A DNA stretch of 57,749 nucleotides, taken from a virus. Position numbers and translations under genes: made by a program. Of this stretch, positions 1-57,749 are shown piece by piece. The notes beneath the pieces were generated by a model. That model did not search any database. It was not told the DNA's origin and worked only from the letters and a program-made list of their open reading frames with translations. The stretch is from IMG/VR virus record IMGVR_UViG_3300045988_122638; one strand, given 5' to 3'. The stretch's first letter is position 1. Each line of letters starts with the position of its first letter.

Positions 1-55
1 TGCAAATATCTCTAATGCAGCTCCTATTATTACTAATGAAGTTGCTGAGCGTAAT
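1..55. repeat. Terminal direct repeat; nt 1-55 are identical to nt 57695-57749 (overlap of a circular assembly)
   Basis: The string tgcaaatatctctaatgcagctcctattattactaatgaagttgctgagcgtaat is read at both window ends. A long ORF stays in frame across the join. Confidence 0.95.
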
Positions 56-2505
56 AATTTAGTCGGTTTAATCTGTTTCATCAGAAATTGAAATCCGGCA
101 AACGCTAATAGCATTCCACTGATTCCCGATAAACCTTTTCCCAATTCAAGCCAACTATATTGTGATAACTCTCCACACACTGATGCCAATATTTTTAGAG
201 CAGTAGCCATTATTACCATCTGAGCAGCTCCGCTCTTTAACTTCTTTCCATATTTGCCCATTGCAATTGCCGCCGATACGACTATAGCCATAAGTCCTAA
301 TATACCGGTTAGTCCAATCGCTAATTGGTTCCATTCAAGATCCGATATTTTTTTCAAGGCGCTCGCCAAAATCAGTACCGAGGTAGACATAGCAATCATT
401 ACACCTACTGATTTTAATGCACCTTTGCTTTTACCTGCTATTTTTTCGAATATTGCCATTGCTCCCATTAATTCTCCAAATAGAACAGTTATGGCTACCA
501 ATGCAGATGTCAAGCGTTTAGGGTCGATCATGGACAATACTAATAAGGAAGCTGCCAGCACTCCTATGGCTATTGCAATCTTTTTCAAAGTATCTGCCTT
601 TACACTTTTTTGCAGACTCTCTAAAGAATCTTTTACAGTGCCAAATATGGATTTTATGTGATCTATTATACTGGTCGAATTGTCAAATGAGTCGGCAATA
701 CCGCTTATAAATTTCTTTATTTTCACAATAACAGTTGCTAATAAACCACCATTCACAATGTCTAAAAAAGATTTTATATCACCATTATGAAAAGCATCTT
801 TAAAAGCATTACCTATACCTTGAATAGTATTTGCAAGTGATGCTCTTACCCCAGATGTCATATTCCAAATATTTTTCAGAACATCGACGATATCTTTAAA
901 TCCGTGAATATCTATTTTATCACTTAAAACCGAAACAAATTCTTTGACTCGATCAATTGCTCCTCCTACAAAACCGATTACAGTATTGATTGCGTTCCCA
1001 AATATGTTAGTCTCTTTTATAGAATTATGTAACTTCGAAATCCATTCACCTACAGAACTCGATACGTTTAAAACGCTATCACCCAATCCTGTAAAATGAC
1101 TAAACAATTGTACTATTGCTGATACGACATTTTTTATTATTGTAACTCCTATACCCAGTATAGAAAAGACACCTTTAAATACTGACTTTAATTTATTGGC
1201 TTGCTCTTCGCTTATTTTGAATTTTTCAGATAAACTTTTTATCTTTTCTGTCACCTTAACAAGTTGCTCAACTGTAATTGGCGGAAACACATCTGTGAAA
1301 GCCTCTTTTACAGAGTTTAAAATTGTAACAAGTCCTTCGAAGACATTTTTTACTGAATCAATTATCATCGTACGTCCGCCGGAATCTTTCCAACCTTGCA
1401 AAAGATTATTTCTTGCATCTGCGGATTGTTGAATCATATTACCTAACTGATCAGACACTGAAGTCCAAAGTGATTTTGCTTCTTCAAAGTCACCAATTAA
1501 TATTTCCCATGTTTGCGTCCAACCTGATTGATTTGCTTCTTTTAAAGTGTCAATCAATTGAGTAAAAGTTTTTACCTTTGTTGCTGCATCATTAGCAGTT
1601 TGACCGAGTTTCATTATTTCTTGTGCCTGTTCCGCTGTATATCCCATAGATGTTAGCTGTTCTTCGGTCAAATCGCCAGTAAACTTAGATAGGGTTTCTG
1701 TCAATATTTCAGAAGATAACCACCCTTTTTGTAAGGTTTCTCTAAATGAGCCTTCATCTTTTATCATTTGATCTATGGCGATTCCATGTACACGAGCTGT
1801 TTCTTTTAAAGCATCCTGAAATACTTGTCCACCCATACCAGCATTAACAACTGAATTCCAGTCCTGCAATTTTACAGTTCCTGCAGCCAATGCCTGCGAC
1901 AACTGATACATTGCTGTACTTGCTTGCTGTGAAGTCGATCCTGATACCGCAGCCAAATTAGCAATACCTTTAATTGCGGCAACAGAAGTATCCAAATCAA
2001 CACCGGCAGCAGTAAAAGTACCTATATTACGTGTCATTTCCGTAAAGTTGTAAATAGTCATATCAGCATAATGGTTTAGTTCATCTAAAGCATTATTTAC
2101 CTGTTCAAGGGTTGTACCCTTTGACGACGTATTAGCTAAAATGGTCTGAACAGCATTGATTTGAGTTTCATACTCTTGAAATCCCGATTTGGCAGCACTA
2201 ATAAGTGAATTTGCAATACTCGTTCCCGCTTGCATTGCTGCATTCGTAAGATTTACTAATGCTGTTGTAGCCGCAACTTGCATCGCTGAAAATTTAACAC
2301 CGACAGTATCTGTTTCATTACCAATATGTGAAAAAGTTACTTTATTTGCTGCGGATGTTATGTTTTCCAAGCCCGTTGCCACATCTTTTAATTTTAATTT
2401 TTCTTTAAGCTTGTCTAATGTGGACATACTTGTGGCAACATTTCTCTCAAAATTACGATTATCAAACCTCATTTCTGCAACTCTGCTATCAATTAACGTA
2501 CTCAT
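1..2505 (-). CDS. Tail tape measure protein, N-terminal 835 codons. Absent from the ORF track because it runs off the window edge; continues at nt 57694.
   Basis: ATG at 2505 forms an ATGA overlap with the upstream stop and follows a GGAGGGAGG RBS. I checked every in-frame triplet down to nt 1 and found no stop. Translation starts MSTLIDSRVAEMRFDNRNFERNV and has Ala/Gly-rich hydrophobic segments typical of tape measures. Confidence 0.9.
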   Translation of the reverse strand, partial: MSTLIDSRVAEMRFDNRNFERNVATSMSTLDKLKEKLKLKDVATGLENITSAANKVTFSHIGNETDTVGVKFSAMQVAATTALVNLTNAAMQAGTSIANSLISAAKSGFQEYETQINAVQTILANTSSKGTTLEQVNNALDELNHYADMTIYNFTEMTRNIGTFTAAGVDLDTSVAAIKGIANLAAVSGSTSQQASTAMYQLSQALAAGTVKLQDWNSVVNAGMGGQVFQDALKETARVHGIAIDQMIKDEGSFRETLQKGWLSSEILTETLSKFTGDLTEEQLTSMGYTAEQAQEIMKLGQTANDAATKVKTFTQLIDTLKEANQSGWTQTWEILIGDFEEAKSLWTSVSDQLGNMIQQSADARNNLLQGWKDSGGRTMIIDSVKNVFEGLVTILNSVKEAFTDVFPPITVEQLVKVTEKIKSLSEKFKISEEQANKLKSVFKGVFSILGIGVTIIKNVVSAIVQLFSHFTGLGDSVLNVSSSVGEWISKLHNSIKETNIFGNAINTVIGFVGGAIDRVKEFVSVLSDKIDIHGFKDIVDVLKNIWNMTSGVRASLANTIQGIGNAFKDAFHNGDIKSFLDIVNGGLLATVIVKIKKFISGIADSFDNSTSIIDHIKSIFGTVKDSLESLQKSVKADTLKKIAIAIGVLAASLLVLSMIDPKRLTSALVAITVLFGELMGAMAIFEKIAGKSKGALKSVGVMIAMSTSVLILASALKKISDLEWNQLAIGLTGILGLMAIVVSAAIAMGKYGKKLKSGAAQMVIMATALKILASVCGELSQYSWLELGKGLSGISGMLLAFAGFQFLMKQIKPTKLLRSATSLVIIGAALEIFA

Positions 2506-2885
2506 GAAGTGATAACCTCCCTCCATAATTCCGAAGCCAGTTGTTCGAAAATTGGTTGAATGGCAGGGTTTATATAATCTCTCCCTTGTACATATCCGCC
2601 ATTACGAGTTCCATGACCATATTGCAATATAATAGCTATGGGTACTCCTTTATTTTCATTCGAATTATAAAACTCGATAGCAACCGATTCGCTGTTTTTT
2701 TTTACTTTATAAAACCACGAAGACGCAGTTTTACCAGAATTAATAGGGGTTGCTGATTTTAAAGCACTAACACCTTTTTGACCATATCGATTGAAAATAT
2801 CTATTTTAAACACATTTTTTAATTTTCCAAAGTATTTATCTACCTTAGCAAAATCGCCCTTATGCCTAAAGCTTATAATTGACAT
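2502..2885 (-). CDS. HK97 gp10-like head-tail/tail-completion protein
   Basis: 127 aa. Pattern SGKTASSW...YGHGTRNGGYVQGRDY resembles the gp10 family. Translationally coupled to the tape measure. Confidence 0.5.
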   Translation of the reverse strand: MSIISFRHKGDFAKVDKYFGKLKNVFKIDIFNRYGQKGVSALKSATPINSGKTASSWFYKVKKNSESVAIEFYNSNENKGVPIAIILQYGHGTRNGGYVQGRDYINPAIQPIFEQLASELWREVITS

Positions 2886-2892
2886 TTTTTAT

Positions 2893-3453
2893 TCACCCCT
2901 TTGAGTTGTATTTTTCTCGTCGTTTTGCATTTCTAACGGCATTTTCTTTCATAATTTCACTCTTACTCTTTTTTCTTGGTTTTCTGTTTTTTATTTCGAA
3001 TATTTTTATAAGTGTGAACAAACGATTGATATGCCATTTTTGACACTCCATTGGTACATTAAAGGTTATCATTATATAATAAATAAGTTCACTTGTTAAA
3101 AATTCTCCTGTTCGACTTGACGGTTGAGTGTCGTGTATAACTGTAGCAGTCATAGGTGATTCGATATAGTTTCGTATGTCTGTTAGATTTTTCGACGTTA
3201 AACGATTATATACATCATCGCTTACATTCTGTGTAATTGTCATGCATTTTATATAATCTAAAGTTTCCTCATATGTCTTTTCTTTTTTTGATAGAAAAGG
3301 CACTTGCCATTTAGATTCCCATTTTGAAAGGGACACTAAAGAATGCTCCAACATCAATTTTTGCTCTTTTTTAGACACAATAAATTCTTCATGTTCTTCA
3401 TCCCATCGTTCTTCAGCAGGTATAATTATTTGAAGCATTCTTCTTCCTCCCAT
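2893..3453 (-). CDS. Tail assembly chaperone-like protein (likely start ATG 3438)
   Basis: Lies between the major tail protein and the tape measure. GGGAGGAAG RBS precedes ATG 3438. Basic C-terminal tail. Confidence 0.5.
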   Translation of the reverse strand: MGGRRMLQIIIPAEERWDEEHEEFIVSKKEQKLMLEHSLVSLSKWESKWQVPFLSKKEKTYEETLDYIKCMTITQNVSDDVYNRLTSKNLTDIRNYIESPMTATVIHDTQPSSRTGEFLTSELIYYIMITFNVPMECQKWHINRLFTLIKIFEIKNRKPRKKSKSEIMKENAVRNAKRREKYNSKG

Positions 3454-3461
3454 TTATTTTC

Positions 3462-3884
3462 TTAATTATTGATATTGGTTCCGTCCATCAATGACTTTTG
3501 GTTAACCAGATTCGTTTTTTTACTGATTTCCGCCGGGACGATACCATTCATGAATTCGATAGCCTTATCGGTATCCGTAATGAATTCTATGAATAAATTT
3601 GAGTATGCTTCTGTTTGGCAAAATTCTTCGGTTATAGCCTCTGACTTGATAAATCTTTTTCCATCCGGGCTCTTTTGTCCGTATGATTTTCTGATAAAAT
3701 CATCAAATACTTTCATCATCGTCGGCACATCATTGGCTTGAACGATTCTGGTTATCATTTCTGAGAAGCCGCCTCTTGTGCCCAATTCCATTTTCATAAG
3801 TTCCGCTGTAGTAAGATTAAACCAAAAATCTTCGGTTCTGCTTACTCCGTTATAATCTGTATAAGTTATAGTTTTTTTAATCAT
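3462..3884 (-). CDS. Tail assembly chaperone
   Basis: 140 aa directly downstream of the major tail protein. Motif TYTDYNG...FWFNLTTAELMKMEL is typical of siphovirus chaperones. Confidence 0.6.
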   Translation of the reverse strand: MIKKTITYTDYNGVSRTEDFWFNLTTAELMKMELGTRGGFSEMITRIVQANDVPTMMKVFDDFIRKSYGQKSPDGKRFIKSEAITEEFCQTEAYSNLFIEFITDTDKAIEFMNGIVPAEISKKTNLVNQKSLMDGTNINN

Positions 3885-3900
3885 AATATTATTCTCCTTT

Positions 3901-3938
3901 CAAATAAAAAAATAAGGGACGGTTAATAGTCCGTCCCT
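3901..3938 (-). terminator. Rho-independent terminator after the major tail gene
   Basis: Minus strand: AGGGACGG-actattaa-CCGTCCCT followed by TATTTTTTTATTT. Confidence 0.75.
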
Positions 3939-3949
3939 TTAAATATGTT

Positions 3950-4657
3950 TTAGCCTACAATTGATGTATCAGTTGGTTTAAGAATTCCAATAATTTCTTC
4001 CGGCAATGGAAGTCTTGCTTCGGCATCAGCTGTACCGTAAAGAATATCTTCAATTGCTTTCATTATCTTTGGATCGGTCTTCGTGCTGTCAAATGTCATG
4101 ATTGCGGTTGGTTTAAATGGATTACCATCTTCATCCACTCCTGGAATATCTACTGGTGTAGTAGAAATTTCCCAACTCATAGTAATCGCTTCAGGTGAAT
4201 CATTGATTGTTGCATAGTTTTTCTCTGATGGTGTAGCCATACATCCATACACGATATGTAACTTGTATCCGTAATCGTTTCCATCTACGTCATTACCCAA
4301 AGTGGTAACATACGACAATCCAAACATCTTACGCTTTTGCTGACCGATTGTTACACCCGCAACTATTGACTTAGAACCATCGCACTCTGCAAATTCCTCA
4401 GGATACATATATGCCTCAAGTGTTGCCGCAAAATCCTCTGCAGACATAATATTCAAATACTTAATATCATCAGCGTATATAGGTGTTGCTTCTGCTCCCG
4501 ATGGGCTTTCTGTTACAGCGGTCAAACCGTTCCAAGGCACACCTTTTGGATATTGGGTAGCTCCTTGTTTGTCCTTTGACGCAGGATACAACACTCCCTT
4601 TTTTGTACCGGTTTCATATAGTCTTTCACCGATCTTATCCCATGTTAGTTTACTCAT
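3950..4657 (-). CDS. Major tail protein
   Basis: 235 aa. YETGTKKGVLYP...GVPWNGLTAVTESPSGAE...YADDIKY matches the common siphovirus major tail family. Followed by a terminator and the chaperone genes. Confidence 0.85.
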   Translation of the reverse strand: MSKLTWDKIGERLYETGTKKGVLYPASKDKQGATQYPKGVPWNGLTAVTESPSGAEATPIYADDIKYLNIMSAEDFAATLEAYMYPEEFAECDGSKSIVAGVTIGQQKRKMFGLSYVTTLGNDVDGNDYGYKLHIVYGCMATPSEKNYATINDSPEAITMSWEISTTPVDIPGVDEDGNPFKPTAIMTFDSTKTDPKIMKAIEDILYGTADAEARLPLPEEIIGILKPTDTSIVG

Positions 4658-4673
4658 TCAAGTAGTCCTCCTT

Positions 4674-4979
4674 TTAATAATAAATTTTAAATATATCATG
4701 ATTAAGGTTATCAGATACAAAATGTTGTTGCAATCTGCACAATGGTATATTAGCTAATTGCTTCGACACTTCGCTATCAGGATCCTTATCTATGACCGTT
4801 AATAAATATGCGTTATTCTGTTTATAAACGGCATCGTTTGCAAAACGATTTTTTATTTCGGTTCGTTCGTAAACTATAGCCGGATATTTCATTTTAACAG
4901 ATTCCGGTGGTTGGAAATATACATTTCTACTGCCTAAAATCTCGCATAAAAACTCATGCAATTCATATCTAGTTTTCAT
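4674..4979 (-). CDS. Head-tail joining / tail terminator-like protein
   Basis: 101 aa. Called from its position between the capsid and major tail genes. Confidence 0.4.
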   Translation of the reverse strand: MKTRYELHEFLCEILGSRNVYFQPPESVKMKYPAIVYERTEIKNRFANDAVYKQNNAYLLTVIDKDPDSEVSKQLANIPLCRLQQHFVSDNLNHDIFKIYY

Positions 4980-5286
4980 TATATATACCTCCCACCGTTA
5001 AATTTAGTCGAGGGTACCTAACCTCAACATTTGTGATTTTCCATTTAGTACCCTCAAACTCGATATACTTCATTAAATGAAAATTATCTTTAGCAAATGA
5101 ATCGGCTATAATGCTAAATTCATTAGCTATCGAAACATCATCGTTTACTTTATCCGATGTTTGAAATCTATAAGAATTTCTCAATAAATCCCCGTAATAT
5201 TCACGTTCCATTATTTGATCCATCCATACACCGGGCTTAGTTTCCTGCGTCATAGCATAACCGATTTTCCCAAAGAATTTTGTCAT
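4969..5286 (-). CDS. Head-tail joining protein
   Basis: 105 aa. Called from position downstream of the capsid gene; overlaps the next ORF. Confidence 0.4.
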   Translation of the reverse strand: MTKFFGKIGYAMTQETKPGVWMDQIMEREYYGDLLRNSYRFQTSDKVNDDVSIANEFSIIADSFAKDNFHLMKYIEFEGTKWKITNVEVRYPRLNLTVGGIYNEN

Positions 5287-5306
5287 TTTGAATTTCTCCT
5301 ATAATA

Positions 5307-7187
5307 TCAGCCGACTATGTTGCGAGAATCGGCTGTCACATCTTCTTCAATTGCAATAGCCGAATAAACTCTTGTAAGTGCTCCTGAGCATCTAGTTTCA
5401 AGAAGTGATTTTTCTTGATTGAATTCGATGTCAAACTGTGTAAAATGAGTGACTTCTCCGCCCTTTGTAGCACCCAAAGAATAATCTGCAAGATTTACAA
5501 TAATGCCAAGAATTTTCTTCTTCTTAGAATCTGTAGTTGTTCTTGTCTTGCCTTCAAACTGCTCGGCTGTATAGATATTACCAACATTAAGTGCTGAAGC
5601 AAGCTCTGCTTTTGATGAGTAGATTCTTCTACCATTCATATCGCGAGCAAGTAACATAACATTCAACATGTGTGGCGTCATAAAGAAATCAGGTGTACCA
5701 CTTCCTTTGTAGTTTTCTCTCGCATGAAGAACCGTATTAATAATTGCCTCTGCGTAGATATAGTTTTCTCCAAAACTTACACCCGTTCCAGTACCCTGAA
5801 GTTCCTTCTTAGCTTTATCAATATCAAGATCTACGTGAATTGTATATAGATCGTCATCTGTCCAAATCGGTCTGATTTTGTCTGGTGCAATCTTATCCTC
5901 AGCACCTTCGTCACGACCGTCTCCGAGCATCATTGCCGTAGCAAGTTCTTCGTTAAGCATTATTCTATCAATATTATATAGATATTTCACATAATCGAAA
6001 TCTGTAATATCGATGATATCATCTCGGTGAAGAGCATTCTTTACATATACAGTCTGTGGATCAGTTGTTCTTCTTACAAGTTTGAAGTTTCCTGCAAGAC
6101 TCTTCTCTTTACCCTTCTTATAGCCCTTTGCTCTTAAATCATTAATATTTCTTATATCGACTTGGCTGGTTCTTATTCTTGAGATAGGGCTCTTATGTAC
6201 CTTACTCATAACAACCGAGATCCAATCCTGATCGTTTGTGATGATTTCCGGCGCACCAGGACGAACTTCTTGATATTCAGGGAATAACATGGTTACATTA
6301 CCTGTTCCGTTTTGAGTGAATCCACCACTCAAAGCGTCATGTTGCAACCCATTGCTATCGGCATAAATTTCTAGTGCCGTTTGTAGACTGCCGACTTGAC
6401 TTGATTTAGCCAACTTAATAATGTCCTCTTGGACGCTATGCGATAGATAATCCTGTTTTCTTTCATCGTTATCAAATACGTTATGCTTCATATTTCCGTC
6501 TCCTTTTTTATCGTCATCGTCGTTTTCGTTTTTATTCGCGTCTTCCAACGCCATTCCAATAAGTGCATACACAACTTCTTGTTGTTCTTCTGTTAATTCA
6601 TTAAAAACTTCTTGAATATTTTTTTCTTTTTTTCTTTTTTTTTCTTTTTTCTCGTTATCATCTCCATTTTCTTTTTGTTGGTCTAATTCTTCCTTGTTCA
6701 TTTTGTTTCCCCCGCTTTCTTTTTCGCTTGAATGATAGATCACAAGTGCATTTTCGTCATAGTTTGCCCATAATCCATCGTCCTCATCTTCACCATGAGC
6801 CATAACGAAGTCGATATACGCCCCTGGATTAGATCCCGCCAGCACGAGACTTAGTTCTTTTATAGAACCATGTATCACGTCGCCACCGACTTGCTTCAGT
6901 TTATTAGCATAAATTGATAACGACCTTACATCGCCGTTATGTACTAGTTGTTTTGCATGCTCGCCTTCCTCTGTATCATTAAATGTACAATAGGCGTATA
7001 CACCATCTTTGCGATTCTCTAATAAAGCATGTCCTAAAACCGCCTGTGAATCTTTATGGTTATGGTTCCAAATCAAAGGAACCGTTGCTCCGTCGTTATC
7101 TTTGAACGCATCTTTTCGGATGGTTCTACCATCTTCGCATAATAAATCATTTCTAGTGGCATAACCACTAAAATCATAATTATTCAT
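5307..7187 (-). CDS. Prohead protease / scaffold-like linker / HK97-fold major capsid protein fusion
   Basis: N-terminus (PLIWNHNHKD...ELSLVLAGSNPGAYI) looks like an HK97-type (S78/U35) prohead protease. A charged low-complexity linker follows (KKEKKRKKEK, DDDDKKGD). The C-terminal ~400 aa are capsid-like. No separate protease or capsid gene exists elsewhere. Confidence 0.7.
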   Translation of the reverse strand: MNNYDFSGYATRNDLLCEDGRTIRKDAFKDNDGATVPLIWNHNHKDSQAVLGHALLENRKDGVYAYCTFNDTEEGEHAKQLVHNGDVRSLSIYANKLKQVGGDVIHGSIKELSLVLAGSNPGAYIDFVMAHGEDEDDGLWANYDENALVIYHSSEKESGGNKMNKEELDQQKENGDDNEKKEKKRKKEKNIQEVFNELTEEQQEVVYALIGMALEDANKNENDDDDKKGDGNMKHNVFDNDERKQDYLSHSVQEDIIKLAKSSQVGSLQTALEIYADSNGLQHDALSGGFTQNGTGNVTMLFPEYQEVRPGAPEIITNDQDWISVVMSKVHKSPISRIRTSQVDIRNINDLRAKGYKKGKEKSLAGNFKLVRRTTDPQTVYVKNALHRDDIIDITDFDYVKYLYNIDRIMLNEELATAMMLGDGRDEGAEDKIAPDKIRPIWTDDDLYTIHVDLDIDKAKKELQGTGTGVSFGENYIYAEAIINTVLHARENYKGSGTPDFFMTPHMLNVMLLARDMNGRRIYSSKAELASALNVGNIYTAEQFEGKTRTTTDSKKKKILGIIVNLADYSLGATKGGEVTHFTQFDIEFNQEKSLLETRCSGALTRVYSAIAIEEDVTADSRNIVG

Positions 7188-8424
7188 TTTGATTTTCTCC
7201 TTCCTTTTCTTGTTGTACTAATGGCTTATTTTCATTAAGCATTTCTGGCGATTGGTTGATGTTACTATTGATTAGCATATCTGCTTTCGGATCGTCAGAA
7301 GGTTTCATACCTATAATTTGTCGCATTTCATTCGAAGTCAATATTTCATTTCGAGTAAGCTTATCTGCAATTTCTGCCAAATCAGATACCGGTACAAGCT
7401 TAAATGGATCCCTATAATAACGTATGGATTGTCCTTGTGTTCTTGCTGTTTTTGTAAGAAATTTTCGTTTCATTTCATCCGCAACAGCAGCAACCATAGG
7501 TTCTATAGTGCGAGAATAATAATTCAACATAGTCTTATCATCAGCAGTACCATCCATGATAGTTTGAGTTATTCCTAACTGGCTATATAGCATACTCGTC
7601 AAATACTCAATCTGTTTCATTAGATTATTTTCCACCGAACGATTTAACTGTGTTATTTTTTCTGTGCCATCTGTATAAGCAATACCATATTTAGAACCTG
7701 ATAATTGTTCTTCTATGTCTTTACGACGTTCCTCAGCTTGTTTTTTTCGTGCTTCGGTTTTTATTACATACGGCAATTGGATTATTAAGTCTAATTTTCC
7801 AGAACTGGCTTGTTCGTCTACTCCGTCTAATAAAGACAATTTCCTTATCAAGCGTTGCATTGTCGAATTAGGCTCATTTATAACTGCGTATAAAGGATTC
7901 TCCACGATGCCTATATTTTTTTTAGCTAACCATATATCCTCTTTCCTTCCGGATATTTCGTTATACAATCTAACTTTTACTGAATCAGTTCTCCAATCAA
8001 TTATTTGTCCGGTACGCATTGATAAAATATCATATGAATTACTAATATTCGGATCAAGCGTAGTATCTACCGGAACAATAGCAACACATCCTTCGTCCAA
8101 CAATGATGAGTATATATCCTGCATGAATGCTCTGGCTGTTTGATCAATATTGGCTTCTAGTGTCAAACAGTTATTAAGACTGGAATCCATCATTTCTGTA
8201 TAACGATCATTCGCGTCTAACCGAACATGTTTTATATCTATAGATGCCGCATCCATAGATATTCGGTTATATATCGATGTCGCTATGGAACGTTCGTTGC
8301 GTCCTGAGAATCTAGCTCTATCCGGTCGATACGAATATGTATTTATTTGAGGTTTATATACCACAGTTGGATCTTTGTTCATAAAAGCGTTCCAGCCATG
8401 CTGGAGTCTACTAAATATATTCAC
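7180..8424 (-). CDS. Portal protein
   Basis: 414 aa, located between terminase large subunit and the protease-capsid gene. Acidic C-terminus. Confidence 0.75.
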   Translation of the reverse strand: MNIFSRLQHGWNAFMNKDPTVVYKPQINTYSYRPDRARFSGRNERSIATSIYNRISMDAASIDIKHVRLDANDRYTEMMDSSLNNCLTLEANIDQTARAFMQDIYSSLLDEGCVAIVPVDTTLDPNISNSYDILSMRTGQIIDWRTDSVKVRLYNEISGRKEDIWLAKKNIGIVENPLYAVINEPNSTMQRLIRKLSLLDGVDEQASSGKLDLIIQLPYVIKTEARKKQAEERRKDIEEQLSGSKYGIAYTDGTEKITQLNRSVENNLMKQIEYLTSMLYSQLGITQTIMDGTADDKTMLNYYSRTIEPMVAAVADEMKRKFLTKTARTQGQSIRYYRDPFKLVPVSDLAEIADKLTRNEILTSNEMRQIIGMKPSDDPKADMLINSNINQSPEMLNENKPLVQQEKEGENQNE

Positions 8425-8451
8425 TCTAAATTCCTCCCTTTATTTTTAAAT

Positions 8452-8475
8452 AAAAAAAAAGCTGCTATTAGCAGC
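8452..8475 (-). terminator. Hairpin plus T9 between terminase and portal genes
   Basis: Minus strand: GCTGCT-aat-AGCAGC followed by TTTTTTTTT. Confidence 0.55.
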
Positions 8476-8496
8476 ACTTAATAAGCGAGTAAAATA

Positions 8497-10242
8497 TTAT
8501 TCAAATGCTTCTCTGTTTATTTTGAATGCCACAAATGCATCCATCATAGCTGCAACAGCATCGATTTTTTCCTCGTATCTTTTTTTCAGAAGCTTTCTGT
8601 TACCATTAGTGTCTTCCATAACGATGCTATTACCCATAGCCCACGACATAAGTTCTTCATCGAATAACAACAAACGTTCCTCAGCTAGTTTTTTTAATTC
8701 GCCCAATGGAACCGATTCCGTTTTTACACCCTGAATTACTTTTTCAATTCCATAAGGACCATTTTCGGTAGCCCATCTTGCAACAAACTCCTTTGCATTA
8801 TAAGGGTCGAACCCAAAGCAACGAACATCGTATTCATTTTCAACTGTAAATTTATCTAGATCGTCGTAAACTTCCATCATGTCAAGTACAACACCTGGTA
8901 ATACCGCTAAACTACCCTCGTTGATAAATTCTTCATATTTTACTCTCATCGCTTGGGGTAATTTCATCAAAGTCATTTCAGAAATATAATTTCTTGTCTT
9001 AACTCCAAAACTACCATTAGATAATGGGAACAAGAAAGTAAACGCACAAAAATCATCACCTTGTGATAAGTCAGCACCTAGTGAACATGGCAATTTCCAA
9101 TAATCTCTTTTTCTGTGTGGAATTGTTTCTTCATATGTAAAATAGTACGTATAACCTTCCATAGGCAACCCGAAACGTTTTGCCAAAATATCATTTCTTG
9201 CTGCCGGTGCTTTTTCCGCTCTTTCTACATCGATTTGATACGCTTCATAACTGACTGTCTTTCCCAAATTGGGATTGGCTTTTATCCACATATCAGGATT
9301 AGCAACCTCATCAACAGAATCAAGTTTATACCACCAGATAGATACGTGCGGATTAATGTATTCTCCCTTGAGAATGTCCATTAACTCCATTTTGATTGTA
9401 TCGCCAGGACCGTTACGAACGGTACCTTCCGAACTGACAGCAATGATTAAATAATCATCGTTTTTTGATGCACCTTGTTCGAGTGCACCTATGACATCTT
9501 CTCGTACATCTCCGGAAAGCCATTCGTCAACTGTATTTATCTTACTGTTCAAGCCTTGAAGTTTATCAATTGACATTGGCCTGATTTCAACCAACGAACC
9601 TGTAAGAAAATTTTCTACTCCTTTTTTGGTCGAGGCTAATTTCATTCGGTTTGCTTTAGAGCCTGTTGTATTCTGCAGCGAACCTTCTGTTAAAAACTTA
9701 AATAACGGTCCTCGTGCTCTCATTATTGCAGTTCGCATTGGCGCTAACACTTCTTCAGCTTGTCTCATAGTCGGGGATGTATGCACTTGATGTGTTGTTG
9801 ATGTGTCAACATTCAAATAGTATTCGTGCATATAGGATTCATATTGTGATTTTGCAGCGCCTCTGCCGACTATTAAAAATTGCTTGTTAATCAGTCTCTT
9901 TTTCACAGTTTTATGAACATAATGACCTCCATGTCCATCAGGATTTGGTTCGTATACATCTTTATCCACGAAATAATACCATCCGAAAACTTGCTCTCCC
10001 CATAATTTAAATGATTCAAGCAATGTTAAATCAGAACCGTCAGTTAGAGTTAATTCTGCCTCGCAAAACTTTATCCAGCCCTCAACTGCCTGATCGTCAT
10101 AATATATTCCGGGATTCGCAATAAGATCGTCTATCCTATACATCTCCATGCCGACTTCTTTGCATACCGGTATTTCTCCCCTAATTACAGCATCTCTAAA
10201 CATACCGTAATATTTAGGTACAGCAGTATTCGACAATGCCAT
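8497..10242 (-). CDS. terL: Terminase large subunit
   Basis: 581 aa. Walker-A-like LIVGRGAAKS, a C-terminal nuclease-like region, and position upstream of portal. Confidence 0.85.
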   Translation of the reverse strand: MALSNTAVPKYYGMFRDAVIRGEIPVCKEVGMEMYRIDDLIANPGIYYDDQAVEGWIKFCEAELTLTDGSDLTLLESFKLWGEQVFGWYYFVDKDVYEPNPDGHGGHYVHKTVKKRLINKQFLIVGRGAAKSQYESYMHEYYLNVDTSTTHQVHTSPTMRQAEEVLAPMRTAIMRARGPLFKFLTEGSLQNTTGSKANRMKLASTKKGVENFLTGSLVEIRPMSIDKLQGLNSKINTVDEWLSGDVREDVIGALEQGASKNDDYLIIAVSSEGTVRNGPGDTIKMELMDILKGEYINPHVSIWWYKLDSVDEVANPDMWIKANPNLGKTVSYEAYQIDVERAEKAPAARNDILAKRFGLPMEGYTYYFTYEETIPHRKRDYWKLPCSLGADLSQGDDFCAFTFLFPLSNGSFGVKTRNYISEMTLMKLPQAMRVKYEEFINEGSLAVLPGVVLDMMEVYDDLDKFTVENEYDVRCFGFDPYNAKEFVARWATENGPYGIEKVIQGVKTESVPLGELKKLAEERLLLFDEELMSWAMGNSIVMEDTNGNRKLLKKRYEEKIDAVAAMMDAFVAFKINREAFE

Positions 10243-10261
10243 AAACGTTCACTCCTTATTA

Positions 10262-10780
10262 CTATCCCTTTAATTCCTTAATTGCAAGAGCTATTCCGAG
10301 TGCTGAACTGCCTACACCCAAAACAGTTCCGCCTATTTCTAGGGCATCTTCTACATAACGTCGTCCTTTTGATATTTTTTCTTTTTTATTAAACAAACGT
10401 TTATACTGTTGCTCTAGATTTTCTCTTTCAATCTTTTCACGAAGTTGCTGATTTGTCATGTTTTTTAGATTCATTTCATTCGAACTATGTCGTGATCTTG
10501 TATTTTGTTCTATATTCTTTGCCTGTTTTAATAAATCAGAAGATGTATCAACAACTCTTCTAGCTCTATTTAGATCCTCTTTAACCCAACGTTTCGGGTC
10601 TGGTCCGTCTATTCTGATCCGATTATCTTTTTTTTTAGAATTATTTTCTCTTACATCTCGGTCATATCTATTTTTGCCGGCGTTAGTAAGACTACCGTCT
10701 TTGTTCTGATAACGCCTTACACCCCACTTCATTCCTAAGATTCCGTGATGATATAGTTGATCATCTATCATGAATATCAT
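10262..10780 (-). CDS. Protein with N-terminal HHGILGMKWGVRRY motif and C-terminal hydrophobic segment
   Basis: 172 aa. The motif is shared with ORF 21524..22450. The middle is basic coiled-coil. C-terminus is GGTVLGVGSSALGIALAI. Confidence 0.6.
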   Translation of the reverse strand: MIFMIDDQLYHHGILGMKWGVRRYQNKDGSLTNAGKNRYDRDVRENNSKKKDNRIRIDGPDPKRWVKEDLNRARRVVDTSSDLLKQAKNIEQNTRSRHSSNEMNLKNMTNQQLREKIERENLEQQYKRLFNKKEKISKGRRYVEDALEIGGTVLGVGSSALGIALAIKELKG

Positions 10781-10792
10781 CTCCTTCCTTGA

Positions 10793-11143
10793 CTATTCAA
10801 AACTTTTAGAAATATTAAGTCGAAACTCGAGTTCGTTTATGGTTCTGTTAAACGACTCCATAACAGCATTACTTGATGGTGGATCGAACAGCATCCGTAC
10901 TTTTAATTGAACATATGTTTTTACCAATTCCAATGTTGCGTCTTCATCAGATATGTAATCAGACCATTTTGCAGTTTTATCGTGTATAGAAAAACCTTTA
11001 TCAGGTCCAACTCCTAATTGAGCAAGTATAGAAAAAGTAGAATTAATGTGAGTTATTATATCGATATCGAAATGCTCGTATTCCTCTGATATGCCCAACA
11101 TTTTTTTTATAGTAGTTAATATGCTATCTGTCATGCCAATCAC
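10793..11143 (-). CDS. gp6-like head-tail connector (DNA-packaging adaptor) protein
   Basis: 116 aa. TIKKMLGISEEYEHFDIDIITHINS resembles the N-terminus of gp6-type connectors. Confidence 0.45.
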   Translation of the reverse strand: MIGMTDSILTTIKKMLGISEEYEHFDIDIITHINSTFSILAQLGVGPDKGFSIHDKTAKWSDYISDEDATLELVKTYVQLKVRMLFDPPSSNAVMESFNRTINELEFRLNISKSFE

Positions 11144-11489
11144 CTTTTGTGTTGAGATCTATGTAATTTTTCATACAATAACCGACAGATCCAAATTCAG
11201 TTTCCACATAAGCCCATTCGTCATTAGTGATATTTTCATCAACGATAACTCTTGTGTGTTTTGGCAACTCTGATATTATTCTACTATCAACATACGGTTC
11301 CTCTCTTAACCTTAACTTATCGCATCCGCATACAATTCCGTATGTTATTTTATCTTCCGGCTCATCAACCGTTGTTTCTACGCAATCCGAGTTTTCATCA
11401 TACAAAATTTCTTTTTCAAGAACTTCCTCTGGTATTTTATTGTTTTTACTCATTTTGATTTTCTCCTTTTTTATTATTTCCACGGACAT
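11124..11489 (-). CDS. SH3b-domain protein (likely start ATG 11453)
   Basis: LRLREEPYVDSRIISELPKHTRVIV...WAYVETEFGSVGYCMKNYI has a bacterial SH3 pattern. AAAGGAG RBS precedes ATG 11453. Confidence 0.55.
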   Translation of the reverse strand: MSVEIIKKEKIKMSKNNKIPEEVLEKEILYDENSDCVETTVDEPEDKITYGIVCGCDKLRLREEPYVDSRIISELPKHTRVIVDENITNDEWAYVETEFGSVGYCMKNYIDLNTKGDWHDR

Positions 11490-11893
11490 GTATCGTTTTT
11501 AGTACGAACCTTAGGCGTACATATTAATAAACTTTCATCTCCGTAATGTATAGCATTATGGGTATCGTTTGTGGTGCATACAACATTCTCTAAATCAAAC
11601 ACGCATGGATTACGATTAATAATGTCATCTCTACTTATAGGATTAATATGATGTATCGTTATCGGTCCATATATTTCATACCCAATCGTAGCAAGATCGC
11701 ACCCACAATCTCTGATTATAACCTTATCTCTGAATCTCATCCATTCAGCTGAATGATAGAGTGCTTGATTTATATATCTATCAAACCCAAATGTTTCCTT
11801 TCCGACATATCCGTTCAATTGAAGATACTTAAATCTATCTATGTATCTGTCAAACGTTATCAATTCAGAATATGTTTTAATCATCGCTATCAT
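11474..11893 (-). CDS. HNH endonuclease, packaging-associated
   Basis: CGCD...ITIHHINPI...NDTHNAIHYG is an HNH motif. Sits inside the packaging module. Confidence 0.7.
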   Translation of the reverse strand: MIAMIKTYSELITFDRYIDRFKYLQLNGYVGKETFGFDRYINQALYHSAEWMRFRDKVIIRDCGCDLATIGYEIYGPITIHHINPISRDDIINRNPCVFDLENVVCTTNDTHNAIHYGDESLLICTPKVRTKNDTCPWK

Positions 11894-12212
11894 CTCGTCC
11901 GCTATAGCCTTTTAAAGCATTCATTGCGTTTTCGTATAATTCTTCTATTCTTTGAGCAGAATGAAGATTCTCCGTCTTGGCGGTTATTAAATCTTTTTGT
12001 TTTTCAAGTATCTCTCGTTCCAACTTCTCTTTTGTTGAAGCTAGCTTAAGAAAGTGAGAAATGACTTGAGACGATGCTGTTCCATCTCTCAATTGCTGTT
12101 CAGCAAGATCTACTGCCAAAGATATAAGTTGATTTTCCCTCGCTTCCGGCGAAGTTGCAACTCTATTTTTCTTGGCATTTGGAATAGCGTTTGTTTTTTT
12201 TATTTTAGCCAT
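11877..12212 (-). CDS. Putative terminase small subunit / DNA-binding packaging protein
   Basis: 111 aa, first gene after the long non-coding region. ENQLISLAVDLAEQQLRDGTASSQVISHFLKL resembles small terminase-type proteins as I remember them. Not verified. Confidence 0.35.
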   Translation of the reverse strand: MAKIKKTNAIPNAKKNRVATSPEARENQLISLAVDLAEQQLRDGTASSQVISHFLKLASTKEKLEREILEKQKDLITAKTENLHSAQRIEELYENAMNALKGYSGRDDSDD

Positions 12213-12266
12213 ACTTTGGTCATCCTTTCTGAAAGATTGGTATTATAAGATTATCGTTCTTACGTA

Positions 12267-12405
12267 GTTTTCATGTAGCACTCAAAGAGGTTCATAAAGT
12301 TATATGACTCTATTCGCCGAAAGGAGTTAAGCGCGATCCAAAAACAAACAAAAACCAACACCGCATCAACAACCTTATGAACCTTTTAGAATACTACATG
12401 AAAAT
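12267..12405. repeat. Long imperfect inverted repeat: 31-nt arms at 12267-12297 and 12375-12405, 77-nt loop
   Basis: Arm 1 is gttttcatgtagcactcaaagaggttcataa. The reverse complement of arm 2 is attttcatgtagtattctaaaaggttcataa. About 25 of 31 positions match. Confidence 0.7.
12292..12318 (-). promoter_or_regulatory. Degenerate 12th copy of the 26-nt motif, with spacing 1 nt shorter; possible late or packaging promoter
   Basis: Minus strand: GGCGAATAGAGTCATATAACTTTATGA. The CA and TTATGA blocks are in register and the GCGAA block is shifted by 1. Lies about 80 nt upstream of ATG 12212. Confidence 0.3.
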
Positions 12406-12427
12406 ATAAAACGTTTTTTAAAAATTG

Positions 12428-12490
12428 CCCCCGGAGAATTTTCAAGGAGGCGGGCGATGAGGGAGGGGGGTGCTAATTTTGAGACCCCCC
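12428..12490. other. GC-rich island with G6/C6 hairpin; candidate cos/pac site
   Basis: ccccggag...ggaggcgggcgatgagggaGGGGGGtgctaattttgagaCCCCCC sits in an otherwise AT-rich 650-bp non-coding region upstream of the packaging genes and the HNH gene. Confidence 0.4.
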
Positions 12491-12897
12491 TTACACCTCA
12501 AAGCCGAACATTACAATGCAACGACTATTGACCATGATATTCTATCTATACCGTCATTTTTAAATCATAAAATTTTCATTATCATACAATATATCGACTT
12601 ATTAATGTGTTTTGTATCTTTTTATGATGGCACAAAAGTGTCACTCTTTTATGGTAGCTTATACGATGGCATACACTTACATATTCGCATTCCACTAATA
12701 GAGGTTTAGTATAGAACAACACATTAAATGAATGCTAATGTCTTCATACTGCTAAATCAATGTTTATAGCCAAACATGATCGAAGCCATTATATCTCAGT
12801 AAATGTCAAACTGCTTTTATACTTCTGTCAAAGTATCATCATCTATTTTTAGATATTGCCGTTTTTTCATGATAATTACTTCAAAGCTCAACAAATT

Positions 12898-13146
12898 CTA
12901 TGACGATTTAAATTTTTTAGTGACTTTTTTATAAATGTTCATAAAATCATATTTAATAATTTCATCAATTGCTCGTTCAATTTCACGATCGTTTTCTTCT
13001 TCACTTAATTGATCAGAAGTATGAGAAACGCGATCCAAATACGAACAGGAATTGTAACCTTTGTCAAGATCGAACATATACCATTGATCGAATTGGTCAA
13101 ATGGATCGAACGGATTATCGATTGTGGTTAACGCACATTTAATCAT
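12898..13146 (-). CDS. Conserved small phage protein (TTIDNPFDPFDQFDQW motif), function unknown
   Basis: 82-aa ORF, last gene before the non-coding region. Confidence 0.6.
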   Translation of the reverse strand: MIKCALTTIDNPFDPFDQFDQWYMFDLDKGYNSCSYLDRVSHTSDQLSEEENDREIERAIDEIIKYDFMNIYKKVTKKFKSS

Positions 13147-13162
13147 AACTTCACACTTCCTT

Positions 13163-15919
13163 TCAACTATTTAAATATTTCGAAACTGTTGATGTTGACT
13201 TTCCTAAAACTTCTGCGATTTCAGCATTTGTATAACCTGATGCAGCCAAAGCTTTGATTCTACTAACTTGAGCAGAGGATAACGCACCATTAGACTTAGG
13301 GGTAGCCTTTTGTCTTATTACATCTTGATCCGCATACCTTAGTATCTTTGTCAATTTGGAATCGCTTACTGCACCAGACTGAATAGCTTCCCATTCTTTA
13401 TCTGTTATGTTAATTCGCGTACCTTTTCCGCTTGCACCGACTGCTATACGAGCCTTGTTAATGGCAATTTGTTTTACTTTTTTCAATGCTTTCTTATCTT
13501 TTTCTAATTCTGGATTAGCTTGTTTTTTCGCCTTTACTTCAGAATTAGCAAGAACTTGAGCTCTTCTTTCTCTCGGTGCATTAAGTGCAGCAAGATTTAG
13601 TTTCGCATTTAATGAATCCACTTCTGACTGATAGATACGTTTGGCGTTTGCATTGGTAGCAAGTCTACCAGTATATACCGCCTCCTTACGAGCATCGTTA
13701 GCCATGGCTTTCATTTTATTAGCATAATCAGCATATGCATTCTCCTTAGGGTGTCCCGATGACAGCTTATGTGCATCGTCTGTTACTGACATCAATGACA
13801 CATTCGTCATCGCTTGTTTGGTCTTTCCGGTCTTCGGATCAACGTATGTTCTGCCTGACTCTTTGTATAATATGGTCCCCTCAGGTTTGGTAGGATCATA
13901 CCAACTCTTTCCTTTTTGATTTATTCTCCCTGAACCTTTTCTTTCAGGCACTTGAGTCTCTTGCTTACGTCTTGATAGTAGGGTTGACGCCCCGCTCTCT
14001 TTTAATTCTCCATCCATGTTTTGATGACGCTGGTAGGTCTTCTTTAGCAAGGCTATATCGTTGTCTTTTTCGGATTGTTTATAATCTAATTTGTGCTTTT
14101 CAGCATCAATTACTACCATACTATGTTTTACAGCTTTAGCTATATCTTTCTCAGGTGCCCCGCGCAGTGTCATATCAGTTATAAGATTTGACACTATGCC
14201 CATTTGTTTTTGGGTTTCGCTTTTAGTCATGACTTTCATTCCCTCATGATAAGCATACTGAGTCTTAGGATCGAATCCCTCCAAATCTTTTAACGGTGGT
14301 GTTGATTTTATACGAACTTTATTGTTTACTGGTATAACTGTTACTTGATCGCCATCAAAATCAGCCCCTGATAATCGTTCAGCCACTTTAGCGTTAATAC
14401 CAACGGCATCGACAACATTTCCCAATATCCTTTTCGCTGATGGATTTTTATTATTAACCGTCAATACCGGTATTTCAAATGTACCACCATGAGGAAAACG
14501 AATTAATGCCACCTGTTCACCGTTTTTATAGTTAGGAGCATATACTTCTGTTTCTTTCATTGCCGATATAGGTAAAATAACTTGAGTATTCTGCCTAGGC
14601 AATGCGGCTGCTTGTAAATGTACCGCCGCTGCATCACAATCATTTGCAAAATCCATTAACATTTTCTTTTTTACCGTCGGATTAGTAAGAGATTTTATCT
14701 CTGAGTATTCTGCCTCTCTATCTGCATATGTTAAATCCAGCTGTTTCTTTATCATACTCAAAGGTTGCTTCGATAAAAATTGCTGGGATAGATTTCTTGA
14801 CATCGTATCCCAATCCCCTTCTTCTTTAAGTTTGTTAATGGCAGAAAGTTTTTTAGTTCCATCTTTAGGATCTATATATTCACTTTGACCATTGGCTTTG
14901 ATTAATGCACCAAACGGATTTTCAGGATCATCTTTTATTGGTTTTAACACATTCATTTTATCGGTCCCCGACTTTTTATTTGTATTAAACACGATATCTA
15001 CTCCATCTGGAATATCATCAGAATACATAGCCATACCTTTCAAGTAATGGGTACCGTCTACAAGTATACGTACTTGCGCGTAGTGTGAATTTCCTAAATC
15101 CAAATCGGGTACACCACGTCTTATTTCGATGACACCATCCTTATTCAAACCGCCCTCATCACCATAGCATATACTAATTCTTCTAGAATCTATACTGGTT
15201 GGCTTTTTTAATTCGTTGAATGTTGCACCACCATCAGTAGAATGATAATTACCCAAAGATTGCACATCACCCATATTTTGATATACATCTCTATATTCAA
15301 TTTCCGGATTACACAAAACTTTAGTGTTCGATTGCTGATGGGCATTAGTCACTTGAGGAATTCCTACACCATAAACGTTGTATCCCTCACGTTCCAAAAT
15401 ATAAAGAGCTTCTTTCATAGTATTTTCCGATATACCAATCTCTCGCTCTGCACCGGCACCAACATCTATCATACTTTTTTTCTTTAATTCTTTCTTTAAA
15501 ATATCAGCAGCTTTTTGAGCACGATTTGCTCTTTCGGCAGTATTGTCGTTCAAAAGTGAACGAACAGAAGAATCATATTGGTATCCCATGATTTTTGCAA
15601 TTTCATTAAGGGATTTACCATCCGCTCTTAGTGATTTAGCACGGTCAACTTCCAATTGACGTCGTTCATGCGACGCTAATTGTTTTTGCACTCTGTATTG
15701 GGTAGTGCTTAAACCCAATTCATGTGCGATTTCAGTTTCCGTCATACCAGATTTTTTTAGTTCATCTATTCTAGATAGAAAATCTCCGCTATGTTGAAAC
15801 GGATTTTCTCCACTCCCCCACGGGTAACGTCCTGAGTGTCGTGGTGTACCATAATGGGCTAATGCCTTACCACTGGAACCGCAACCAAAATATGATTTTA
15901 TTTCGTCTATAATACTCAT
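13163..15919 (-). CDS. YonO/QDE-1-like single-subunit two-barrel RNA polymerase with N- and C-terminal HTH modules
   Basis: 918 aa. LIRFPHGG (aa 472-479) lies upstream of SGADFDGDQVTV (DFDGD = aa 520-524, nt 14348-14362), which is the beta-prime/RdRP-type metal-binding signature. HTH-like units: MTETEIAHELGLSTTQYRV, KSLNEIAKIMGYQYDSSVRSL and C-terminal YTNAEIAEVLGKSTSTVSKYL. Confidence 0.65.
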   Translation of the reverse strand: MSIIDEIKSYFGCGSSGKALAHYGTPRHSGRYPWGSGENPFQHSGDFLSRIDELKKSGMTETEIAHELGLSTTQYRVQKQLASHERRQLEVDRAKSLRADGKSLNEIAKIMGYQYDSSVRSLLNDNTAERANRAQKAADILKKELKKKSMIDVGAGAEREIGISENTMKEALYILEREGYNVYGVGIPQVTNAHQQSNTKVLCNPEIEYRDVYQNMGDVQSLGNYHSTDGGATFNELKKPTSIDSRRISICYGDEGGLNKDGVIEIRRGVPDLDLGNSHYAQVRILVDGTHYLKGMAMYSDDIPDGVDIVFNTNKKSGTDKMNVLKPIKDDPENPFGALIKANGQSEYIDPKDGTKKLSAINKLKEEGDWDTMSRNLSQQFLSKQPLSMIKKQLDLTYADREAEYSEIKSLTNPTVKKKMLMDFANDCDAAAVHLQAAALPRQNTQVILPISAMKETEVYAPNYKNGEQVALIRFPHGGTFEIPVLTVNNKNPSAKRILGNVVDAVGINAKVAERLSGADFDGDQVTVIPVNNKVRIKSTPPLKDLEGFDPKTQYAYHEGMKVMTKSETQKQMGIVSNLITDMTLRGAPEKDIAKAVKHSMVVIDAEKHKLDYKQSEKDNDIALLKKTYQRHQNMDGELKESGASTLLSRRKQETQVPERKGSGRINQKGKSWYDPTKPEGTILYKESGRTYVDPKTGKTKQAMTNVSLMSVTDDAHKLSSGHPKENAYADYANKMKAMANDARKEAVYTGRLATNANAKRIYQSEVDSLNAKLNLAALNAPRERRAQVLANSEVKAKKQANPELEKDKKALKKVKQIAINKARIAVGASGKGTRINITDKEWEAIQSGAVSDSKLTKILRYADQDVIRQKATPKSNGALSSAQVSRIKALAASGYTNAEIAEVLGKSTSTVSKYLNS

Positions 15920-15922
15920 GAC

Positions 15923-16480
15923 TTACTCCTCTCGTTCTTTCATTTTTGTTATAATCTTATCGGAAACAACTATTCGATCCATTATAGGTGCAATATCTTC
16001 GGCGGTAGGAACATCATATATAATTTCGTCGTTTTGATAAATTCGAAGTTCCATACCAATTTCACCCGGTTTAATTCCATATTCCAAACAAAAAAGAGCA
16101 GCGTATATTCGTAACTGCTCCATATGTGCCGGAATTACTCCAGTCTTCAAATCGTGTATTCTTAAAAAGTTGTTTTTAAATATAATAGCATCAGCTGTAC
16201 CAAAACAATTATCTGAGTAATATAAAATTTGTTCAGGTATCATTCTGAACCCTATAGCATCATTTACATAAGAATTCAAGGTTTTCTTAGATCTTGGAAG
16301 TTTTTGCGACAATCTTATACATTGTGCCGCAAATTCATGTAACTCAGTTCCTCTTTGAATAGCGAGAAATTTAGAATACGATTCTGCTATTTTATCATCA
16401 GAATATCTAATCCAATGATATTTACTAGCACCTAAGAAAGCATGTCTACCTTCAAGATTCGAATGCTTGTTGAAGTTCAT
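15923..16480 (-). CDS. PD-(D/E)XK (RecB/Cas4-like) nuclease
   Basis: GTADAIIF...LRIHDLKTG...QLRIYAALF fits the D...D/ExK...Q..Y pattern. Confidence 0.6.
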   Translation of the reverse strand: MNFNKHSNLEGRHAFLGASKYHWIRYSDDKIAESYSKFLAIQRGTELHEFAAQCIRLSQKLPRSKKTLNSYVNDAIGFRMIPEQILYYSDNCFGTADAIIFKNNFLRIHDLKTGVIPAHMEQLRIYAALFCLEYGIKPGEIGMELRIYQNDEIIYDVPTAEDIAPIMDRIVVSDKIITKMKEREE

Positions 16481-16742
16481 TCAATACTTCCTCCTTATTC
16501 TCTGGACAAATAAATCTTGAGAATGACATCTCATTCATTCTGTCCACGTAATATTCTTGATTTGGTCGTTTCTTTTCGTTCGCTGATTTTTTGCATTCCA
16601 GAGTCGCCCATCTATCTTTATAAAATATTGTTAAATCGGGTAATCCTTGAATGTCGTTAGCATCGTTTTTTGTAACTATACAACCTGGGAACATTTCTTT
16701 AAGCTCTTTTTTTAATTTAGCTTGGAAATTTCTCTCTAACAT
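16452..16742 (-). CDS. VRR-NUC domain nuclease
   Basis: 96 aa. GLPDLTIFYKDRWATLECKK...RPNQEYY is a VRR-NUC-type PD-(D/E)XK motif. Confidence 0.6.
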   Translation of the reverse strand: MLERNFQAKLKKELKEMFPGCIVTKNDANDIQGLPDLTIFYKDRWATLECKKSANEKKRPNQEYYVDRMNEMSFSRFICPENKEEVLNELQQAFES

Positions 16743-16815
16743 TCTTTAAATTCTCCTTTCTGCAAAAATATAAAAAGAAAATGATGCGTATTTTTTTACG
16801 TATATCTCCTTCTCT

Positions 16816-16841
16816 CCATAAAAGGGCATGTTTTTTTCGCG
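16816..16841 (-). promoter_or_regulatory. Conserved 26-nt promoter-like motif, copy 1
   Basis: Minus strand: CGCGAAAAAAACATGCCCTTTTATGG. Directly follows a terminator and lies about 75 nt upstream of ATG 16742. Confidence 0.6.
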
Positions 16842-16842
16842 T

Positions 16843-16878
16843 ACGAAAAGAAAGAGCCTGTGTAGTTAACACAAGCTC
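16843..16878 (-). terminator. Rho-independent terminator
   Basis: Minus strand: GAGCTTGTGT-taact-ACACAGGCTC followed by TTTCTTTT. Confidence 0.75.
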
Positions 16879-16915
16879 TCAATAAAAAATATAAATTATC
16901 ATTTAACAAAAGTCA

Positions 16916-17266
16916 TTATAACTTTTCGTTATATATTTCTTCGTACTCATAGTTATCATTAAAATTTTCTCTTTCAATTTGATTATATACTGTACGTTCT
17001 CGAACATTGTTTCCGCACACTGGGCATATCCACCTACCATCGAGCACATCTGTTTTACCTTGTTGAAAATCCATATATTCATCACATTTGTTGCATTTCA
17101 CAAATAAAGGAATATCATCGTGATTTCTCTTTGAAGATGGTATTAACTTAATGACGTCTTCAAATATAACTTTAGATTTTCCTATACGTGTTCCATAACC
17201 GAATTCAAATCCTGAATGTTTGTATTGTTTGTAAAGTTTTTCATATTCTTTATCATGTGTTGTCAT
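16916..17266 (-). CDS. Zn-ribbon protein (start ATG 17266)
   Basis: ACGGAGGG RBS. Motifs CNKCDEY...CPVCGN. The track ORF 16916..17317 extends upstream into the promoter. Confidence 0.65.
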   Translation of the reverse strand: MTTHDKEYEKLYKQYKHSGFEFGYGTRIGKSKVIFEDVIKLIPSSKRNHDDIPLFVKCNKCDEYMDFQQGKTDVLDGRWICPVCGNNVRERTVYNQIERENFNDNYEYEEIYNEKL

Positions 17267-17305
17267 ATTCAATCCCTCCGTTCTTATTATATTAAATCTA
17301 TTATT

Positions 17306-17334
17306 ATTATAACACATTCATTCGGTTAATTCAA
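17306..17334 (-). promoter_or_regulatory. SigmaA-type promoter (TTGAAT-17-TATAAT, TGn-extended)
   Basis: Minus strand: TTGAATtaaccgaatgaatgtgtTATAAT, about 35 nt upstream of ATG 17266. Confidence 0.6.
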
Positions 17335-17434
17335 TGAGTTTAAATGTCAAAACAAACTTATTGGTCAAAAACCCGTTTATTTTTCTTGTACTATATATAT
17401 TTATATATTTTTTTATTCGCAATTAAATATAAAT

Positions 17435-17633
17435 AAAAGTGGGTATTTGACCACAAGTCCTTACAAACCGCATAGGTAAGCCATTTTTACGTGGTCATTT
17501 TTGTTTAAAAAGTGGGCTAAAAGTGGGCATTTGGCCATTTTTATTGCCGTTTTCAACTTGAAAATATACAACAAATCTATTGATGATTAACGTATTTTTT
17601 TATAAAAGTGGGCATTTGGTCATTTTTATAAAA
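17435..17633. repeat. Iteron-like direct repeats AAAGTGGGCATTTGGYCATTTTTAT; candidate origin or operator array
   Basis: Full copies at 17519-17545 and 17605-17631. Degenerate copy at 17435-17454. Half-sites at 17480-17503 and 17507-17520. All lie in a 345-bp AT-rich intergenic region. Confidence 0.7.
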
Positions 17634-17662
17634 TATAAATGTCCAAAAAATTTCAAATACAC

Positions 17663-17848
17663 CTATTGCTTTTTTCGTTCCATTGGACACCATTCTCGAC
17701 ATTGCGGATATGAGTCTTCAATGCATTTATTACAAATTATACTATGTCGCCCTTTATCGGGAATATCTTCTTCGAATTCTTTGATGATAGTTGTCCAGTT
17801 TCCATCCTCTTTACGAACAGGACACGACATTTTAGATTTTACTTTCAT
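17663..17848 (-). CDS. Small Cys-rich protein
   Basis: 61 aa with its own sigmaA-type promoter. Contains CP...CNKC...C..WC. Confidence 0.6.
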   Translation of the reverse strand: MKVKSKMSCPVRKEDGNWTTIIKEFEEDIPDKGRHSIICNKCIEDSYPQCREWCPMERKKQ

Positions 17849-17870
17849 CGTTTTTCACTCCTTTTTGTAT

Positions 17871-17899
17871 ATTATATCATACTTTAGCTGAAAAGTAAA
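17871..17899 (-). promoter_or_regulatory. SigmaA-type promoter (TTTACT-17-TATAAT)
   Basis: Minus strand: TTTACTtttcagctaaagtatgaTATAAT, upstream of ATG 17848. Confidence 0.55.
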
Positions 17900-17922
17900 A
17901 GGCCATGTTTATGACCTCTTAC
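17888..17922 (-). terminator. Rho-independent terminator, second conserved family, copy 1
   Basis: Minus strand: GTAAGAGG-tcataaacatgg-CCTTTTAC followed by TTTT. Similar to the copy at 38183-38215. Confidence 0.6.
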
Positions 17923-17935
17923 CCTTAGGAACTGA

Positions 17936-18133
17936 CTACGATATTGATATTAATATTCTATAGCGTTCGTTCAGCTTTTCGAATAAATCGTCGTCCACTG
18001 CTATACTGATATGAAATTCAATTCTCCCTTTACTGTTCATAACAGTTTCTACGAATCCTTGAATTTTTTTAGCATACAACATTCTTAGACATAATCCAAG
18101 TTGCTTATTATTTACCGCTAAAAAATACTTCAT
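17936..18133 (-). CDS. Hypothetical protein
   Basis: 65-aa ORF immediately downstream of motif copy 2 and a GGAAGGAG RBS. Confidence 0.6.
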   Translation of the reverse strand: MKYFLAVNNKQLGLCLRMLYAKKIQGFVETVMNSKGRIEFHISIAVDDDLFEKLNERYRILISIS

Positions 18134-18148
18134 AATATCACACTCCTT

Positions 18149-18174
18149 CCATAAAGGAAAATGAAAATTTTGCG
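18149..18174 (-). promoter_or_regulatory. Conserved 26-nt promoter-like motif, copy 2
   Basis: Minus strand: CGCAAAATTTTCATTTTCCTTTATGG. Its 3' end runs into the RBS GGAAGGAG. Confidence 0.55.
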
Positions 18175-18204
18175 AATATCGTAATTCTTTTAATAATATA
18201 ACCT

Positions 18205-18390
18205 TTATACAGACAATATGTATTTCACATTTTCGCGTGGAATGATTGCTAATGTTCTAAAAGAGTTATCTTTTTTAACCTCTTTGCAGACAATATAATT
18301 CGGATCAGCATAGTCAATTTCATTACAATTCTCATCAAAATCGAATCTAATTCCATCTTTCAAATATACTTCAAAATATCCTATCTCCAT
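18205..18390 (-). CDS. Hypothetical protein
   Basis: 61-aa ORF overlapping the upstream ORF. Confidence 0.55.
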   Translation of the reverse strand: MEIGYFEVYLKDGIRFDFDENCNEIDYADPNYIVCKEVKKDNSFRTLAIIPRENVKYILSV

Positions 18391-18590
18391 GTTTTACCCG
18401 TCCTCCTATCTGTTAAAATTATTCTTTCTTCAATTTCAAAATCTGCTAATTTGCAAATATAAAAAATCGTATGCAATAATTTATGAAACCGTTCGTCCTC
18501 ATCTTCTATATTTTTTAAAGCCTTATATGCTGTGGGATCATTGCAGCCTGATGCATTTTCTCTTAACAATTTCTCTTTATTGATCTCCAT
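18381..18590 (-). CDS. Hypothetical protein
   Basis: 69-aa ORF in a chain of overlapping ORFs. Confidence 0.55.
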   Translation of the reverse strand: MEINKEKLLRENASGCNDPTAYKALKNIEDEDERFHKLLHTIFYICKLADFEIEERIILTDRRTGKTWR

Positions 18591-18789
18591 GCTCTATCTC
18601 CTTTTCGGCATATTTATTAACAATATTTTTCAGGCTACTATTATCCGAAGATTTTTTAGATGACTCTAGGAATTTTCCATAAGCTTTTACTTGCGTACAA
18701 GTTTCTATACACTTTGCAATCCTGTCAATCAATATGTATATACACAGGAATGCAATTCCAACTAAAATTATTACTTTTGAAAATATCAT
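18577..18789 (-). CDS. Small membrane protein
   Basis: 70 aa. N-terminal TM helix IILVGIAFLCIYILI. Confidence 0.55.
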   Translation of the reverse strand: MIFSKVIILVGIAFLCIYILIDRIAKCIETCTQVKAYGKFLESSKKSSDNSSLKNIVNKYAEKEIEHGDQ

Positions 18790-18992
18790 TCCGCTTTACC
18801 TCCTCTGATATTTACAACGCCTGTGCATCCATCAGCCAATATAACTTTGGCATCTGACGGGAAGCATTTTAAGACTTTACTAATCTCCGCCGCACAAAGC
18901 GGTCGTCTTAACCCATCGTCATTATACGTTCTTAATTCCACTGTGTTTGAAATCTGCGAATATACAATATCCACTATATTTTTTCTAATCAT
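18786..18992 (-). CDS. Hypothetical protein
   Basis: 68-aa ORF coupled to the upstream stop. Confidence 0.55.
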   Translation of the reverse strand: MIRKNIVDIVYSQISNTVELRTYNDDGLRRPLCAAEISKVLKCFPSDAKVILADGCTGVVNIRGGKAE

Positions 18993-19461
18993 TATCTTTC
19001 ATCCCTTTCACTTTGTTCTGTAATTAATTCTGAATATGGTAATTTCTTTATCCAATCACAAAATATAACCCACTCATCGAGTTTGTGGTTACGACGAGAC
19101 TTATAAATATTTGCCAAGACTTCATAGTTCAGCATGACCGTCCGTCTCTGATTATAAGAGCTCGGCAAGAGCTGGATTATCTGCCACCAATATAATTTGT
19201 CTTTGGTTTCGAGATACTTTTCGCGATAACGATTTAACCCCACAATAGTGCTTAACAAATGCGTCATTGGTGTCCATTGAGGTTTTCCATCGCAAGTGGG
19301 AGCGCAAGCTAAAGCCGAATAAAGTTCGAGTTGCGTCGGAGAAGATTGTAAAAGATGCTCACAGCTGAAATCGTCGAGTTCAAACTCCTTATCCGCAATC
19401 TTATGCATTGTCGAACAAGAGTTTGCGACAGTACCTACTTTATACGTATCAAATTCTTTCC
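18992..19461 (-). CDS. ThyX-like (Thy1-superfamily) protein, exon 2
   Basis: The reading frame is open upstream of the track ATG back to nt 19461 (..GG AAA GAA TTT GAT.. = (W)KEFDTYKVGTVANSCSTMHK). The C-terminus MLNYEVLANIYKSRRNHKLDEW resembles ThyX. Confidence 0.6.
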
Positions 19462-19615
19462 CATTAATGGACTATCTTTTACCATGATATTTATCATAGG
19501 ACACCATTTCGGTTTTCATGGGCTTCGTTTCCTAAAACCCAGCTACGTATCAATAGCAGCCCTACTCCCCCGCCCGGAAGGCATAGGGGATAGCCTCTAC
19601 AGGTTCATTTCGAAA

Positions 19616-19647
19616 TAAATAAAAAGAAAGAGCCCTTGTTAGGACTC
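19616..19647 (-). terminator. Conserved cassette terminator, copy E
   Basis: Minus strand: GAGUCC-uaacaa-GGGCUC followed by UUUCUUUUU. The ORF stop TAA lies in the loop. Confidence 0.65.
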
Positions 19648-19851
19648 CCCTTCTGATTTTTTGTGATCCTTAATGCATTTAGCGACCCAGCACATGTTGG
19701 ATGCTATTACGCCAACTAAAGCACCAGCCATGATTCCTTTCGTCGTTCCTTGATGTAATGCCTCATCGTAGAACGCGGTAAGTGTATCACCATGTGTTTT
19801 TAGTAATTCGTTAATAGTATCAATTCGTTCTTTCGTCATTTTAAATTTCAT
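19639..19851 (-). CDS. Intron-embedded small membrane protein (70 aa); not a homing endonuclease
   Basis: AAAGGAG RBS. Translation MKFKMTKERIDTINELL... with hydrophobic GIMAGALVGVIASNMCWVA. The track ORF to 19950 includes intron core and promoter. Confidence 0.6.
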   Translation of the reverse strand: MKFKMTKERIDTINELLKTHGDTLTAFYDEALHQGTTKGIMAGALVGVIASNMCWVAKCIKDHKKSEGES

Positions 19852-19865
19852 AAATATCACTCCTT

Positions 19866-19891
19866 TCATAATAGGAGTTGTTTTTATCGCG
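19866..19891 (-). promoter_or_regulatory. Conserved 26-nt promoter-like motif, copy 4 (inside the intron)
   Basis: Minus strand: CGCGATAAAAACAACTCCTATTATGA, followed by AAGGAG and ATG 19851. Confidence 0.55.
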
Positions 19892-20002
19892 AATATATTT
19901 TCGAAATGTTTCCCACGGGATTCCAATGGGTGGTTCCCCGTTAGCCGCATAAGCGACCCCTAGCGATAACTAGGAAAAGTGTTTCATTGGCAGAAAGAAT
20001 CT

Positions 20003-20309
20003 ACCAATAAAGTGGTGCAGTAATATCAACATACACAGTAATCATCCGCATAAATTTACGATGGTCTGTACCGGCATTGCGAAGTTTCTTCATGAGGTCG
20101 AGGTCGTTAGGGCCAATGCATATACAGTTAGGTCTAACTGAAAATTCATTTTTACACCCAGCGCATCGATTTGAGTAATTTTTATCCGTTAGTTCCTTAA
20201 GAATAGTGCAACGATAGCTATCACTCTTCTCCCAAGAATTCATCGGATTGCGCATACCTCTAATTGCAGCCTCCCATCCCATTACTTCTACATTTTCAAT
20301 TTTGATCAT
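20003..20309 (-). CDS. ThyX-like (Thy1-superfamily) protein, exon 1
   Basis: 102 codons plus 1 nt. The apparent stop TAG (20003-20001) is created by the intron's 5' end (TGG T|AG). Confidence 0.6.
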
Positions 20310-20562
20310 TGTTTTCTCCTTTCAAATCAGCATTTTTCAAAACCTCGGCGATGCTTCCGAGCGGTTCGCGAAGTCCTATAAAATATCCGTATTCTATGAA
20401 ACGCTCTGTGTATAATATGAGGTCATCCATATCTGAACGGCTCAAATTTTTCACACCGCATACAGTAAAGCAAGACCTCTCATCCCAGTTATCAATTTTT
20501 CTTTCGAGCATTGCCAAGAATTTTCTTGCTTTATCTCTTCTTTCGTTACCCATTATTATCAC
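20296..20562 (-). CDS. Hypothetical protein
   Basis: 88-aa ORF overlapping both neighbours. Confidence 0.55.
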   Translation of the reverse strand: MIIMGNERRDKARKFLAMLERKIDNWDERSCFTVCGVKNLSRSDMDDLILYTERFIEYGYFIGLREPLGSIAEVLKNADLKGENNDQN

Positions 20563-20962
20563 TCCAAATCACTATCAATTCTGAATATAAATCACCTTCA
20601 ATGAGAAGCCGTGAGCCGTTTACGAGTGTCTCATCTCTGAACAGCTCTTTTGCGGCTTCAAGCTTGATGACCGAATATCTGAATGTCGGGTAAAAAGGGG
20701 TTCCGTTCTGCACCTTGATGGGCATTAAATTCTTATACGGCTGATTTTTTGTCACTTCAATAAATACAACACCCATATTGAATTTAGCCTGACATTCTTC
20801 ACATGGTTCATAGTCAATGACAGCATTTCTCGGTGCTCCCGCATCATCTTTAAGTTTGCCAAGAAGAGCAATTTCGTTCTTTTCTTCACCGCACCAACAG
20901 CAGATAGGAATACACGGATTTACCCCATGTTTGGGTGATAATTTGAGCTCTTTTTTACTCAT
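20546..20962 (-). CDS. Cys-rich (Zn-binding) protein
   Basis: 138 aa. CCWCG...CEEC. AAAGGAG RBS. Downstream of motif copy 3. Confidence 0.6.
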   Translation of the reverse strand: MSKKELKLSPKHGVNPCIPICCWCGEEKNEIALLGKLKDDAGAPRNAVIDYEPCEECQAKFNMGVVFIEVTKNQPYKNLMPIKVQNGTPFYPTFRYSVIKLEAAKELFRDETLVNGSRLLIEGDLYSELIVIWSDNNG

Positions 20963-21034
20963 AACTTTTTACTCCTTTCAAAATATAAAAAAGTTAAGAC
21001 CCGATGTTTCCACCGAGTCTTTCGTTTGGGTTTC

Positions 21035-21060
21035 CCATAAAGGAACCTGCATTTTTCGCG
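21035..21060 (-). promoter_or_regulatory. Conserved 26-nt promoter-like motif, copy 3
   Basis: Minus strand: CGCGAAAAATGCAGGTTCCTTTATGG, about 70 nt upstream of ATG 20962. Confidence 0.55.
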
Positions 21061-21121
21061 TAGGTAAAAAAATGCCCCGAACTGCTTTATACACAATTCG
21101 GAGCATTCGTTTGCAAAAGTA

Positions 21122-21280
21122 TCACTCATCGACAATTTCAAAATTATCGGGAGGATATAAATAATCTTCACCACTATCATCTATCAACCTGTACCAACCT
21201 CTTTCAACAGCAAGAACTGCATAGATTTTATTGTGAGTAAGCACAAGTTAATCTGTTTTTCCTTTCCAACGGACTTTCAT
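21122..21280 (-). pseudogene. Small SH3-like protein ORF interrupted by an in-frame TAA (codon 11)
   Basis: ATG 21280 has a GGTGG RBS. Reading is MKVRWKGKTD-TAA-LVLTHNKIYAVLAVERGWYRLIDDSGEDYLYPPDNFEIVDE, all in one frame. The GTG at 21244 has no RBS. Confidence 0.4.
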
Positions 21281-21311
21281 GATTTAATACCACCAAGGCA
21301 TTTGTCTTTAT

Positions 21312-21521
21312 TCATGATATGATTTGAATCGATACAATATCATGTTCCGGAAATTCTACAGACTTTCCTATCAATGGACCATTCTCGCATCTGATAGCGA
21401 TGCTTTCTTCTTCCGGTTCGTTATCTTCCGGATAAAAATAATCCGTGACCTTACCTTCAAATGTTTCTCCGTTTTTTGAAACTATACGAACTTTTTTTTC
21501 ATAGTATTCATTTAATGACAT
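21312..21521 (-). CDS. Small beta-rich protein, unknown function
   Basis: 69-aa ORF coupled to the upstream gene. Confidence 0.55.
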   Translation of the reverse strand: MSLNEYYEKKVRIVSKNGETFEGKVTDYFYPEDNEPEEESIAIRCENGPLIGKSVEFPEHDIVSIQIIS

Positions 21522-21523
21522 AT

Positions 21524-22450
21524 TTAGTCCTCCAATCTTGGGTATATATGTGTTCCGGTTTTGGAATATATGATGATGGCTTTATTTGTCTTTGTTTCTT
21601 TTCCATTTACCGGATTAACGTGCGTTCCGATATTCTCATTATCGGTGACCATTTCTTTGTTTGTCCATTTTCCGTTTGAATCAAGTTTTGCTTCACCCGT
21701 TCCACTTAATTTGTCTACCAGTTTCTGAGCAAAATCCAAATCACCATTCAAATAACTTCTTCCCGGTTTATGAGCGTCAAACGCGTGACGAAGCTGTTTT
21801 TCACGATTGATTTTTGTAGAAACCTCACCTGATCTTATTGCATCTTCTACTATTGTATCATGTTTTTCAGCTTTGTCAAGCGGATAAGGCGGTCCGTTTT
21901 TCACGCCCCACTTCTGACCTTTTATGCCGTGATGTGCAAGTGTGGTTAATCCAAGTCGTTCGCGTAATTGTTCAAGAATATCCTCGACAGTTTTCCTTGT
22001 CTTGGGAGAAAGCTTTATGTAATCGGAATGTTCATCATACCAATTAAATATCTCACCAAGGTCACCCTTTTGCCAGCTGAATGACCACCAGTCGCATATC
22101 ATCTCGATAATATAATTATATGGCATATCAAGGATAATTTCGCCCTCGCTTGGGTCGTCGTTGATGAGCACCCAATACTGCCAATGATGAGGGTTTCGGT
22201 GAATGTGACGAAGCCATGCTCTTTTAAATTCTTCCATTACCTCATACGAACGATTGTTACCATAGAAATAGGTGTCATAAGCCAAGTATTCATCATCATT
22301 GTTCTTTGACGAATCGTGGTCAAATATGATCTGCCAGCTTGCATCGGGCTGTCCTGTCAGAACCGTCGGCAAATTTGTCAGAAGCCATTCAAAACCTCTT
22401 TTGACATTGTTTCGATGCTGCTGCAAATACTGGTCATATTCGTAACTCAT
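21524..22450 (-). CDS. Multidomain ('polyvalent'-type) protein: N-terminal His-rich domain, HHGIKGQKWGV motif, C-terminal nuclease-toxin-like domain
   Basis: 308 aa. HIHRNPHHWQYW in the N-terminal half, LAHHGIKGQKWGVKNGPPYPL in the middle, and a C-terminus ending IIIYSKTGTHIYPR. Domain names are from memory and uncertain. Confidence 0.5.
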   Translation of the reverse strand: MSYEYDQYLQQHRNNVKRGFEWLLTNLPTVLTGQPDASWQIIFDHDSSKNNDDEYLAYDTYFYGNNRSYEVMEEFKRAWLRHIHRNPHHWQYWVLINDDPSEGEIILDMPYNYIIEMICDWWSFSWQKGDLGEIFNWYDEHSDYIKLSPKTRKTVEDILEQLRERLGLTTLAHHGIKGQKWGVKNGPPYPLDKAEKHDTIVEDAIRSGEVSTKINREKQLRHAFDAHKPGRSYLNGDLDFAQKLVDKLSGTGEAKLDSNGKWTNKEMVTDNENIGTHVNPVNGKETKTNKAIIIYSKTGTHIYPRLED

Positions 22451-22707
22451 CGGACTGTACCTCCATTTCTCCGATATTTTTTATCAACAGTTTTATAACT
22501 CACCCAAGTATGATAACCACATATTTCACACAAATAACCTCGTTCGCCCTTACAGTTAATTGCCCAATCTCTTAACGGATTACCACAACACGGACATATA
22601 CCAATATTAAAAAATTTCTTTTCAATATATATACCTCTTAATGGCAAACTAATTATCGACAACATACCAGCTACTAATACGATATAACATACAATATTAT
22701 CATCCAT
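22447..22707 (-). CDS. Membrane-anchored Zn-ribbon protein
   Basis: 86 aa. TM segment CYIVLVAGMLSIISL, then CPCCGN...CEICGY. Confidence 0.55.
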   Translation of the reverse strand: MDDNIVCYIVLVAGMLSIISLPLRGIYIEKKFFNIGICPCCGNPLRDWAINCKGERGYLCEICGYHTWVSYKTVDKKYRRNGGTVR

Positions 22708-22927
22708 CTTGTTCTTCGTCCTTTCCTTCGTCCTTTCCTTTATTTAATTCTTTGACCGCATTGCTCTTTCGTGCGTTCGACATTATGTGCGATATCTCAC
22801 TCTCATTTTTTGCCTGTCTGATTTTTTTAACTATTTCATAAGGATATAATAGTTCCTTTGCTGCTCTTATGGCATACTTTTTATAATCGAAAAACGTTAC
22901 CGGAACTTTTTCTTTTTTTGCACCCAT
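22700..22927 (-). CDS. Hypothetical protein
   Basis: 75-aa ORF with an acidic/basic tail. Confidence 0.5.
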   Translation of the reverse strand: MGAKKEKVPVTFFDYKKYAIRAAKELLYPYEIVKKIRQAKNESEISHIMSNARKSNAVKELNKGKDEGKDEEQDG

Positions 22928-22933
22928 AACTTT

Positions 22934-23116
22934 CTACCTTTCTGCTATTCGTGCACCACAGTGTCTACAATATTTGTCGTATAAATTTATGTGTCCGCCA
23001 CAATTACCACAAGTTACTTCCACACACTCTTTTCGTCTCATCTTTCGATTTTCTATAGGATTTACAAATGCTATGATTGGTTTTATTCCTATCTTTCTGT
23101 TTTGCTTTGTTTTCAT
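22934..23116 (-). CDS. Small Zn-ribbon protein
   Basis: 60 aa. CGNCGG...CRHCG. Confidence 0.55.
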   Translation of the reverse strand: MKTKQNRKIGIKPIIAFVNPIENRKMRRKECVEVTCGNCGGHINLYDKYCRHCGARIAER

Positions 23117-23209
23117 AACTTCTCATCTCCATTAATAATTTATTTTCAATATATTATTTAAACACCTTTTACTCGTTCATACCATCGTTTATTCTTTGTT
23201 ATACTCTTT

Positions 23210-24256
23210 TCACTGCTCTTGTCGTTTCTTTGCCATCTCTTTACGTTCATCATATTCAGTTTTATCAATCTCATCAAAGCCTACTAGAGCATTTTTGAAA
23301 TAACGGTTAATCTCAATCCGACGTCCATGAGGATCAATGGCATACAGCAGACCCATAGTGTCAAAAGAACCATTCTTAGAATCCGTAAGAAAATCTTCTG
23401 TGTAAACCTTAAACGACTTATCAAACGGAATATAGGGCATTCTAATAGGATATAATTCATTCATAACACGATCAACCAGTCCACAATGATAGCTAGCATT
23501 GTGATTATCGTTGTTTATACAACAATATCGGTCCACATCGCTATAGGTAACAGTACCATCTTCCGCAACATACTTAAAAAAAGAGCTCATTCTTTTGCAC
23601 TGATACTGCTTTATACTACCATCGTCATCAAGAGTACACAGATTCCATGCATCTTCGGTATCTTCAATAGGCATAAGGGGCTTACGATCTATCATACGGT
23701 TTAGAATAGTCTTAGTAAAGCCGATACTCATACCAGAGTGTCCGTCCTTACAAAGACTTTTGAATGCCTTTAAAGCACTCTCGTAGCAGGCACAACCGTA
23801 ATCCCATTCACCATCTTTTCGTTCTGGCGCCTCATGCTTACACGCCAAAGCAACCTCATTCTCAGCCCATAATTCCATATTGGATTTTTCTCGAAATAAC
23901 TCTATCATTAGATTGCGGTCGTCTATGTACTCATTTGCAAATATCTTTCTGGAATCCCCGCCGAATGCTTCAATAATCTCTGGAAGATTCTCATTTACAG
24001 CATCGAAAGTCAAACCTTGTGCTTTGCACCACTCTACTGCCTGTCGCGTCTGATCTTCATTTCGACTAGTCCAAAGAATTAACTTGTCCCCATTAGACTG
24101 TCTCTTTTTCAGATATGCAATCAAATTCTTGTTCGGCTCGCCGATATCAGGATACTTATTCGTACATAAAGTCCCATCAAAGTCTACAGCAATAATATTC
24201 TTTTTTGTTTGTTTTATATCTCCGTTGTCTATACGCTCTGTAACATATTTACTCAT
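23210..24256 (-). CDS. HAD-superfamily phosphatase-like N-terminal domain plus unknown C-terminal domain
   Basis: IIAVDFDGTLC is the DxDGT HAD motif I, with LILWTSRNED further on. 348 aa. Confidence 0.55.
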   Translation of the reverse strand: MSKYVTERIDNGDIKQTKKNIIAVDFDGTLCTNKYPDIGEPNKNLIAYLKKRQSNGDKLILWTSRNEDQTRQAVEWCKAQGLTFDAVNENLPEIIEAFGGDSRKIFANEYIDDRNLMIELFREKSNMELWAENEVALACKHEAPERKDGEWDYGCACYESALKAFKSLCKDGHSGMSIGFTKTILNRMIDRKPLMPIEDTEDAWNLCTLDDDGSIKQYQCKRMSSFFKYVAEDGTVTYSDVDRYCCINNDNHNASYHCGLVDRVMNELYPIRMPYIPFDKSFKVYTEDFLTDSKNGSFDTMGLLYAIDPHGRRIEINRYFKNALVGFDEIDKTEYDERKEMAKKRQEQ

Positions 24257-24414
24257 CTTTTTTCTCCTTTTTTATAATTAATTGGCACGTGAGAATTTAA
24301 AACGTACGGTTGCTCTATACATTCATTACACGGTTCCTCACGTTCGTCTTTATTTTTATAAATACACGTTTTACAATAGTCGTTAAAATATACCTCTTGA
24401 TAGTCTACTTCCAT
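24253..24414 (-). CDS. Small Zn-ribbon protein (53 aa; below the track cutoff)
   Basis: ATG 24414 overlaps the helicase stop and its TGA overlaps ATG 24256 (ATGA). Translation MEVDYQEVYFNDYCKTCIYKNKDEREEPCNECIEQP... Confidence 0.5.
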   Translation of the reverse strand: MEVDYQEVYFNDYCKTCIYKNKDEREEPCNECIEQPYVLNSHVPINYKKGEKR

Positions 24415-25628
24415 TTAAGATACCTCGATTCATTAAATTTTTTCTTACTTTCCAGAGCCTTACTAATGGCTAAATCAATCCCGCTTCGAGATTTTAAATG
24501 ATAGTAATATAAATCTGAAAAGGGCGTATTTAATCTATCTATTCGTCCGGCAGCTTGAGCCATAACCTTATAACTATAATTTTGACTATAAAATATAATA
24601 GTATCGGTTTTAACACAGTTCCACCCCTCGCAACCTGCATTATACTGTACTAAATATACCCAACGGGTACTCTCTGGAATAGGCTGATGTTTGTGTCCGT
24701 TCCATTCTGCGATTTCAACATCGTCGCCATACGAAATTTCCTTTAATATTTCCAACTCGTAATCAAAGTTGTAAAATATAATTAGTTTCGGATGTTTTTC
24801 GAATAGTTCACAGACTGCTACTTGACGTGAGTCATCACTATTAACTATTCTCCTTAATAAATAACATAACTCGCTCGCGGTTTCCACCGGTTTATCCTTA
24901 TATGGGTTCCAACGATTACGCATAGTATCCTTGTATGTCAAAATATCATACTTTGTATATATATCTTCATGATGTGATACTGTTTTCCTACGAAAATCCA
25001 TAGTTATCAAAATTTTATTTCGTAACCGAATTAAGCGTCCCGTATTAATGTATCTGTCTATTTGAGGGAATTTACTAAATCGTTTATATATGATGTGTTC
25101 ACGAGTAAATTCAGTTCGATTTTTATAAAAACCATTAGCTATGAATACCGGAATATAATCTTGCCAAGTATCGCCAGGCGTCGCCGACAATAAAATCCAT
25201 TCATTATCTTTGGTTATCTTTAGGAAAGCCTTTACCCATGTACCACTTCCGACAACTCTTTGCTCATCAAATATAAAGAACGCATTCTTGATATTCTCGT
25301 ATTTTTTTATGTTGTTCCATGAATCAACTATAACTTTATTGCTGTATAAATTTACATCCTTATTTGTAGAAAGTAAAAACGGTATCATATCAGCTTCCCA
25401 TTCTTTCGTATCTCTTTTTCGTGCCGTAGTGATAACATATAAGTCTTTTACATCGTTATCATCCATTGGTACATATTCATCACTATCAATATCTCCACCA
25501 TTTTGGACATAATAATATCCGAGTGCCGTTCGAGATTTACCACTTCCCACGCCACCACACAAGATACATCCATTTTGCATTCTTTCGATTGCACTTTTTT
25601 GATAATCCCGTAATCCGATTTTTGACAT
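24405..25628 (-). CDS. Superfamily-2 (SNF2/DEAD-like) helicase
   Basis: Motif I CGGVGSGKS, motif II FIFDEQ, C-terminal helicase motif AAGRIDR. Confidence 0.75.
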   Translation of the reverse strand: MSKIGLRDYQKSAIERMQNGCILCGGVGSGKSRTALGYYYVQNGGDIDSDEYVPMDDNDVKDLYVITTARKRDTKEWEADMIPFLLSTNKDVNLYSNKVIVDSWNNIKKYENIKNAFFIFDEQRVVGSGTWVKAFLKITKDNEWILLSATPGDTWQDYIPVFIANGFYKNRTEFTREHIIYKRFSKFPQIDRYINTGRLIRLRNKILITMDFRRKTVSHHEDIYTKYDILTYKDTMRNRWNPYKDKPVETASELCYLLRRIVNSDDSRQVAVCELFEKHPKLIIFYNFDYELEILKEISYGDDVEIAEWNGHKHQPIPESTRWVYLVQYNAGCEGWNCVKTDTIIFYSQNYSYKVMAQAAGRIDRLNTPFSDLYYYHLKSRSGIDLAISKALESKKKFNESRYLKWK

Positions 25629-25643
25629 TTTTATCCTCCGTAT

Positions 25644-25913
25644 TTAATACTCATTTGGAAATAGAATCGTTATTACACTTCTGTCCCACTCTGTTATAAT
25701 CCAGATTGTAACATCTGTATTTTTTTGTGTATAAACAGCTAAAATTCTATCACCACATGTATCACCCCAGTCACCACTGGTATATCTAGCCAACGATTCC
25801 TCTACAAATTTTTTAAATTCGTTATCTTGCTCTATTTTGTCGTTTATCCTATTGGTACATACAAGTCGTCCTAAAGAAAAATTAGACAACATTGGAATTT
25901 TTATAGTTAGCAT
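25644..25913 (-). CDS. GDWG-motif small protein (family seen on plasmids and phages), unknown function
   Basis: Start ATG 25913 after an AAAGGAG RBS. Motifs ...YTSGDWGDTCGD...IWIITEWDRSVITILFPNEY. Confidence 0.55.
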   Translation of the reverse strand: MLTIKIPMLSNFSLGRLVCTNRINDKIEQDNEFKKFVEESLARYTSGDWGDTCGDRILAVYTQKNTDVTIWIITEWDRSVITILFPNEY

Positions 25914-25930
25914 GATTATAACTCCTTTCG

Positions 25931-25965
25931 AATAAAACAAAGAGTGCCTATTTTAGCATAGACAC
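25931..25965 (-). terminator. Rho-independent terminator after the SSB gene
   Basis: Minus strand: GTGTCTAT-gctaaa-ATAGGCAC followed by TCTTTGTTTTATT. Confidence 0.6.
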
Positions 25966-25983
25966 CCCTTGCGAATATCTTTT

Positions 25984-26439
25984 TTATTGTTTAGATGCAT
26001 ACTTTTCCGCAAATTCATCTTCTTGAATAGTTACATACATAGTTTTCAGATAAGCCTTTATGCCGCTTTTACCGTTTGCTTCCCATTCATAAGGATTCAA
26101 AATAAGATCCACGTTGATTATATCTGCAAAATCAAGCGTCTCGATACTTTCCTCATCAAGTTGTGTCTGTGCCCTTTTGGTTACCATTATGATTTTAGGC
26201 GGAATATTTCGGAAGCTTACCGAAACCTGAATATAATGCTTTGATTCTTCATCTTCGTCTCTAGCCGGAAGAATTTTTACATTCCAACCATCTCTGGCTA
26301 ATTGTTCAGCCTCATCCGCGTCATCTATTATCACACAAAAATTTCTGTCTCCGGCTCTGTTGTATTTACTCTCGTTTCCTGCGAAATTTCTAAATATAAT
26401 TCTTGCATTTTCTATAGCTAAATTTTCTACTCTTGACAT
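25984..26439 (-). CDS. Single-stranded DNA-binding protein (T7 gp2.5/DUF2815-like)
   Basis: Start ATG 26439. [29 protein letters not shown] pattern, acidic C-terminus, and position next to the polymerase. Confidence 0.5.
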
Positions 26440-26465
26440 TTTTGTTACCTCTTTCTTCATTGTTA

Positions 26466-29400
26466 TTAATTTACAAACCATTCAAAATCACCATATTGTG
26501 AAATATCACAAATGGCATCGTTGACCATATTTTCATAATAAGAGCGATCGATATCTGCTTCTTTTCCGAGTTCTTTTACCATCTCGGCTTCAAGCCATCT
26601 GTATCCCTTACTACCTCCTGCGGCATAATATTTGCCGTCTTTTTCTCTCATTAAAAGTCCGCCATTACATCCCTGTTTTATAGGGCAAAATTGCCCGACT
26701 TTTCCGATAAATACATAGTTATGCGATTCTTCCTCTTTTTTACGAAGTTCGGAATATCTTTCGCCGGCATATTCAGTATCATACTTATACGATTTAAGCA
26801 CTTTTTCCATATTCTCAGAATCTTCAGAATCCCAAGCCTTATGTAATTTTGTTAATTCTTTTTCCTCTTCAATTGTTAATTGAGGCAATTTCTCATTCAT
26901 ATCCAAATATAAACTAGAAGTCACACTATTTGTTACGCACATATCCTCGAAAACAATATCCTCTTTACTAAATAGCGTTTTAAATACATATGGTACTTGA
27001 AACTGTGTTCCTGTGGCAGTCCATTCTCCGGCATGCTTTCCGTCTTTATACTTTGCGATATAAACAGCATCGTTTACAAGACACATTCTGTCGTATGTAG
27101 CCTCATGCTCAAATATATAACCATACATTTTACCATAATCTGATACAAACTGAATAATCTCAGGCGTTGCGTTTGGAATTTTTATCGAATCGGTTTTTAT
27201 ATGAGCAACTGTGAATCCTCTTGCTTGTACTTCATGTTTTAGATTAACCATGAATAAAGCACCACGTTTTGCGACGATATTGTCGACATTTCGATTATCT
27301 TTAAATGGATTATCGAATTTCGCTGCTGTTAAGCCATAAACTGAATTAATAGCGATTTTCAAAGCCTGAGCCAAATCTGCTGCAGCTCCCTCATCTGTAA
27401 GATACTTTGTCAACTTTCCATCCAGCATTGTTTTGGCAGTCTCAAAATCATTGTGCTTAATCGCAACACGAGCATCTCTTATTTCCTGAAACCGTTTTGT
27501 ATATTCACAGCCAAATAACTGTTCAGCTATAATACTGCTCGGATGCATAGAAGCAATATCCAATAACGCAATGTTACTATACATACCTGGTTCGGAATAC
27601 ACATATCCTCCCTCACCGATTTCTTCACCTCTATACATGGATTTTCCGAATTTAAATTCATAACCCGGAAATATAGGTCTATTCTGATTATCAAATCTGG
27701 TATAATCATCAAATCCGTCCATTAGAATATCGTCACTCGATGGAAGTCCCATATCACGATAATTAAATTGTTCCTGCGGCTTTCTGTTCTTACCAAATAT
27801 AATTCTTGTTGTAAGAGAATTTGTTGTATCGTTCACAGTCATGCCCGCCACATCAGCTAATATCTCTCTGGCAATAAAATCTGCTTTTCTGGCATTAAAT
27901 ACAGCTTCCGTCGCAATAACATCGTTATCACAATATTCTGCAACTTTTGCCCATAATTCTTTAGGTACCGGTTGATCCCAAGGCAATCCGAGTTCCTGAT
28001 GGTGAATACCCAATTCAATTTCAAACTTCTTTAATGATTGTTTTTTACTTGAAAAATCATAAACATCTGTATATGATACATTGTATGCCTCTCCAAAGAA
28101 ACAATTAGGACTGCCATTAATTATTTTCTGTGATAAATTATACAACTGTTCATTTGTATAACCCATTAGCCGTGCGTAGAGTATATGGTTATCATATCTT
28201 CGGCAGTTAAACCCAACCAGTCTGAATCTCATAAGTTCTTCTACCTCAGCCGGTGACGGATTAATCATCCGTACAACAGGCTTACCCTTACCCTCAAATT
28301 TCCAATTGACTAAGAATAAATTAGGGAAGACTTCTACATCGTAGAAAATAAGCTTTGCATCGTCATTATTTTTTCCGACAGATGGTTCCTCTGATTTAAA
28401 ATTCATTTTACTTACAAGCTTTATACAGTAATCCGATTGATTTGTACTATTAGCAGCAAACGCTAGTATAGCATTTCTCATATCGGTAACGTCATATTTC
28501 AAACCACTATCATAAGCATCGTCCAATATTTTATGTATAAAATCAATACTCGGTTTTGTTGCTGGATGGATTTCTTTATTAAGATTACGCTTTATTAATG
28601 TTCTAAGTCCCTTTTCGCTTTTAACAGCTTCTATATTTATCATTTTGTTTTCTCCTTTCAATGGTAATCCAGAGCTAATTGTTGCAATAGGTAAATCATT
28701 ACACCTAGACAGTTTACGTCTTAATGAACTTTTTCCTATAAAAACTTTAATTTCTATATCTTCGTCATATATTCTACTTAGGCGTGTTGGATCTCCCGTG
28801 TAAATATAATGAAGATGGATACCCGCTCCACTTTTGCTTAACTCAGCATATGTAGCTGGCCATTTACTAGCCGCCTCTAGATTTTTTTCGAATGATTTTT
28901 TTCCGTTTTCATCTTTGATATCAAAATCAATTACTATATGATTTTCTGGAACTTTTACATAATGAAGTTTAGTTGTATCGATGCTCGATAGTTTAGTTGT
29001 TACCTCGTCCCAAGGTTTCATCGGTGTTTCATTACTATTCGCATACTGAGCAATACAATCCGCATATTCTCTATCAAATATAGATTCTTGACTGACAAAC
29101 GCAATTGAACTGTCACCATTATTTTTATCTTGATTAATAACTGTCAAATTATCAATTTTGACAGTTTTAAACCCACTGTAATATGACCTGACACGAGTTC
29201 CATCGTTCAATGTATGACGTTCTTTATAATCCTTAAAGTAATTCTTTAGCTCTTCCTTAAAAGCTCTTTGTGATAACGGATAAGGCACTTTTGCTTCGTC
29301 ACAATACTGTTTATACATTTCCCAAGCAGCTTTTAATGTTGTTCCGTTTTCTTTAGAAAATATATAATACGAATCTGTTATGTAATTATAAAAATCGTTG

Positions 29401-30449
29401 GACGCACTCATCATACTTATGGGTATATAATCATCATAATACCCGGTGTTGTCTAAATATAAATCTAGGCAATGATTTGCTATAGCTCCTAATTCAAAAT
29501 CGATTTGCTTTACAATAGTTTTGTATTCTTTCGGGCTAAGTTTGTTTCCCGACGGAGATACATCTATTAGTCTTCGAATCAATCCTGATTTTGCATCTGT
29601 AATTTTAACAGGCTTATTTGTTCCCATAAATAAGAAACACTTGAAGCGATTAGAATATGTAGACTTGAATTTCTCATTAACAGTCATTAACTCATGTGAT
29701 ACCAGACTATTCAATCTTGTATTATCTTCGATTCTTGACAGATCACCATCATGTTGTATAGCAACTAACGGATTGCTCTTAAAAGCCTCCAACGCAAAAG
29801 AGTTACTACTCGATCCCAATGCTTTTGCATCAAATACCGAATAGTAACCCTGAAATAATTGTTGTATAATATTTAAAACTGTTGATTTACCAGTACCGGC
29901 TGCTCCGTACAGAACCATAAACTTTTGAATATGTTTAGAATCACCTGCTACTATTGAGCCAATAGCCCACTCAATCTTATGACGTTCTTCTTCAGAATAT
30001 AAAGTTGACATGAGTTTATCATATGCTGAAATATCTCCTTTTTCGAGAGGATAATTCAGTCTTTTGCTTGCATAATCTTTTTTATTTGTTGGACTATTTG
30101 AAAATATAAGTTTTTCGTCCAGCATATGAAAATTATCTCTCATCTGCTTTTGACAATACTTATGCCATGAGTCTATCATGCCTGACTCTGCGTCCCACAT
30201 ATGTAATATCTTCACCGTTCCTTCAAAACGTTCTTTATTTTCCTTAGCGAATACGTCTAATTCTTCATCTATTAATTGCAACGCATCTTGTTCGTCCGTA
30301 GACCATAAGCCACGCTTTTCAATCCAGATAGCATAGAAATCACCACCTCTAATCATGAGATCGGAACTTTTTTTAATGATGAACTTTGGATATATTTCGA
30401 TCACACCCTTTTTGCTACATCTTGTAGCAACAATCATAAAGTCAATCAT
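26466..30449 (-). CDS. Replication fusion protein: SF3 (D5-like) helicase, AEP primase-like domain and family-B DNA polymerase
   Basis: Walker A GAAGTGKS (aa 182-189), Walker B IQHDGD, motif C FMGTN. AEP-like IVIDFD and SGAGIHLH (aa 505-547). ExoI YDVEVF (703), Exo[12 protein letters not shown], ExoIII YCDNDV. PolB motif A DIASMHPS (964), [10 protein letters not shown] (1031), C IKTDS (1084). Confidence 0.8.
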
Positions 30450-30609
30450 TATTTTGTCTACTCCTTATCTTTTTATAAATTGCATAAGTTCCTGCGAGTA
30501 AAATCGCCACCGTTATTTTTCTTTGAAATGCTATTTGCTTATTAAGGCATTCCTCGATATTCTTTAAACGATCTATAGTCATATGCATTTCTATAATTGT
30601 TTTATCCAT
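30442..30609 (-). CDS. Small membrane protein
   Basis: Start ATG 30609 after a GGAGG RBS. TM segment VAILLAGTYAIY. Confidence 0.5.
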   Translation of the reverse strand: MDKTIIEMHMTIDRLKNIEECLNKQIAFQRKITVAILLAGTYAIYKKIRSRQNND

Positions 30610-30628
30610 ATACAGATCACCTCCCTCC

Positions 30629-31162
30629 TCATAAAATATCATTCAAATACCACAACATTTGATACCAAATTTCAACATTTCTCAAATCTCCATGTCCGTG
30701 TACTTTAAATAGTCCACCTGTTCCGTCTCGTTTATAATCTCTATCTAGGAAACGAAATATAATTCTTTCTACATGATCAGTATCAATTATACCGTCGTGC
30801 ATAGTCCCCAGACCGAGATTATCAATCATTTTCCAAAACCAAACACTAGTTCTATCACCAATATCGGGATCATCCATTATTTGTTCTTCCATTTTCATTG
30901 AGAGAGCAACCATCATTTCTAGTACACTACACGGACGATCATCGAGATAAGATGCAATCATCGCGCTCTCGTAACCGTTTTCATAACCAAAACGATAACG
31001 AAGATTTATACCATCTTCTGCTCTATCGGCATCCATATCAATTAAATTATAAAAATCTATATCATACAGCTGACAAAGTAATATTTTATACGATCCCCGA
31101 GATGGTTTTACGAGCTGATACATCCATCTAAAATATTCATTAATCAACTCATCTTTTGTCAT
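30629..31162 (-). CDS. Hypothetical protein
   Basis: 177-aa ORF. Confidence 0.6.
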   Translation of the reverse strand: MTKDELINEYFRWMYQLVKPSRGSYKILLCQLYDIDFYNLIDMDADRAEDGINLRYRFGYENGYESAMIASYLDDRPCSVLEMMVALSMKMEEQIMDDPDIGDRTSVWFWKMIDNLGLGTMHDGIIDTDHVERIIFRFLDRDYKRDGTGGLFKVHGHGDLRNVEIWYQMLWYLNDIL

Positions 31163-31675
31163 TTATACCTCCACTTTGTATGGTGTTTTGGCTATCACAT
31201 CAACATAACGTCTTGGATCTCTTACAATCTCATAATAGACCTGTAAATTATGATTTACAACCATAACAACATCTTCTTCATAGTCGCCGAAATGATCTAG
31301 TGCATCGTCCACTATTTTTCTAATATCATTAATGATATTATTGTCATCGTCAGCTAAAAAACCGTCAGTGTAATATGTAAGTTCAATTTTATCATAATCT
31401 AGATTATCTCCGAATTCATCGGGTGATATAACTTGTATTGACTTTGTCTCATTATATCTTATCGGGCTATATCCGCTTTGTTTTATTATTGACTCGGCAG
31501 TATTAGCATCCACTTGATTCGACACTTCTTCTTGAACATCTTGTTTCTTTTTGTATACTTCTTTTACTGATTCAATTTCCTCTTGTGCTAAATCTTCGTA
31601 CTTCTTTTTTAATGCTATATATGTTGCGCCGCATCCGCAAATAGCACCACAAACAAAAAACATAAAATTTCTCAT
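31163..31675 (-). CDS. Membrane-anchored protein
   Basis: 170 aa. N-terminal TM FMFFVCGAICGCGATYIAL. GAGGAGG RBS. Confidence 0.6.
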   Translation of the reverse strand: MRNFMFFVCGAICGCGATYIALKKKYEDLAQEEIESVKEVYKKKQDVQEEVSNQVDANTAESIIKQSGYSPIRYNETKSIQVISPDEFGDNLDYDKIELTYYTDGFLADDDNNIINDIRKIVDDALDHFGDYEEDVVMVVNHNLQVYYEIVRDPRRYVDVIAKTPYKVEV

Positions 31676-31687
31676 AATAATCCTCCT

Positions 31688-31837
31688 CTACTCCTCTTTA
31701 CCAATAGACATTACCGTTATTGCTAATCCTCCAAATAAAGCAGAAATACTCAATAGTATTCCCCCAGTAATATGACGTTTTCTCGGTGTGTCAAGCATTT
31801 CATCCAGCATATAAATAATGTTATCTATTCCTTCCAT
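31688..31837 (-). CDS. Small membrane peptide (49 aa; below the track cutoff)
   Basis: GAGGAGG RBS. Translation MEGIDNIIYMLDEMLDTPRKRHITGGILLSISALFGGLAITVMSIGKEE. Confidence 0.45.
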   Translation of the reverse strand: MEGIDNIIYMLDEMLDTPRKRHITGGILLSISALFGGLAITVMSIGKEE

Positions 31838-31925
31838 AATTAATGCCTCCTCTCAACACTGCCAATCCACCTATGAAACAAATTCCGGAGATTGTTGCAA
31901 ATATAAAACTCAAACCGTTATGCAT
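31821..31925 (-). CDS. Small hydrophobic peptide (34 aa)
   Basis: AGGAGGTG RBS. Translation MHNGLSFIFATISGICFIGGLAVLRGGINYGRNR. Confidence 0.35.
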   Translation of the reverse strand: MHNGLSFIFATISGICFIGGLAVLRGGINYGRNR

Positions 31926-32214
31926 TTATAACACCTCCTACTCTTAATGCTTGCTTGAATTCCTCATCCTGCAAAAGATTACTGTCACCTTTATATATAA
32001 CTTTCTGTTCTCTAACGGCGTATATAGGTGCAGGATGTTCTTTATCCCATCGGCATAATTCATCAAGTATCTTATTTTTATGTTCGAACAGTTTTTTTCT
32101 GCGTTCATATTTTCTTTTTGCTTTTATTTTGTTAAATTGATAGTTTTTTAAACACACAATGACACCGCTACCAGCTACTATCAATCCAAATATCATCGCT
32201 TGTCCCATGCTCAT
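31918..32214 (-). CDS. Membrane-anchored protein
   Basis: 98 aa. N-terminal TM MIFGLIVAGSGVIVCL. Confidence 0.55.
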   Translation of the reverse strand: MSMGQAMIFGLIVAGSGVIVCLKNYQFNKIKAKRKYERRKKLFEHKNKILDELCRWDKEHPAPIYAVREQKVIYKGDSNLLQDEEFKQALRVGGVINA

Positions 32215-32221
32215 ACTCCTT

Positions 32222-32740
32222 TTAAAATATAATTTTTTCGATTTTGGCTATCTTGCCGTTAAGAGGCATGTACACATTACAATTACCATATAGTTTTATC
32301 ACATTAGGCAATTTACGAGTGTCAACTATAAACTCGATAACGTCATCATTATAACTCCACTGATGAGTCGAATTTGTGTCACTATCGTCTTTTTGGTCAG
32401 CCAAGCAACCATAGAATATATTACCAGTATCAGTTGTAATTCTATATTTAGAACCAATTTCTGTACCGTAATGACTGCCCATAGCTATCAAATAGTAATC
32501 ATCAGTTATTCCCAAATCACGTTCGCCATCACAACGCATAAAACCGTCATAATCAGACCAACCCCAACGATCAATATATTTATACTGATCGCTGGACTGA
32601 CTTGTAATTGTTCGGTAATCCATATATGTTTTAAATGAGCTGTCTATATTTGGTGTTGACAATTCTATGTACTCATCAGCCGAAACTGATACTGAATTCA
32701 ATGCTACTGTCGCTAATAATATAGCTAATATTTTTCTCAT
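32222..32740 (-). CDS. Secreted protein (signal peptide), unknown function
   Basis: MRKILAILLATVALNSVSVSADE is a signal peptide. 172 aa. Confidence 0.6.
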   Translation of the reverse strand: MRKILAILLATVALNSVSVSADEYIELSTPNIDSSFKTYMDYRTITSQSSDQYKYIDRWGWSDYDGFMRCDGERDLGITDDYYLIAMGSHYGTEIGSKYRITTDTGNIFYGCLADQKDDSDTNSTHQWSYNDDVIEFIVDTRKLPNVIKLYGNCNVYMPLNGKIAKIEKIIF

Positions 32741-32751
32741 GATCTTTCCTC

Positions 32752-33699
32752 CTATATTAAATCGTATATTGGTCCGTCCACATTAAATGTTAATATAACT
32801 GTTGGGTCGTCCCCATCCAAGAAATTACGATTTTCTTGTTTTGTGTAATCGTAAATTCCAAAATCAACATAACCATCGCCTTTATAATCAGGATCATCCG
32901 GTCTATAAACCCATCCAACTATCTGTCCGGCTTTAGTTCTCTCATATCCGAGTTGATCATACAACTCGTTCAAGAAAATATGCCCTCTACTTTGAAGAAC
33001 ATCATTTGCCCAATTTTGAACCGATCGCAATACGTATAGATTATGGTCTGCATCTTTTTCCCAACCATCATTACCGGCATCGTAAACTCGTCTATACTCG
33101 GATGAAGCTATATCATCGATAATTGTAACGTTTTTTTCAACTGTTTTTTCTTCACCATTTTCATCTACAATTGTTTCGGTAACGGTTTCCGTTCTCACTC
33201 CGCACTTTAATTCTTTATCGATTTTCTCACCAAATCTTGTGATAACACGTTTGCGATAATCTTTAAAATTATTATCGATAGCCGTGTATGCAGCCATCAA
33301 AGCAACGTTACGCTTACGAAGTACATTATGAGCAGCTAATATGGACGCGATGCTTATTGCTCCTAACACGACTGCCGGCGCATAAATCTTAGCTAATTCC
33401 AGACCTGTTTTGGCGTATGTTATACTTAAGTCTTTTTTACAATCGTCCGCTGTATACTCCTCAATTATAAGTTCACCATCTTTATCGGTAGTTATTTGGC
33501 CTTTTTCTTCAGCAGCGTGTATCTTGTCAACGTTGTTTTTTGTCTCGTTCAATATATCATCGATTTTAGTAGTAGCTTTGCAAGCCATAACCGCACTTAC
33601 CACTGTTCCAGCAATACCCGCAACCATCATGATTTCAGGGCTGTGTTTTTTTATTTGTAATCCTATTCTATTTATAGTTCTTGTAATTTTCGCATTCAT
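32752..33699 (-). CDS. Two-TM paralog family protein, member 1 (315 aa)
   Basis: Shares IKKHSPEI..GIAG...KAT, a second TM helix and a C-terminal LNELYDQLG...GQIVGW block with ORFs 35372..36136 and 36694..37461. Confidence 0.7.
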   Translation of the reverse strand: MNAKITRTINRIGLQIKKHSPEIMMVAGIAGTVVSAVMACKATTKIDDILNETKNNVDKIHAAEEKGQITTDKDGELIIEEYTADDCKKDLSITYAKTGLELAKIYAPAVVLGAISIASILAAHNVLRKRNVALMAAYTAIDNNFKDYRKRVITRFGEKIDKELKCGVRTETVTETIVDENGEEKTVEKNVTIIDDIASSEYRRVYDAGNDGWEKDADHNLYVLRSVQNWANDVLQSRGHIFLNELYDQLGYERTKAGQIVGWVYRPDDPDYKGDGYVDFGIYDYTKQENRNFLDGDDPTVILTFNVDGPIYDLI

Positions 33700-33701
33700 A
33701 A

Positions 33702-33965
33702 TTATTTATTCTCCTTTTCTTTGTTTTCGTTTAAAGATCTCACATGATCTATTAGATGCACTAAATACCACTCAGCTTTCTCCAGATCTTGGATGCCGTT
33801 TTTATTCTTCCAACGGCAAATATATTTTATGACATTTCCCGTATCCGTAGCTTCAACACCTTTTAATTCAGAAGTAAAAGCCTCAATCACATCAATTACT
33901 TCCATACCATTTTTTGATTTATAATGCGATGGATGACTCACCATCACATCTTTTGATTCATACAT
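33702..33965 (-). CDS. DUF3310-family phage protein
   Basis: SHPSHYKSKNGMEVIDVIEAF...GNVIKYICRWKNKNGIQDLEKAEWYL matches the DUF3310 pattern. Confidence 0.75.
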   Translation of the reverse strand: MYESKDVMVSHPSHYKSKNGMEVIDVIEAFTSELKGVEATDTGNVIKYICRWKNKNGIQDLEKAEWYLVHLIDHVRSLNENKEKENK

Positions 33966-33968
33966 AAA

Positions 33969-34145
33969 TCATCCCTCCTTTAGAATTGCCGTTAATCCTC
34001 CAAAGTTCTTTTCAGATTCCAAATATAATCTTTTTATAGCTCCTTGTAATGTTTTCGAACGTACTGCTTTCTGCTTTCGTTCCGATACCAACATACCGTC
34101 TATAATTCTTGTGTATACTATATACTCCAAAATATATGTTTTCAT
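33969..34145 (-). CDS. Hypothetical small protein (start ATG 34145)
   Basis: AAAGGAG RBS, 58 aa. The longer track ORF overlaps the upstream gene. Confidence 0.5.
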   Translation of the reverse strand: MKTYILEYIVYTRIIDGMLVSERKQKAVRSKTLQGAIKRLYLESEKNFGGLTAILKEG

Positions 34146-34159
34146 AATAATCTCCTTTC

Positions 34160-34747
34160 TTAATCTATCGCTAAAGCTCTTGGTAATTTTAAAATATAAC
34201 CGTCTCGCACCCGAACAACGCTTGATCCTCTTAGATCTATCCAACCGTAGTTGTTACAAGTATAGTTGTGTGTCGTTATGCTTGCCAAGTCATATAATTC
34301 GGCTACTGACACGACTTTATATTGATTTAGAATATCATACATCGCATCTAGTACAGCTTCTGCATCGCCCCTCGTTTCGAATATAATTTCATCATAGTCA
34401 AAATTATTACGAACCACTGGTGATCTGTAATCTCTACTTCTGTCATCATAATATCGACTGTAAGAAACTTTAGACGAATTACCTTTCTTATTTTTTATTT
34501 CGCCATACAACAGCATATTAGTGCCATTAGTAACAATATCCGATACTAGCTTTTTTGCAGCCGGTAATAATACTTCTGAGAAAATATAACTTTTCACATT
34601 GCTGACATCTTCACTAAGAAATGTATCAGATAACTTGCGCATGCCTGATTTTTTCTTAGTTGATGTTTTTCCTGAAACTACTTTCTCTACTTTTTTTTCT
34701 GCAACTTCTTCTCTAGCTTTATGCGAATTAGATGGATAATTTTCCAT
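34160..34747 (-). CDS. Conserved phage protein, function unknown
   Basis: 195 aa. PSNSHKAREE...FDYDEIIFETRGDAEAVL...YGWIDLRG pattern is common in Bacillota phages. Confidence 0.6.
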   Translation of the reverse strand: MENYPSNSHKAREEVAEKKVEKVVSGKTSTKKKSGMRKLSDTFLSEDVSNVKSYIFSEVLLPAAKKLVSDIVTNGTNMLLYGEIKNKKGNSSKVSYSRYYDDRSRDYRSPVVRNNFDYDEIIFETRGDAEAVLDAMYDILNQYKVVSVAELYDLASITTHNYTCNNYGWIDLRGSSVVRVRDGYILKLPRALAID

Positions 34748-34761
34748 AATTGTCCTCCTTT

Positions 34762-34953
34762 TTATTGAACTAATTCTATTTTTCCAGGCAACGAAACTCT
34801 TGCCCCTGCTGTCAAATTATTGTTTTTCTTATACTGATACGCCAAGTTACTTCTAGCTTTTGTTTCTGATGCAGCATATGTTGTCCCGATCCAATTTGTT
34901 TCAACGATTGTGTCAAATCTTTTTATCGGACCTTTATATATGTATTTGTTCAT
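34762..34953 (-). CDS. Hypothetical small protein
   Basis: 63-aa ORF. Confidence 0.55.
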   Translation of the reverse strand: MNKYIYKGPIKRFDTIVETNWIGTTYAASETKARSNLAYQYKKNNNLTAGARVSLPGKIELVQ

Positions 34954-34974
34954 GTTTTAATATTCCTTTCAACA

Positions 34975-35016
34975 AAAAAATAAAAGAGAAAATACCTAGT
35001 TAAAGGTATCTTCTCT
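34975..35016 (-). terminator. Rho-independent terminator (12-bp stem)
   Basis: Minus strand: AGAGAAGATACC-tttaacta-GGTATTTTCTCT followed by TTTATTTTTTT. Confidence 0.75.
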
Positions 35017-35046
35017 TTTTCGAACTCTGTTCAGTTTTTATTTGGA

Positions 35047-35292
35047 TCATTCTTCCTCTTCAACGATTTCATTTTCATTGTCCGAAACCACCATAACTGG
35101 CTGTTCATTTTTTGCCTTGTGCTTGTCCCATACTCGTTTTACTTGCTTAGCACCCATAATAGCTGCACATGCCAATGCACCTCCGATTATTATGCCCAAG
35201 CCTATTGGCTTTCCCGAACGCCTTTCCATTACGTTTTCCAATGTTTCCGCAACAGTGTCAACTGCCTCGTTCGTCATAAGTTCTTCATTCAT
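35047..35292 (-). CDS. Small membrane protein (start ATG 35292)
   Basis: AAGGAGG RBS. MNEELMTNEAV... with TM IGLGIIIGGALACAAIMGA. The track ORF extension covers motif copy 8. Confidence 0.6.
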   Translation of the reverse strand: MNEELMTNEAVDTVAETLENVMERRSGKPIGLGIIIGGALACAAIMGAKQVKRVWDKHKAKNEQPVMVVSDNENEIVEEEE

Positions 35293-35336
35293 TTTATTTT
35301 CCTCCTTAAAATATAAAAACTTGAAAGATTGTTCTT

Positions 35337-35362
35337 CCATAATACAAATTGTTTTTTTCGCG
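35337..35362 (-). promoter_or_regulatory. Conserved 26-nt promoter-like motif, copy 8
   Basis: Minus strand: CGCGAAAAAAACAATTTGTATTATGG, about 45 nt upstream of ATG 35292. Confidence 0.6.
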
Positions 35363-35371
35363 TGTCCAGTT

Positions 35372-36136
35372 TTAGCAATAGTCATACTCTGGTGACACTG
35401 CGTATTCTATAGCTAAGCATGGATTTCCATCGTCCGCCAATAGTGGCACATATGATATATCTATTAGACCTCTATCTATATTCCAACCTAATTGGTCACC
35501 CATTTTAGTAAAACTCAACCCGAGTTCATAATAGAAATCGTTCAAAGATATATATGACTCGCTAAGCATTCGCCTGTTTAGTTCATTTACTATTTTTTTA
35601 ATAGTATCTATATCAGACTTAAAATATCGACCACTCACCGAATCATAGCAAAGTGTATCTCCTTTTGATGTAATAATAACCTCTTTATTAGCCATTGGAT
35701 TATTCTCTATTTTTTCTTTTACGATTTTTGTTTTTATTTCTTCAGCCTTTTTTTCGCCTACAGTCTCTGCTACTTTTTCTTGATAACTTTTTAATGTAGC
35801 TTCGGTCATAGCATAAACACTTGCTAATGCCGTATTTCTCTTGAAACTTACTGTTGACGCTCCTATCAAACATGTCGCCGACATCAATATCGTTATTGCA
35901 GACGGAATATAACATTTCCAAGTACATTTTACAACCTCTATCGGCTGTAATTTACTTACTTGTTGTTCATCTTTTTCGCATTCGATATTCTTCAAAGCTT
36001 TAGGTGTGGCTTTTACAGCCATCACTGTAGCAGAAATCATACCGGCAATTCCTATACCTGTTAGTATTTCAGGACTATGCTTTTTTATTTTTCTACCTAT
36101 ATTTTTTGTTATAACTGACAAATTTTTGTTCATCAT
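35372..36136 (-). CDS. Two-TM paralog family protein, member 2 (254 aa)
   Basis: IKKHSPEILTGIGIAGMISATVMAVKATPKAL and LNDFYYELG...GDQLGW blocks. Confidence 0.7.
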   Translation of the reverse strand: MMNKNLSVITKNIGRKIKKHSPEILTGIGIAGMISATVMAVKATPKALKNIECEKDEQQVSKLQPIEVVKCTWKCYIPSAITILMSATCLIGASTVSFKRNTALASVYAMTEATLKSYQEKVAETVGEKKAEEIKTKIVKEKIENNPMANKEVIITSKGDTLCYDSVSGRYFKSDIDTIKKIVNELNRRMLSESYISLNDFYYELGLSFTKMGDQLGWNIDRGLIDISYVPLLADDGNPCLAIEYAVSPEYDYC

Positions 36137-36146
36137 ACTTCTCCTT

Positions 36147-36440
36147 TCAATTATTGATTAACTGGTCTATTATATCATTTGATACTGTAACAGCTGTTGC
36201 AAATATGTGTTCTGTTTTTTCATTCAGTGTTGAAAGTCTATACATTTCATCCCTAAATCTTTCAACCGCACATAACGGTGGTGTTAATTTATCTCTCGAT
36301 AAAATATCAATGAGTTCTTTTGCCGCCCATTTAGAATTTGAAACGGTCAGAAAAGAAAAACCGTACCATGTACCTATTTCATCCAGATAATATATATAAT
36401 TTTTTATAATTTCAACCGCTGATTCATTTGGCGACTTCAT
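36147..36440 (-). CDS. Hypothetical protein (start ATG 36440)
   Basis: GAAGGGAG RBS. The track start at 36458 abuts the terminator T-tract. Confidence 0.55.
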   Translation of the reverse strand: MKSPNESAVEIIKNYIYYLDEIGTWYGFSFLTVSNSKWAAKELIDILSRDKLTPPLCAVERFRDEMYRLSTLNEKTEHIFATAVTVSNDIIDQLINN

Positions 36441-36458
36441 ATGCATATCTCCCTTCAT

Positions 36459-36488
36459 TAAAAAAGAAAAGAGTCCTTGTTAGGACTC
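36459..36488 (-). terminator. Conserved cassette terminator, copy D
   Basis: Minus strand: GAGTCC-taacaa-GGACTC followed by TTTTCTTTTTT. Confidence 0.65.
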
Positions 36489-36494
36489 ATCTTC

Positions 36495-36647
36495 TTATTG
36501 TTTATCGGCGACTGCCTTTGCGACTTCCTTTGCAATTGTTTCTTTCATTTCCGCTTTTTCTGTAAAGCTACTTGCGATAGGTACCGCAATAGCTAATATA
36601 GATATAATCGGTTTTGCTACTTTCATAACTTGCTTAATGTTTATCAT
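36495..36647 (-). CDS. Small membrane peptide (50 aa; below the track cutoff)
   Basis: GGAGGTG RBS. Translation MINIKQVMKVAKPIISILAIAVPIASSFTEKAEMKETIAKEVAKAVADKQ. Confidence 0.5.
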   Translation of the reverse strand: MINIKQVMKVAKPIISILAIAVPIASSFTEKAEMKETIAKEVAKAVADKQ

Positions 36648-36664
36648 AATGCATTCACCTCCCT

Positions 36665-36690
36665 TCATAATAGAGATTGTTATTTACGCG
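36665..36690 (-). promoter_or_regulatory. Conserved 26-nt promoter-like motif, copy 5
   Basis: Minus strand: CGCGTAAATAACAATCTCTATTATGA, then AGGGAGGTG and ATG 36647. Confidence 0.55.
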
Positions 36691-36693
36691 TGT

Positions 36694-37461
36694 TCACAAC
36701 CAACCATCGAGATAATCCGATGTTGGAGCAAAGGGCATGGAAATTAAACATACTTCCATTCCATCATCTGTTGTTATAAAATCGTGTTCAAAATCAACCC
36801 AGCTATAGCCATAAAACGCCATACCTGCATCTATACTCCAACCTATCGTGTCTCCACCTTTGATCTTATCTATTCCTAAAAAATCATATAATTCATTTAA
36901 CGTAGCATATCCGCGTAAAGTAAAATTTCTATTAAAATGATACTCTGCAGATATCACATCTACTTTATTCGATTCAAAATATCTTTTTGAAAACATATCA
37001 TAAAATAAACTTTTTTCTTCTGAAGACACCTCAGGTTTTGTATCACGATAAATATCTTTAGCCATTTCTTTATCTACAGCAGCATCATCTCCATACATTT
37101 CATTAACTTTATCTCTATACTCTGTATATGATTTTTGTAATAATGCATAAGCGCTTATGAGAGATGCTTGTTGCTTTTTATTAAGAATATTAGCACCTAA
37201 TATACAAGCTATAGTTGAAACACCTATAATTATAGTAGGTAGATATATATGAGTCGTAGTTATGATTTTTTCTTTATTCGATAATTTATCACCTTTTTCT
37301 TTTTCTGCCTCTTCTATAGAATATAAAGCTTTAGGTGTCGCTTTAATTGCACTAACAGCAGTAATAACTACACCTGCCGTACCTATACCAGTAAGAATGG
37401 TAGCTACGTTTTTCTTAATGAAACATCCTGTTTTACTTAATAATTTATTCATTCTATTCAC
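36694..37461 (-). CDS. Two-TM paralog family protein, member 3 (255 aa)
   Basis: FIKKNVATILTGIGTAGVVITAVSAIKATPKAL and LNELYDFLG...GDTIGW blocks. Confidence 0.7.
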   Translation of the reverse strand: MNRMNKLLSKTGCFIKKNVATILTGIGTAGVVITAVSAIKATPKALYSIEEAEKEKGDKLSNKEKIITTTHIYLPTIIIGVSTIACILGANILNKKQQASLISAYALLQKSYTEYRDKVNEMYGDDAAVDKEMAKDIYRDTKPEVSSEEKSLFYDMFSKRYFESNKVDVISAEYHFNRNFTLRGYATLNELYDFLGIDKIKGGDTIGWSIDAGMAFYGYSWVDFEHDFITTDDGMEVCLISMPFAPTSDYLDGWL

Positions 37462-37474
37462 CTCCTCCCATCAG

Positions 37475-37508
37475 AAAAAATAAAAGAAAAGAGCCCTTGT
37501 TAGGACTC
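37475..37508 (-). terminator. Conserved cassette terminator, copy C
   Basis: Minus strand: GAGTCC-taacaa-GGGCTC followed by TTTTCTTTTATTTTTT. Confidence 0.65.
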
Positions 37509-37515
37509 TGTTTTC

Positions 37516-37734
37516 TTATTGTTCATTGGGAACAACAGAATTGAGTAATTTTTCAAGTCTGTCTGTGAATTCCCTTTGTTTATCCACACATGCCATTCCT
37601 GTTGTAGATAGTTCGGCGGTTTTTGAAGCGATCATAGCTACTAAAGGATCGTTTGGTCTCTCCTCAATTAGCTTACACACTAAAAATCCTACCTCTCCAA
37701 TCTCCCGGAATAATTTTTTTGTTGTTTCTAACAT
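37516..37734 (-). CDS. Hypothetical small protein (cassette C cargo)
   Basis: 72 aa with an AAAGGAG RBS, flanked by motif copy 9 and terminator C. Confidence 0.6.
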   Translation of the reverse strand: MLETTKKLFREIGEVGFLVCKLIEERPNDPLVAMIASKTAELSTTGMACVDKQREFTDRLEKLLNSVVPNEQ

Positions 37735-37776
37735 AATAATTCTCCTTTCAAAATATAAACTCGTGGTCTATTGTTT

Positions 37777-37802
37777 CCATAATACGTATTGTTTTTTTCG
37801 CG
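37777..37802 (-). promoter_or_regulatory. Conserved 26-nt promoter-like motif, copy 9
   Basis: Minus strand: CGCGAAAAAAACAATACGTATTATGG, about 40 nt upstream of ATG 37734. Confidence 0.6.
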
Positions 37803-37806
37803 TGTT

Positions 37807-38169
37807 TTAAATATAACGTCTATCGAATACCGTTTCCCATCTCTCTCGTGATAAAGGCTTCATTTTCAGAGCCCACATTATTTGCCGAACTGTAACCGTT
37901 GGATATAATCCGTCGTCAGAACACTTTTTTGATCGTTGTTCAAAATAGCCTTTAAAATAAGGATGTAAATATATTTCATCAGTAAGCCACGGATCGACTT
38001 CGCTCCACCATGTACTTTTTGTTTCAACATCATATCTCTGCTGTATTACAGCTAAACCTTTTTCGTCAATTTTATATAACGTACAACTGTCGTAAACCGG
38101 ATGATTACAAATATAAAGTTTTCCATACATAGATAAGTAAATAGGTGGCTTTTCGTAATGATAACGCAT
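37807..38169 (-). CDS. Conserved phage protein (MRYHYEKPPIY...), unknown function
   Basis: Start ATG 38169 after a GGAGG RBS. 120 aa. Confidence 0.6.
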   Translation of the reverse strand: MRYHYEKPPIYLSMYGKLYICNHPVYDSCTLYKIDEKGLAVIQQRYDVETKSTWWSEVDPWLTDEIYLHPYFKGYFEQRSKKCSDDGLYPTVTVRQIMWALKMKPLSRERWETVFDRRYI

Positions 38170-38182
38170 TTTATGCCTCCAA

Positions 38183-38215
38183 GGATAAAAGTAAAAGACC
38201 ATGTTGATCTTTTAC
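38183..38215 (-). terminator. Rho-independent terminator, second conserved family, copy 2
   Basis: Minus strand: GTAAAAGA-tcaacatgg-TCTTTTAC followed by TTTTAT. Confidence 0.6.
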
Positions 38216-38236
38216 TCCGGAACTATAACTTATCAA

Positions 38237-38701
38237 TTACTTCCTCGGCTTAAATTTACTCCATAAACTTCTAAATGTTGTCGATGTAAATATACCTTTT
38301 TCCTCAAACTTAAAACCTTTCTTTAGCCAGACACTATAAAACACAATCGGTATTATGATTTCTGCCGCCGCTATTCCCGCTTTGAAATATCGATCTTTAA
38401 CCTGTTCTTTAAGCTGTTCTGCTTTGAATTGTTCCTCGCAACTACGAGCATCGTTTTCCGCATCTAATTGTTTTTCTTTTATTATTAACTCATCAGACTG
38501 CAGAGTATTTTCCATCTCGCGTCGTTCTTTCTTTTCTTCAAATTCCAGCCCCATTCTAGTCTCATCGATTTTTAAACGGTACAACGTGTTTAAATCATCT
38601 ATTGCTAACTGCTTTTCTTTCGATCCGTCATCTAGCGTTTTTAGACTTTCAATTTGTGCTATAATTTCCTCATCTAACAAATCTTTAATGTTTTTTTTCA
38701 T
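38237..38701 (-). CDS. Coiled-coil protein with C-terminal TM segment (start ATG 38701)
   Basis: AAAGGAG RBS. MKKNIKDLLDEEI... with hydrophobic GIAAAEIIIPIVFYSVWL. Confidence 0.6.
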   Translation of the reverse strand: MKKNIKDLLDEEIIAQIESLKTLDDGSKEKQLAIDDLNTLYRLKIDETRMGLEFEEKKERREMENTLQSDELIIKEKQLDAENDARSCEEQFKAEQLKEQVKDRYFKAGIAAAEIIIPIVFYSVWLKKGFKFEEKGIFTSTTFRSLWSKFKPRK

Positions 38702-38738
38702 TTTAGCTCTCCTTTCAAAAATATAATTTTTCATAGTT

Positions 38739-38764
38739 CCATAAAAGAAACTGTTTTTTATGCG
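38739..38764 (-). promoter_or_regulatory. Conserved 26-nt promoter-like motif, copy 10
   Basis: Minus strand: CGCATAAAAAACAGTTTCTTTTATGG, about 35 nt upstream of ATG 38701. Confidence 0.55.
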
Positions 38765-38830
38765 GTTCTTATCTATCCTTTACCACAATAATAAAATAAC
38801 ATATATTATTGTAACCTGCGTGCTGAAAAT

Positions 38831-38862
38831 AAACAAAAAAGAAAGAGCCCTTGTTGGGACTC
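38831..38862 (-). terminator. Conserved cassette terminator, copy B
   Basis: Minus strand: GAGTCC-caacaa-GGGCTC followed by TTTCTTTTTTGTTT. Confidence 0.65.
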
Positions 38863-38868
38863 AATCCT

Positions 38869-39165
38869 TTAATCTGTTGAATAAATACTACCGTTCATAG
38901 TTTTAGGAATACAAGAAATATCCCAAACTCGAATAACTTTCAGTTCGTTTATCAATGAGCACCATTCGGTATTAGAAGCTTTAAATACTATATGCCATAT
39001 ACGACCATCTGACCAAATCCTAATACGTCCATATAATAATGTTTTGACGCAATTCCGATTTTTGTTAATAACCTCTATGGTTTTTAGTACATCATCTTCA
39101 AATACAATAAAATGATGAGTTTTGATTATGAACTTATTCATAAGTTTGTTAAGTGTATTGTTCAT
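38869..39165 (-). CDS. Hypothetical protein (cassette B cargo)
   Basis: 98 aa with an AGGAGGAG RBS, flanked by motif copy 6 and terminator B. Confidence 0.6.
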   Translation of the reverse strand: MNNTLNKLMNKFIIKTHHFIVFEDDVLKTIEVINKNRNCVKTLLYGRIRIWSDGRIWHIVFKASNTEWCSLINELKVIRVWDISCIPKTMNGSIYSTD

Positions 39166-39180
39166 ATTTATCTCCTCCTA

Positions 39181-39206
39181 TCATAATAGGGTATGATAAA
39201 TATGCG
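39181..39206 (-). promoter_or_regulatory. Conserved 26-nt promoter-like motif, copy 6
   Basis: Minus strand: CGCATATTTATCATACCCTATTATGA, then TAGGAGGAG and ATG 39165. Confidence 0.55.
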
Positions 39207-39211
39207 TAGGT

Positions 39212-39628
39212 TTATCTTCTATACTTACTTAACAAATAGAAGAATCGTCTATATCTATCATAATATATATCCCTTGAACAAGGCATATTCATTTGTAATC
39301 GAAGAGCTTCATATGATAATCCTTGTGTAACAGCTTTAAATATATAACTTGCCAACTCGATATCTGCATCATTTGCCGCCTTATTAACCATATCCATTCT
39401 TTCGCGATAGTATAATCTTTTTTCCACAGTTTCAGCTGTATAGTCCGTTATTTTATTTGTTTGACTGTTTTTCTTTAAATCAGAAATCTTAGTAAAATCT
39501 GATAACTCGTTATATTGTTTTTCCCACAATGGGTACTGTAAGCAAAAATGTTTTAATTCGTAATAACGATGTTCATTGATGTAGTATTTGTTCTTTTCAG
39601 AAATTTTTGGTCGTATAGTTGTACTCAT
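39212..39628 (-). CDS. Sigma-70 region-4-like / ArpU-RinA-type phage transcriptional activator (start ATG 39628)
   Basis: 138 aa. YYELKHFCLQYPLWEKQY... and a C-terminal HTH-like GLSYEALRLQMNMPCSRDIYYDRYRRFF. Assigned from memory of the pattern. Confidence 0.45.
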   Translation of the reverse strand: MSTTIRPKISEKNKYYINEHRYYELKHFCLQYPLWEKQYNELSDFTKISDLKKNSQTNKITDYTAETVEKRLYYRERMDMVNKAANDADIELASYIFKAVTQGLSYEALRLQMNMPCSRDIYYDRYRRFFYLLSKYRR

Positions 39629-39629
39629 T

Positions 39630-39914
39630 CTATTTCTTTTCTCCTTTCCATATGTACCCAGTTTCTTTATATAGTTTTTGGGGCGAAATATAGTAATTGA
39701 TTCTACCATATCTCGAATCCATTTCTTTTATAGTTTTTACAACCTGACCTTTTCTGGTTGCTGTTCCTATTGGCAACCACCCAACTATAATTCCTGCTCG
39801 AACCCAATGTGCCTCTTTTCCGTATACTCTTGCTGCTACTGCAACCGGTACCGATCCATCAGCAAATTTAATGTCATTCATTGGTTCTTTTTCGTTAACG
39901 TTTTGTTCTTGCAT
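39630..39914 (-). CDS. HTH DNA-binding protein; first early gene, possibly Cro- or excisionase-like
   Basis: 94 aa. VAVAARVYGKEAHWVRAGIIVGWLPIG is an HTH-like pattern. Directly downstream of a sigmaA-type promoter. Confidence 0.45.
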   Translation of the reverse strand: MQEQNVNEKEPMNDIKFADGSVPVAVAARVYGKEAHWVRAGIIVGWLPIGTATRKGQVVKTIKEMDSRYGRINYYISPQKLYKETGYIWKGEKK

Positions 39915-39939
39915 CTGCGTTCGTCTCCTTTCAACTGCT

Positions 39940-39968
39940 ATTCTAGCTTAAAAATGACTTTTTGTAAA
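39940..39968 (-). promoter_or_regulatory. SigmaA-type early promoter (TTTACA-17-TAGAAT)
   Basis: Minus strand: TTTACAaaaagtcatttttaagcTAGAAT, about 25 nt upstream of ATG 39914. The palindrome AGTGGAAATATCCACT (39978-39993) lies just upstream. Confidence 0.6.
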
Positions 39969-40059
39969 AACACATCGAGTGGAAATATCCACTTTTTTCT
40001 GTAATCAAAAAAACTCCTTTCTTAAATATAAATTACGATGTTGGTTTTATAAAAAAGAG

Positions 40060-40133
40060 AATGGCATGCAAGAATCGAACTTGCGACCCTCAGATAGATA
40101 TATCTGCCGCTCTACCAACTGAGCTAATGTCTT
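40060..40133 (-). tRNA. tRNA-like gene with an atypical 8-nt anticodon loop and 2 acceptor-stem mismatches; possible attP partner or pseudo-tRNA
   Basis: Minus strand: AAGACAT-TA-GCTC-AGTTGGTA-GAGC-G-GCAGA-TATATCTA-TCTGA-GGGTC-GCAAG-TTCGATT-CTTGC-ATGCCAT-T. D and T arms are canonical. Motif copy 11 lies 5 nt upstream and CTCTTTTTT follows downstream. Confidence 0.45.
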
Positions 40134-40138
40134 TCTCT

Positions 40139-40164
40139 TCATAATACGCCTTGTAAATTTCGCG
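40139..40164 (-). promoter_or_regulatory. Conserved 26-nt promoter-like motif, copy 11 (drives the tRNA-like gene)
   Basis: Minus strand: CGCGAAATTTACAAGGCGTATTATGA. Confidence 0.55.
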
Positions 40165-40179
40165 TATTAGTGTTAAAAT
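40151..40179 (+). promoter_or_regulatory. SigmaA-type promoter (TTGTAA-17-TAAAAT) giving a near-leaderless mRNA for ORF 40190
   Basis: TTGTAAatttcgcgtattagtgtTAAAAT. The ATG is 11 nt after the -10 box and has no SD. Overlaps motif copy 11 on the opposite strand. Confidence 0.5.
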
Positions 40180-40189
40180 ATGTTACGTC

Positions 40190-40513
40190 ATGATTAAAAT
40201 AAATGAAAAATATTGTCCTATTTGTAAAAATAAGTTGAAATACTACGACAGTGTAAAAAGAATAGTGAAAACTAAAAGAGGGAAAACTAAAAAGATTGTA
40301 ATTCGCAGACTTCGTTGCAGTTCGTGTAAATCATTACATAGAGAGCTCCCAAGTTCAATAATACCATATAAAGAATATGAGTCTGAAATAATCATTGGTG
40401 TAATTGAAGGTCTGATTACTCCTGAAACTCTAGGATACGAAGACTATCCTTGCGAGATGACTATGAATCGTTGGATCAACGAAAAAAATAGACTTTTAAA
40501 AATGTATTTTTAG
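40190..40513 (+). CDS. Zn-ribbon protein, possibly DUF6431-like; candidate lysogeny-side regulator
   Basis: CPICKN...RRLRCSSCKSLHRELPSSIIPYKEY. Same strand as the integrase and directly upstream of it. Confidence 0.5.
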   Translation: MIKINEKYCPICKNKLKYYDSVKRIVKTKRGKTKKIVIRRLRCSSCKSLHRELPSSIIPYKEYESEIIIGVIEGLITPETLGYEDYPCEMTMNRWINEKNRLLKMYF

Positions 40514-40522
40514 ATGTAGGAG

Positions 40523-40551
40523 TTGACAATTCCTACACTTTGATGTATAAT
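40523..40551 (+). promoter_or_regulatory. Consensus sigmaA promoter for the integrase (TTGACA-17-TATAAT)
   Basis: TTGACAattcctacactttgatgTATAAT. The -35 box is embedded in the inverted repeat GTAGGA-N9-TCCTAC. Confidence 0.7.
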
Positions 40552-40584
40552 TTTTGCTAAAAACTATGACAGGAGAGAAAAAAC

Positions 40585-41817
40585 ATGTTAATGCCATGTC
40601 CCGAATGTGCTTTAAATGTTAGCGACAAAGCAATATATTGCCCTCATTGTGGCTTTCCTTTAAAGCCAGAGAAATTACCAAAAAAAATGAAAGGAAAAAA
40701 TAATAAAAGAAGAAGATTGCCAAACGGTTTTGGTCAAATAAGTGAAATTAAGAATAGAAAGTTACGTAATCCATTTCGTGCAATGATTACTGTTGGTAAA
40801 ACAGAAACAGGAAGAAGTATTTGCAAACCACTCAAACCGCAATCATATTTTCCTACTTATAACGCCGCATACGAGGCGTTAATAGAATATAATAAGAATC
40901 CATACGACCTTGATGTAGCTATCACAGTCTCAGAACTATACGAAAAATGGACAAGTGAATACTTTAAAACATTAAAATCAGCATCGAGTATTCGTACGAT
41001 CACTTCCGCATGGTCTTATTGTTCATCGATATACAATATGAGAGCCAAGGATATTAGGGCTCGACACATCAAAGGATGTATGGACGATGGTGTAGCTATA
41101 ATAAAAGGTGAAAAACGACTGCCTTCTGCGAATATGCAATCCCGAATAAAATCGCTATTTAACCTGATGCTAGACTATGCATTAGAATACGAAATAGTAG
41201 ATAGAAATTATGCTCGAACTTTTAATACTTCATCCGATGTTTTAAAAGAATGTGAAGAAAACTCCGACAGTCATATAACATTTTCGGACGAAGAAATATC
41301 AATATTGTGGGATAATCTTTATAAAGTTCCATATGTCGATATTTTGTTAATACAATGCTATTCTGGATGGCGACCGCAAGAACTTGGTTTAATTGAACTA
41401 AAAAATATAGACTTTAAAAACAATACTTTTATTGGTGGAATGAAAACCGAAGCCGGAACAGAAAGAATTGTTCCGATACATTCAAAAATAAAAGAGCTTG
41501 TTAAATTTAGATATGACGAAGCAGTTAGACTGCATAGTAAATATCTTTTTAACTGCCCTGAATCAAAAAATAGTGTCAACCTTACATATGACAAATATAG
41601 AAGCCGTTTCAAAAAAATTATAGAATGTTTAAATTTAAACCCCGAACACAAACCACATGACGGTAGAGTATATTTTGTTACAACAGCAAAAAAATATAAC
41701 GTAGACCAATTTGCTATAAAATATATTGTTGGACACAAAATCAATGATTTGACAGAAAAAGTCTATACAAAAAGAGAAGCATCCTGGTTAAAAACAGAAA
41801 TAGAAAAGATTAACTGA
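40585..41817 (+). CDS. int: Tyrosine recombinase / phage integrase with N-terminal Zn-ribbon and AP2-like arm-binding domain
   Basis: 410 aa. CPECALNV..CPHCG, then RLPNGFGQISEIKNRKLRNPFRAMITVG. The catalytic region has WRPQE...HKPHDGRVYF...GHKINDLTEKVY. Confidence 0.85.
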   Translation: MLMPCPECALNVSDKAIYCPHCGFPLKPEKLPKKMKGKNNKRRRLPNGFGQISEIKNRKLRNPFRAMITVGKTETGRSICKPLKPQSYFPTYNAAYEALIEYNKNPYDLDVAITVSELYEKWTSEYFKTLKSASSIRTITSAWSYCSSIYNMRAKDIRARHIKGCMDDGVAIIKGEKRLPSANMQSRIKSLFNLMLDYALEYEIVDRNYARTFNTSSDVLKECEENSDSHITFSDEEISILWDNLYKVPYVDILLIQCYSGWRPQELGLIELKNIDFKNNTFIGGMKTEAGTERIVPIHSKIKELVKFRYDEAVRLHSKYLFNCPESKNSVNLTYDKYRSRFKKIIECLNLNPEHKPHDGRVYFVTTAKKYNVDQFAIKYIVGHKINDLTEKVYTKREASWLKTEIEKIN

Positions 41818-41835
41818 TTTACAGTTTTAGTTGTG

Positions 41836-41877
41836 TAGGAATTTAAGTATAGGAGTAGTGTAGGAGTAATGTAGGAA
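41836..41877 (+). repeat. Four direct copies of (T)GTAGGA(A/G)T; candidate integrase arm-type sites
   Basis: tgtaggaat..tataggagt.gtgtaggagt.atgtaggaat. The same hexamer forms the inverted repeat over the int promoter -35 box. Confidence 0.45.
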
Positions 41878-41902
41878 TTGCATACATTACTCCACCTTTT
41901 TT
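41863..41902 (+). terminator. Rho-independent terminator of int
   Basis: GGAGTAATGTA-ggaattgca-TACATTACTCC followed by ACCTTTTTT. Confidence 0.8.
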
Positions 41903-42087
41903 AACTTTTTACCACTCCGTAAACACGCATGCTTACTATGTTTATTAGAACTTACCGGCCTTTGCAGCTTCCTCTACGGAAACATATAAAGTTAGGTTTC
42001 AAGCCATTTTGAGATCAAAAATGTATGTATAGTGTATGTTTAACCTATACTTTTTCATTTCTGATACGGTCGCATAACATCAAACTG

Positions 42088-42303
42088 CTAGTTATCTGAC
42101 TCTTTCTGTTTATTATATTGGCTCGTACTTAAACCTAATACAACTCCCAGAAATGTATCTATTGCGGTTATTGATCCCACAACTTGTTCGCCATATGGAA
42201 GATTCCATATTTGTGCCAAAGCAAAATATAAAGTTCCCAAAGCAGGTAATAGATATGTAGCAATCCATTTCAATACGTCATACGTCTTGTCATTCATTTT
42301 CAT
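42088..42303 (-). CDS. Holin (phi-LC3/Phage_holin_1-like; start ATG 42303)
   Basis: 71 aa. VLKWIATYLLPALGTLYFALAQIWNLPYGEQVVGSITAIDTFLGVVLG. GGGGG RBS. Confidence 0.75.
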   Translation of the reverse strand: MKMNDKTYDVLKWIATYLLPALGTLYFALAQIWNLPYGEQVVGSITAIDTFLGVVLGLSTSQYNKQKESDN

Positions 42304-42317
42304 AAAAATACCCCCTA

Positions 42318-43133
42318 TCAAATCTTCACATTTATAATTTTGGCAATCAATTTTACTGTTCTGTGTATTACAACACACATCCATAGCTTGGCATCTGTTA
42401 GATTTAAACCATTTCCGGTACCCGATATGATACCTTTATCTATGCACCATTGAACAGCCTCTTTTGCCCAACCAGGCATATTTTCATCCACAAAATTATA
42501 AATCATTGGATTTTTCAAAATTTTCACTTCTTCTTTCAAAGATGCAATTTCTTCTCCCATTTTGTTTATAATTTCATCATAATTTTTCATATCATCATCC
42601 TCGTTTCCGGCTTGACCTGTTATTCCTTTACATATTGCTGATGCCATCTTCTTAGCACCAATACTTTTGTATTCATCTGCATCATCCGTATCAACAAAGC
42701 AACATTCAACTAACATGGCTTTAGCATTACTTCTTCTAACGACATATAAGTTTGAACCATCTTTTATGCCTCGGTTTTTAAATCCCAATTCATGAATAGC
42801 TTTGCAAGTATTCTCTGCCTCTGGAAATATTTTTCCTCCGTATGTAAATACCTCTGTTCCTCTACCGCCACCACTATTGAAATGAATTGATACAAACAAA
42901 TCTAGCGGATGTGCATTAGCCATATCTATTATTTGTCTTAAATTAGACGTCGTTGATGGAGCATAATCATTCGTACAGTCATGCACAGTATGCCCCTGCG
43001 ATTTTAACATATCGATAAGAATTTTTCCTACAGCCCGAGTTTCTACACTTTCATCAATACGTCCAACAGCTCCACAGCCTGGTTGTCCGCTAACAGTGTG
43101 TCCACAGTTTATACCTATTCTCATACATAACAC
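42318..43133 (-). CDS. N-acetylmuramoyl-L-alanine amidase (Amidase_3) endolysin
   Basis: MRIGINCGH...DLFVSIHFNSGGGRGTEVF is the Amidase_3 signature. The C-terminal binding domain is of unknown type. Confidence 0.85.
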   Translation of the reverse strand: MLCMRIGINCGHTVSGQPGCGAVGRIDESVETRAVGKILIDMLKSQGHTVHDCTNDYAPSTTSNLRQIIDMANAHPLDLFVSIHFNSGGGRGTEVFTYGGKIFPEAENTCKAIHELGFKNRGIKDGSNLYVVRRSNAKAMLVECCFVDTDDADEYKSIGAKKMASAICKGITGQAGNEDDDMKNYDEIINKMGEEIASLKEEVKILKNPMIYNFVDENMPGWAKEAVQWCIDKGIISGTGNGLNLTDAKLWMCVVIHRTVKLIAKIINVKI

Positions 43134-43141
43134 TTCCTTTT

Positions 43142-43453
43142 TTAAAAACCTATATGAGTAAATATGTATCCGACAATTATACCAACCACGGTGGTAACAG
43201 CATGAGATAATAATTTACGCCACATCTCTCCATCCCTATTCTCCAGCACTTCAAGACGTTTACCTTGGCGAACCTGCTCTTTTAGCATACTCTCCATGTT
43301 TAATGCAAGTTTCTCAATAGACGTGTTAAGAGCATTAAGACGCTCGATACTCTCTTCTAAAAGTTCCAAGCGTCTATTTTGTCGACTATGTTCTTCCTCT
43401 ATTCGTCTACGAAATTCTTCATGTTCAGCTCTTGTAATCGGTGTATCCAACAT
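43142..43453 (-). CDS. XhlA-family lysis-associated membrane protein
   Basis: 103 aa. Coiled coil plus C-terminal TM (WRKLLSHAVTTVVGIIVGYIF), located in a PBSX-like lysis cassette. Confidence 0.65.
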   Translation of the reverse strand: MLDTPITRAEHEEFRRRIEEEHSRQNRRLELLEESIERLNALNTSIEKLALNMESMLKEQVRQGKRLEVLENRDGEMWRKLLSHAVTTVVGIIVGYIFTHIGF

Positions 43454-43602
43454 TACTCACCACCGTTTATTAGTTGTATTAATTCCTTGTATTGCTCATC
43501 GGTAATACGATTAGCCAACAGAAAAACATCCAATTTATCTTTCATTTCATTTTTATCGTATTTACCGCTTGCGATTATTTTTTTGCAATAACCATAAGTC
43601 AT
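43453..43602 (-). CDS. XkdX-like small protein (49 aa; below the track cutoff)
   Basis: GAGGAGGAAA RBS. Translation MTYGYCKKIIASGKYDKNEMKDKLDVFLLANRITDEQYKELIQLINGGE. TAATG overlap with xhlA-like start. Confidence 0.5.
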   Translation of the reverse strand: MTYGYCKKIIASGKYDKNEMKDKLDVFLLANRITDEQYKELIQLINGGE

Positions 43603-43617
43603 ATCATTTCCTCCTCT

Positions 43618-43998
43618 TTACAATCCCAATTCCATTTTAGACATTCTGTAATCTATATCAAGATTAAATTCGTCTTGTGTTTGCGGTAGTGATGCATTAT
43701 AAGCCTCAAGACTTCCGCACGCAGCAATATCATCAAGTTCTTTCTGTACGTTATCTGTTGTTAGTTCGATACCCTCCATCCATGCATAGTCTGAAGTATC
43801 AAGTTCTTCTTTTGAAACAATCGAAATTAATTTATGCTTTGGTACAAAGTTAACTTCTAGTTCATGCAATCCATCCGAATCAACACAATGAGTTTCATCT
43901 ACGTAATCAGTCTTATTAATATCGAGATATCGTCTAACAACAACTTTATGAGTATTTAAACATATTTTATTGTCCTTTATAAAAAACTTATCATTCAT
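43618..43998 (-). CDS. Hypothetical protein (XkdW-position, tail-fibre-associated)
   Basis: 126 aa, between the fibre genes and XkdX-like gene. Confidence 0.45.
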   Translation of the reverse strand: MNDKFFIKDNKICLNTHKVVVRRYLDINKTDYVDETHCVDSDGLHELEVNFVPKHKLISIVSKEELDTSDYAWMEGIELTTDNVQKELDDIAACGSLEAYNASLPQTQDEFNLDIDYRMSKMELGL

Positions 43999-44002
43999 AT
44001 TC

Positions 44003-45460
44003 CTATTCCTCCATTGAACTTATTGCTTGCATATTAGCATTCACTATATTTCCGCTTATATCAGAACCGGTAGGAGTGGAACTTGTTAATGAGTATCGAG
44101 ATATGTTTCCTTTTACACTCGAATAGTGATTAAACGAGAATATATTACTTTTATTATTGTATACCATATTATTAGCGAATATAGCACAGTATTGTGTATA
44201 CACGCCCGTTGTATTGTATTGAGTAAATACAATTATATTATTATCTACGATATAGTACCCGAAGTAAATGGTTGTACCCGTTATTACTATTTTGCAATTA
44301 GATATAGTACCAGAGCCACTTCTTGTTTGAGTTGGACTCGTGCATTTTACATAAGAAGAATCTATTGTCATTCCTGTAGCAGCACCATCGTTTGATATAA
44401 ATTGTGGGCTTATTAATTTACAACCTGTAGCTCTACCACTGCAGTTATAGAATATGTTTATATTATAACTGCCTGATGATCTTTTGGCTCTTGCGACCAA
44501 TAAATTAGCAAGTATTTTACAATCTCTAAATACCGCACCGCATTCCCCATCATTATCGTTGAATGTTATGTTTGTATTGAGACGATTTATATGTATATTA
44601 CCTCTTGTAGCAATTGCTGTTGGATTATGGGTTACCGTACCTGATTTTATTGAGACATTGAAATCACAATTATCAAGATACAGGTTATCTGTTCCGACTA
44701 AATTGAATATGCCGTTCTCTATATTACTAGCCTCAATACTACAATCTTTAAAAGTAATATTATTGTTACCACTTGAATTTATAAGTGTTGATGAAACATT
44801 TATCGTTGTTCCAGGACCCATGCCCTCAATTATTATTTTTTTACCGCTCAGTGATAAAGGACCTTTAATAGTATAGTCACCCTCTAAAACTGTAATTTTA
44901 CCACCGATATATAATTGATTAATGGCTTGCTGGAATATAGAAGTGTGATCCTGATTATCCGGACAAATATAATTAGCTAACCATTGGTGTTGAGAGTCTC
45001 TACAAGCAATCGTAATTGATGTTGGCGGAGCAAGTTTTTCATTACCCACCAAGTCATTCACATCACTTGTTAAGTCATCCATGGATGCATAACCATTACT
45101 TGGAAAATAACTACCTGTTGCACCGGTTGCTCCTTGTGGTCCTCTTATACATGCTTTGTACTGCCATCTCGCTGTTGTTCCGCTACCTGCAGTCGAACAT
45201 TGATAAATATATCCGTACGAAGTGTTTAGATAAATATCGCCAACTTTAACCAATGGGCAAGAAGTATACGAATATGTGCTTGATGTACTGGTGCCGCTCA
45301 TAGCAGTACCCGTATACCATTGACTTCCACCCATATTCACATTACCACTTCCGGTGCCCATAAAAAATTCACGAGAATCGGTGGTATATGCCGGTTCTCC
45401 TGCCGAAAGAGTTGGCAATTTAGATTTTAACCCTCTTCTTAATAAGATTTTGTTCGCCAT
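44003..45460 (-). CDS. Receptor-binding / tail spike protein with beta-helix (pectate-lyase-like) repeats
   Basis: The N-terminus MANKILLRRGLKSKLPTLSAGEPAYTTD is shared with the upstream gene. Repeats of the type NITFKDCSIEASN..LYLDNCDFNVS follow. Confidence 0.65.
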   Translation of the reverse strand: MANKILLRRGLKSKLPTLSAGEPAYTTDSREFFMGTGSGNVNMGGSQWYTGTAMSGTSTSSTYSYTSCPLVKVGDIYLNTSYGYIYQCSTAGSGTTARWQYKACIRGPQGATGATGSYFPSNGYASMDDLTSDVNDLVGNEKLAPPTSITIACRDSQHQWLANYICPDNQDHTSIFQQAINQLYIGGKITVLEGDYTIKGPLSLSGKKIIIEGMGPGTTINVSSTLINSSGNNNITFKDCSIEASNIENGIFNLVGTDNLYLDNCDFNVSIKSGTVTHNPTAIATRGNIHINRLNTNITFNDNDGECGAVFRDCKILANLLVARAKRSSGSYNINIFYNCSGRATGCKLISPQFISNDGAATGMTIDSSYVKCTSPTQTRSGSGTISNCKIVITGTTIYFGYYIVDNNIIVFTQYNTTGVYTQYCAIFANNMVYNNKSNIFSFNHYSSVKGNISRYSLTSSTPTGSDISGNIVNANMQAISSMEE

Positions 45461-45473
45461 GGATTAAACCTCC

Positions 45474-46139
45474 TTAAAATGTTCCTCCATCTATTGTACT
45501 TGTTGAGTCCAATTTAGAGTTCCATGCTGTTTTTTCTGCATCTGAAACAAAGCGATGCGTTGAATCTTGTGTAATCATACTTGCCGGATGTGATGTCGGA
45601 TGTGTGTAATTCGACAAACCTGCAAGCTTCTCTTTTTCCGCTGTTGTATAATCCTCAGTTGAAAGTTGTTTACCGTCTACTTTGTCAACTTTCTTATTAA
45701 GTTCCTCTACCGTTGCATAGCCGCTTAAATCAACAGTTGTGTCATCAAGCAATACTACTTCCGAATCAACTTTAGCATAAATATCATAGTGATTAGTCTT
45801 GCCATTCATAACAAGATACAATACGTTATCTTCTGCTGTTTCTGTAGATGGAACGCTGTCAACTTTCTTGAATGACGCGTGTCCTGTTGCTGCAATTGCT
45901 GCCGCTACGGTAGTAGCAACTTCACTTTCTGTTTGAAACTTACTGTCGTTCGTCAACTCTGAAACCTTTGTCGGAACTGTTACATCCGGATTCAGAAGAA
46001 TGTTTGATCCACCATTGCCTGCATAAAGAGCAATTTTTGTTTTGTCATCATTATAAGCAAGTGCCAATTCGCCCTCTGCTAGTGTTAGATTTGAAAGATT
46101 TTTGATTAAACCTCTTTTGATTAAAATTGTGTTTGCCAT
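45474..46139 (-). CDS. Tail fibre protein (start ATG 46139)
   Basis: MANTILIKRGLIKNLSNLTLAEGELALAYND is an N-terminal fibre motif. TGGAGG RBS. Confidence 0.65.
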   Translation of the reverse strand: MANTILIKRGLIKNLSNLTLAEGELALAYNDDKTKIALYAGNGGSNILLNPDVTVPTKVSELTNDSKFQTESEVATTVAAAIAATGHASFKKVDSVPSTETAEDNVLYLVMNGKTNHYDIYAKVDSEVVLLDDTTVDLSGYATVEELNKKVDKVDGKQLSTEDYTTAEKEKLAGLSNYTHPTSHPASMITQDSTHRFVSDAEKTAWNSKLDSTSTIDGGTF

Positions 46140-46158
46140 TTTGAATTCCTCCATTTTT

Positions 46159-46941
46159 TTAATATTTTCCGCCATCTAAGACAGCGTTTACTTGTGTTGA
46201 TATCTTCAACGGTTCGAAATCTCCACAATCAAACTCATCTGTCGGTTCATTGTCGAAATCTCCACCATCAAATTCTATTTCATCATAGTCTTGCTCAAAT
46301 AAACCACCGTCGTATATTACAATACCAAGTGCAGTTTGTAAAAGCATTATTTCTCGCATCAAAGATGCTATCTGTTCGTTATTATAAGCAGCATGTTCAT
46401 CAAGTTGTTCCTGTGTCACCTGTTCCTTAATGCCATTCCATTTTTCAATGTCTGTAGAACTAATCCCATCAAGAACTTCCTTGTTATCGTGCGTATGTGC
46501 TTTTGATTTTAGAGTGCTTATATCTTCACTCATAACCTCATCAGTTTTAACTCGTTCGTTTATTCGTTCGGATAAATCCTTATCTGCATTGGATCGTTTT
46601 GTCACTTCGTCATTCAGTGCCGCTCTATTAGAGTCTGCTGCCGAACGTGCGTCAACCGCTTTGTCATGCGCTATTTTAACCGCATATGGAGTTGCCGCCA
46701 CCGAGTTTGAATCATTAGAAGTATTACTTACACTGTCTGATAAAGTTACATGACCTGAAACACTGCCCGTTGCTTTTGCGTTCGAATGATCTGTAAGGTC
46801 GGTACGCAACTTCTTGCAGGACTCTGTATTTGACTCTGTTTCTTTGTTTACAGCATTAATAGAGTCATATAATGCTGTTCGTACTTCTCTGCCGTAAATA
46901 GCAGACTTGATTTTGTTTAACCAATCGGATATATTCGCCAT
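46159..46941 (-). CDS. Baseplate upper / tail fibre protein (BppU-N-like N-terminus)
   Basis: WLNKIKSAIYGREVRTALYDSINAVN motif, then a coiled-coil shaft. Confidence 0.6.
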   Translation of the reverse strand: MANISDWLNKIKSAIYGREVRTALYDSINAVNKETESNTESCKKLRTDLTDHSNAKATGSVSGHVTLSDSVSNTSNDSNSVAATPYAVKIAHDKAVDARSAADSNRAALNDEVTKRSNADKDLSERINERVKTDEVMSEDISTLKSKAHTHDNKEVLDGISSTDIEKWNGIKEQVTQEQLDEHAAYNNEQIASLMREIMLLQTALGIVIYDGGLFEQDYDEIEFDGGDFDNEPTDEFDCGDFEPLKISTQVNAVLDGGKY

Positions 46942-46943
46942 GG

Positions 46944-47321
46944 TTATCCCTCCTCGTCTTCAAGCATCCATTCAAGCTTTAGTATTTCCTCACCGCTTAA
47001 GATGCCTATGACCTCGTTGTAATTGAGCTTCATAAACTCAACCTCATGCTTGATAGTTGCAATTTCAGAAAACTCCTTTTCAAATTCTTTAAAATGTTCT
47101 GATTTCGGAGTTACAACTATTCTGCCTGTCAGCTCACCGTTGATTATTTCTTTCTCGCCATACTTAGTTATAAGCTCTTGCTTGATTTGAAAATATTCAG
47201 TAAGTGCCGTGTTTAATAGGCGAGTATTTCTGGCGGCAACATAGCCGACTTTGTCTACATGCCCGAGTACTGATTGTACTTGTCCGAGCATAGTTTCCAT
47301 TTCAACATTCATTAGTTTCAT
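46944..47321 (-). CDS. Hypothetical tail-module protein
   Basis: 125-aa ORF coupled to the downstream fibre gene. Confidence 0.5.
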   Translation of the reverse strand: MKLMNVEMETMLGQVQSVLGHVDKVGYVAARNTRLLNTALTEYFQIKQELITKYGEKEIINGELTGRIVVTPKSEHFKEFEKEFSEIATIKHEVEFMKLNYNEVIGILSGEEILKLEWMLEDEEG

Positions 47322-47356
47322 ATAGTTTTAATCACCTCCGTTGTTGAAAAATTGCA

Positions 47357-47387
47357 TAAAAAAAAGAAGGAGCCCTTGTTAGGACTC
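47357..47387 (-). terminator. Conserved cassette terminator, copy A
   Basis: Minus strand: GAGTCC-taacaa-GGGCTC followed by CTTCTTTTTTTT. Confidence 0.65.
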
Positions 47388-47457
47388 TTTGGTTTTTGTT
47401 TATTTCTTTATACGTTTGATTCCATATTCACAAGTAATCATAACTTATCACTCCTTT

Positions 47458-47483
47458 CCATAATAGGAGCTGTTATTTTTGCG
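47458..47483 (-). promoter_or_regulatory. Conserved 26-nt promoter-like motif, copy 7 (overlaps the XRE stop codon)
   Basis: Minus strand: CGCAAAAATAACAGCTCCTATTATGG. Followed only by a 13-codon mini-ORF (47400-47441) and terminator A. Confidence 0.55.
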
Positions 47484-47943
47484 TATGTTTAAGTTCTTTT
47501 TCTGTCCAAATTTTTAAAGTTTCGATAGATTTCGAAATATTTTGAAGTTCGGTTTCGATTTTCACAAAATCGCTTAGTTCACTCTCATCAATTTTACCGT
47601 CTGAACTTATTTCTATTAACCTTTCCTGTTGACGTTTTATAGAATTTAGTGATGCAATTAACGGTAAAACTATTTTTTCCAGTTCCAATTCTTTGTCAGC
47701 AATAGGAAAAACATATCGTTTACCTATTTCACATTCCTCTGTGCAATATTTATTACACAACATAGGTTTATCATAAACTTCAGATAAAATTACTACTTCG
47801 TTCGGATAAATGCGTAACTTATCATTTTCGATACGTTCAAGTCGTGATGCATCAATCTTTCGTACTCCGTTGTCGTCTGTCATAGCACATACTTCTTCTC
47901 TGGATAATCCGCTTTCTTGCCTTATCTTTTTATATACATTCAC
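47473..47943 (-). CDS. XRE-family HTH transcriptional regulator (candidate CI-like repressor)
   Basis: 156 aa with a GTG start. IRQESGLSREEVCAMT...LERIENDK is the HTH, followed by a C-terminal coiled-coil. Has its own consensus sigmaA promoter. Confidence 0.75.
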   Translation of the reverse strand: MNVYKKIRQESGLSREEVCAMTDDNGVRKIDASRLERIENDKLRIYPNEVVILSEVYDKPMLCNKYCTEECEIGKRYVFPIADKELELEKIVLPLIASLNSIKRQQERLIEISSDGKIDESELSDFVKIETELQNISKSIETLKIWTEKELKHTQK

Positions 47944-47978
47944 TACACATATACCCCCACCGAAAATATTTCTATAAC

Positions 47979-48007
47979 ATTATATCATAATCCGCATTTT
48001 TTGTAAA
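47979..48007 (-). promoter_or_regulatory. SigmaA-type promoter of the XRE gene (TTTACA-17-TATAAT)
   Basis: Minus strand: TTTACAaaaaatgcggattatgaTATAAT. Confidence 0.65.
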
Positions 48008-48068
48008 TAACAGTAAGAACATTTTCATTTTTTGCAAAATTCGACTGTGTATTTCACACTTATTGTTA

Positions 48069-48097
48069 TCGACATCAAATATAGAATATGGTATATT
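48069..48097 (+). promoter_or_regulatory. SigmaA-type promoter for the plus-strand mini-operon (TCGACA-17-TATATT, TGn-extended)
   Basis: TCGACAtcaaatatagaatatggTATATT, divergent from the XRE promoter. Confidence 0.55.
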
Positions 48098-48135
48098 TAT
48101 GTTAACAAATAAATCAATAGAGGAGGTTGAACACA

Positions 48136-48288
48136 ATGCCAAAATTAAACCCACCAACCGATGACTGGGAAGATGATGAATCCTTATGTGTCTGGGATGC
48201 CGCCGATATATGGATGTCCAGTGGATATGACGAAGATTATATGTTCGGATATACCGAAGAAGAATTAAAAAAAGCTTTAAACATGTAA
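48136..48288 (+). CDS. Very acidic 50-aa protein
   Basis: AGGAGG RBS at 48121. Translation MPKLNPPTDDWEDDESLCVWDAADIWMSSGYDEDYMFGYTEEELKKALNM. Confidence 0.55.
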   Translation: MPKLNPPTDDWEDDESLCVWDAADIWMSSGYDEDYMFGYTEEELKKALNM

Positions 48289-48308
48289 AATAGAAAGGAG
48301 TTACACAT

Positions 48309-48443
48309 ATGAAAGCAAATGATTTTATGTATAAGAATGATGCAGGAAAAGACGTATGCGGTGCTGCTGCTTTTAACCATTACGTCTTTACAGAATGTGG
48401 CGGAATTGACGGTTTTGTTGAAAAATACAAAGTTTCTGTTGTA
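48309..48443 (+). CDS. Small protein (44 aa)
   Basis: AAAGGAG RBS. Translation MKANDFMYKNDAGKDVCGAAAFNHYVFTECGGIDGFVENTKFLL. Confidence 0.45.
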
Positions 48444-48503
48444 ATATCGCCGTTATTATCATTTTTTAAAAATTTATTACATTGATTGAGAGGAGTGAGT
48501 CTG

Positions 48504-48626
48504 CATGGATACAAATGCTGCTATAATAACAACGGTTGCGCTTGGTTTATGCTTTATATATGCCAATGTCCATCCGAATTCGCTTAGCGAAATAACTGAT
48601 GCAATCAAAAAACTATCACAGGCATA
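48504..48626 (+). CDS. Small membrane peptide (40 aa)
   Basis: GAGAGGAG RBS. Translation MDTNAAIITTVALGLCFIYANVHPNSLSEITDAIKKLSQA. Confidence 0.45.
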
Positions 48627-48636
48627 AAAAGTACAA

Positions 48637-48667
48637 AAGAGCCCGTATCGTTATGATATAGGCTCTT
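48637..48667. terminator. Bidirectional terminator between convergent genes
   Basis: AAGAGCC-cgtatcgttatgatata-GGCTCTT, flanked by A-rich sequence upstream and T-rich (ATTCTTT) downstream. Confidence 0.6.
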
Positions 48668-48680
48668 ATTCTTTATAAAA

Positions 48681-49676
48681 CTATACTAATTGTAAGTTAC
48701 GTTTTATTCCTCTCAAGTGATACTGCATCTCTTTACTCATGTATTCAATGGACATCCCACCTACATATGGATCAAATTCACTTTCTATAGGTATTTGTCC
48801 GTTATTGAGCATTTCTTCCACCTTTCGTATACCATTTACGCTATTACCATTAGAGCAAGTCATAGCATATAATGTTATGACAGGTTTTTCATACGTTTTT
48901 GAATACCCTTCATATATTCCAGATATTTTCACATCACTATAAAGGCAACCTTCAAAATCGCTCTTATGCCCTATTCCATATTCCTCCACATTTAAACATA
49001 CCATCCATTCAGTGTTTTCCGCATTTTTCAAACATCCTAACCACACATCATTATCGGATGTTGAAATCACCTCTTTAATTTTTTCGATAGAAACCAGTTT
49101 ACCTGTTATTTCAACAAACTCACCAGTTTTGTATTGAGAGTAATATGTATCTTCAGTCACTTTATCACCTTCATTCTCTGAAACATAACTCTTAGAAGTA
49201 TCTATTGAAATGCTATTTTCTTCACCATTCCACTCTACGCTGAAATCCAACAATTCACCTATATCTCTCAGCTTAAAATAATTGCTGTCATCGATAAGAT
49301 ATGCCTGCAATTGAACCACTTCGCCGTTTTTTAAAATCGTAGAACTCGTAGGCTCTGTTTGAACATTGTCACCATCTCCGATTTCCATTTCGCCTCCGAC
49401 AGCGATATATGGCTGTCGACTCGTCAATGAAACCGTATTCAAAACCTCGTTATACCCTATAGAAAACTGTTTTTCTGTCGCATTTAAAACATATGCCAAA
49501 TCACGAAGTTTAAAATAGTTGTTTCCGTTAATATTATAAGAATCAAATTTAATGTTATTCCCGTTTACCAACACAGTAGAGGTAGTCGGAACAGCTTCAT
49601 CGGCCGATACCGAAATAGCTGTTACACTTGTCAGTATCATTATAGCCGATAGTATTTTACATATCATCTTTTTCAT
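48681..49676 (-). CDS. Secreted moron protein with two copper-amine-oxidase-N-like 'stalk' repeats
   Basis: Signal peptide MKKMICKILSAIMILTSVTAISVSADE. Repeats VLVNGNNIKFDSYNINGNNYFKLRDLAYVL and ILKNGEVVQLQAYLIDDSNYFKLRDIGELL. Confidence 0.7.
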   Translation of the reverse strand: MKKMICKILSAIMILTSVTAISVSADEAVPTTSTVLVNGNNIKFDSYNINGNNYFKLRDLAYVLNATEKQFSIGYNEVLNTVSLTSRQPYIAVGGEMEIGDGDNVQTEPTSSTILKNGEVVQLQAYLIDDSNYFKLRDIGELLDFSVEWNGEENSISIDTSKSYVSENEGDKVTEDTYYSQYKTGEFVEITGKLVSIEKIKEVISTSDNDVWLGCLKNAENTEWMVCLNVEEYGIGHKSDFEGCLYSDVKISGIYEGYSKTYEKPVITLYAMTCSNGNSVNGIRKVEEMLNNGQIPIESEFDPYVGGMSIEYMSKEMQYHLRGIKRNLQLV

Positions 49677-49715
49677 AACCTTATCCTCCTAATTAATATA
49701 ATTTTTGTATATTTG

Positions 49716-49744
49716 ATTATAGCATATGTTTTAAATTTATGCAA
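49716..49744 (-). promoter_or_regulatory. Consensus-like sigmaA promoter of the secreted-protein moron (TTGCAT-17-TATAAT, TGn)
   Basis: Minus strand: TTGCATaaatttaaaacatatgcTATAAT, about 40 nt upstream of ATG 49676. Confidence 0.65.
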
Positions 49745-49751
49745 GAAAATA

Positions 49752-52247
49752 TTACCTATTTACGACAAAACCATTTTGAATCTTTACACTTATTGTTTTT
49801 GTATAATCGACTGTTCCATCTGCAGTTATAAAACCTGGTTTTACCAATAAAATTGGATCATCTAATGTAATACTGCCAGATATATTGTTCTTACTGTTTA
49901 CTGGATCTATTACAAAATTCTTCAATTCGCGACCTCTTAAATCTAAATTGCCATGCATATAGAAATTACCCGCTTTGTATTGTCCATAATCTTTAGCAGC
50001 ATAGATAAATTGAGCGGTGTATTTTTCATCGGTATATTTTTCTTTATATCCCCAAACAATAGCAGCACCATCGGGTTCCAAGCTCATAGACAGAATCTTT
50101 TTACTCGGTTCGTTTTCCCATTGAGTTGTTCCGATTTTACCGACATTCGTTTTTTCATTGACGAGTACCAGTCCGCTTTTATCCAAAGTTATACAGTCAT
50201 TATGCAGATTATCCGCCTCGATGACGAAACCACCTATATAACCTTTAACAGCTCTTAATTCTCCATTGTCATTAACACTGAATGAGCTATTTCCCAAATC
50301 TATAGAGCCTTTCTTTATAACCATACTTCCGCCTTTATTCAAATTCCACACGACATTTCCGTCTTGCGACATTAATACGCCTGTGCGAACTCTATCTGCA
50401 CTCATATGACCGACGGTTATACGATTCGCGACAATCGCACCGTCCATAGTTATACCGAGATTTAGCTTATATGGTTTTCCGTTGTTCCAAAAGGTATCGG
50501 TTTTATCATCGGTATCGCCTTGAGGAGCATCCCGATCGGCATATTCCGTATAATGACCGAGGCCGTTAACGTTCCATATCCAAAAGTGTTCCGAACGTGT
50601 ATAGTCCTTACCCGAAGAAACAACTAAAGCCTCTGAATGTTGTCCATTTTGATTATTTGTAATCAATGACACATAACCGTTTGTATTCTCCCTCAGCATT
50701 TTATCGGCGTTTGCTTGTGCGTTCTTTAATATTGTAGAATGCGGTGATTCTATCTCCGAAGACACCGAACTCATTGTTTCAGATAACGAAGATGTACCTG
50801 AAGTATTCAAAAGAGTCTTTTCGAGAGTATATTTTGCACTGTCAGGCTTATCAAGCTCTATGCTCAGTTCAGTTACCGTAAACAAGGTATTCATTCCGTG
50901 TGGATAAGAAATACATCTTATACGATCAAGAATTTTTACCGGCTCGTTAATATTCGACAAATATCGCAAATCGACTGCCGATACTTCAAGAGTCATTTGG
51001 TCAAACTGATGTTCTTTGATATAATCTCGCGTCTTCTTTAATAGTTCGATTGAATCCTTTGTCTCGCTGAAATCCGCAACGGCTTCAACTCGTCCGTATA
51101 TGTCTTTAAGACAATAGAACTCCTCATTTTCGTTCTTCAAGTACACATTCGCATATGTTCCGTCTGTTTCGATCTTAGCGGTAATTGTAGATGTAACCTT
51201 ATTATCGCTATCGATACTGTAATCAAGGAATTCAACCATAACAGTATCTTTCTTATTTGTTTTGGTGTCTACTCGTATCGTAGGAACAGTAACCGAGTTA
51301 TCCAACGTCTTACTTTCGATAATAATATAACCGTCTTTATCTACTTTGTATTTATAGACTAAATTTCCGTTTTCGTCTTTTTTGTCGGGATAAATGTAAA
51401 TCAAATTTCCATCTTCATTGTGAGTAAGTTTTCCGTCTTTATCTCGCTCATAATATCCGATTTCTTCTTTATCAACCACATCTCCCTTAGGAATATCAGA
51501 CAGCGTTACATAAGTATCAAACGCATCTGAATCCTCGGTTGATTCCTGTTCTACGGTTGCACCTCTTGGGATTAAGACCGTTGCCAAATCTGTTAAATCC
51601 CAATTCTTTGTAAAATCTAAAAGATTATCTCCGAATCTTATAATTTGCGAGTTCTCATTAAGTTGGTATTCTTCTTTTATCAGACTTATACATTTCTTAT
51701 CGCCAATTCTTTTTATACAGAGATGACATTCAAAAGCATTGACAACATTTTCGTTTATAGCATCTAATGTCTTTCCGTAATCGGTAACAATTTCTTCTGT
51801 AAATGGCTCGTTGTAGTTATAGATATATGCTTCATCAATGTAAAACTTATATCTTTCTTCATCATCGCCATATCGTTTATTATGGTTGTCCAAAACAGAA
51901 GTCAGAAAACTTCCGACAGTCGTTCCCTCCGGATACTTTGCTTGAGGTTGAATTGTATCATTCAAATATGACAGTTCACCCTCACAAGTTAAAGTTCGGT
52001 TATTCCAGAAATTCATTTTTTCAGAGAGTATTCTGCCTCTCCATAATTCTTGTTTGTCCCGATATACGATTATTTCAGATGCCATACGTTTCAATATATC
52101 ATATCCGGCGTTTCCCGGTGGAAGAGTTATTTCCAGAGAGCCTGCGGCATTGTCCTTTAACGTAAGTTTTGGACTGTCTGCTTTTCGGCTCTCTGTAGGA
52201 GATACATCACTGTAAATCATAACACCGTCACCCATTATACTATACAT
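49752..52247 (-). CDS. Tail-associated lysin / minor structural protein (Tal; prophage-tail N-terminal domain)
   Basis: 831 aa. LTLKDNAAGSLEITLPPGN...IIVYRDKQELWRGRIL is the typical N-terminus of Tal or 'phage minor structural protein'. Confidence 0.75.
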   Translation of the reverse strand: MYSIMGDGVMIYSDVSPTESRKADSPKLTLKDNAAGSLEITLPPGNAGYDILKRMASEIIVYRDKQELWRGRILSEKMNFWNNRTLTCEGELSYLNDTIQPQAKYPEGTTVGSFLTSVLDNHNKRYGDDEERYKFYIDEAYIYNYNEPFTEEIVTDYGKTLDAINENVVNAFECHLCIKRIGDKKCISLIKEEYQLNENSQIIRFGDNLLDFTKNWDLTDLATVLIPRGATVEQESTEDSDAFDTYVTLSDIPKGDVVDKEEIGYYERDKDGKLTHNEDGNLIYIYPDKKDENGNLVYKYKVDKDGYIIIESKTLDNSVTVPTIRVDTKTNKKDTVMVEFLDYSIDSDNKVTSTITAKIETDGTYANVYLKNENEEFYCLKDIYGRVEAVADFSETKDSIELLKKTRDYIKEHQFDQMTLEVSAVDLRYLSNINEPVKILDRIRCISYPHGMNTLFTVTELSIELDKPDSAKYTLEKTLLNTSGTSSLSETMSSVSSEIESPHSTILKNAQANADKMLRENTNGYVSLITNNQNGQHSEALVVSSGKDYTRSEHFWIWNVNGLGHYTEYADRDAPQGDTDDKTDTFWNNGKPYKLNLGITMDGAIVANRITVGHMSADRVRTGVLMSQDGNVVWNLNKGGSMVIKKGSIDLGNSSFSVNDNGELRAVKGYIGGFVIEADNLHNDCITLDKSGLVLVNEKTNVGKIGTTQWENEPSKKILSMSLEPDGAAIVWGYKEKYTDEKYTAQFIYAAKDYGQYKAGNFYMHGNLDLRGRELKNFVIDPVNSKNNISGSITLDDPILLVKPGFITADGTVDYTKTISVKIQNGFVVNR

Positions 52248-52250
52248 TGA

Positions 52251-53201
52251 TTATAACCTCCCCACTCTAAAATCTATTGAAATAGTACCTACTCCTTTAA
52301 AATACATTTTATACGGTCTGGTTTGTCCATAGAAAATGAAATCAGGAGCAAATGTTGTTCCGCCTTTAAAATTCATTGTGATGTCAATATCCAAATATGA
52401 ATTGACAAATCGAATATCTATACCTTTATCCAATTTACCGCAACTGCTTTCAGGGCATCTCAATATTCCGTTATTATAGGTTAATAACTTATGATGAGTC
52501 GGGCATTTTGGTTTAAATGTTATCATTGGTGAAATTGGAACACCACCAAAGAAAGTATTCAATGAATCAGAATCCAAAGTATATGGTGGAAATTGCATTT
52601 CACTAAATCCATTTTGATTATCTATTTCTATATCAGTGCATGTGGTATCCCAAGTAACTCCTGTTTCAAAGTTAAACGGATCCCACAGCCAATCAGAAGT
52701 AGATGATGATATATTCCATTTAAACGGATTCACATTGTACCCGATTGTTATAACAGACCAAGTATCATCTGACTCCCACGAATCTACTGTAAAACGCCCT
52801 TGATAAAACCATGTTGGATCATCGTCCAAAACCGCATATAAGCATTTTCCATGTAAATACTCCATAATTTCCGAATACCTTTGAGCCCAACGATTACGAT
52901 CATTCGACTCTAAAACAATACGGTTACCGACCTCGTAATCATTCATAACCTTAAATTTAAATGTACCGGTACGGTTATTGTACGTTGGGTAACGCGTAAG
53001 AGCCTCCGATAAATCCAGAGATCCGTTTCCTCCCGGTACATCTATATAATTTGTCTTTGGTTCGGGTGGAGCAAAGACCGGACGGGATTCGGCTAATATA
53101 TGCCAATCATCCCATGTATTTTTACAGTCCACTTTTGTATTCTTATCATGCGATTTTAGAATATCGTCAGGACTTTTAAAAAATGTTATCGATTGAATCA
53201 T
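52251..53201 (-). CDS. Distal tail protein (Dit)
   Basis: 316 aa immediately after the tape measure (ATGA coupling). Pattern DWHILAESRPVFAPPEPKTNYIDVPGGNGSLDLSE. Confidence 0.75.
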   Translation of the reverse strand: MIQSITFFKSPDDILKSHDKNTKVDCKNTWDDWHILAESRPVFAPPEPKTNYIDVPGGNGSLDLSEALTRYPTYNNRTGTFKFKVMNDYEVGNRIVLESNDRNRWAQRYSEIMEYLHGKCLYAVLDDDPTWFYQGRFTVDSWESDDTWSVITIGYNVNPFKWNISSSTSDWLWDPFNFETGVTWDTTCTDIEIDNQNGFSEMQFPPYTLDSDSLNTFFGGVPISPMITFKPKCPTHHKLLTYNNGILRCPESSCGKLDKGIDIRFVNSYLDIDITMNFKGGTTFAPDFIFYGQTRPYKMYFKGVGTISIDFRVGRL

Positions 53202-56200
53202 ATATTACCTCTCCTTTTCATCATTGCTGCTACACCAAGACTTCTGTCCATTTCAGGACTTATTGCGCCGACCAATTCGCCTGTATCCATCACGACTTGT
53301 AATTGACTTACTTTATCTACCAAGTCAGACAAATCACTTTTCAAGCCGTCTATTGCATCTACAATCTGACCGTTTGATTGTGTATTCGCATCTGCCAACT
53401 TTGATATAGCATCGCCAAACTGATATGCTAATCCATTTTGATTTTTAGACACAACACTCATTCCTAGAGCAATACTTCTGTTTGCCGAAAGTGTGCTATC
53501 CACTTGATTAAGCCCATTCTGCACATTTGTCATATCCAAAATAGGACTTATGGTTGGTGTTATCTCCATATCGCTATCGATTATTGTAGACATATCACTT
53601 ATCAATCTGCTTACAGACTGAATTGTACCGCGTGCCATATCCGCACTCGCTTTAGAAGCATCATCACTTCGATTAGTAATACCGCCTATCAAACCTTCAA
53701 CCATATATTCGCCAATTCTGGCAAATACTCTCGATGGTGAGTGTATCTCGGCAGTATCTTGAGTTATTTCCGTTCCGGCAGAAATAAGACTCTCCAAAGT
53801 TTTAAGAAATTCAGGTTGTTTGCTTTCTACACCCTCAATTAATCCATCAACCATATATTCGCCGAGTTCATCCCAACCGGCAGAACCTAAAACCGTGCTG
53901 GCTATAGAAACAATTTCTTGGAATTTCTCTTCGGTATCGTCTTTGATAGCGCCGATATTCTTTAAGAAAGCATCTTTTAATTCACTGAGTTTTTCGTCAG
54001 TGTCTTTCTTCAATTCGTCCAAATCTGAATTATATGTGGTTTTAAGTTCTTTAATCTGGCTATTTGTTTCTTTGCGTAAGTCGGTTAATTCATCAGTTGC
54101 TCTGTCTGTTGCTTCTTTATGCTTTTCAGCCCACAAATTTGCATATTGCGAAAGTTGGGCATCAGTCATAGAATTCAAGCCTCGAATATTAGCAATAGCT
54201 GATGGTCCCATTTCCTGAAGTTCTTCTATCAATGCTTGGTTTAGTCCTCGTTTAGATAGTTGTTGAAGTGTATCGTCCCAATCCTCAAACTCTGCAACTT
54301 GATCTTGAAGATTTTTTGTCAATTCGGAAACACCGGTTTTTCCTTTTTGCTCCACCTTATCAAACAAACCATATGCATTATAAAGTGACTGAATCCTTGA
54401 ATTGAGGGTATCCGAATAATTATCTTCCAGTTCTTTAATGTCCTGTTCGAGTTTTTCGTTTAATTCCTTTTCTTTCTCGACGTAATCATCCTTAACATTT
54501 TGACAATCATCAAGAAAGTCTTTATAAGCGTTGTAGATTTCTTTTTGCGTGGCATAGATTTCTTTTTCGTACTTTTTACGTGTTTCCTTATTTCGCTTAC
54601 CGTATTTATTCAGCATACGAGTATTCCACGCTAATTTGTCGGCTAAAGAATATTCCCCACGATCCTCTTGGTCTTGAATCCAATCCATAGAATTCTGATA
54701 ATTAGCATCGTCCAGTAGTTTCTTAAGGTATTCGCCCTCTTTAACTGCATTGGACCATGCAACCGAACCCTCATCTAAAGTTGCAATCAGACGTTTGTTA
54801 GCTTCTATCTCGTCTTCCAACGCATCTATATTACCGTCAATAAGTTCGTGTTTTAGATCGTAAATCTTTTTATCGATTTCTATTCGTTCTTCACTACCGT
54901 CTTCATATCTTGCCTGAACCCGTTCCCAAGCTTCAAGTTCGCCTTTAGTGTCCAAACGATTATAATCTTTTTCAGTTTCAATCCAATTCTTAGATGTACT
55001 ATATTCCGCATCTTTTAACAACTTACGAAGATATATACCTTCTTTTACAGCATTAGAATAAGCAACTGTTCCTTCTTCCAATGATGCTATTAAGTCATCA
55101 TTAGCCTGAATTTCTCTTTCCAGTGCATATACATCTCCATCAATAAGTTCGTGTTTCAGATCGTAAATCTTTTTATCGATTTCTGCTCGTTCGTCTGTAC
55201 CCTCAATGTATCGCTCTTGAACTCGTTTCCAAGCCTCGAGTTCCTCTTTGGTACTCATACGATTGTAATCTTTTTCTTTATCGATCCAATCCTTAGAATT
55301 CTGATAATCCTCTTCTCTTAATTCCTTAAGAACTGCATAAGCATTCTTTTCAGCCTTCAGTCTCTCTTCGCTACCCTCAGAGTATTTTGAAATCATAGTA
55401 TCCCATATTTCAAGTTCCTCCGCCAAACTCAACTCGTCGAAAGACTTTGCTTCTTCTACCCATTTTTCGACATCATCAAAAGACTTTTTCGCCACACTCT
55501 TAACTTTTGCTGCTGACGCTTCAGTTTCATCAACTGCTCTATATGCGTTATCTCGTATACCGTTTGCTAAGCCTTCACCGATATATCTACCGATTGCTAT
55601 AAAAGCCCTAGATGGAGAATGTATTCCTAACGCTTCTTTTGCGGCAGCTAATGAACTTGTAGCCAAGCTTACTGCGGCAGCTATAGCCGAAGAACTACCC
55701 GAGCTAATACCCGACGCTAGTCCTAATGCCATGTTATAACCTGCTGCTCTATAACCACCCACTTGATTATTTGCGCTATTTATGCCGGCTGATGCCATGT
55801 TGTTTATAGCGGACATAACTGTCACACTAGACGATACTATTCCTATAGCCAAAGAATTCCCCAAATTAGCACCGCTTGATTGGAATTCTCCCATTCTGCT
55901 TTGCAATGCCGAAGCTGCTGATTCAACTATTAACGATACCGCTTGTGAAATGTTTCCCGATGCAGAAATGAGTGAATTTACAAAATCGTTTATTCCTTGC
56001 GTTCCGGCTGAAGCAAATGCCGTATTTAGAGAGGATAAACTATTGTATAGTCCTGAAAAATCTGCCCCGCTAATATCATTAACAAAAATCATAAGATTTT
56101 CCCCGAAAGATTTCAAAGAATCTCCATAATTTTGTAGACTATCGACACCACTAGTATCATTGACTAATTCTGCCAACATTTTTCCTGCGTTTACAGACGC

Positions 56201-57694
56201 TTCGATGCCTCCGGTGTTAATACCAGATACTATATCTCCGTAATTCTTTATTGCATTTCCGAACGAAATTATTTGTGTACCAAAATCGCCTATATCATTA
56301 TTACCAGCTAGCATTCCAGCTAACCCGCCTGAGTTCGGAAGAGTCTTTGCCAGTTCAGATAGAGCTTTTCCAGCCGCGACGGATGCTTCGATACCACTTG
56401 TATCTATACCCGATACAGTATCGCCATATCCTTTTATTGCTTCGCCGAACACTTTTAATTGAGTGCCAAACTGTGCAAAAGATGATTCACCAGTTAGCCA
56501 TGAAGTTATCGATTCTAACAGCCCTGCACCAGTCAGTGCCAAAATTGTATTTGTTAATGTCTGTATATTAGATAGCACACTACCATCTATGTTCTTAGCA
56601 CCTTCTATAAACGGCGACAAATTCGTCATAAACATAGAAAGATTGGATGCCATCTCTGGTAATGCAGATGTGGTGCCGTCAAGAAATCCTCCTGCAATTC
56701 CGCCTATAAATTGGCCAATTGCTGTACCGATTATTTGAAGAAAATCCCCACCTTCGGATATCAGCCATTCTAATCCGGGTATTTGAGATAAAGCACCTAA
56801 TGCAGCAATCACAAGTGACAATTCTGCAACAACCGCTCCAAATGCCAACACTCCAACCATTGCCCCTGCTGCCAACGCCGTCATAGCATTTAATGCCAAC
56901 ATAAATGCTGTAATAGCAGCTATACCTGTAATAAATGATTCAGCACTAATATTACCCAATGCTTCAACCGCACTTTCAGCTATGCTCTTAAAAATATCAA
57001 ATAATAAAGTGACTATTTTAGGTGAATATGTTTTAACGGTCTCTAATACTCCGACTATTATTTTGAAAATACCGTCTGCTAACGCTGGTATACATTCTAC
57101 ACAAATATTGATGGCTTCCAACAATAATGCTTTAAAGGCTTGTCCTATTGCTGGTGCACTCAGTATAATAGCATTACATATACCTACAATAGCTTCTGCT
57201 ATGACACCAACCATTGAAGGTATTAGTTCTAATATGCCAGTTATCGTGACACTTAAAGCTTCTACAAAAGCGGCCGCTCCTACTGCCCCAGCAGTTGACA
57301 ATATCGAAAAAGCAGTTGCAAACGCCATAACTCCCGCACCTGCCGCCAAACATGCCACACCTAGCAATGCAACCGCACCACTAATAGCCAATATAACCGG
57401 TGCTACTGGTCCCAAAGCATATCCTGCAACTCCTATAATTGCCATTGTAGCAGCTATTGAAACTATTCCCTTTACTATTTCTCCAACAGACATACTACCT
57501 AAAGATTGTAATACCGGTACCATAAGATTTAATGCTGTAGCCATGATCACCAAAGCTGCTGAGCTTGCCAGTATATTGCCAGACATACCCGATAGCAATT
57601 CGAATCCGGCGCATATAGCTAATATACCAGCTATTGCAGCTCCTGCTTTACCTAAATCAGGCCATTGCATCTGTCCAAATTTACTACATACATC
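53198..57694 (-). CDS. Tail tape measure protein, C-terminal 1,498 codons (continuation of nt 2505..1 across the circular junction)
   Basis: The frame is open from the window end. 57694 is in frame with the track ORF starting at 57670 (..DVCSKFGQ-MQWPD..). Contains two HSPSR(A/V)F..IG.Y..EGL motifs and coiled-coil repeats. Confidence 0.9.
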   Translation of the reverse strand, partial: DVCSKFGQMQWPDLGKAGAAIAGILAICAGFELLSGMSGNILASSAALVIMATALNLMVPVLQSLGSMSVGEIVKGIVSIAATMAIIGVAGYALGPVAPVILAISGAVALLGVACLAAGAGVMAFATAFSILSTAGAVGAAAFVEALSVTITGILELIPSMVGVIAEAIVGICNAIILSAPAIGQAFKALLLEAINICVECIPALADGIFKIIVGVLETVKTYSPKIVTLLFDIFKSIAESAVEALGNISAESFITGIAAITAFMLALNAMTALAAGAMVGVLAFGAVVAELSLVIAALGALSQIPGLEWLISEGGDFLQIIGTAIGQFIGGIAGGFLDGTTSALPEMASNLSMFMTNLSPFIEGAKNIDGSVLSNIQTLTNTILALTGAGLLESITSWLTGESSFAQFGTQLKVFGEAIKGYGDTVSGIDTSGIEASVAAGKALSELAKTLPNSGGLAGMLAGNNDIGDFGTQIISFGNAIKNYGDIVSGINTGGIEASVNAGKMLAELVNDTSGVDSLQNYGDSLKSFGENLMIFVNDISGADFSGLYNSLSSLNTAFASAGTQGINDFVNSLISASGNISQAVSLIVESAASALQSRMGEFQSSGANLGNSLAIGIVSSSVTVMSAINNMASAGINSANNQVGGYRAAGYNMALGLASGISSGSSSAIAAAVSLATSSLAAAKEALGIHSPSRAFIAIGRYIGEGLANGIRDNAYRAVDETEASAAKVKSVAKKSFDDVEKWVEEAKSFDELSLAEELEIWDTMISKYSEGSEERLKAEKNAYAVLKELREEDYQNSKDWIDKEKDYNRMSTKEELEAWKRVQERYIEGTDERAEIDKKIYDLKHELIDGDVYALEREIQANDDLIASLEEGTVAYSNAVKEGIYLRKLLKDAEYSTSKNWIETEKDYNRLDTKGELEAWERVQARYEDGSEERIEIDKKIYDLKHELIDGNIDALEDEIEANKRLIATLDEGSVAWSNAVKEGEYLKKLLDDANYQNSMDWIQDQEDRGEYSLADKLAWNTRMLNKYGKRNKETRKKYEKEIYATQKEIYNAYKDFLDDCQNVKDDYVEKEKELNEKLEQDIKELEDNYSDTLNSRIQSLYNAYGLFDKVEQKGKTGVSELTKNLQDQVAEFEDWDDTLQQLSKRGLNQALIEELQEMGPSAIANIRGLNSMTDAQLSQYANLWAEKHKEATDRATDELTDLRKETNSQIKELKTTYNSDLDELKKDTDEKLSELKDAFLKNIGAIKDDTEEKFQEIVSIASTVLGSAGWDELGEYMVDGLIEGVESKQPEFLKTLESLISAGTEITQDTAEIHSPSRVFARIGEYMVEGLIGGITNRSDDASKASADMARGTIQSVSRLISDMSTIIDSDMEITPTISPILDMTNVQNGLNQVDSTLSANRSIALGMSVVSKNQNGLAYQFGDAISKLADANTQSNGQIVDAIDGLKSDLSDLVDKVSQLQVVMDTGELVGAISPEMDRSLGVAAMMKRRGNI
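54560..55470. repeat. About 303-bp tandem repeats inside the tape measure gene (3 or more units)
   Basis: Recurring ccaat(c/t)c(t/a)tagaat(t/g)... at about 54678, 54981 and 55285. Protein repeats KDWIDKEKDYNRMSTKEELEAWKRVQERY...KKIYDLKHELIDG occur twice almost verbatim. Confidence 0.8.
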
Positions 57695-57749
57695 TGCAAA
57701 TATCTCTAATGCAGCTCCTATTATTACTAATGAAGTTGCTGAGCGTAAT
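57695..57749. repeat. Second copy of the 55-nt terminal repeat (redundant with nt 1-55)
   Basis: Identical string at both window ends. Confidence 0.95.

Follow-up and report, generated by a model that had tools for sequence, protein, structure and literature searches.

The segment between positions 36459 and 39206 of a 57,749-nt viral sequence (IMG/VR record IMGVR_UViG_3300045988_122638; this whole stretch is the window below) raises the question of whether its repeated hairpins and the small genes between them are self-contained expression cassettes, as a first-pass annotation proposed, and of which RNA polymerase would read them. The window holds the complete genome of an Oengus-like temperate siphovirus, a prophage of Lachnospiraceae-type gut bacteria. 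It encodes a tyrosine integrase and the element is also found integrated within bacterial contigs of 213-661 kb, in agreement with the temperate siphovirus first suggested.

Five minus-strand hairpins followed by T-tracts had been listed, and the pattern GAGTCCYAACAAGGRCTC does match exactly five times, always on the minus strand (19630-19647, 36471-36488, 37491-37508, 38845-38862 and 47370-47387), against 0.01 matches in shuffled sequence. The corresponding candidate terminators are those of cassettes E (19616..19647; GAGTCCTAACAAGGGCTC plus T-tract, with the TAA stop codon of the cargo gene inside the hairpin loop), D (36459..36488; a perfect palindrome, GAGTCC/GGACTC), C (37475..37508), B (38831..38862; loop CAACAA) and A (47357..47387; hairpin plus T-tract). 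Aligned, they share 22 invariant columns spanning stem, loop and T-tract; they fold in context at -10.6 to -16.3 kcal/mol, and the four inside the scanned region 30000-49999 were all called terminator-like. This stem-plus-T-tract structure supports reading them as terminators. The second hairpin family reported earlier is likewise real, with T-tracts following both members, also on the minus strand: 38183..38215 (GTAAAAGA..TCTTTTAC), 3' of a 154-aa gene, and 17888..17922, which closes a 65-aa cassette. A strong minus-strand terminator with a 16-bp stem and the loop UUAACU (34982..35019) closes an 81-aa cassette. Finally, the minus-strand hairpin at 16843..16878 (GAGAGCTTGTG..CACAGGCTCT plus T-tract, -18.7 kcal/mol) abuts a promoter motif at 16841 just as annotated, and this is the one place in the window where terminator and promoter are fused.

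Each of the five hairpins was also said to be paired with an upstream motif, and in 5/5 cases a copy lies 96-344 nt upstream on the same strand. This promoter-like motif, CGCR-N7-CA-N5-TATTATG, with the invariant letters CGC..CA..TTATG, has 11 convincing copies, all of them on the minus strand. Named by the position of their first C, they are 47483 (47457..47483, cassette A), 40164 (40138..40164, directly upstream of a tRNA-like gene), 39206 (39180..39206, cassette B), 38764 (38738..38764, upstream of the 154-aa gene and 80 nt downstream of terminator B), 37802 (37776..37802, cassette C), 36690 (36664..36690, cassette D), 35362 (35336..35362, upstream of the 81-aa ORF at 35047-35292), 21060 (21034..21060), 19891 (19865..19891, cassette E; CGCGATAAAAACAACTCCTATTATGAA), 18174 (18148..18174, upstream of the 65-aa ORF at 17936-18133) and 16841 (16815..16841; CGCGAAAAAAACATGCCCTTTTATGGA), which belongs to an endonuclease-exonuclease-polymerase operon. 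Copy 21060 is followed, before the next gene, by a leader hairpin and T-tract (20955-21036, -23.4 kcal/mol, z -3.7). The fixed-spacing pattern has 12 minus-strand matches and 0 plus-strand matches in the window (0.36 in shuffles), the twelfth, at 24879 inside the helicase gene, being probably spurious. Four counts of same-strand versus opposite-strand cases gave 246/12, 403/25, 97/6 and 336/10.

This strict strand specificity supports the promoter reading, as does the tRNA-like gene (40059..40133, minus strand; Rfam tRNA, 39 bits; 6-nt anticodon loop), which has no ribosome-binding site and has motif 40164 directly upstream; with the T-tract at its 3' end they form a promoter-RNA-terminator cassette. 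In 43/43 relatives having such a gene, the motif precedes it by 2-7 nt, and in 40 of these 43 the gap between TATTAT and the tRNA 5' end is only 2-3 nt, so that a canonical sigma-70 start would land inside the tRNA, a predicted geometry that does not fit sigma-70.

The cargo sizes in the annotation were exact. All on the minus strand, the five are the 70-aa ORF of E (19639..19851), the 50-aa ORF of D (36495..36647; hydrophobic centre, weak DUF6520 match), the 72-aa ORF of C (37516..37734; no family match, the exact protein being indexed in 3592 blocks of a public assembly collection), the 98-aa ORF of B (38869..39165; no family match) and the 13-codon mini-ORF of A, MITCEYGIKRIKK (47400..47441). 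The mini-ORF has a ribosome-binding site and is conserved, a single synonymous change apart, in relatives that share only 78% identity in the neighbouring regulator protein. No PHROG matches the cargoes of B, C and D or the 81-aa ORF, and the cargo of E has only a faint match (E 0.008); all five of five non-cassette neighbours have one.

All five proposed units are therefore real, but five is too low a count, with further minus-strand units running from promoter 18174 through the 65-aa ORF to terminator 17888-17922, from 35362 through the 81-aa ORF to 34982-35019, from 38764 through the 154-aa gene to 38183-38215, and from 40164 through the tRNA-like gene to its T-tract. The description of the units as self-contained holds only in part: promoter-less genes start 10-40 nt past a terminator, namely the DUF6353 gene (36694-37452, after terminator C), the 99-aa gene (36147-36446, directly after terminator D) and the 120-aa gene (37807-38169, after 38183..38215). 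Because these genes are conserved and begin right after terminators, termination would have to be leaky, and because they depend on that read-through the units are not independent. The units are best read as promoter-gene-terminator cassettes.

That boundaries should stay the same in relatives while the cargo differs was the annotation's own test of its idea, and relatives bear it out. Relative L221 has a hairpin-flanked stretch of 825 bp that the window lacks, with three cassettes placed exactly at hairpin C; L175 has an exact promoter-ORF-terminator insertion of 271 bp relative to L186, and L129 one of 331 bp relative to L128, so that insertions of 271, 331 and 825 bp distinguish near-identical relatives. 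At least one end coincides with a promoter or terminator element in 21 of 36 indels, and both ends do in nine. Homology breakpoints fall inside such elements in 23% of cases versus 4.3% for random positions, and within 10 nt of them in 44% versus 28% for random intergenic positions, a modest enrichment. The repeats thus coincide with recombination breakpoints. Terminator and promoter fused into junctions of ~55 nt are common in the relatives. The claim of variable small cargo nevertheless stands only in part: whole cassettes come and go in L221, L175 and L129, but several, such as D and the 81-aa one, are conserved backbone, and a coarse cluster test found no excess of rare genes among ORFs bounded by promoter and terminator compared with other ORFs.

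What the first-pass annotation overlooked is that these signals run through the whole lineage and are co-inherited with a polymerase-like protein that the phage encodes. In this 918-aa protein (13163..15919, minus strand; PHROG 4291), a candidate enzyme for the motif, GADFDGD is invariant, and the three HTH modules comprise tandem HTH motifs at the N terminus and an HTH or sigma-region-4-like domain at the C terminus. An orthologous, highly conserved copy of motif 16841 lies ~950 nt upstream of the polymerase gene in 54/63 relatives. Motif spacing and core are identical in FP_oengus (11/0), Arthrobacter phage KeaneyLin (6/0) and Streptomyces phage Bilo (4/0), and Lactococcus phage 1706 has a variant form; the 918-aa homologue of phage 1706 is annotated 'structural protein'. 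The fixed-spacing promoter together with UAACA-loop terminators occurs in Faecalibacterium, Arthrobacter and Streptomyces phages, and the promoter only in the Lactococcus phage; an HTH-fused polymerase-like protein with the DFDGD motif is common to all of them. Among 109 bacterial-genome loci with a T-tract-bearing hairpin, 96 also have the promoter motif, whereas 10 of 11 hairpins without a T-tract (chance hits in archaea and others) lack it.

Since the motif occurs in phages sharing the HTH-fused DFDGD protein, it is probably that enzyme's promoter, a role of which we found no description in the searchable literature. The explanation that we favour, and hold to be reasonably probable, is that the genome carries at least nine modular promoter-cargo-terminator units whose motif is most likely read by the phage polymerase-like protein rather than by the host sigma-A holoenzyme. 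Against this, the polymerase-bearing phages are all of one lineage, so co-inheritance is no proof of a functional link, and the UAACA loop is not shared by all of them. The identity of the 918-aa protein as a polymerase is not firm: its Pfam RdRP match is below threshold, no profile similarity was found to YonO or to PDB sequences, and its AlphaFold model is of low confidence, with no significant polymerase matches.

A possible objection, which we consider unlikely but the most serious, is that the motif is a host RNA polymerase promoter, sigma-A reading TATTAT/TATAAT as its -10, the hairpins being ordinary intrinsic terminators, and that the CGCG..ACA block is a phage activator site, possibly for the HTH-rich 918-aa protein in the role of transcription factor. 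TATTAT/TATAAT does look like a sigma-A -10 element, and a hairpin plus U-tract is where bacterial RNA polymerase classically terminates; both points count against a phage enzyme. The 918-aa homologues are annotated only as HTH DNA-binding proteins in many actinobacteriophage records, no polymerase fold is established, and an induced prophage has to begin with host polymerase; with the polymerase operon itself under the same promoter, the first enzyme would need another source. Against this objection, no -35 hexamer was found at 17+/-1 nt from the motif hexamer, bearing out the earlier view of the motif as unlike sigma-A promoters, and the hexamer of FP_oengus is CTTTAT, without the key A at -11. 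Phages of hosts with 35-72% G+C and differing sigma factors and sigma-A preferences keep this motif, the tRNA spacing argues the same way, and GADFDGD is invariant in the 918-aa protein. Moreover, true consensus sigma-70 promoters are used elsewhere in the window, only before the integrase gene (perfect TTGACA-17-TATAAT at 40523..40551, plus strand; gene 40585-41817) and the gene for a 156-aa transcriptional regulator (near-perfect TTTACA-17-TG-TATAAT at 47979..48007, minus strand; gene 47473-47943). A sigma factor gene was looked for and none was found.

It is very improbable that the motif is instead mainly an operator or regulator binding site, or an intergenic DNA-level site for replication, packaging or recombination. 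A conserved three-block sequence of 26 nt in a genome encoding several HTH modules, with repeats falling at breakpoints, would suit such a role, but the motif keeps one orientation matching gene direction, stands always at gene starts and after terminators, at a fixed short distance from ribosome-binding sites and the tRNA-like gene, and has a TATA-type element followed by purines, as in phage promoters.

The hairpin loops are themselves conserved: among 143 unique loops, AACA occurs in 36% versus 6% expected and UAACA in 23% versus 1%, the same loop sequence sits on different stems, and Arthrobacter and Streptomyces phages again have CCUAACA(A/C)GG loops. Least probable of all is that the hairpins are primarily protein-recognised RNA elements (a nut/boxB-like antitermination site, an RNase processing site or a 3' stabiliser), which would account for the conserved loop and the read-through that downstream genes need, but every copy comes just after a stop codon with a T-rich tract immediately following, stems vary with pairing kept, and other loops take the same positions in FP_oengus (mostly GAAA) and phage 1706 (no UAACA loop), although terminator function and protein recognition can be mutually compatible.

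Morons typically have host promoters and are expressed from the prophage; the concept, from lambdoid phages, is said to go back to Juhala and colleagues and to Hendrix and colleagues in 2000. Our units resemble morons as single genes with their own promoter and terminator, present or absent between near-identical genomes (the 271-bp and 331-bp insertions), but differ in forming dense arrays and in having as promoter the general lytic-type motif of the phage, which also precedes the tRNA-like gene and the polymerase operon. The annotation compared them instead to PeSLs, the promoter-early stem-loop cassettes of T4-type phages (Arbiol et al. 2010, PMC2839356; Comeau et al. 2014, PMC4122927). The likeness lies in the compact terminator-promoter junctions of relatives and in indels that start and stop at these elements, boundaries being kept while cargo varies. 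They are not strict PeSLs, however: PeSL promoters match the host sigma-70 consensus and this motif does not, promoter and terminator are mostly separated by cargo in the window, and the carrier is a temperate siphovirus of Gram-positive bacteria in which several cassettes are conserved backbone genes.

Promoters of T7-type single-subunit RNA polymerases are contiguous, ~25 nt long and conserved up to the start site. Ours would similarly run as one stretch up to the start site, with a TATA-type element just before the presumed initiating purines and many repeats in one orientation, but consists of three blocks with variable spacers, and the enzyme family and sequence are unrelated. A precedent for a phage enzyme is the two-barrel virion polymerase of Thermus phage P23-45, which uses promoters of its own and a conserved terminator motif of 26 nt, with start sites, ends and polymerase occupancy measured (bioRxiv 10.1101/2022.12.01.518664). 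That system likewise combines a non-canonical phage polymerase, a conserved early-gene promoter motif common to enzyme-encoding relatives and a sequence-conserved terminator, but was measured where we infer promoter and terminator activity, start site and polymerase from sequence; the sequences are unrelated, and its enzyme is fused to the tape measure protein rather than being a separate protein with HTH domains. YonO of Bacillus prophage SPbeta, whose promoter sequence was left undefined (Forrest et al. 2017, PMC5467207), is also a single-chain polymerase with a DxDGD catalytic loop from a temperate siphovirus, but no HTH domains have been reported for it and it serves a single late operon, and the yonN-yonK gap, where its start site lies, contains no motif-like sequence.

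Under the phage-polymerase reading, the 27-nt phage-specific promoter (CGCR-N7-CA-N5-TATTAT-GRA) would start transcription, probably on a G/A 1-3 nt past TATTAT. The product would be a short RNA with one small, mostly family-less ORF, a tRNA-like RNA or the 13-codon mini-ORF, ending at a factor-independent terminator with a GAG...CTC stem, a UAACAA-type loop and an interrupted U-tract. Because conserved promoter-less genes begin just past them, the hairpins would act as attenuators, giving a high level of the small ORF and a lower level of the downstream gene. The repeated sequences would mark, and may provide, the homology for gain and loss of whole cassettes, so that the units behave like morons or PeSLs, and in phages of both Firmicutes and Actinobacteria the promoter, less so the terminator type, is inherited along with the HTH-fused polymerase-like protein that marks the lineage. 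Numerous small genes without a known function thus seem to be set apart in a gut prophage by a repeated promoter of the phage itself and by terminator hairpins that are nearly identical; relatives acquire or lose whole units, and these signals accompany an unusual RNA polymerase-like phage protein in phages of two bacterial phyla.

The hairpin GAGTCCYAACAAGGRCTC occurs five times in the window, on the minus strand only (19616-19647, 36459-36488, 37475-37508, 38831-38862 and 47357-47387), where 0.01 copies would be expected by chance. The five copies align with 22 invariant columns, among them those of the loop and the TTTCTTTT tract; each folds as a stem-loop with a T-tract, and the arrangement of a G+C-rich stem-loop followed at once by a U-rich tract, past a stop codon, makes them predicted intrinsic terminators. 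A copy of the 27-nt motif CGCR-N7-CA-N5-TATTATG lies 96-344 nt upstream of all five. The first-pass annotation had described this pairing, and the cargo sizes it gave (70, 50, 72 and 98 aa for cassettes E, D, C and B, and 13 codons for cassette A) are exact; the terminator it placed against motif copy 1 (16843-16878) and its second hairpin family (17888-17922 and 38183-38215) are likewise real hairpins. Its count of five units holds for this hairpin, but at least four further units of like design are present, carrying ORFs of 65, 81 and 154 aa and a tRNA-like gene. The units are not fully self-contained, as conserved genes that lack a promoter, encoding a DUF6353 protein and proteins of 99 and 120 aa, begin 10-40 nt past a terminator.

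Some details of individual units may be recorded here. Cargo E has its stop codon, TAA, within the hairpin loop (GAG TCC TAA, 19639-19647), and in several relatives a conserved gene likewise enters the hairpin in the GAG TCC TAA frame; with the reading frame running into the loop, a stop codon can come from the terminator itself. Three DUF6353 paralogues are present (36694-37461, 35372-36136 and 32752-33699), and the first two each have a small-ORF cassette with its terminator upstream; the order promoter, small ORF, terminator, DUF6353 is kept in most relatives and in the Faecalibacterium phage FP_oengus, which also has three DUF6353 genes. Cassette A had been read as essentially empty and perhaps a remnant. 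Its mini-ORF (47400-47441) differs from those of three relatives (L349-L351) by one synonymous change, against 78% identity for the adjoining regulator protein; being better conserved than its neighbour, cassette A is probably functional, as a peptide or a small RNA, and not a remnant.

Positions 1-55 are repeated exactly at 57695-57749, so that the window is a circular or circularised assembly with a real length of 57,694 bp. Almost all of its genes are on the minus strand, the tyrosine integrase being on the plus strand. Family searches identified structural genes (tape measure protein, Dit, tail proteins, major tail protein, portal, a fused protease-capsid protein and large terminase), genes of replication and DNA metabolism (a 1327-aa primase-polymerase, helicase, annealing protein, endonuclease and exonuclease), holin, endolysin, the integrase, and a 918-aa protein of PHROG 4291, a family annotated as RNA-dependent RNA polymerase. 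Bacterial contigs of 213-661 kb carry the element with adjoining host genes, at 96-99% identity over 10.5 kb, which identifies it as a prophage. The closest isolate is FP_oengus, whose polymerase-like protein is 55% identical to that of the window; in human gut Firmicutes, Oengus-like phages belong to the most prevalent prophages. Genomes carrying the hairpin sequence are mainly those of Lachnospiraceae, and thousands of public assemblies contain the exact cargo proteins. A nucleotide search with the 36-40 kb stretch of the window against GenBank phages returned nothing useful, and an Rfam search returned tRNA only.

The motif has 11 convincing copies on the minus strand and none on the plus strand, compared with 0.36 in shuffled sequence; across the 11 the letters CGC..CA..TTATG are invariant at fixed spacing. 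One copy directly precedes the tRNA-like gene, which lacks a ribosome-binding site, and among 80 relatives fetched through the integrase the motif is immediately upstream of all 43 tRNA-like genes of the early region. It is strictly co-oriented with genes, the counts on the gene strand and the opposite strand being 246 and 12, 403 and 25, 97 and 6, and 336 and 10 in four independent sets of loci. Sigma-70-type promoters have TTGACA- and TATAAT-like hexamers 16-18 nt apart and start about 7 nt past the -10 hexamer. None of the 11 copies has a TTGACA-like hexamer 16-18 nt upstream of TATTAT, and in 40 of the 43 relatives only 2-3 nt separate this hexamer from the 5' end of the tRNA-like gene, so that transcription would have to start just past the hexamer, as it does at T7-type promoters, if the tRNA is not to be truncated. 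By its sequence, then, the motif does not qualify as a sigma-70 promoter. Essentially perfect TTGACA-17-TATAAT promoters occur in the window only before the integrase and a 156-aa regulator gene, which the host enzyme would be expected to transcribe in a lysogen.

Within 25 nt downstream of the promoter at 21060 there is a strong leader hairpin (GAAA loop and T-tract, -23.4 kcal/mol, z -3.7), which precedes the ribosome-binding site of the next gene, giving a promoter-terminator pair without an ORF (20955-21060, minus strand) that may be an attenuator; two relatives (L146 and L163) also show cargo-less pairs. Many genes, among them those following 3881-3913, 20959-20991 and 37729-37761, are preceded by a repeated translation-start context, TTATATTTTGAAAGGAG, and similar strings precede genes in FP_oengus, Arthrobacter phage KeaneyLin and Lactococcus phage 1706; it is a conserved leader or ribosome-binding-site context that is more than a simple Shine-Dalgarno sequence. 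The tRNA-like gene itself (40059-40133, minus strand) has a 6-nt anticodon loop, and ARAGORN could not name its anticodon. Similarly aberrant anticodon loops are found in 25 of the 43 tRNA-like genes from early regions of the relatives (L120-L199), where 16 are called tRNA-Val yet have an enlarged anticodon region; all are fused to a phage promoter and end in a T-tract. These could be decoys or suppressors, not ordinary tRNAs.

More than 118 IMG/VR contigs and over 120 bacterial contigs contain the exact hairpin, and loci often have several copies. The search of relatives for kept boundaries, which the first-pass annotation had proposed as a check, showed that promoter/small-ORF/terminator modules come and go whole. 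The prophage L221, with 88-93% identity to the window, has 825 extra bp exactly at hairpin C, comprising three more cassettes, each with hairpin, promoter, ribosome-binding site and small ORF, with the hairpin flanking the insert on both sides. A 271-bp insertion in L175 relative to L186 is exactly a promoter, a 63-aa ORF and a terminator; L186 has 3 nt at that place, and the flanks are 98% and 95% identical. A third relative, L129, carries an exact 331-bp cassette insertion. Of 36 simple indels among relatives at least 85% identical, 21 begin or end at a promoter or terminator element, and nine do both. Homology breakpoints fall inside elements in 23% of cases, compared with 4.3% of random positions and 19.5% of random intergenic positions, a modest enrichment over the latter. 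Both elements are present at 102 of 1613 ORF junctions. Counting against strong modularity, several cassettes are part of the conserved backbone, and in 78 relatives ORFs bounded by promoter plus terminator fell into protein clusters no rarer than those of other ORFs (median 68 versus 65 loci, p = 0.6), in a coarse and weak test with home-made ORF calling and strict element detection.

That the units are a MITE-like mobile element can be dismissed, as the repeats have neither terminal inverted repeats nor target duplications and gene orientation is always kept. About ten 1-kb contigs from independent samples, every one with an end close to promoter 38764 or 37802, are no evidence of strain-variable module boundaries: they align collinearly with the window at 99-100%. 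Their choice reflects an alternative start codon favoured by the exact-protein look-up, and the breaks themselves probably arise from the repetition of the promoter sequence.

The likeness to PeSLs, the promoter-early stem-loops described only for T4-type phages (PMC2839356, PMC4122927), survives in a weaker form. As with PeSLs, the units occupy a plastic region beside genes without known homologues: seven of the 11 promoters and three of the five hairpins lie at 35-40.2 kb beside the integrase, with none in the 27-kb structural module, and a PHROG search gave no match for cargo B, C, D or the 81-aa ORF and a faint one for cargo E (E 0.008), while all five adjoining non-cassette genes matched. 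Many indels between close relatives also have an end at one of the elements, and the L175 unit, a single gene with its own predicted promoter and terminator between genes adjacent in its relative, has the form of a moron. A PeSL is a compact stem-loop terminator plus promoter; the window has one fused case (16843-16878/16841), the pair at 38845/38764 standing 80 nt apart, whereas in relatives fused junctions are frequent, the T-tract running straight into the promoter (hairpin, TTTCTTTTT, ACGCGAAATTTACA... / ACGCG...). What separates the two systems is the promoter: PeSLs have a host sigma-70 consensus (-35, 17±1 nt, -10) with an AT-rich upstream region, and the window motif does not. The earlier PeSL-like reading was thus largely right in kind, with modules gained and lost whole, but strict membership fails on promoter type.

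We judge the reach of the signals to be more interesting than the PeSL question. With identical spacing, the motif punctuates small-gene regions of phages from several hosts. In FP_oengus (G+C of the fetched region 49%) it reads CGCGAAAAAnnCAnnnnnCTTTATGGA and terminator loops are mostly GAAA; in KeaneyLin (45%, the host having about 63%) it reads TCGCGTAAATTACAnnnnnTATAATrGA and in Streptomyces phage Bilo (60%) TCGCAnGTTTTnCnnnnnnTATAATGAGA, both with CCUAACA(A/C)GG loops; phage 1706 (33%) has a variant, ..GCAnnTTTTACAnnnnnTATAGTAGAAAG, and other terminator loops. These phages, too, have fused terminator-promoter junctions and tiny membrane-peptide cassettes. Between annotated genes of phage 1706 (L347, 9696-10380) are two unannotated mini-cassettes for hydrophobic peptides of 21 and 33 aa, each with a phage promoter and a T-tract terminator. 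Relatives yielded 158 hairpin copies, nearly all followed by a TTTCTTTT-type tract, and the UAACA loop is enriched, at 23% of 143 distinct hairpins versus 1% expected; it recurs on different stems, also in Actinobacteria phages, but phage 1706 lacks it and in FP_oengus it is rare. Arrays of small membrane-protein genes are mentioned in papers on FP_oengus, on phages of Arthrobacter, Microbacterium and Rhodococcus, and on the supercluster discussed below (including bioRxiv 10.1101/842583); in an incomplete search of this literature no paper mentioned the promoter/terminator motif.

These four phages have in common the 918-aa protein (13163..15919, minus strand), at 37-55% identity, previously singled out as signature gene of a cross-phylum supercluster (bioRxiv 10.1101/842583). 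The supercluster sharing this protein comprises, on the Firmicutes side, Oengus-like gut prophages and Lactococcus phage 1706, and on the Actinobacteria side the Arthrobacter AM/AU, Gordonia DJ, Streptomyces BI, Rhodococcus CC and Microbacterium EL clusters. A very conserved motif copy, CGCGAAAAAAACATGCCCTTTTATGAAGAGAG, lies about 950 nt upstream of the gene in 54 of 63 metagenomic loci fetched through the protein, and thus stands before an endonuclease-exonuclease-polymerase operon. Also upstream of this operon, non-coding DNA at 17340-17650 holds three TAAAAGTGGGCATTTGGCCATTTTTAT copies 84-85 bp apart; the equivalent 690-bp gap of KeaneyLin (L346, 28316-29006) is filled by very similar AAAGTGGGCA / TGGCCAA repeats, and phages 1706 and Bilo have repeat-rich gaps at the same place, which may be a conserved origin or protein-binding array. 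In KeaneyLin, Bilo, phage 1706 and many linear metagenomic contigs (L354-L433) the polymerase-like gene lies no more than 300-450 bp from an end, and the physical end of virion DNA is probably just past it.

The DxDGD metal-binding loop is the catalytic loop of two-barrel RNA polymerases of the YonO, QDE-1 and crAss gp66 kind. The 918-aa protein has such a loop, GADFDGD, at residues 518-524, invariant in homologues of five host genera and in 24 metagenomic homologues, together with two N-terminal HTH repeats and a C-terminal HTH matching sigma region 4; its homologues number in the thousands. It matches PHROG 4291 at E = 0 and Pfam RdRP at 17.2 bits, under the 23.8 cut-off; an HHpred match of 95.7% to PF05183 has been published (bioRxiv 10.1101/842583). 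Its putative identity as a polymerase rests on the DFDGD motif and these three matches. Profile alignment with YonO by hhalign gave no match, and sequence and profile searches of the PDB found HTH proteins only and no polymerase. An AlphaFold2 model from an alignment of 24 sequences at 69-80% identity was of low confidence (mean pLDDT 64.8, pTM 0.35); RDR2 and the largest subunits of multisubunit RNA polymerases account for all nine of its top Foldseek matches in the PDB, which is suggestive although not significant (E 0.06-0.5).

As to the enzyme that reads the signals, there are points in favour of the host polymerase: the motif hexamer looks like a sigma-A -10 element, the hairpins belong to the kind of terminator to which bacterial RNA polymerase responds, and an induced prophage must make its first polymerase by some route. 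All carriers of the 918-aa protein form one lineage, in which gene and motif would be co-inherited even without a functional link. Against the host enzyme stand the -35 hexamer lacking from the motif and the start position implied by the tRNA-like genes, and among 40 further ORFs searched for a sigma factor or other transcription proteins only the 156-aa regulator was found. The promoter of YonO is stated to be undefined (PMC5467207); nothing resembling the motif occurs in the 1.7-kb yonN-yonK gap of SPbeta, to which the start site of YonO has been published to belong. There is a precedent in Thermus phage P23-45, whose two-barrel virion polymerase uses promoters of its own and has a terminator motif of 26 conserved nt. 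The phage 1706 homologue is annotated in GenBank as a structural protein; should this reflect a place in the virion, transcription from the motif promoters could be started by an injected enzyme.

Judged from sequence comparison, the signals are a lineage-wide, host-independent punctuation system, and they probably belong to the phage's own polymerase. We are evenly divided on the fuller proposal, taken as a whole: that CGCR-N7-CA-N5-TATWAT-GRA would be the cognate promoter of an HTH-fused, DFDGD-containing family of single-chain RNA polymerases not characterised so far, with UAACA-loop hairpins as perhaps its preferred terminators; that this enzyme, which may travel in the virion, would drive transcription of the phage from portable signals independent of the host; and that those signals would also act as handles for recombination, by which small early genes are shuffled.

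The cassettes flag, gene by gene, the small early genes likeliest to act in host takeover or anti-defence, and the promoter-terminator pair could find use as a module for orthogonal expression. If the proposal is true, a large family of phage polymerase-like proteins would gain a concrete promoter and terminator, where for the related YonO the promoter is likewise undefined. The PeSL/moron idea, that regulatory repeats are handles for gene shuffling, would extend to temperate siphoviruses of Gram-positive bacteria, and a lineage with its own transcription signals could cross bacterial phyla, its G+C staying far below that of its hosts.
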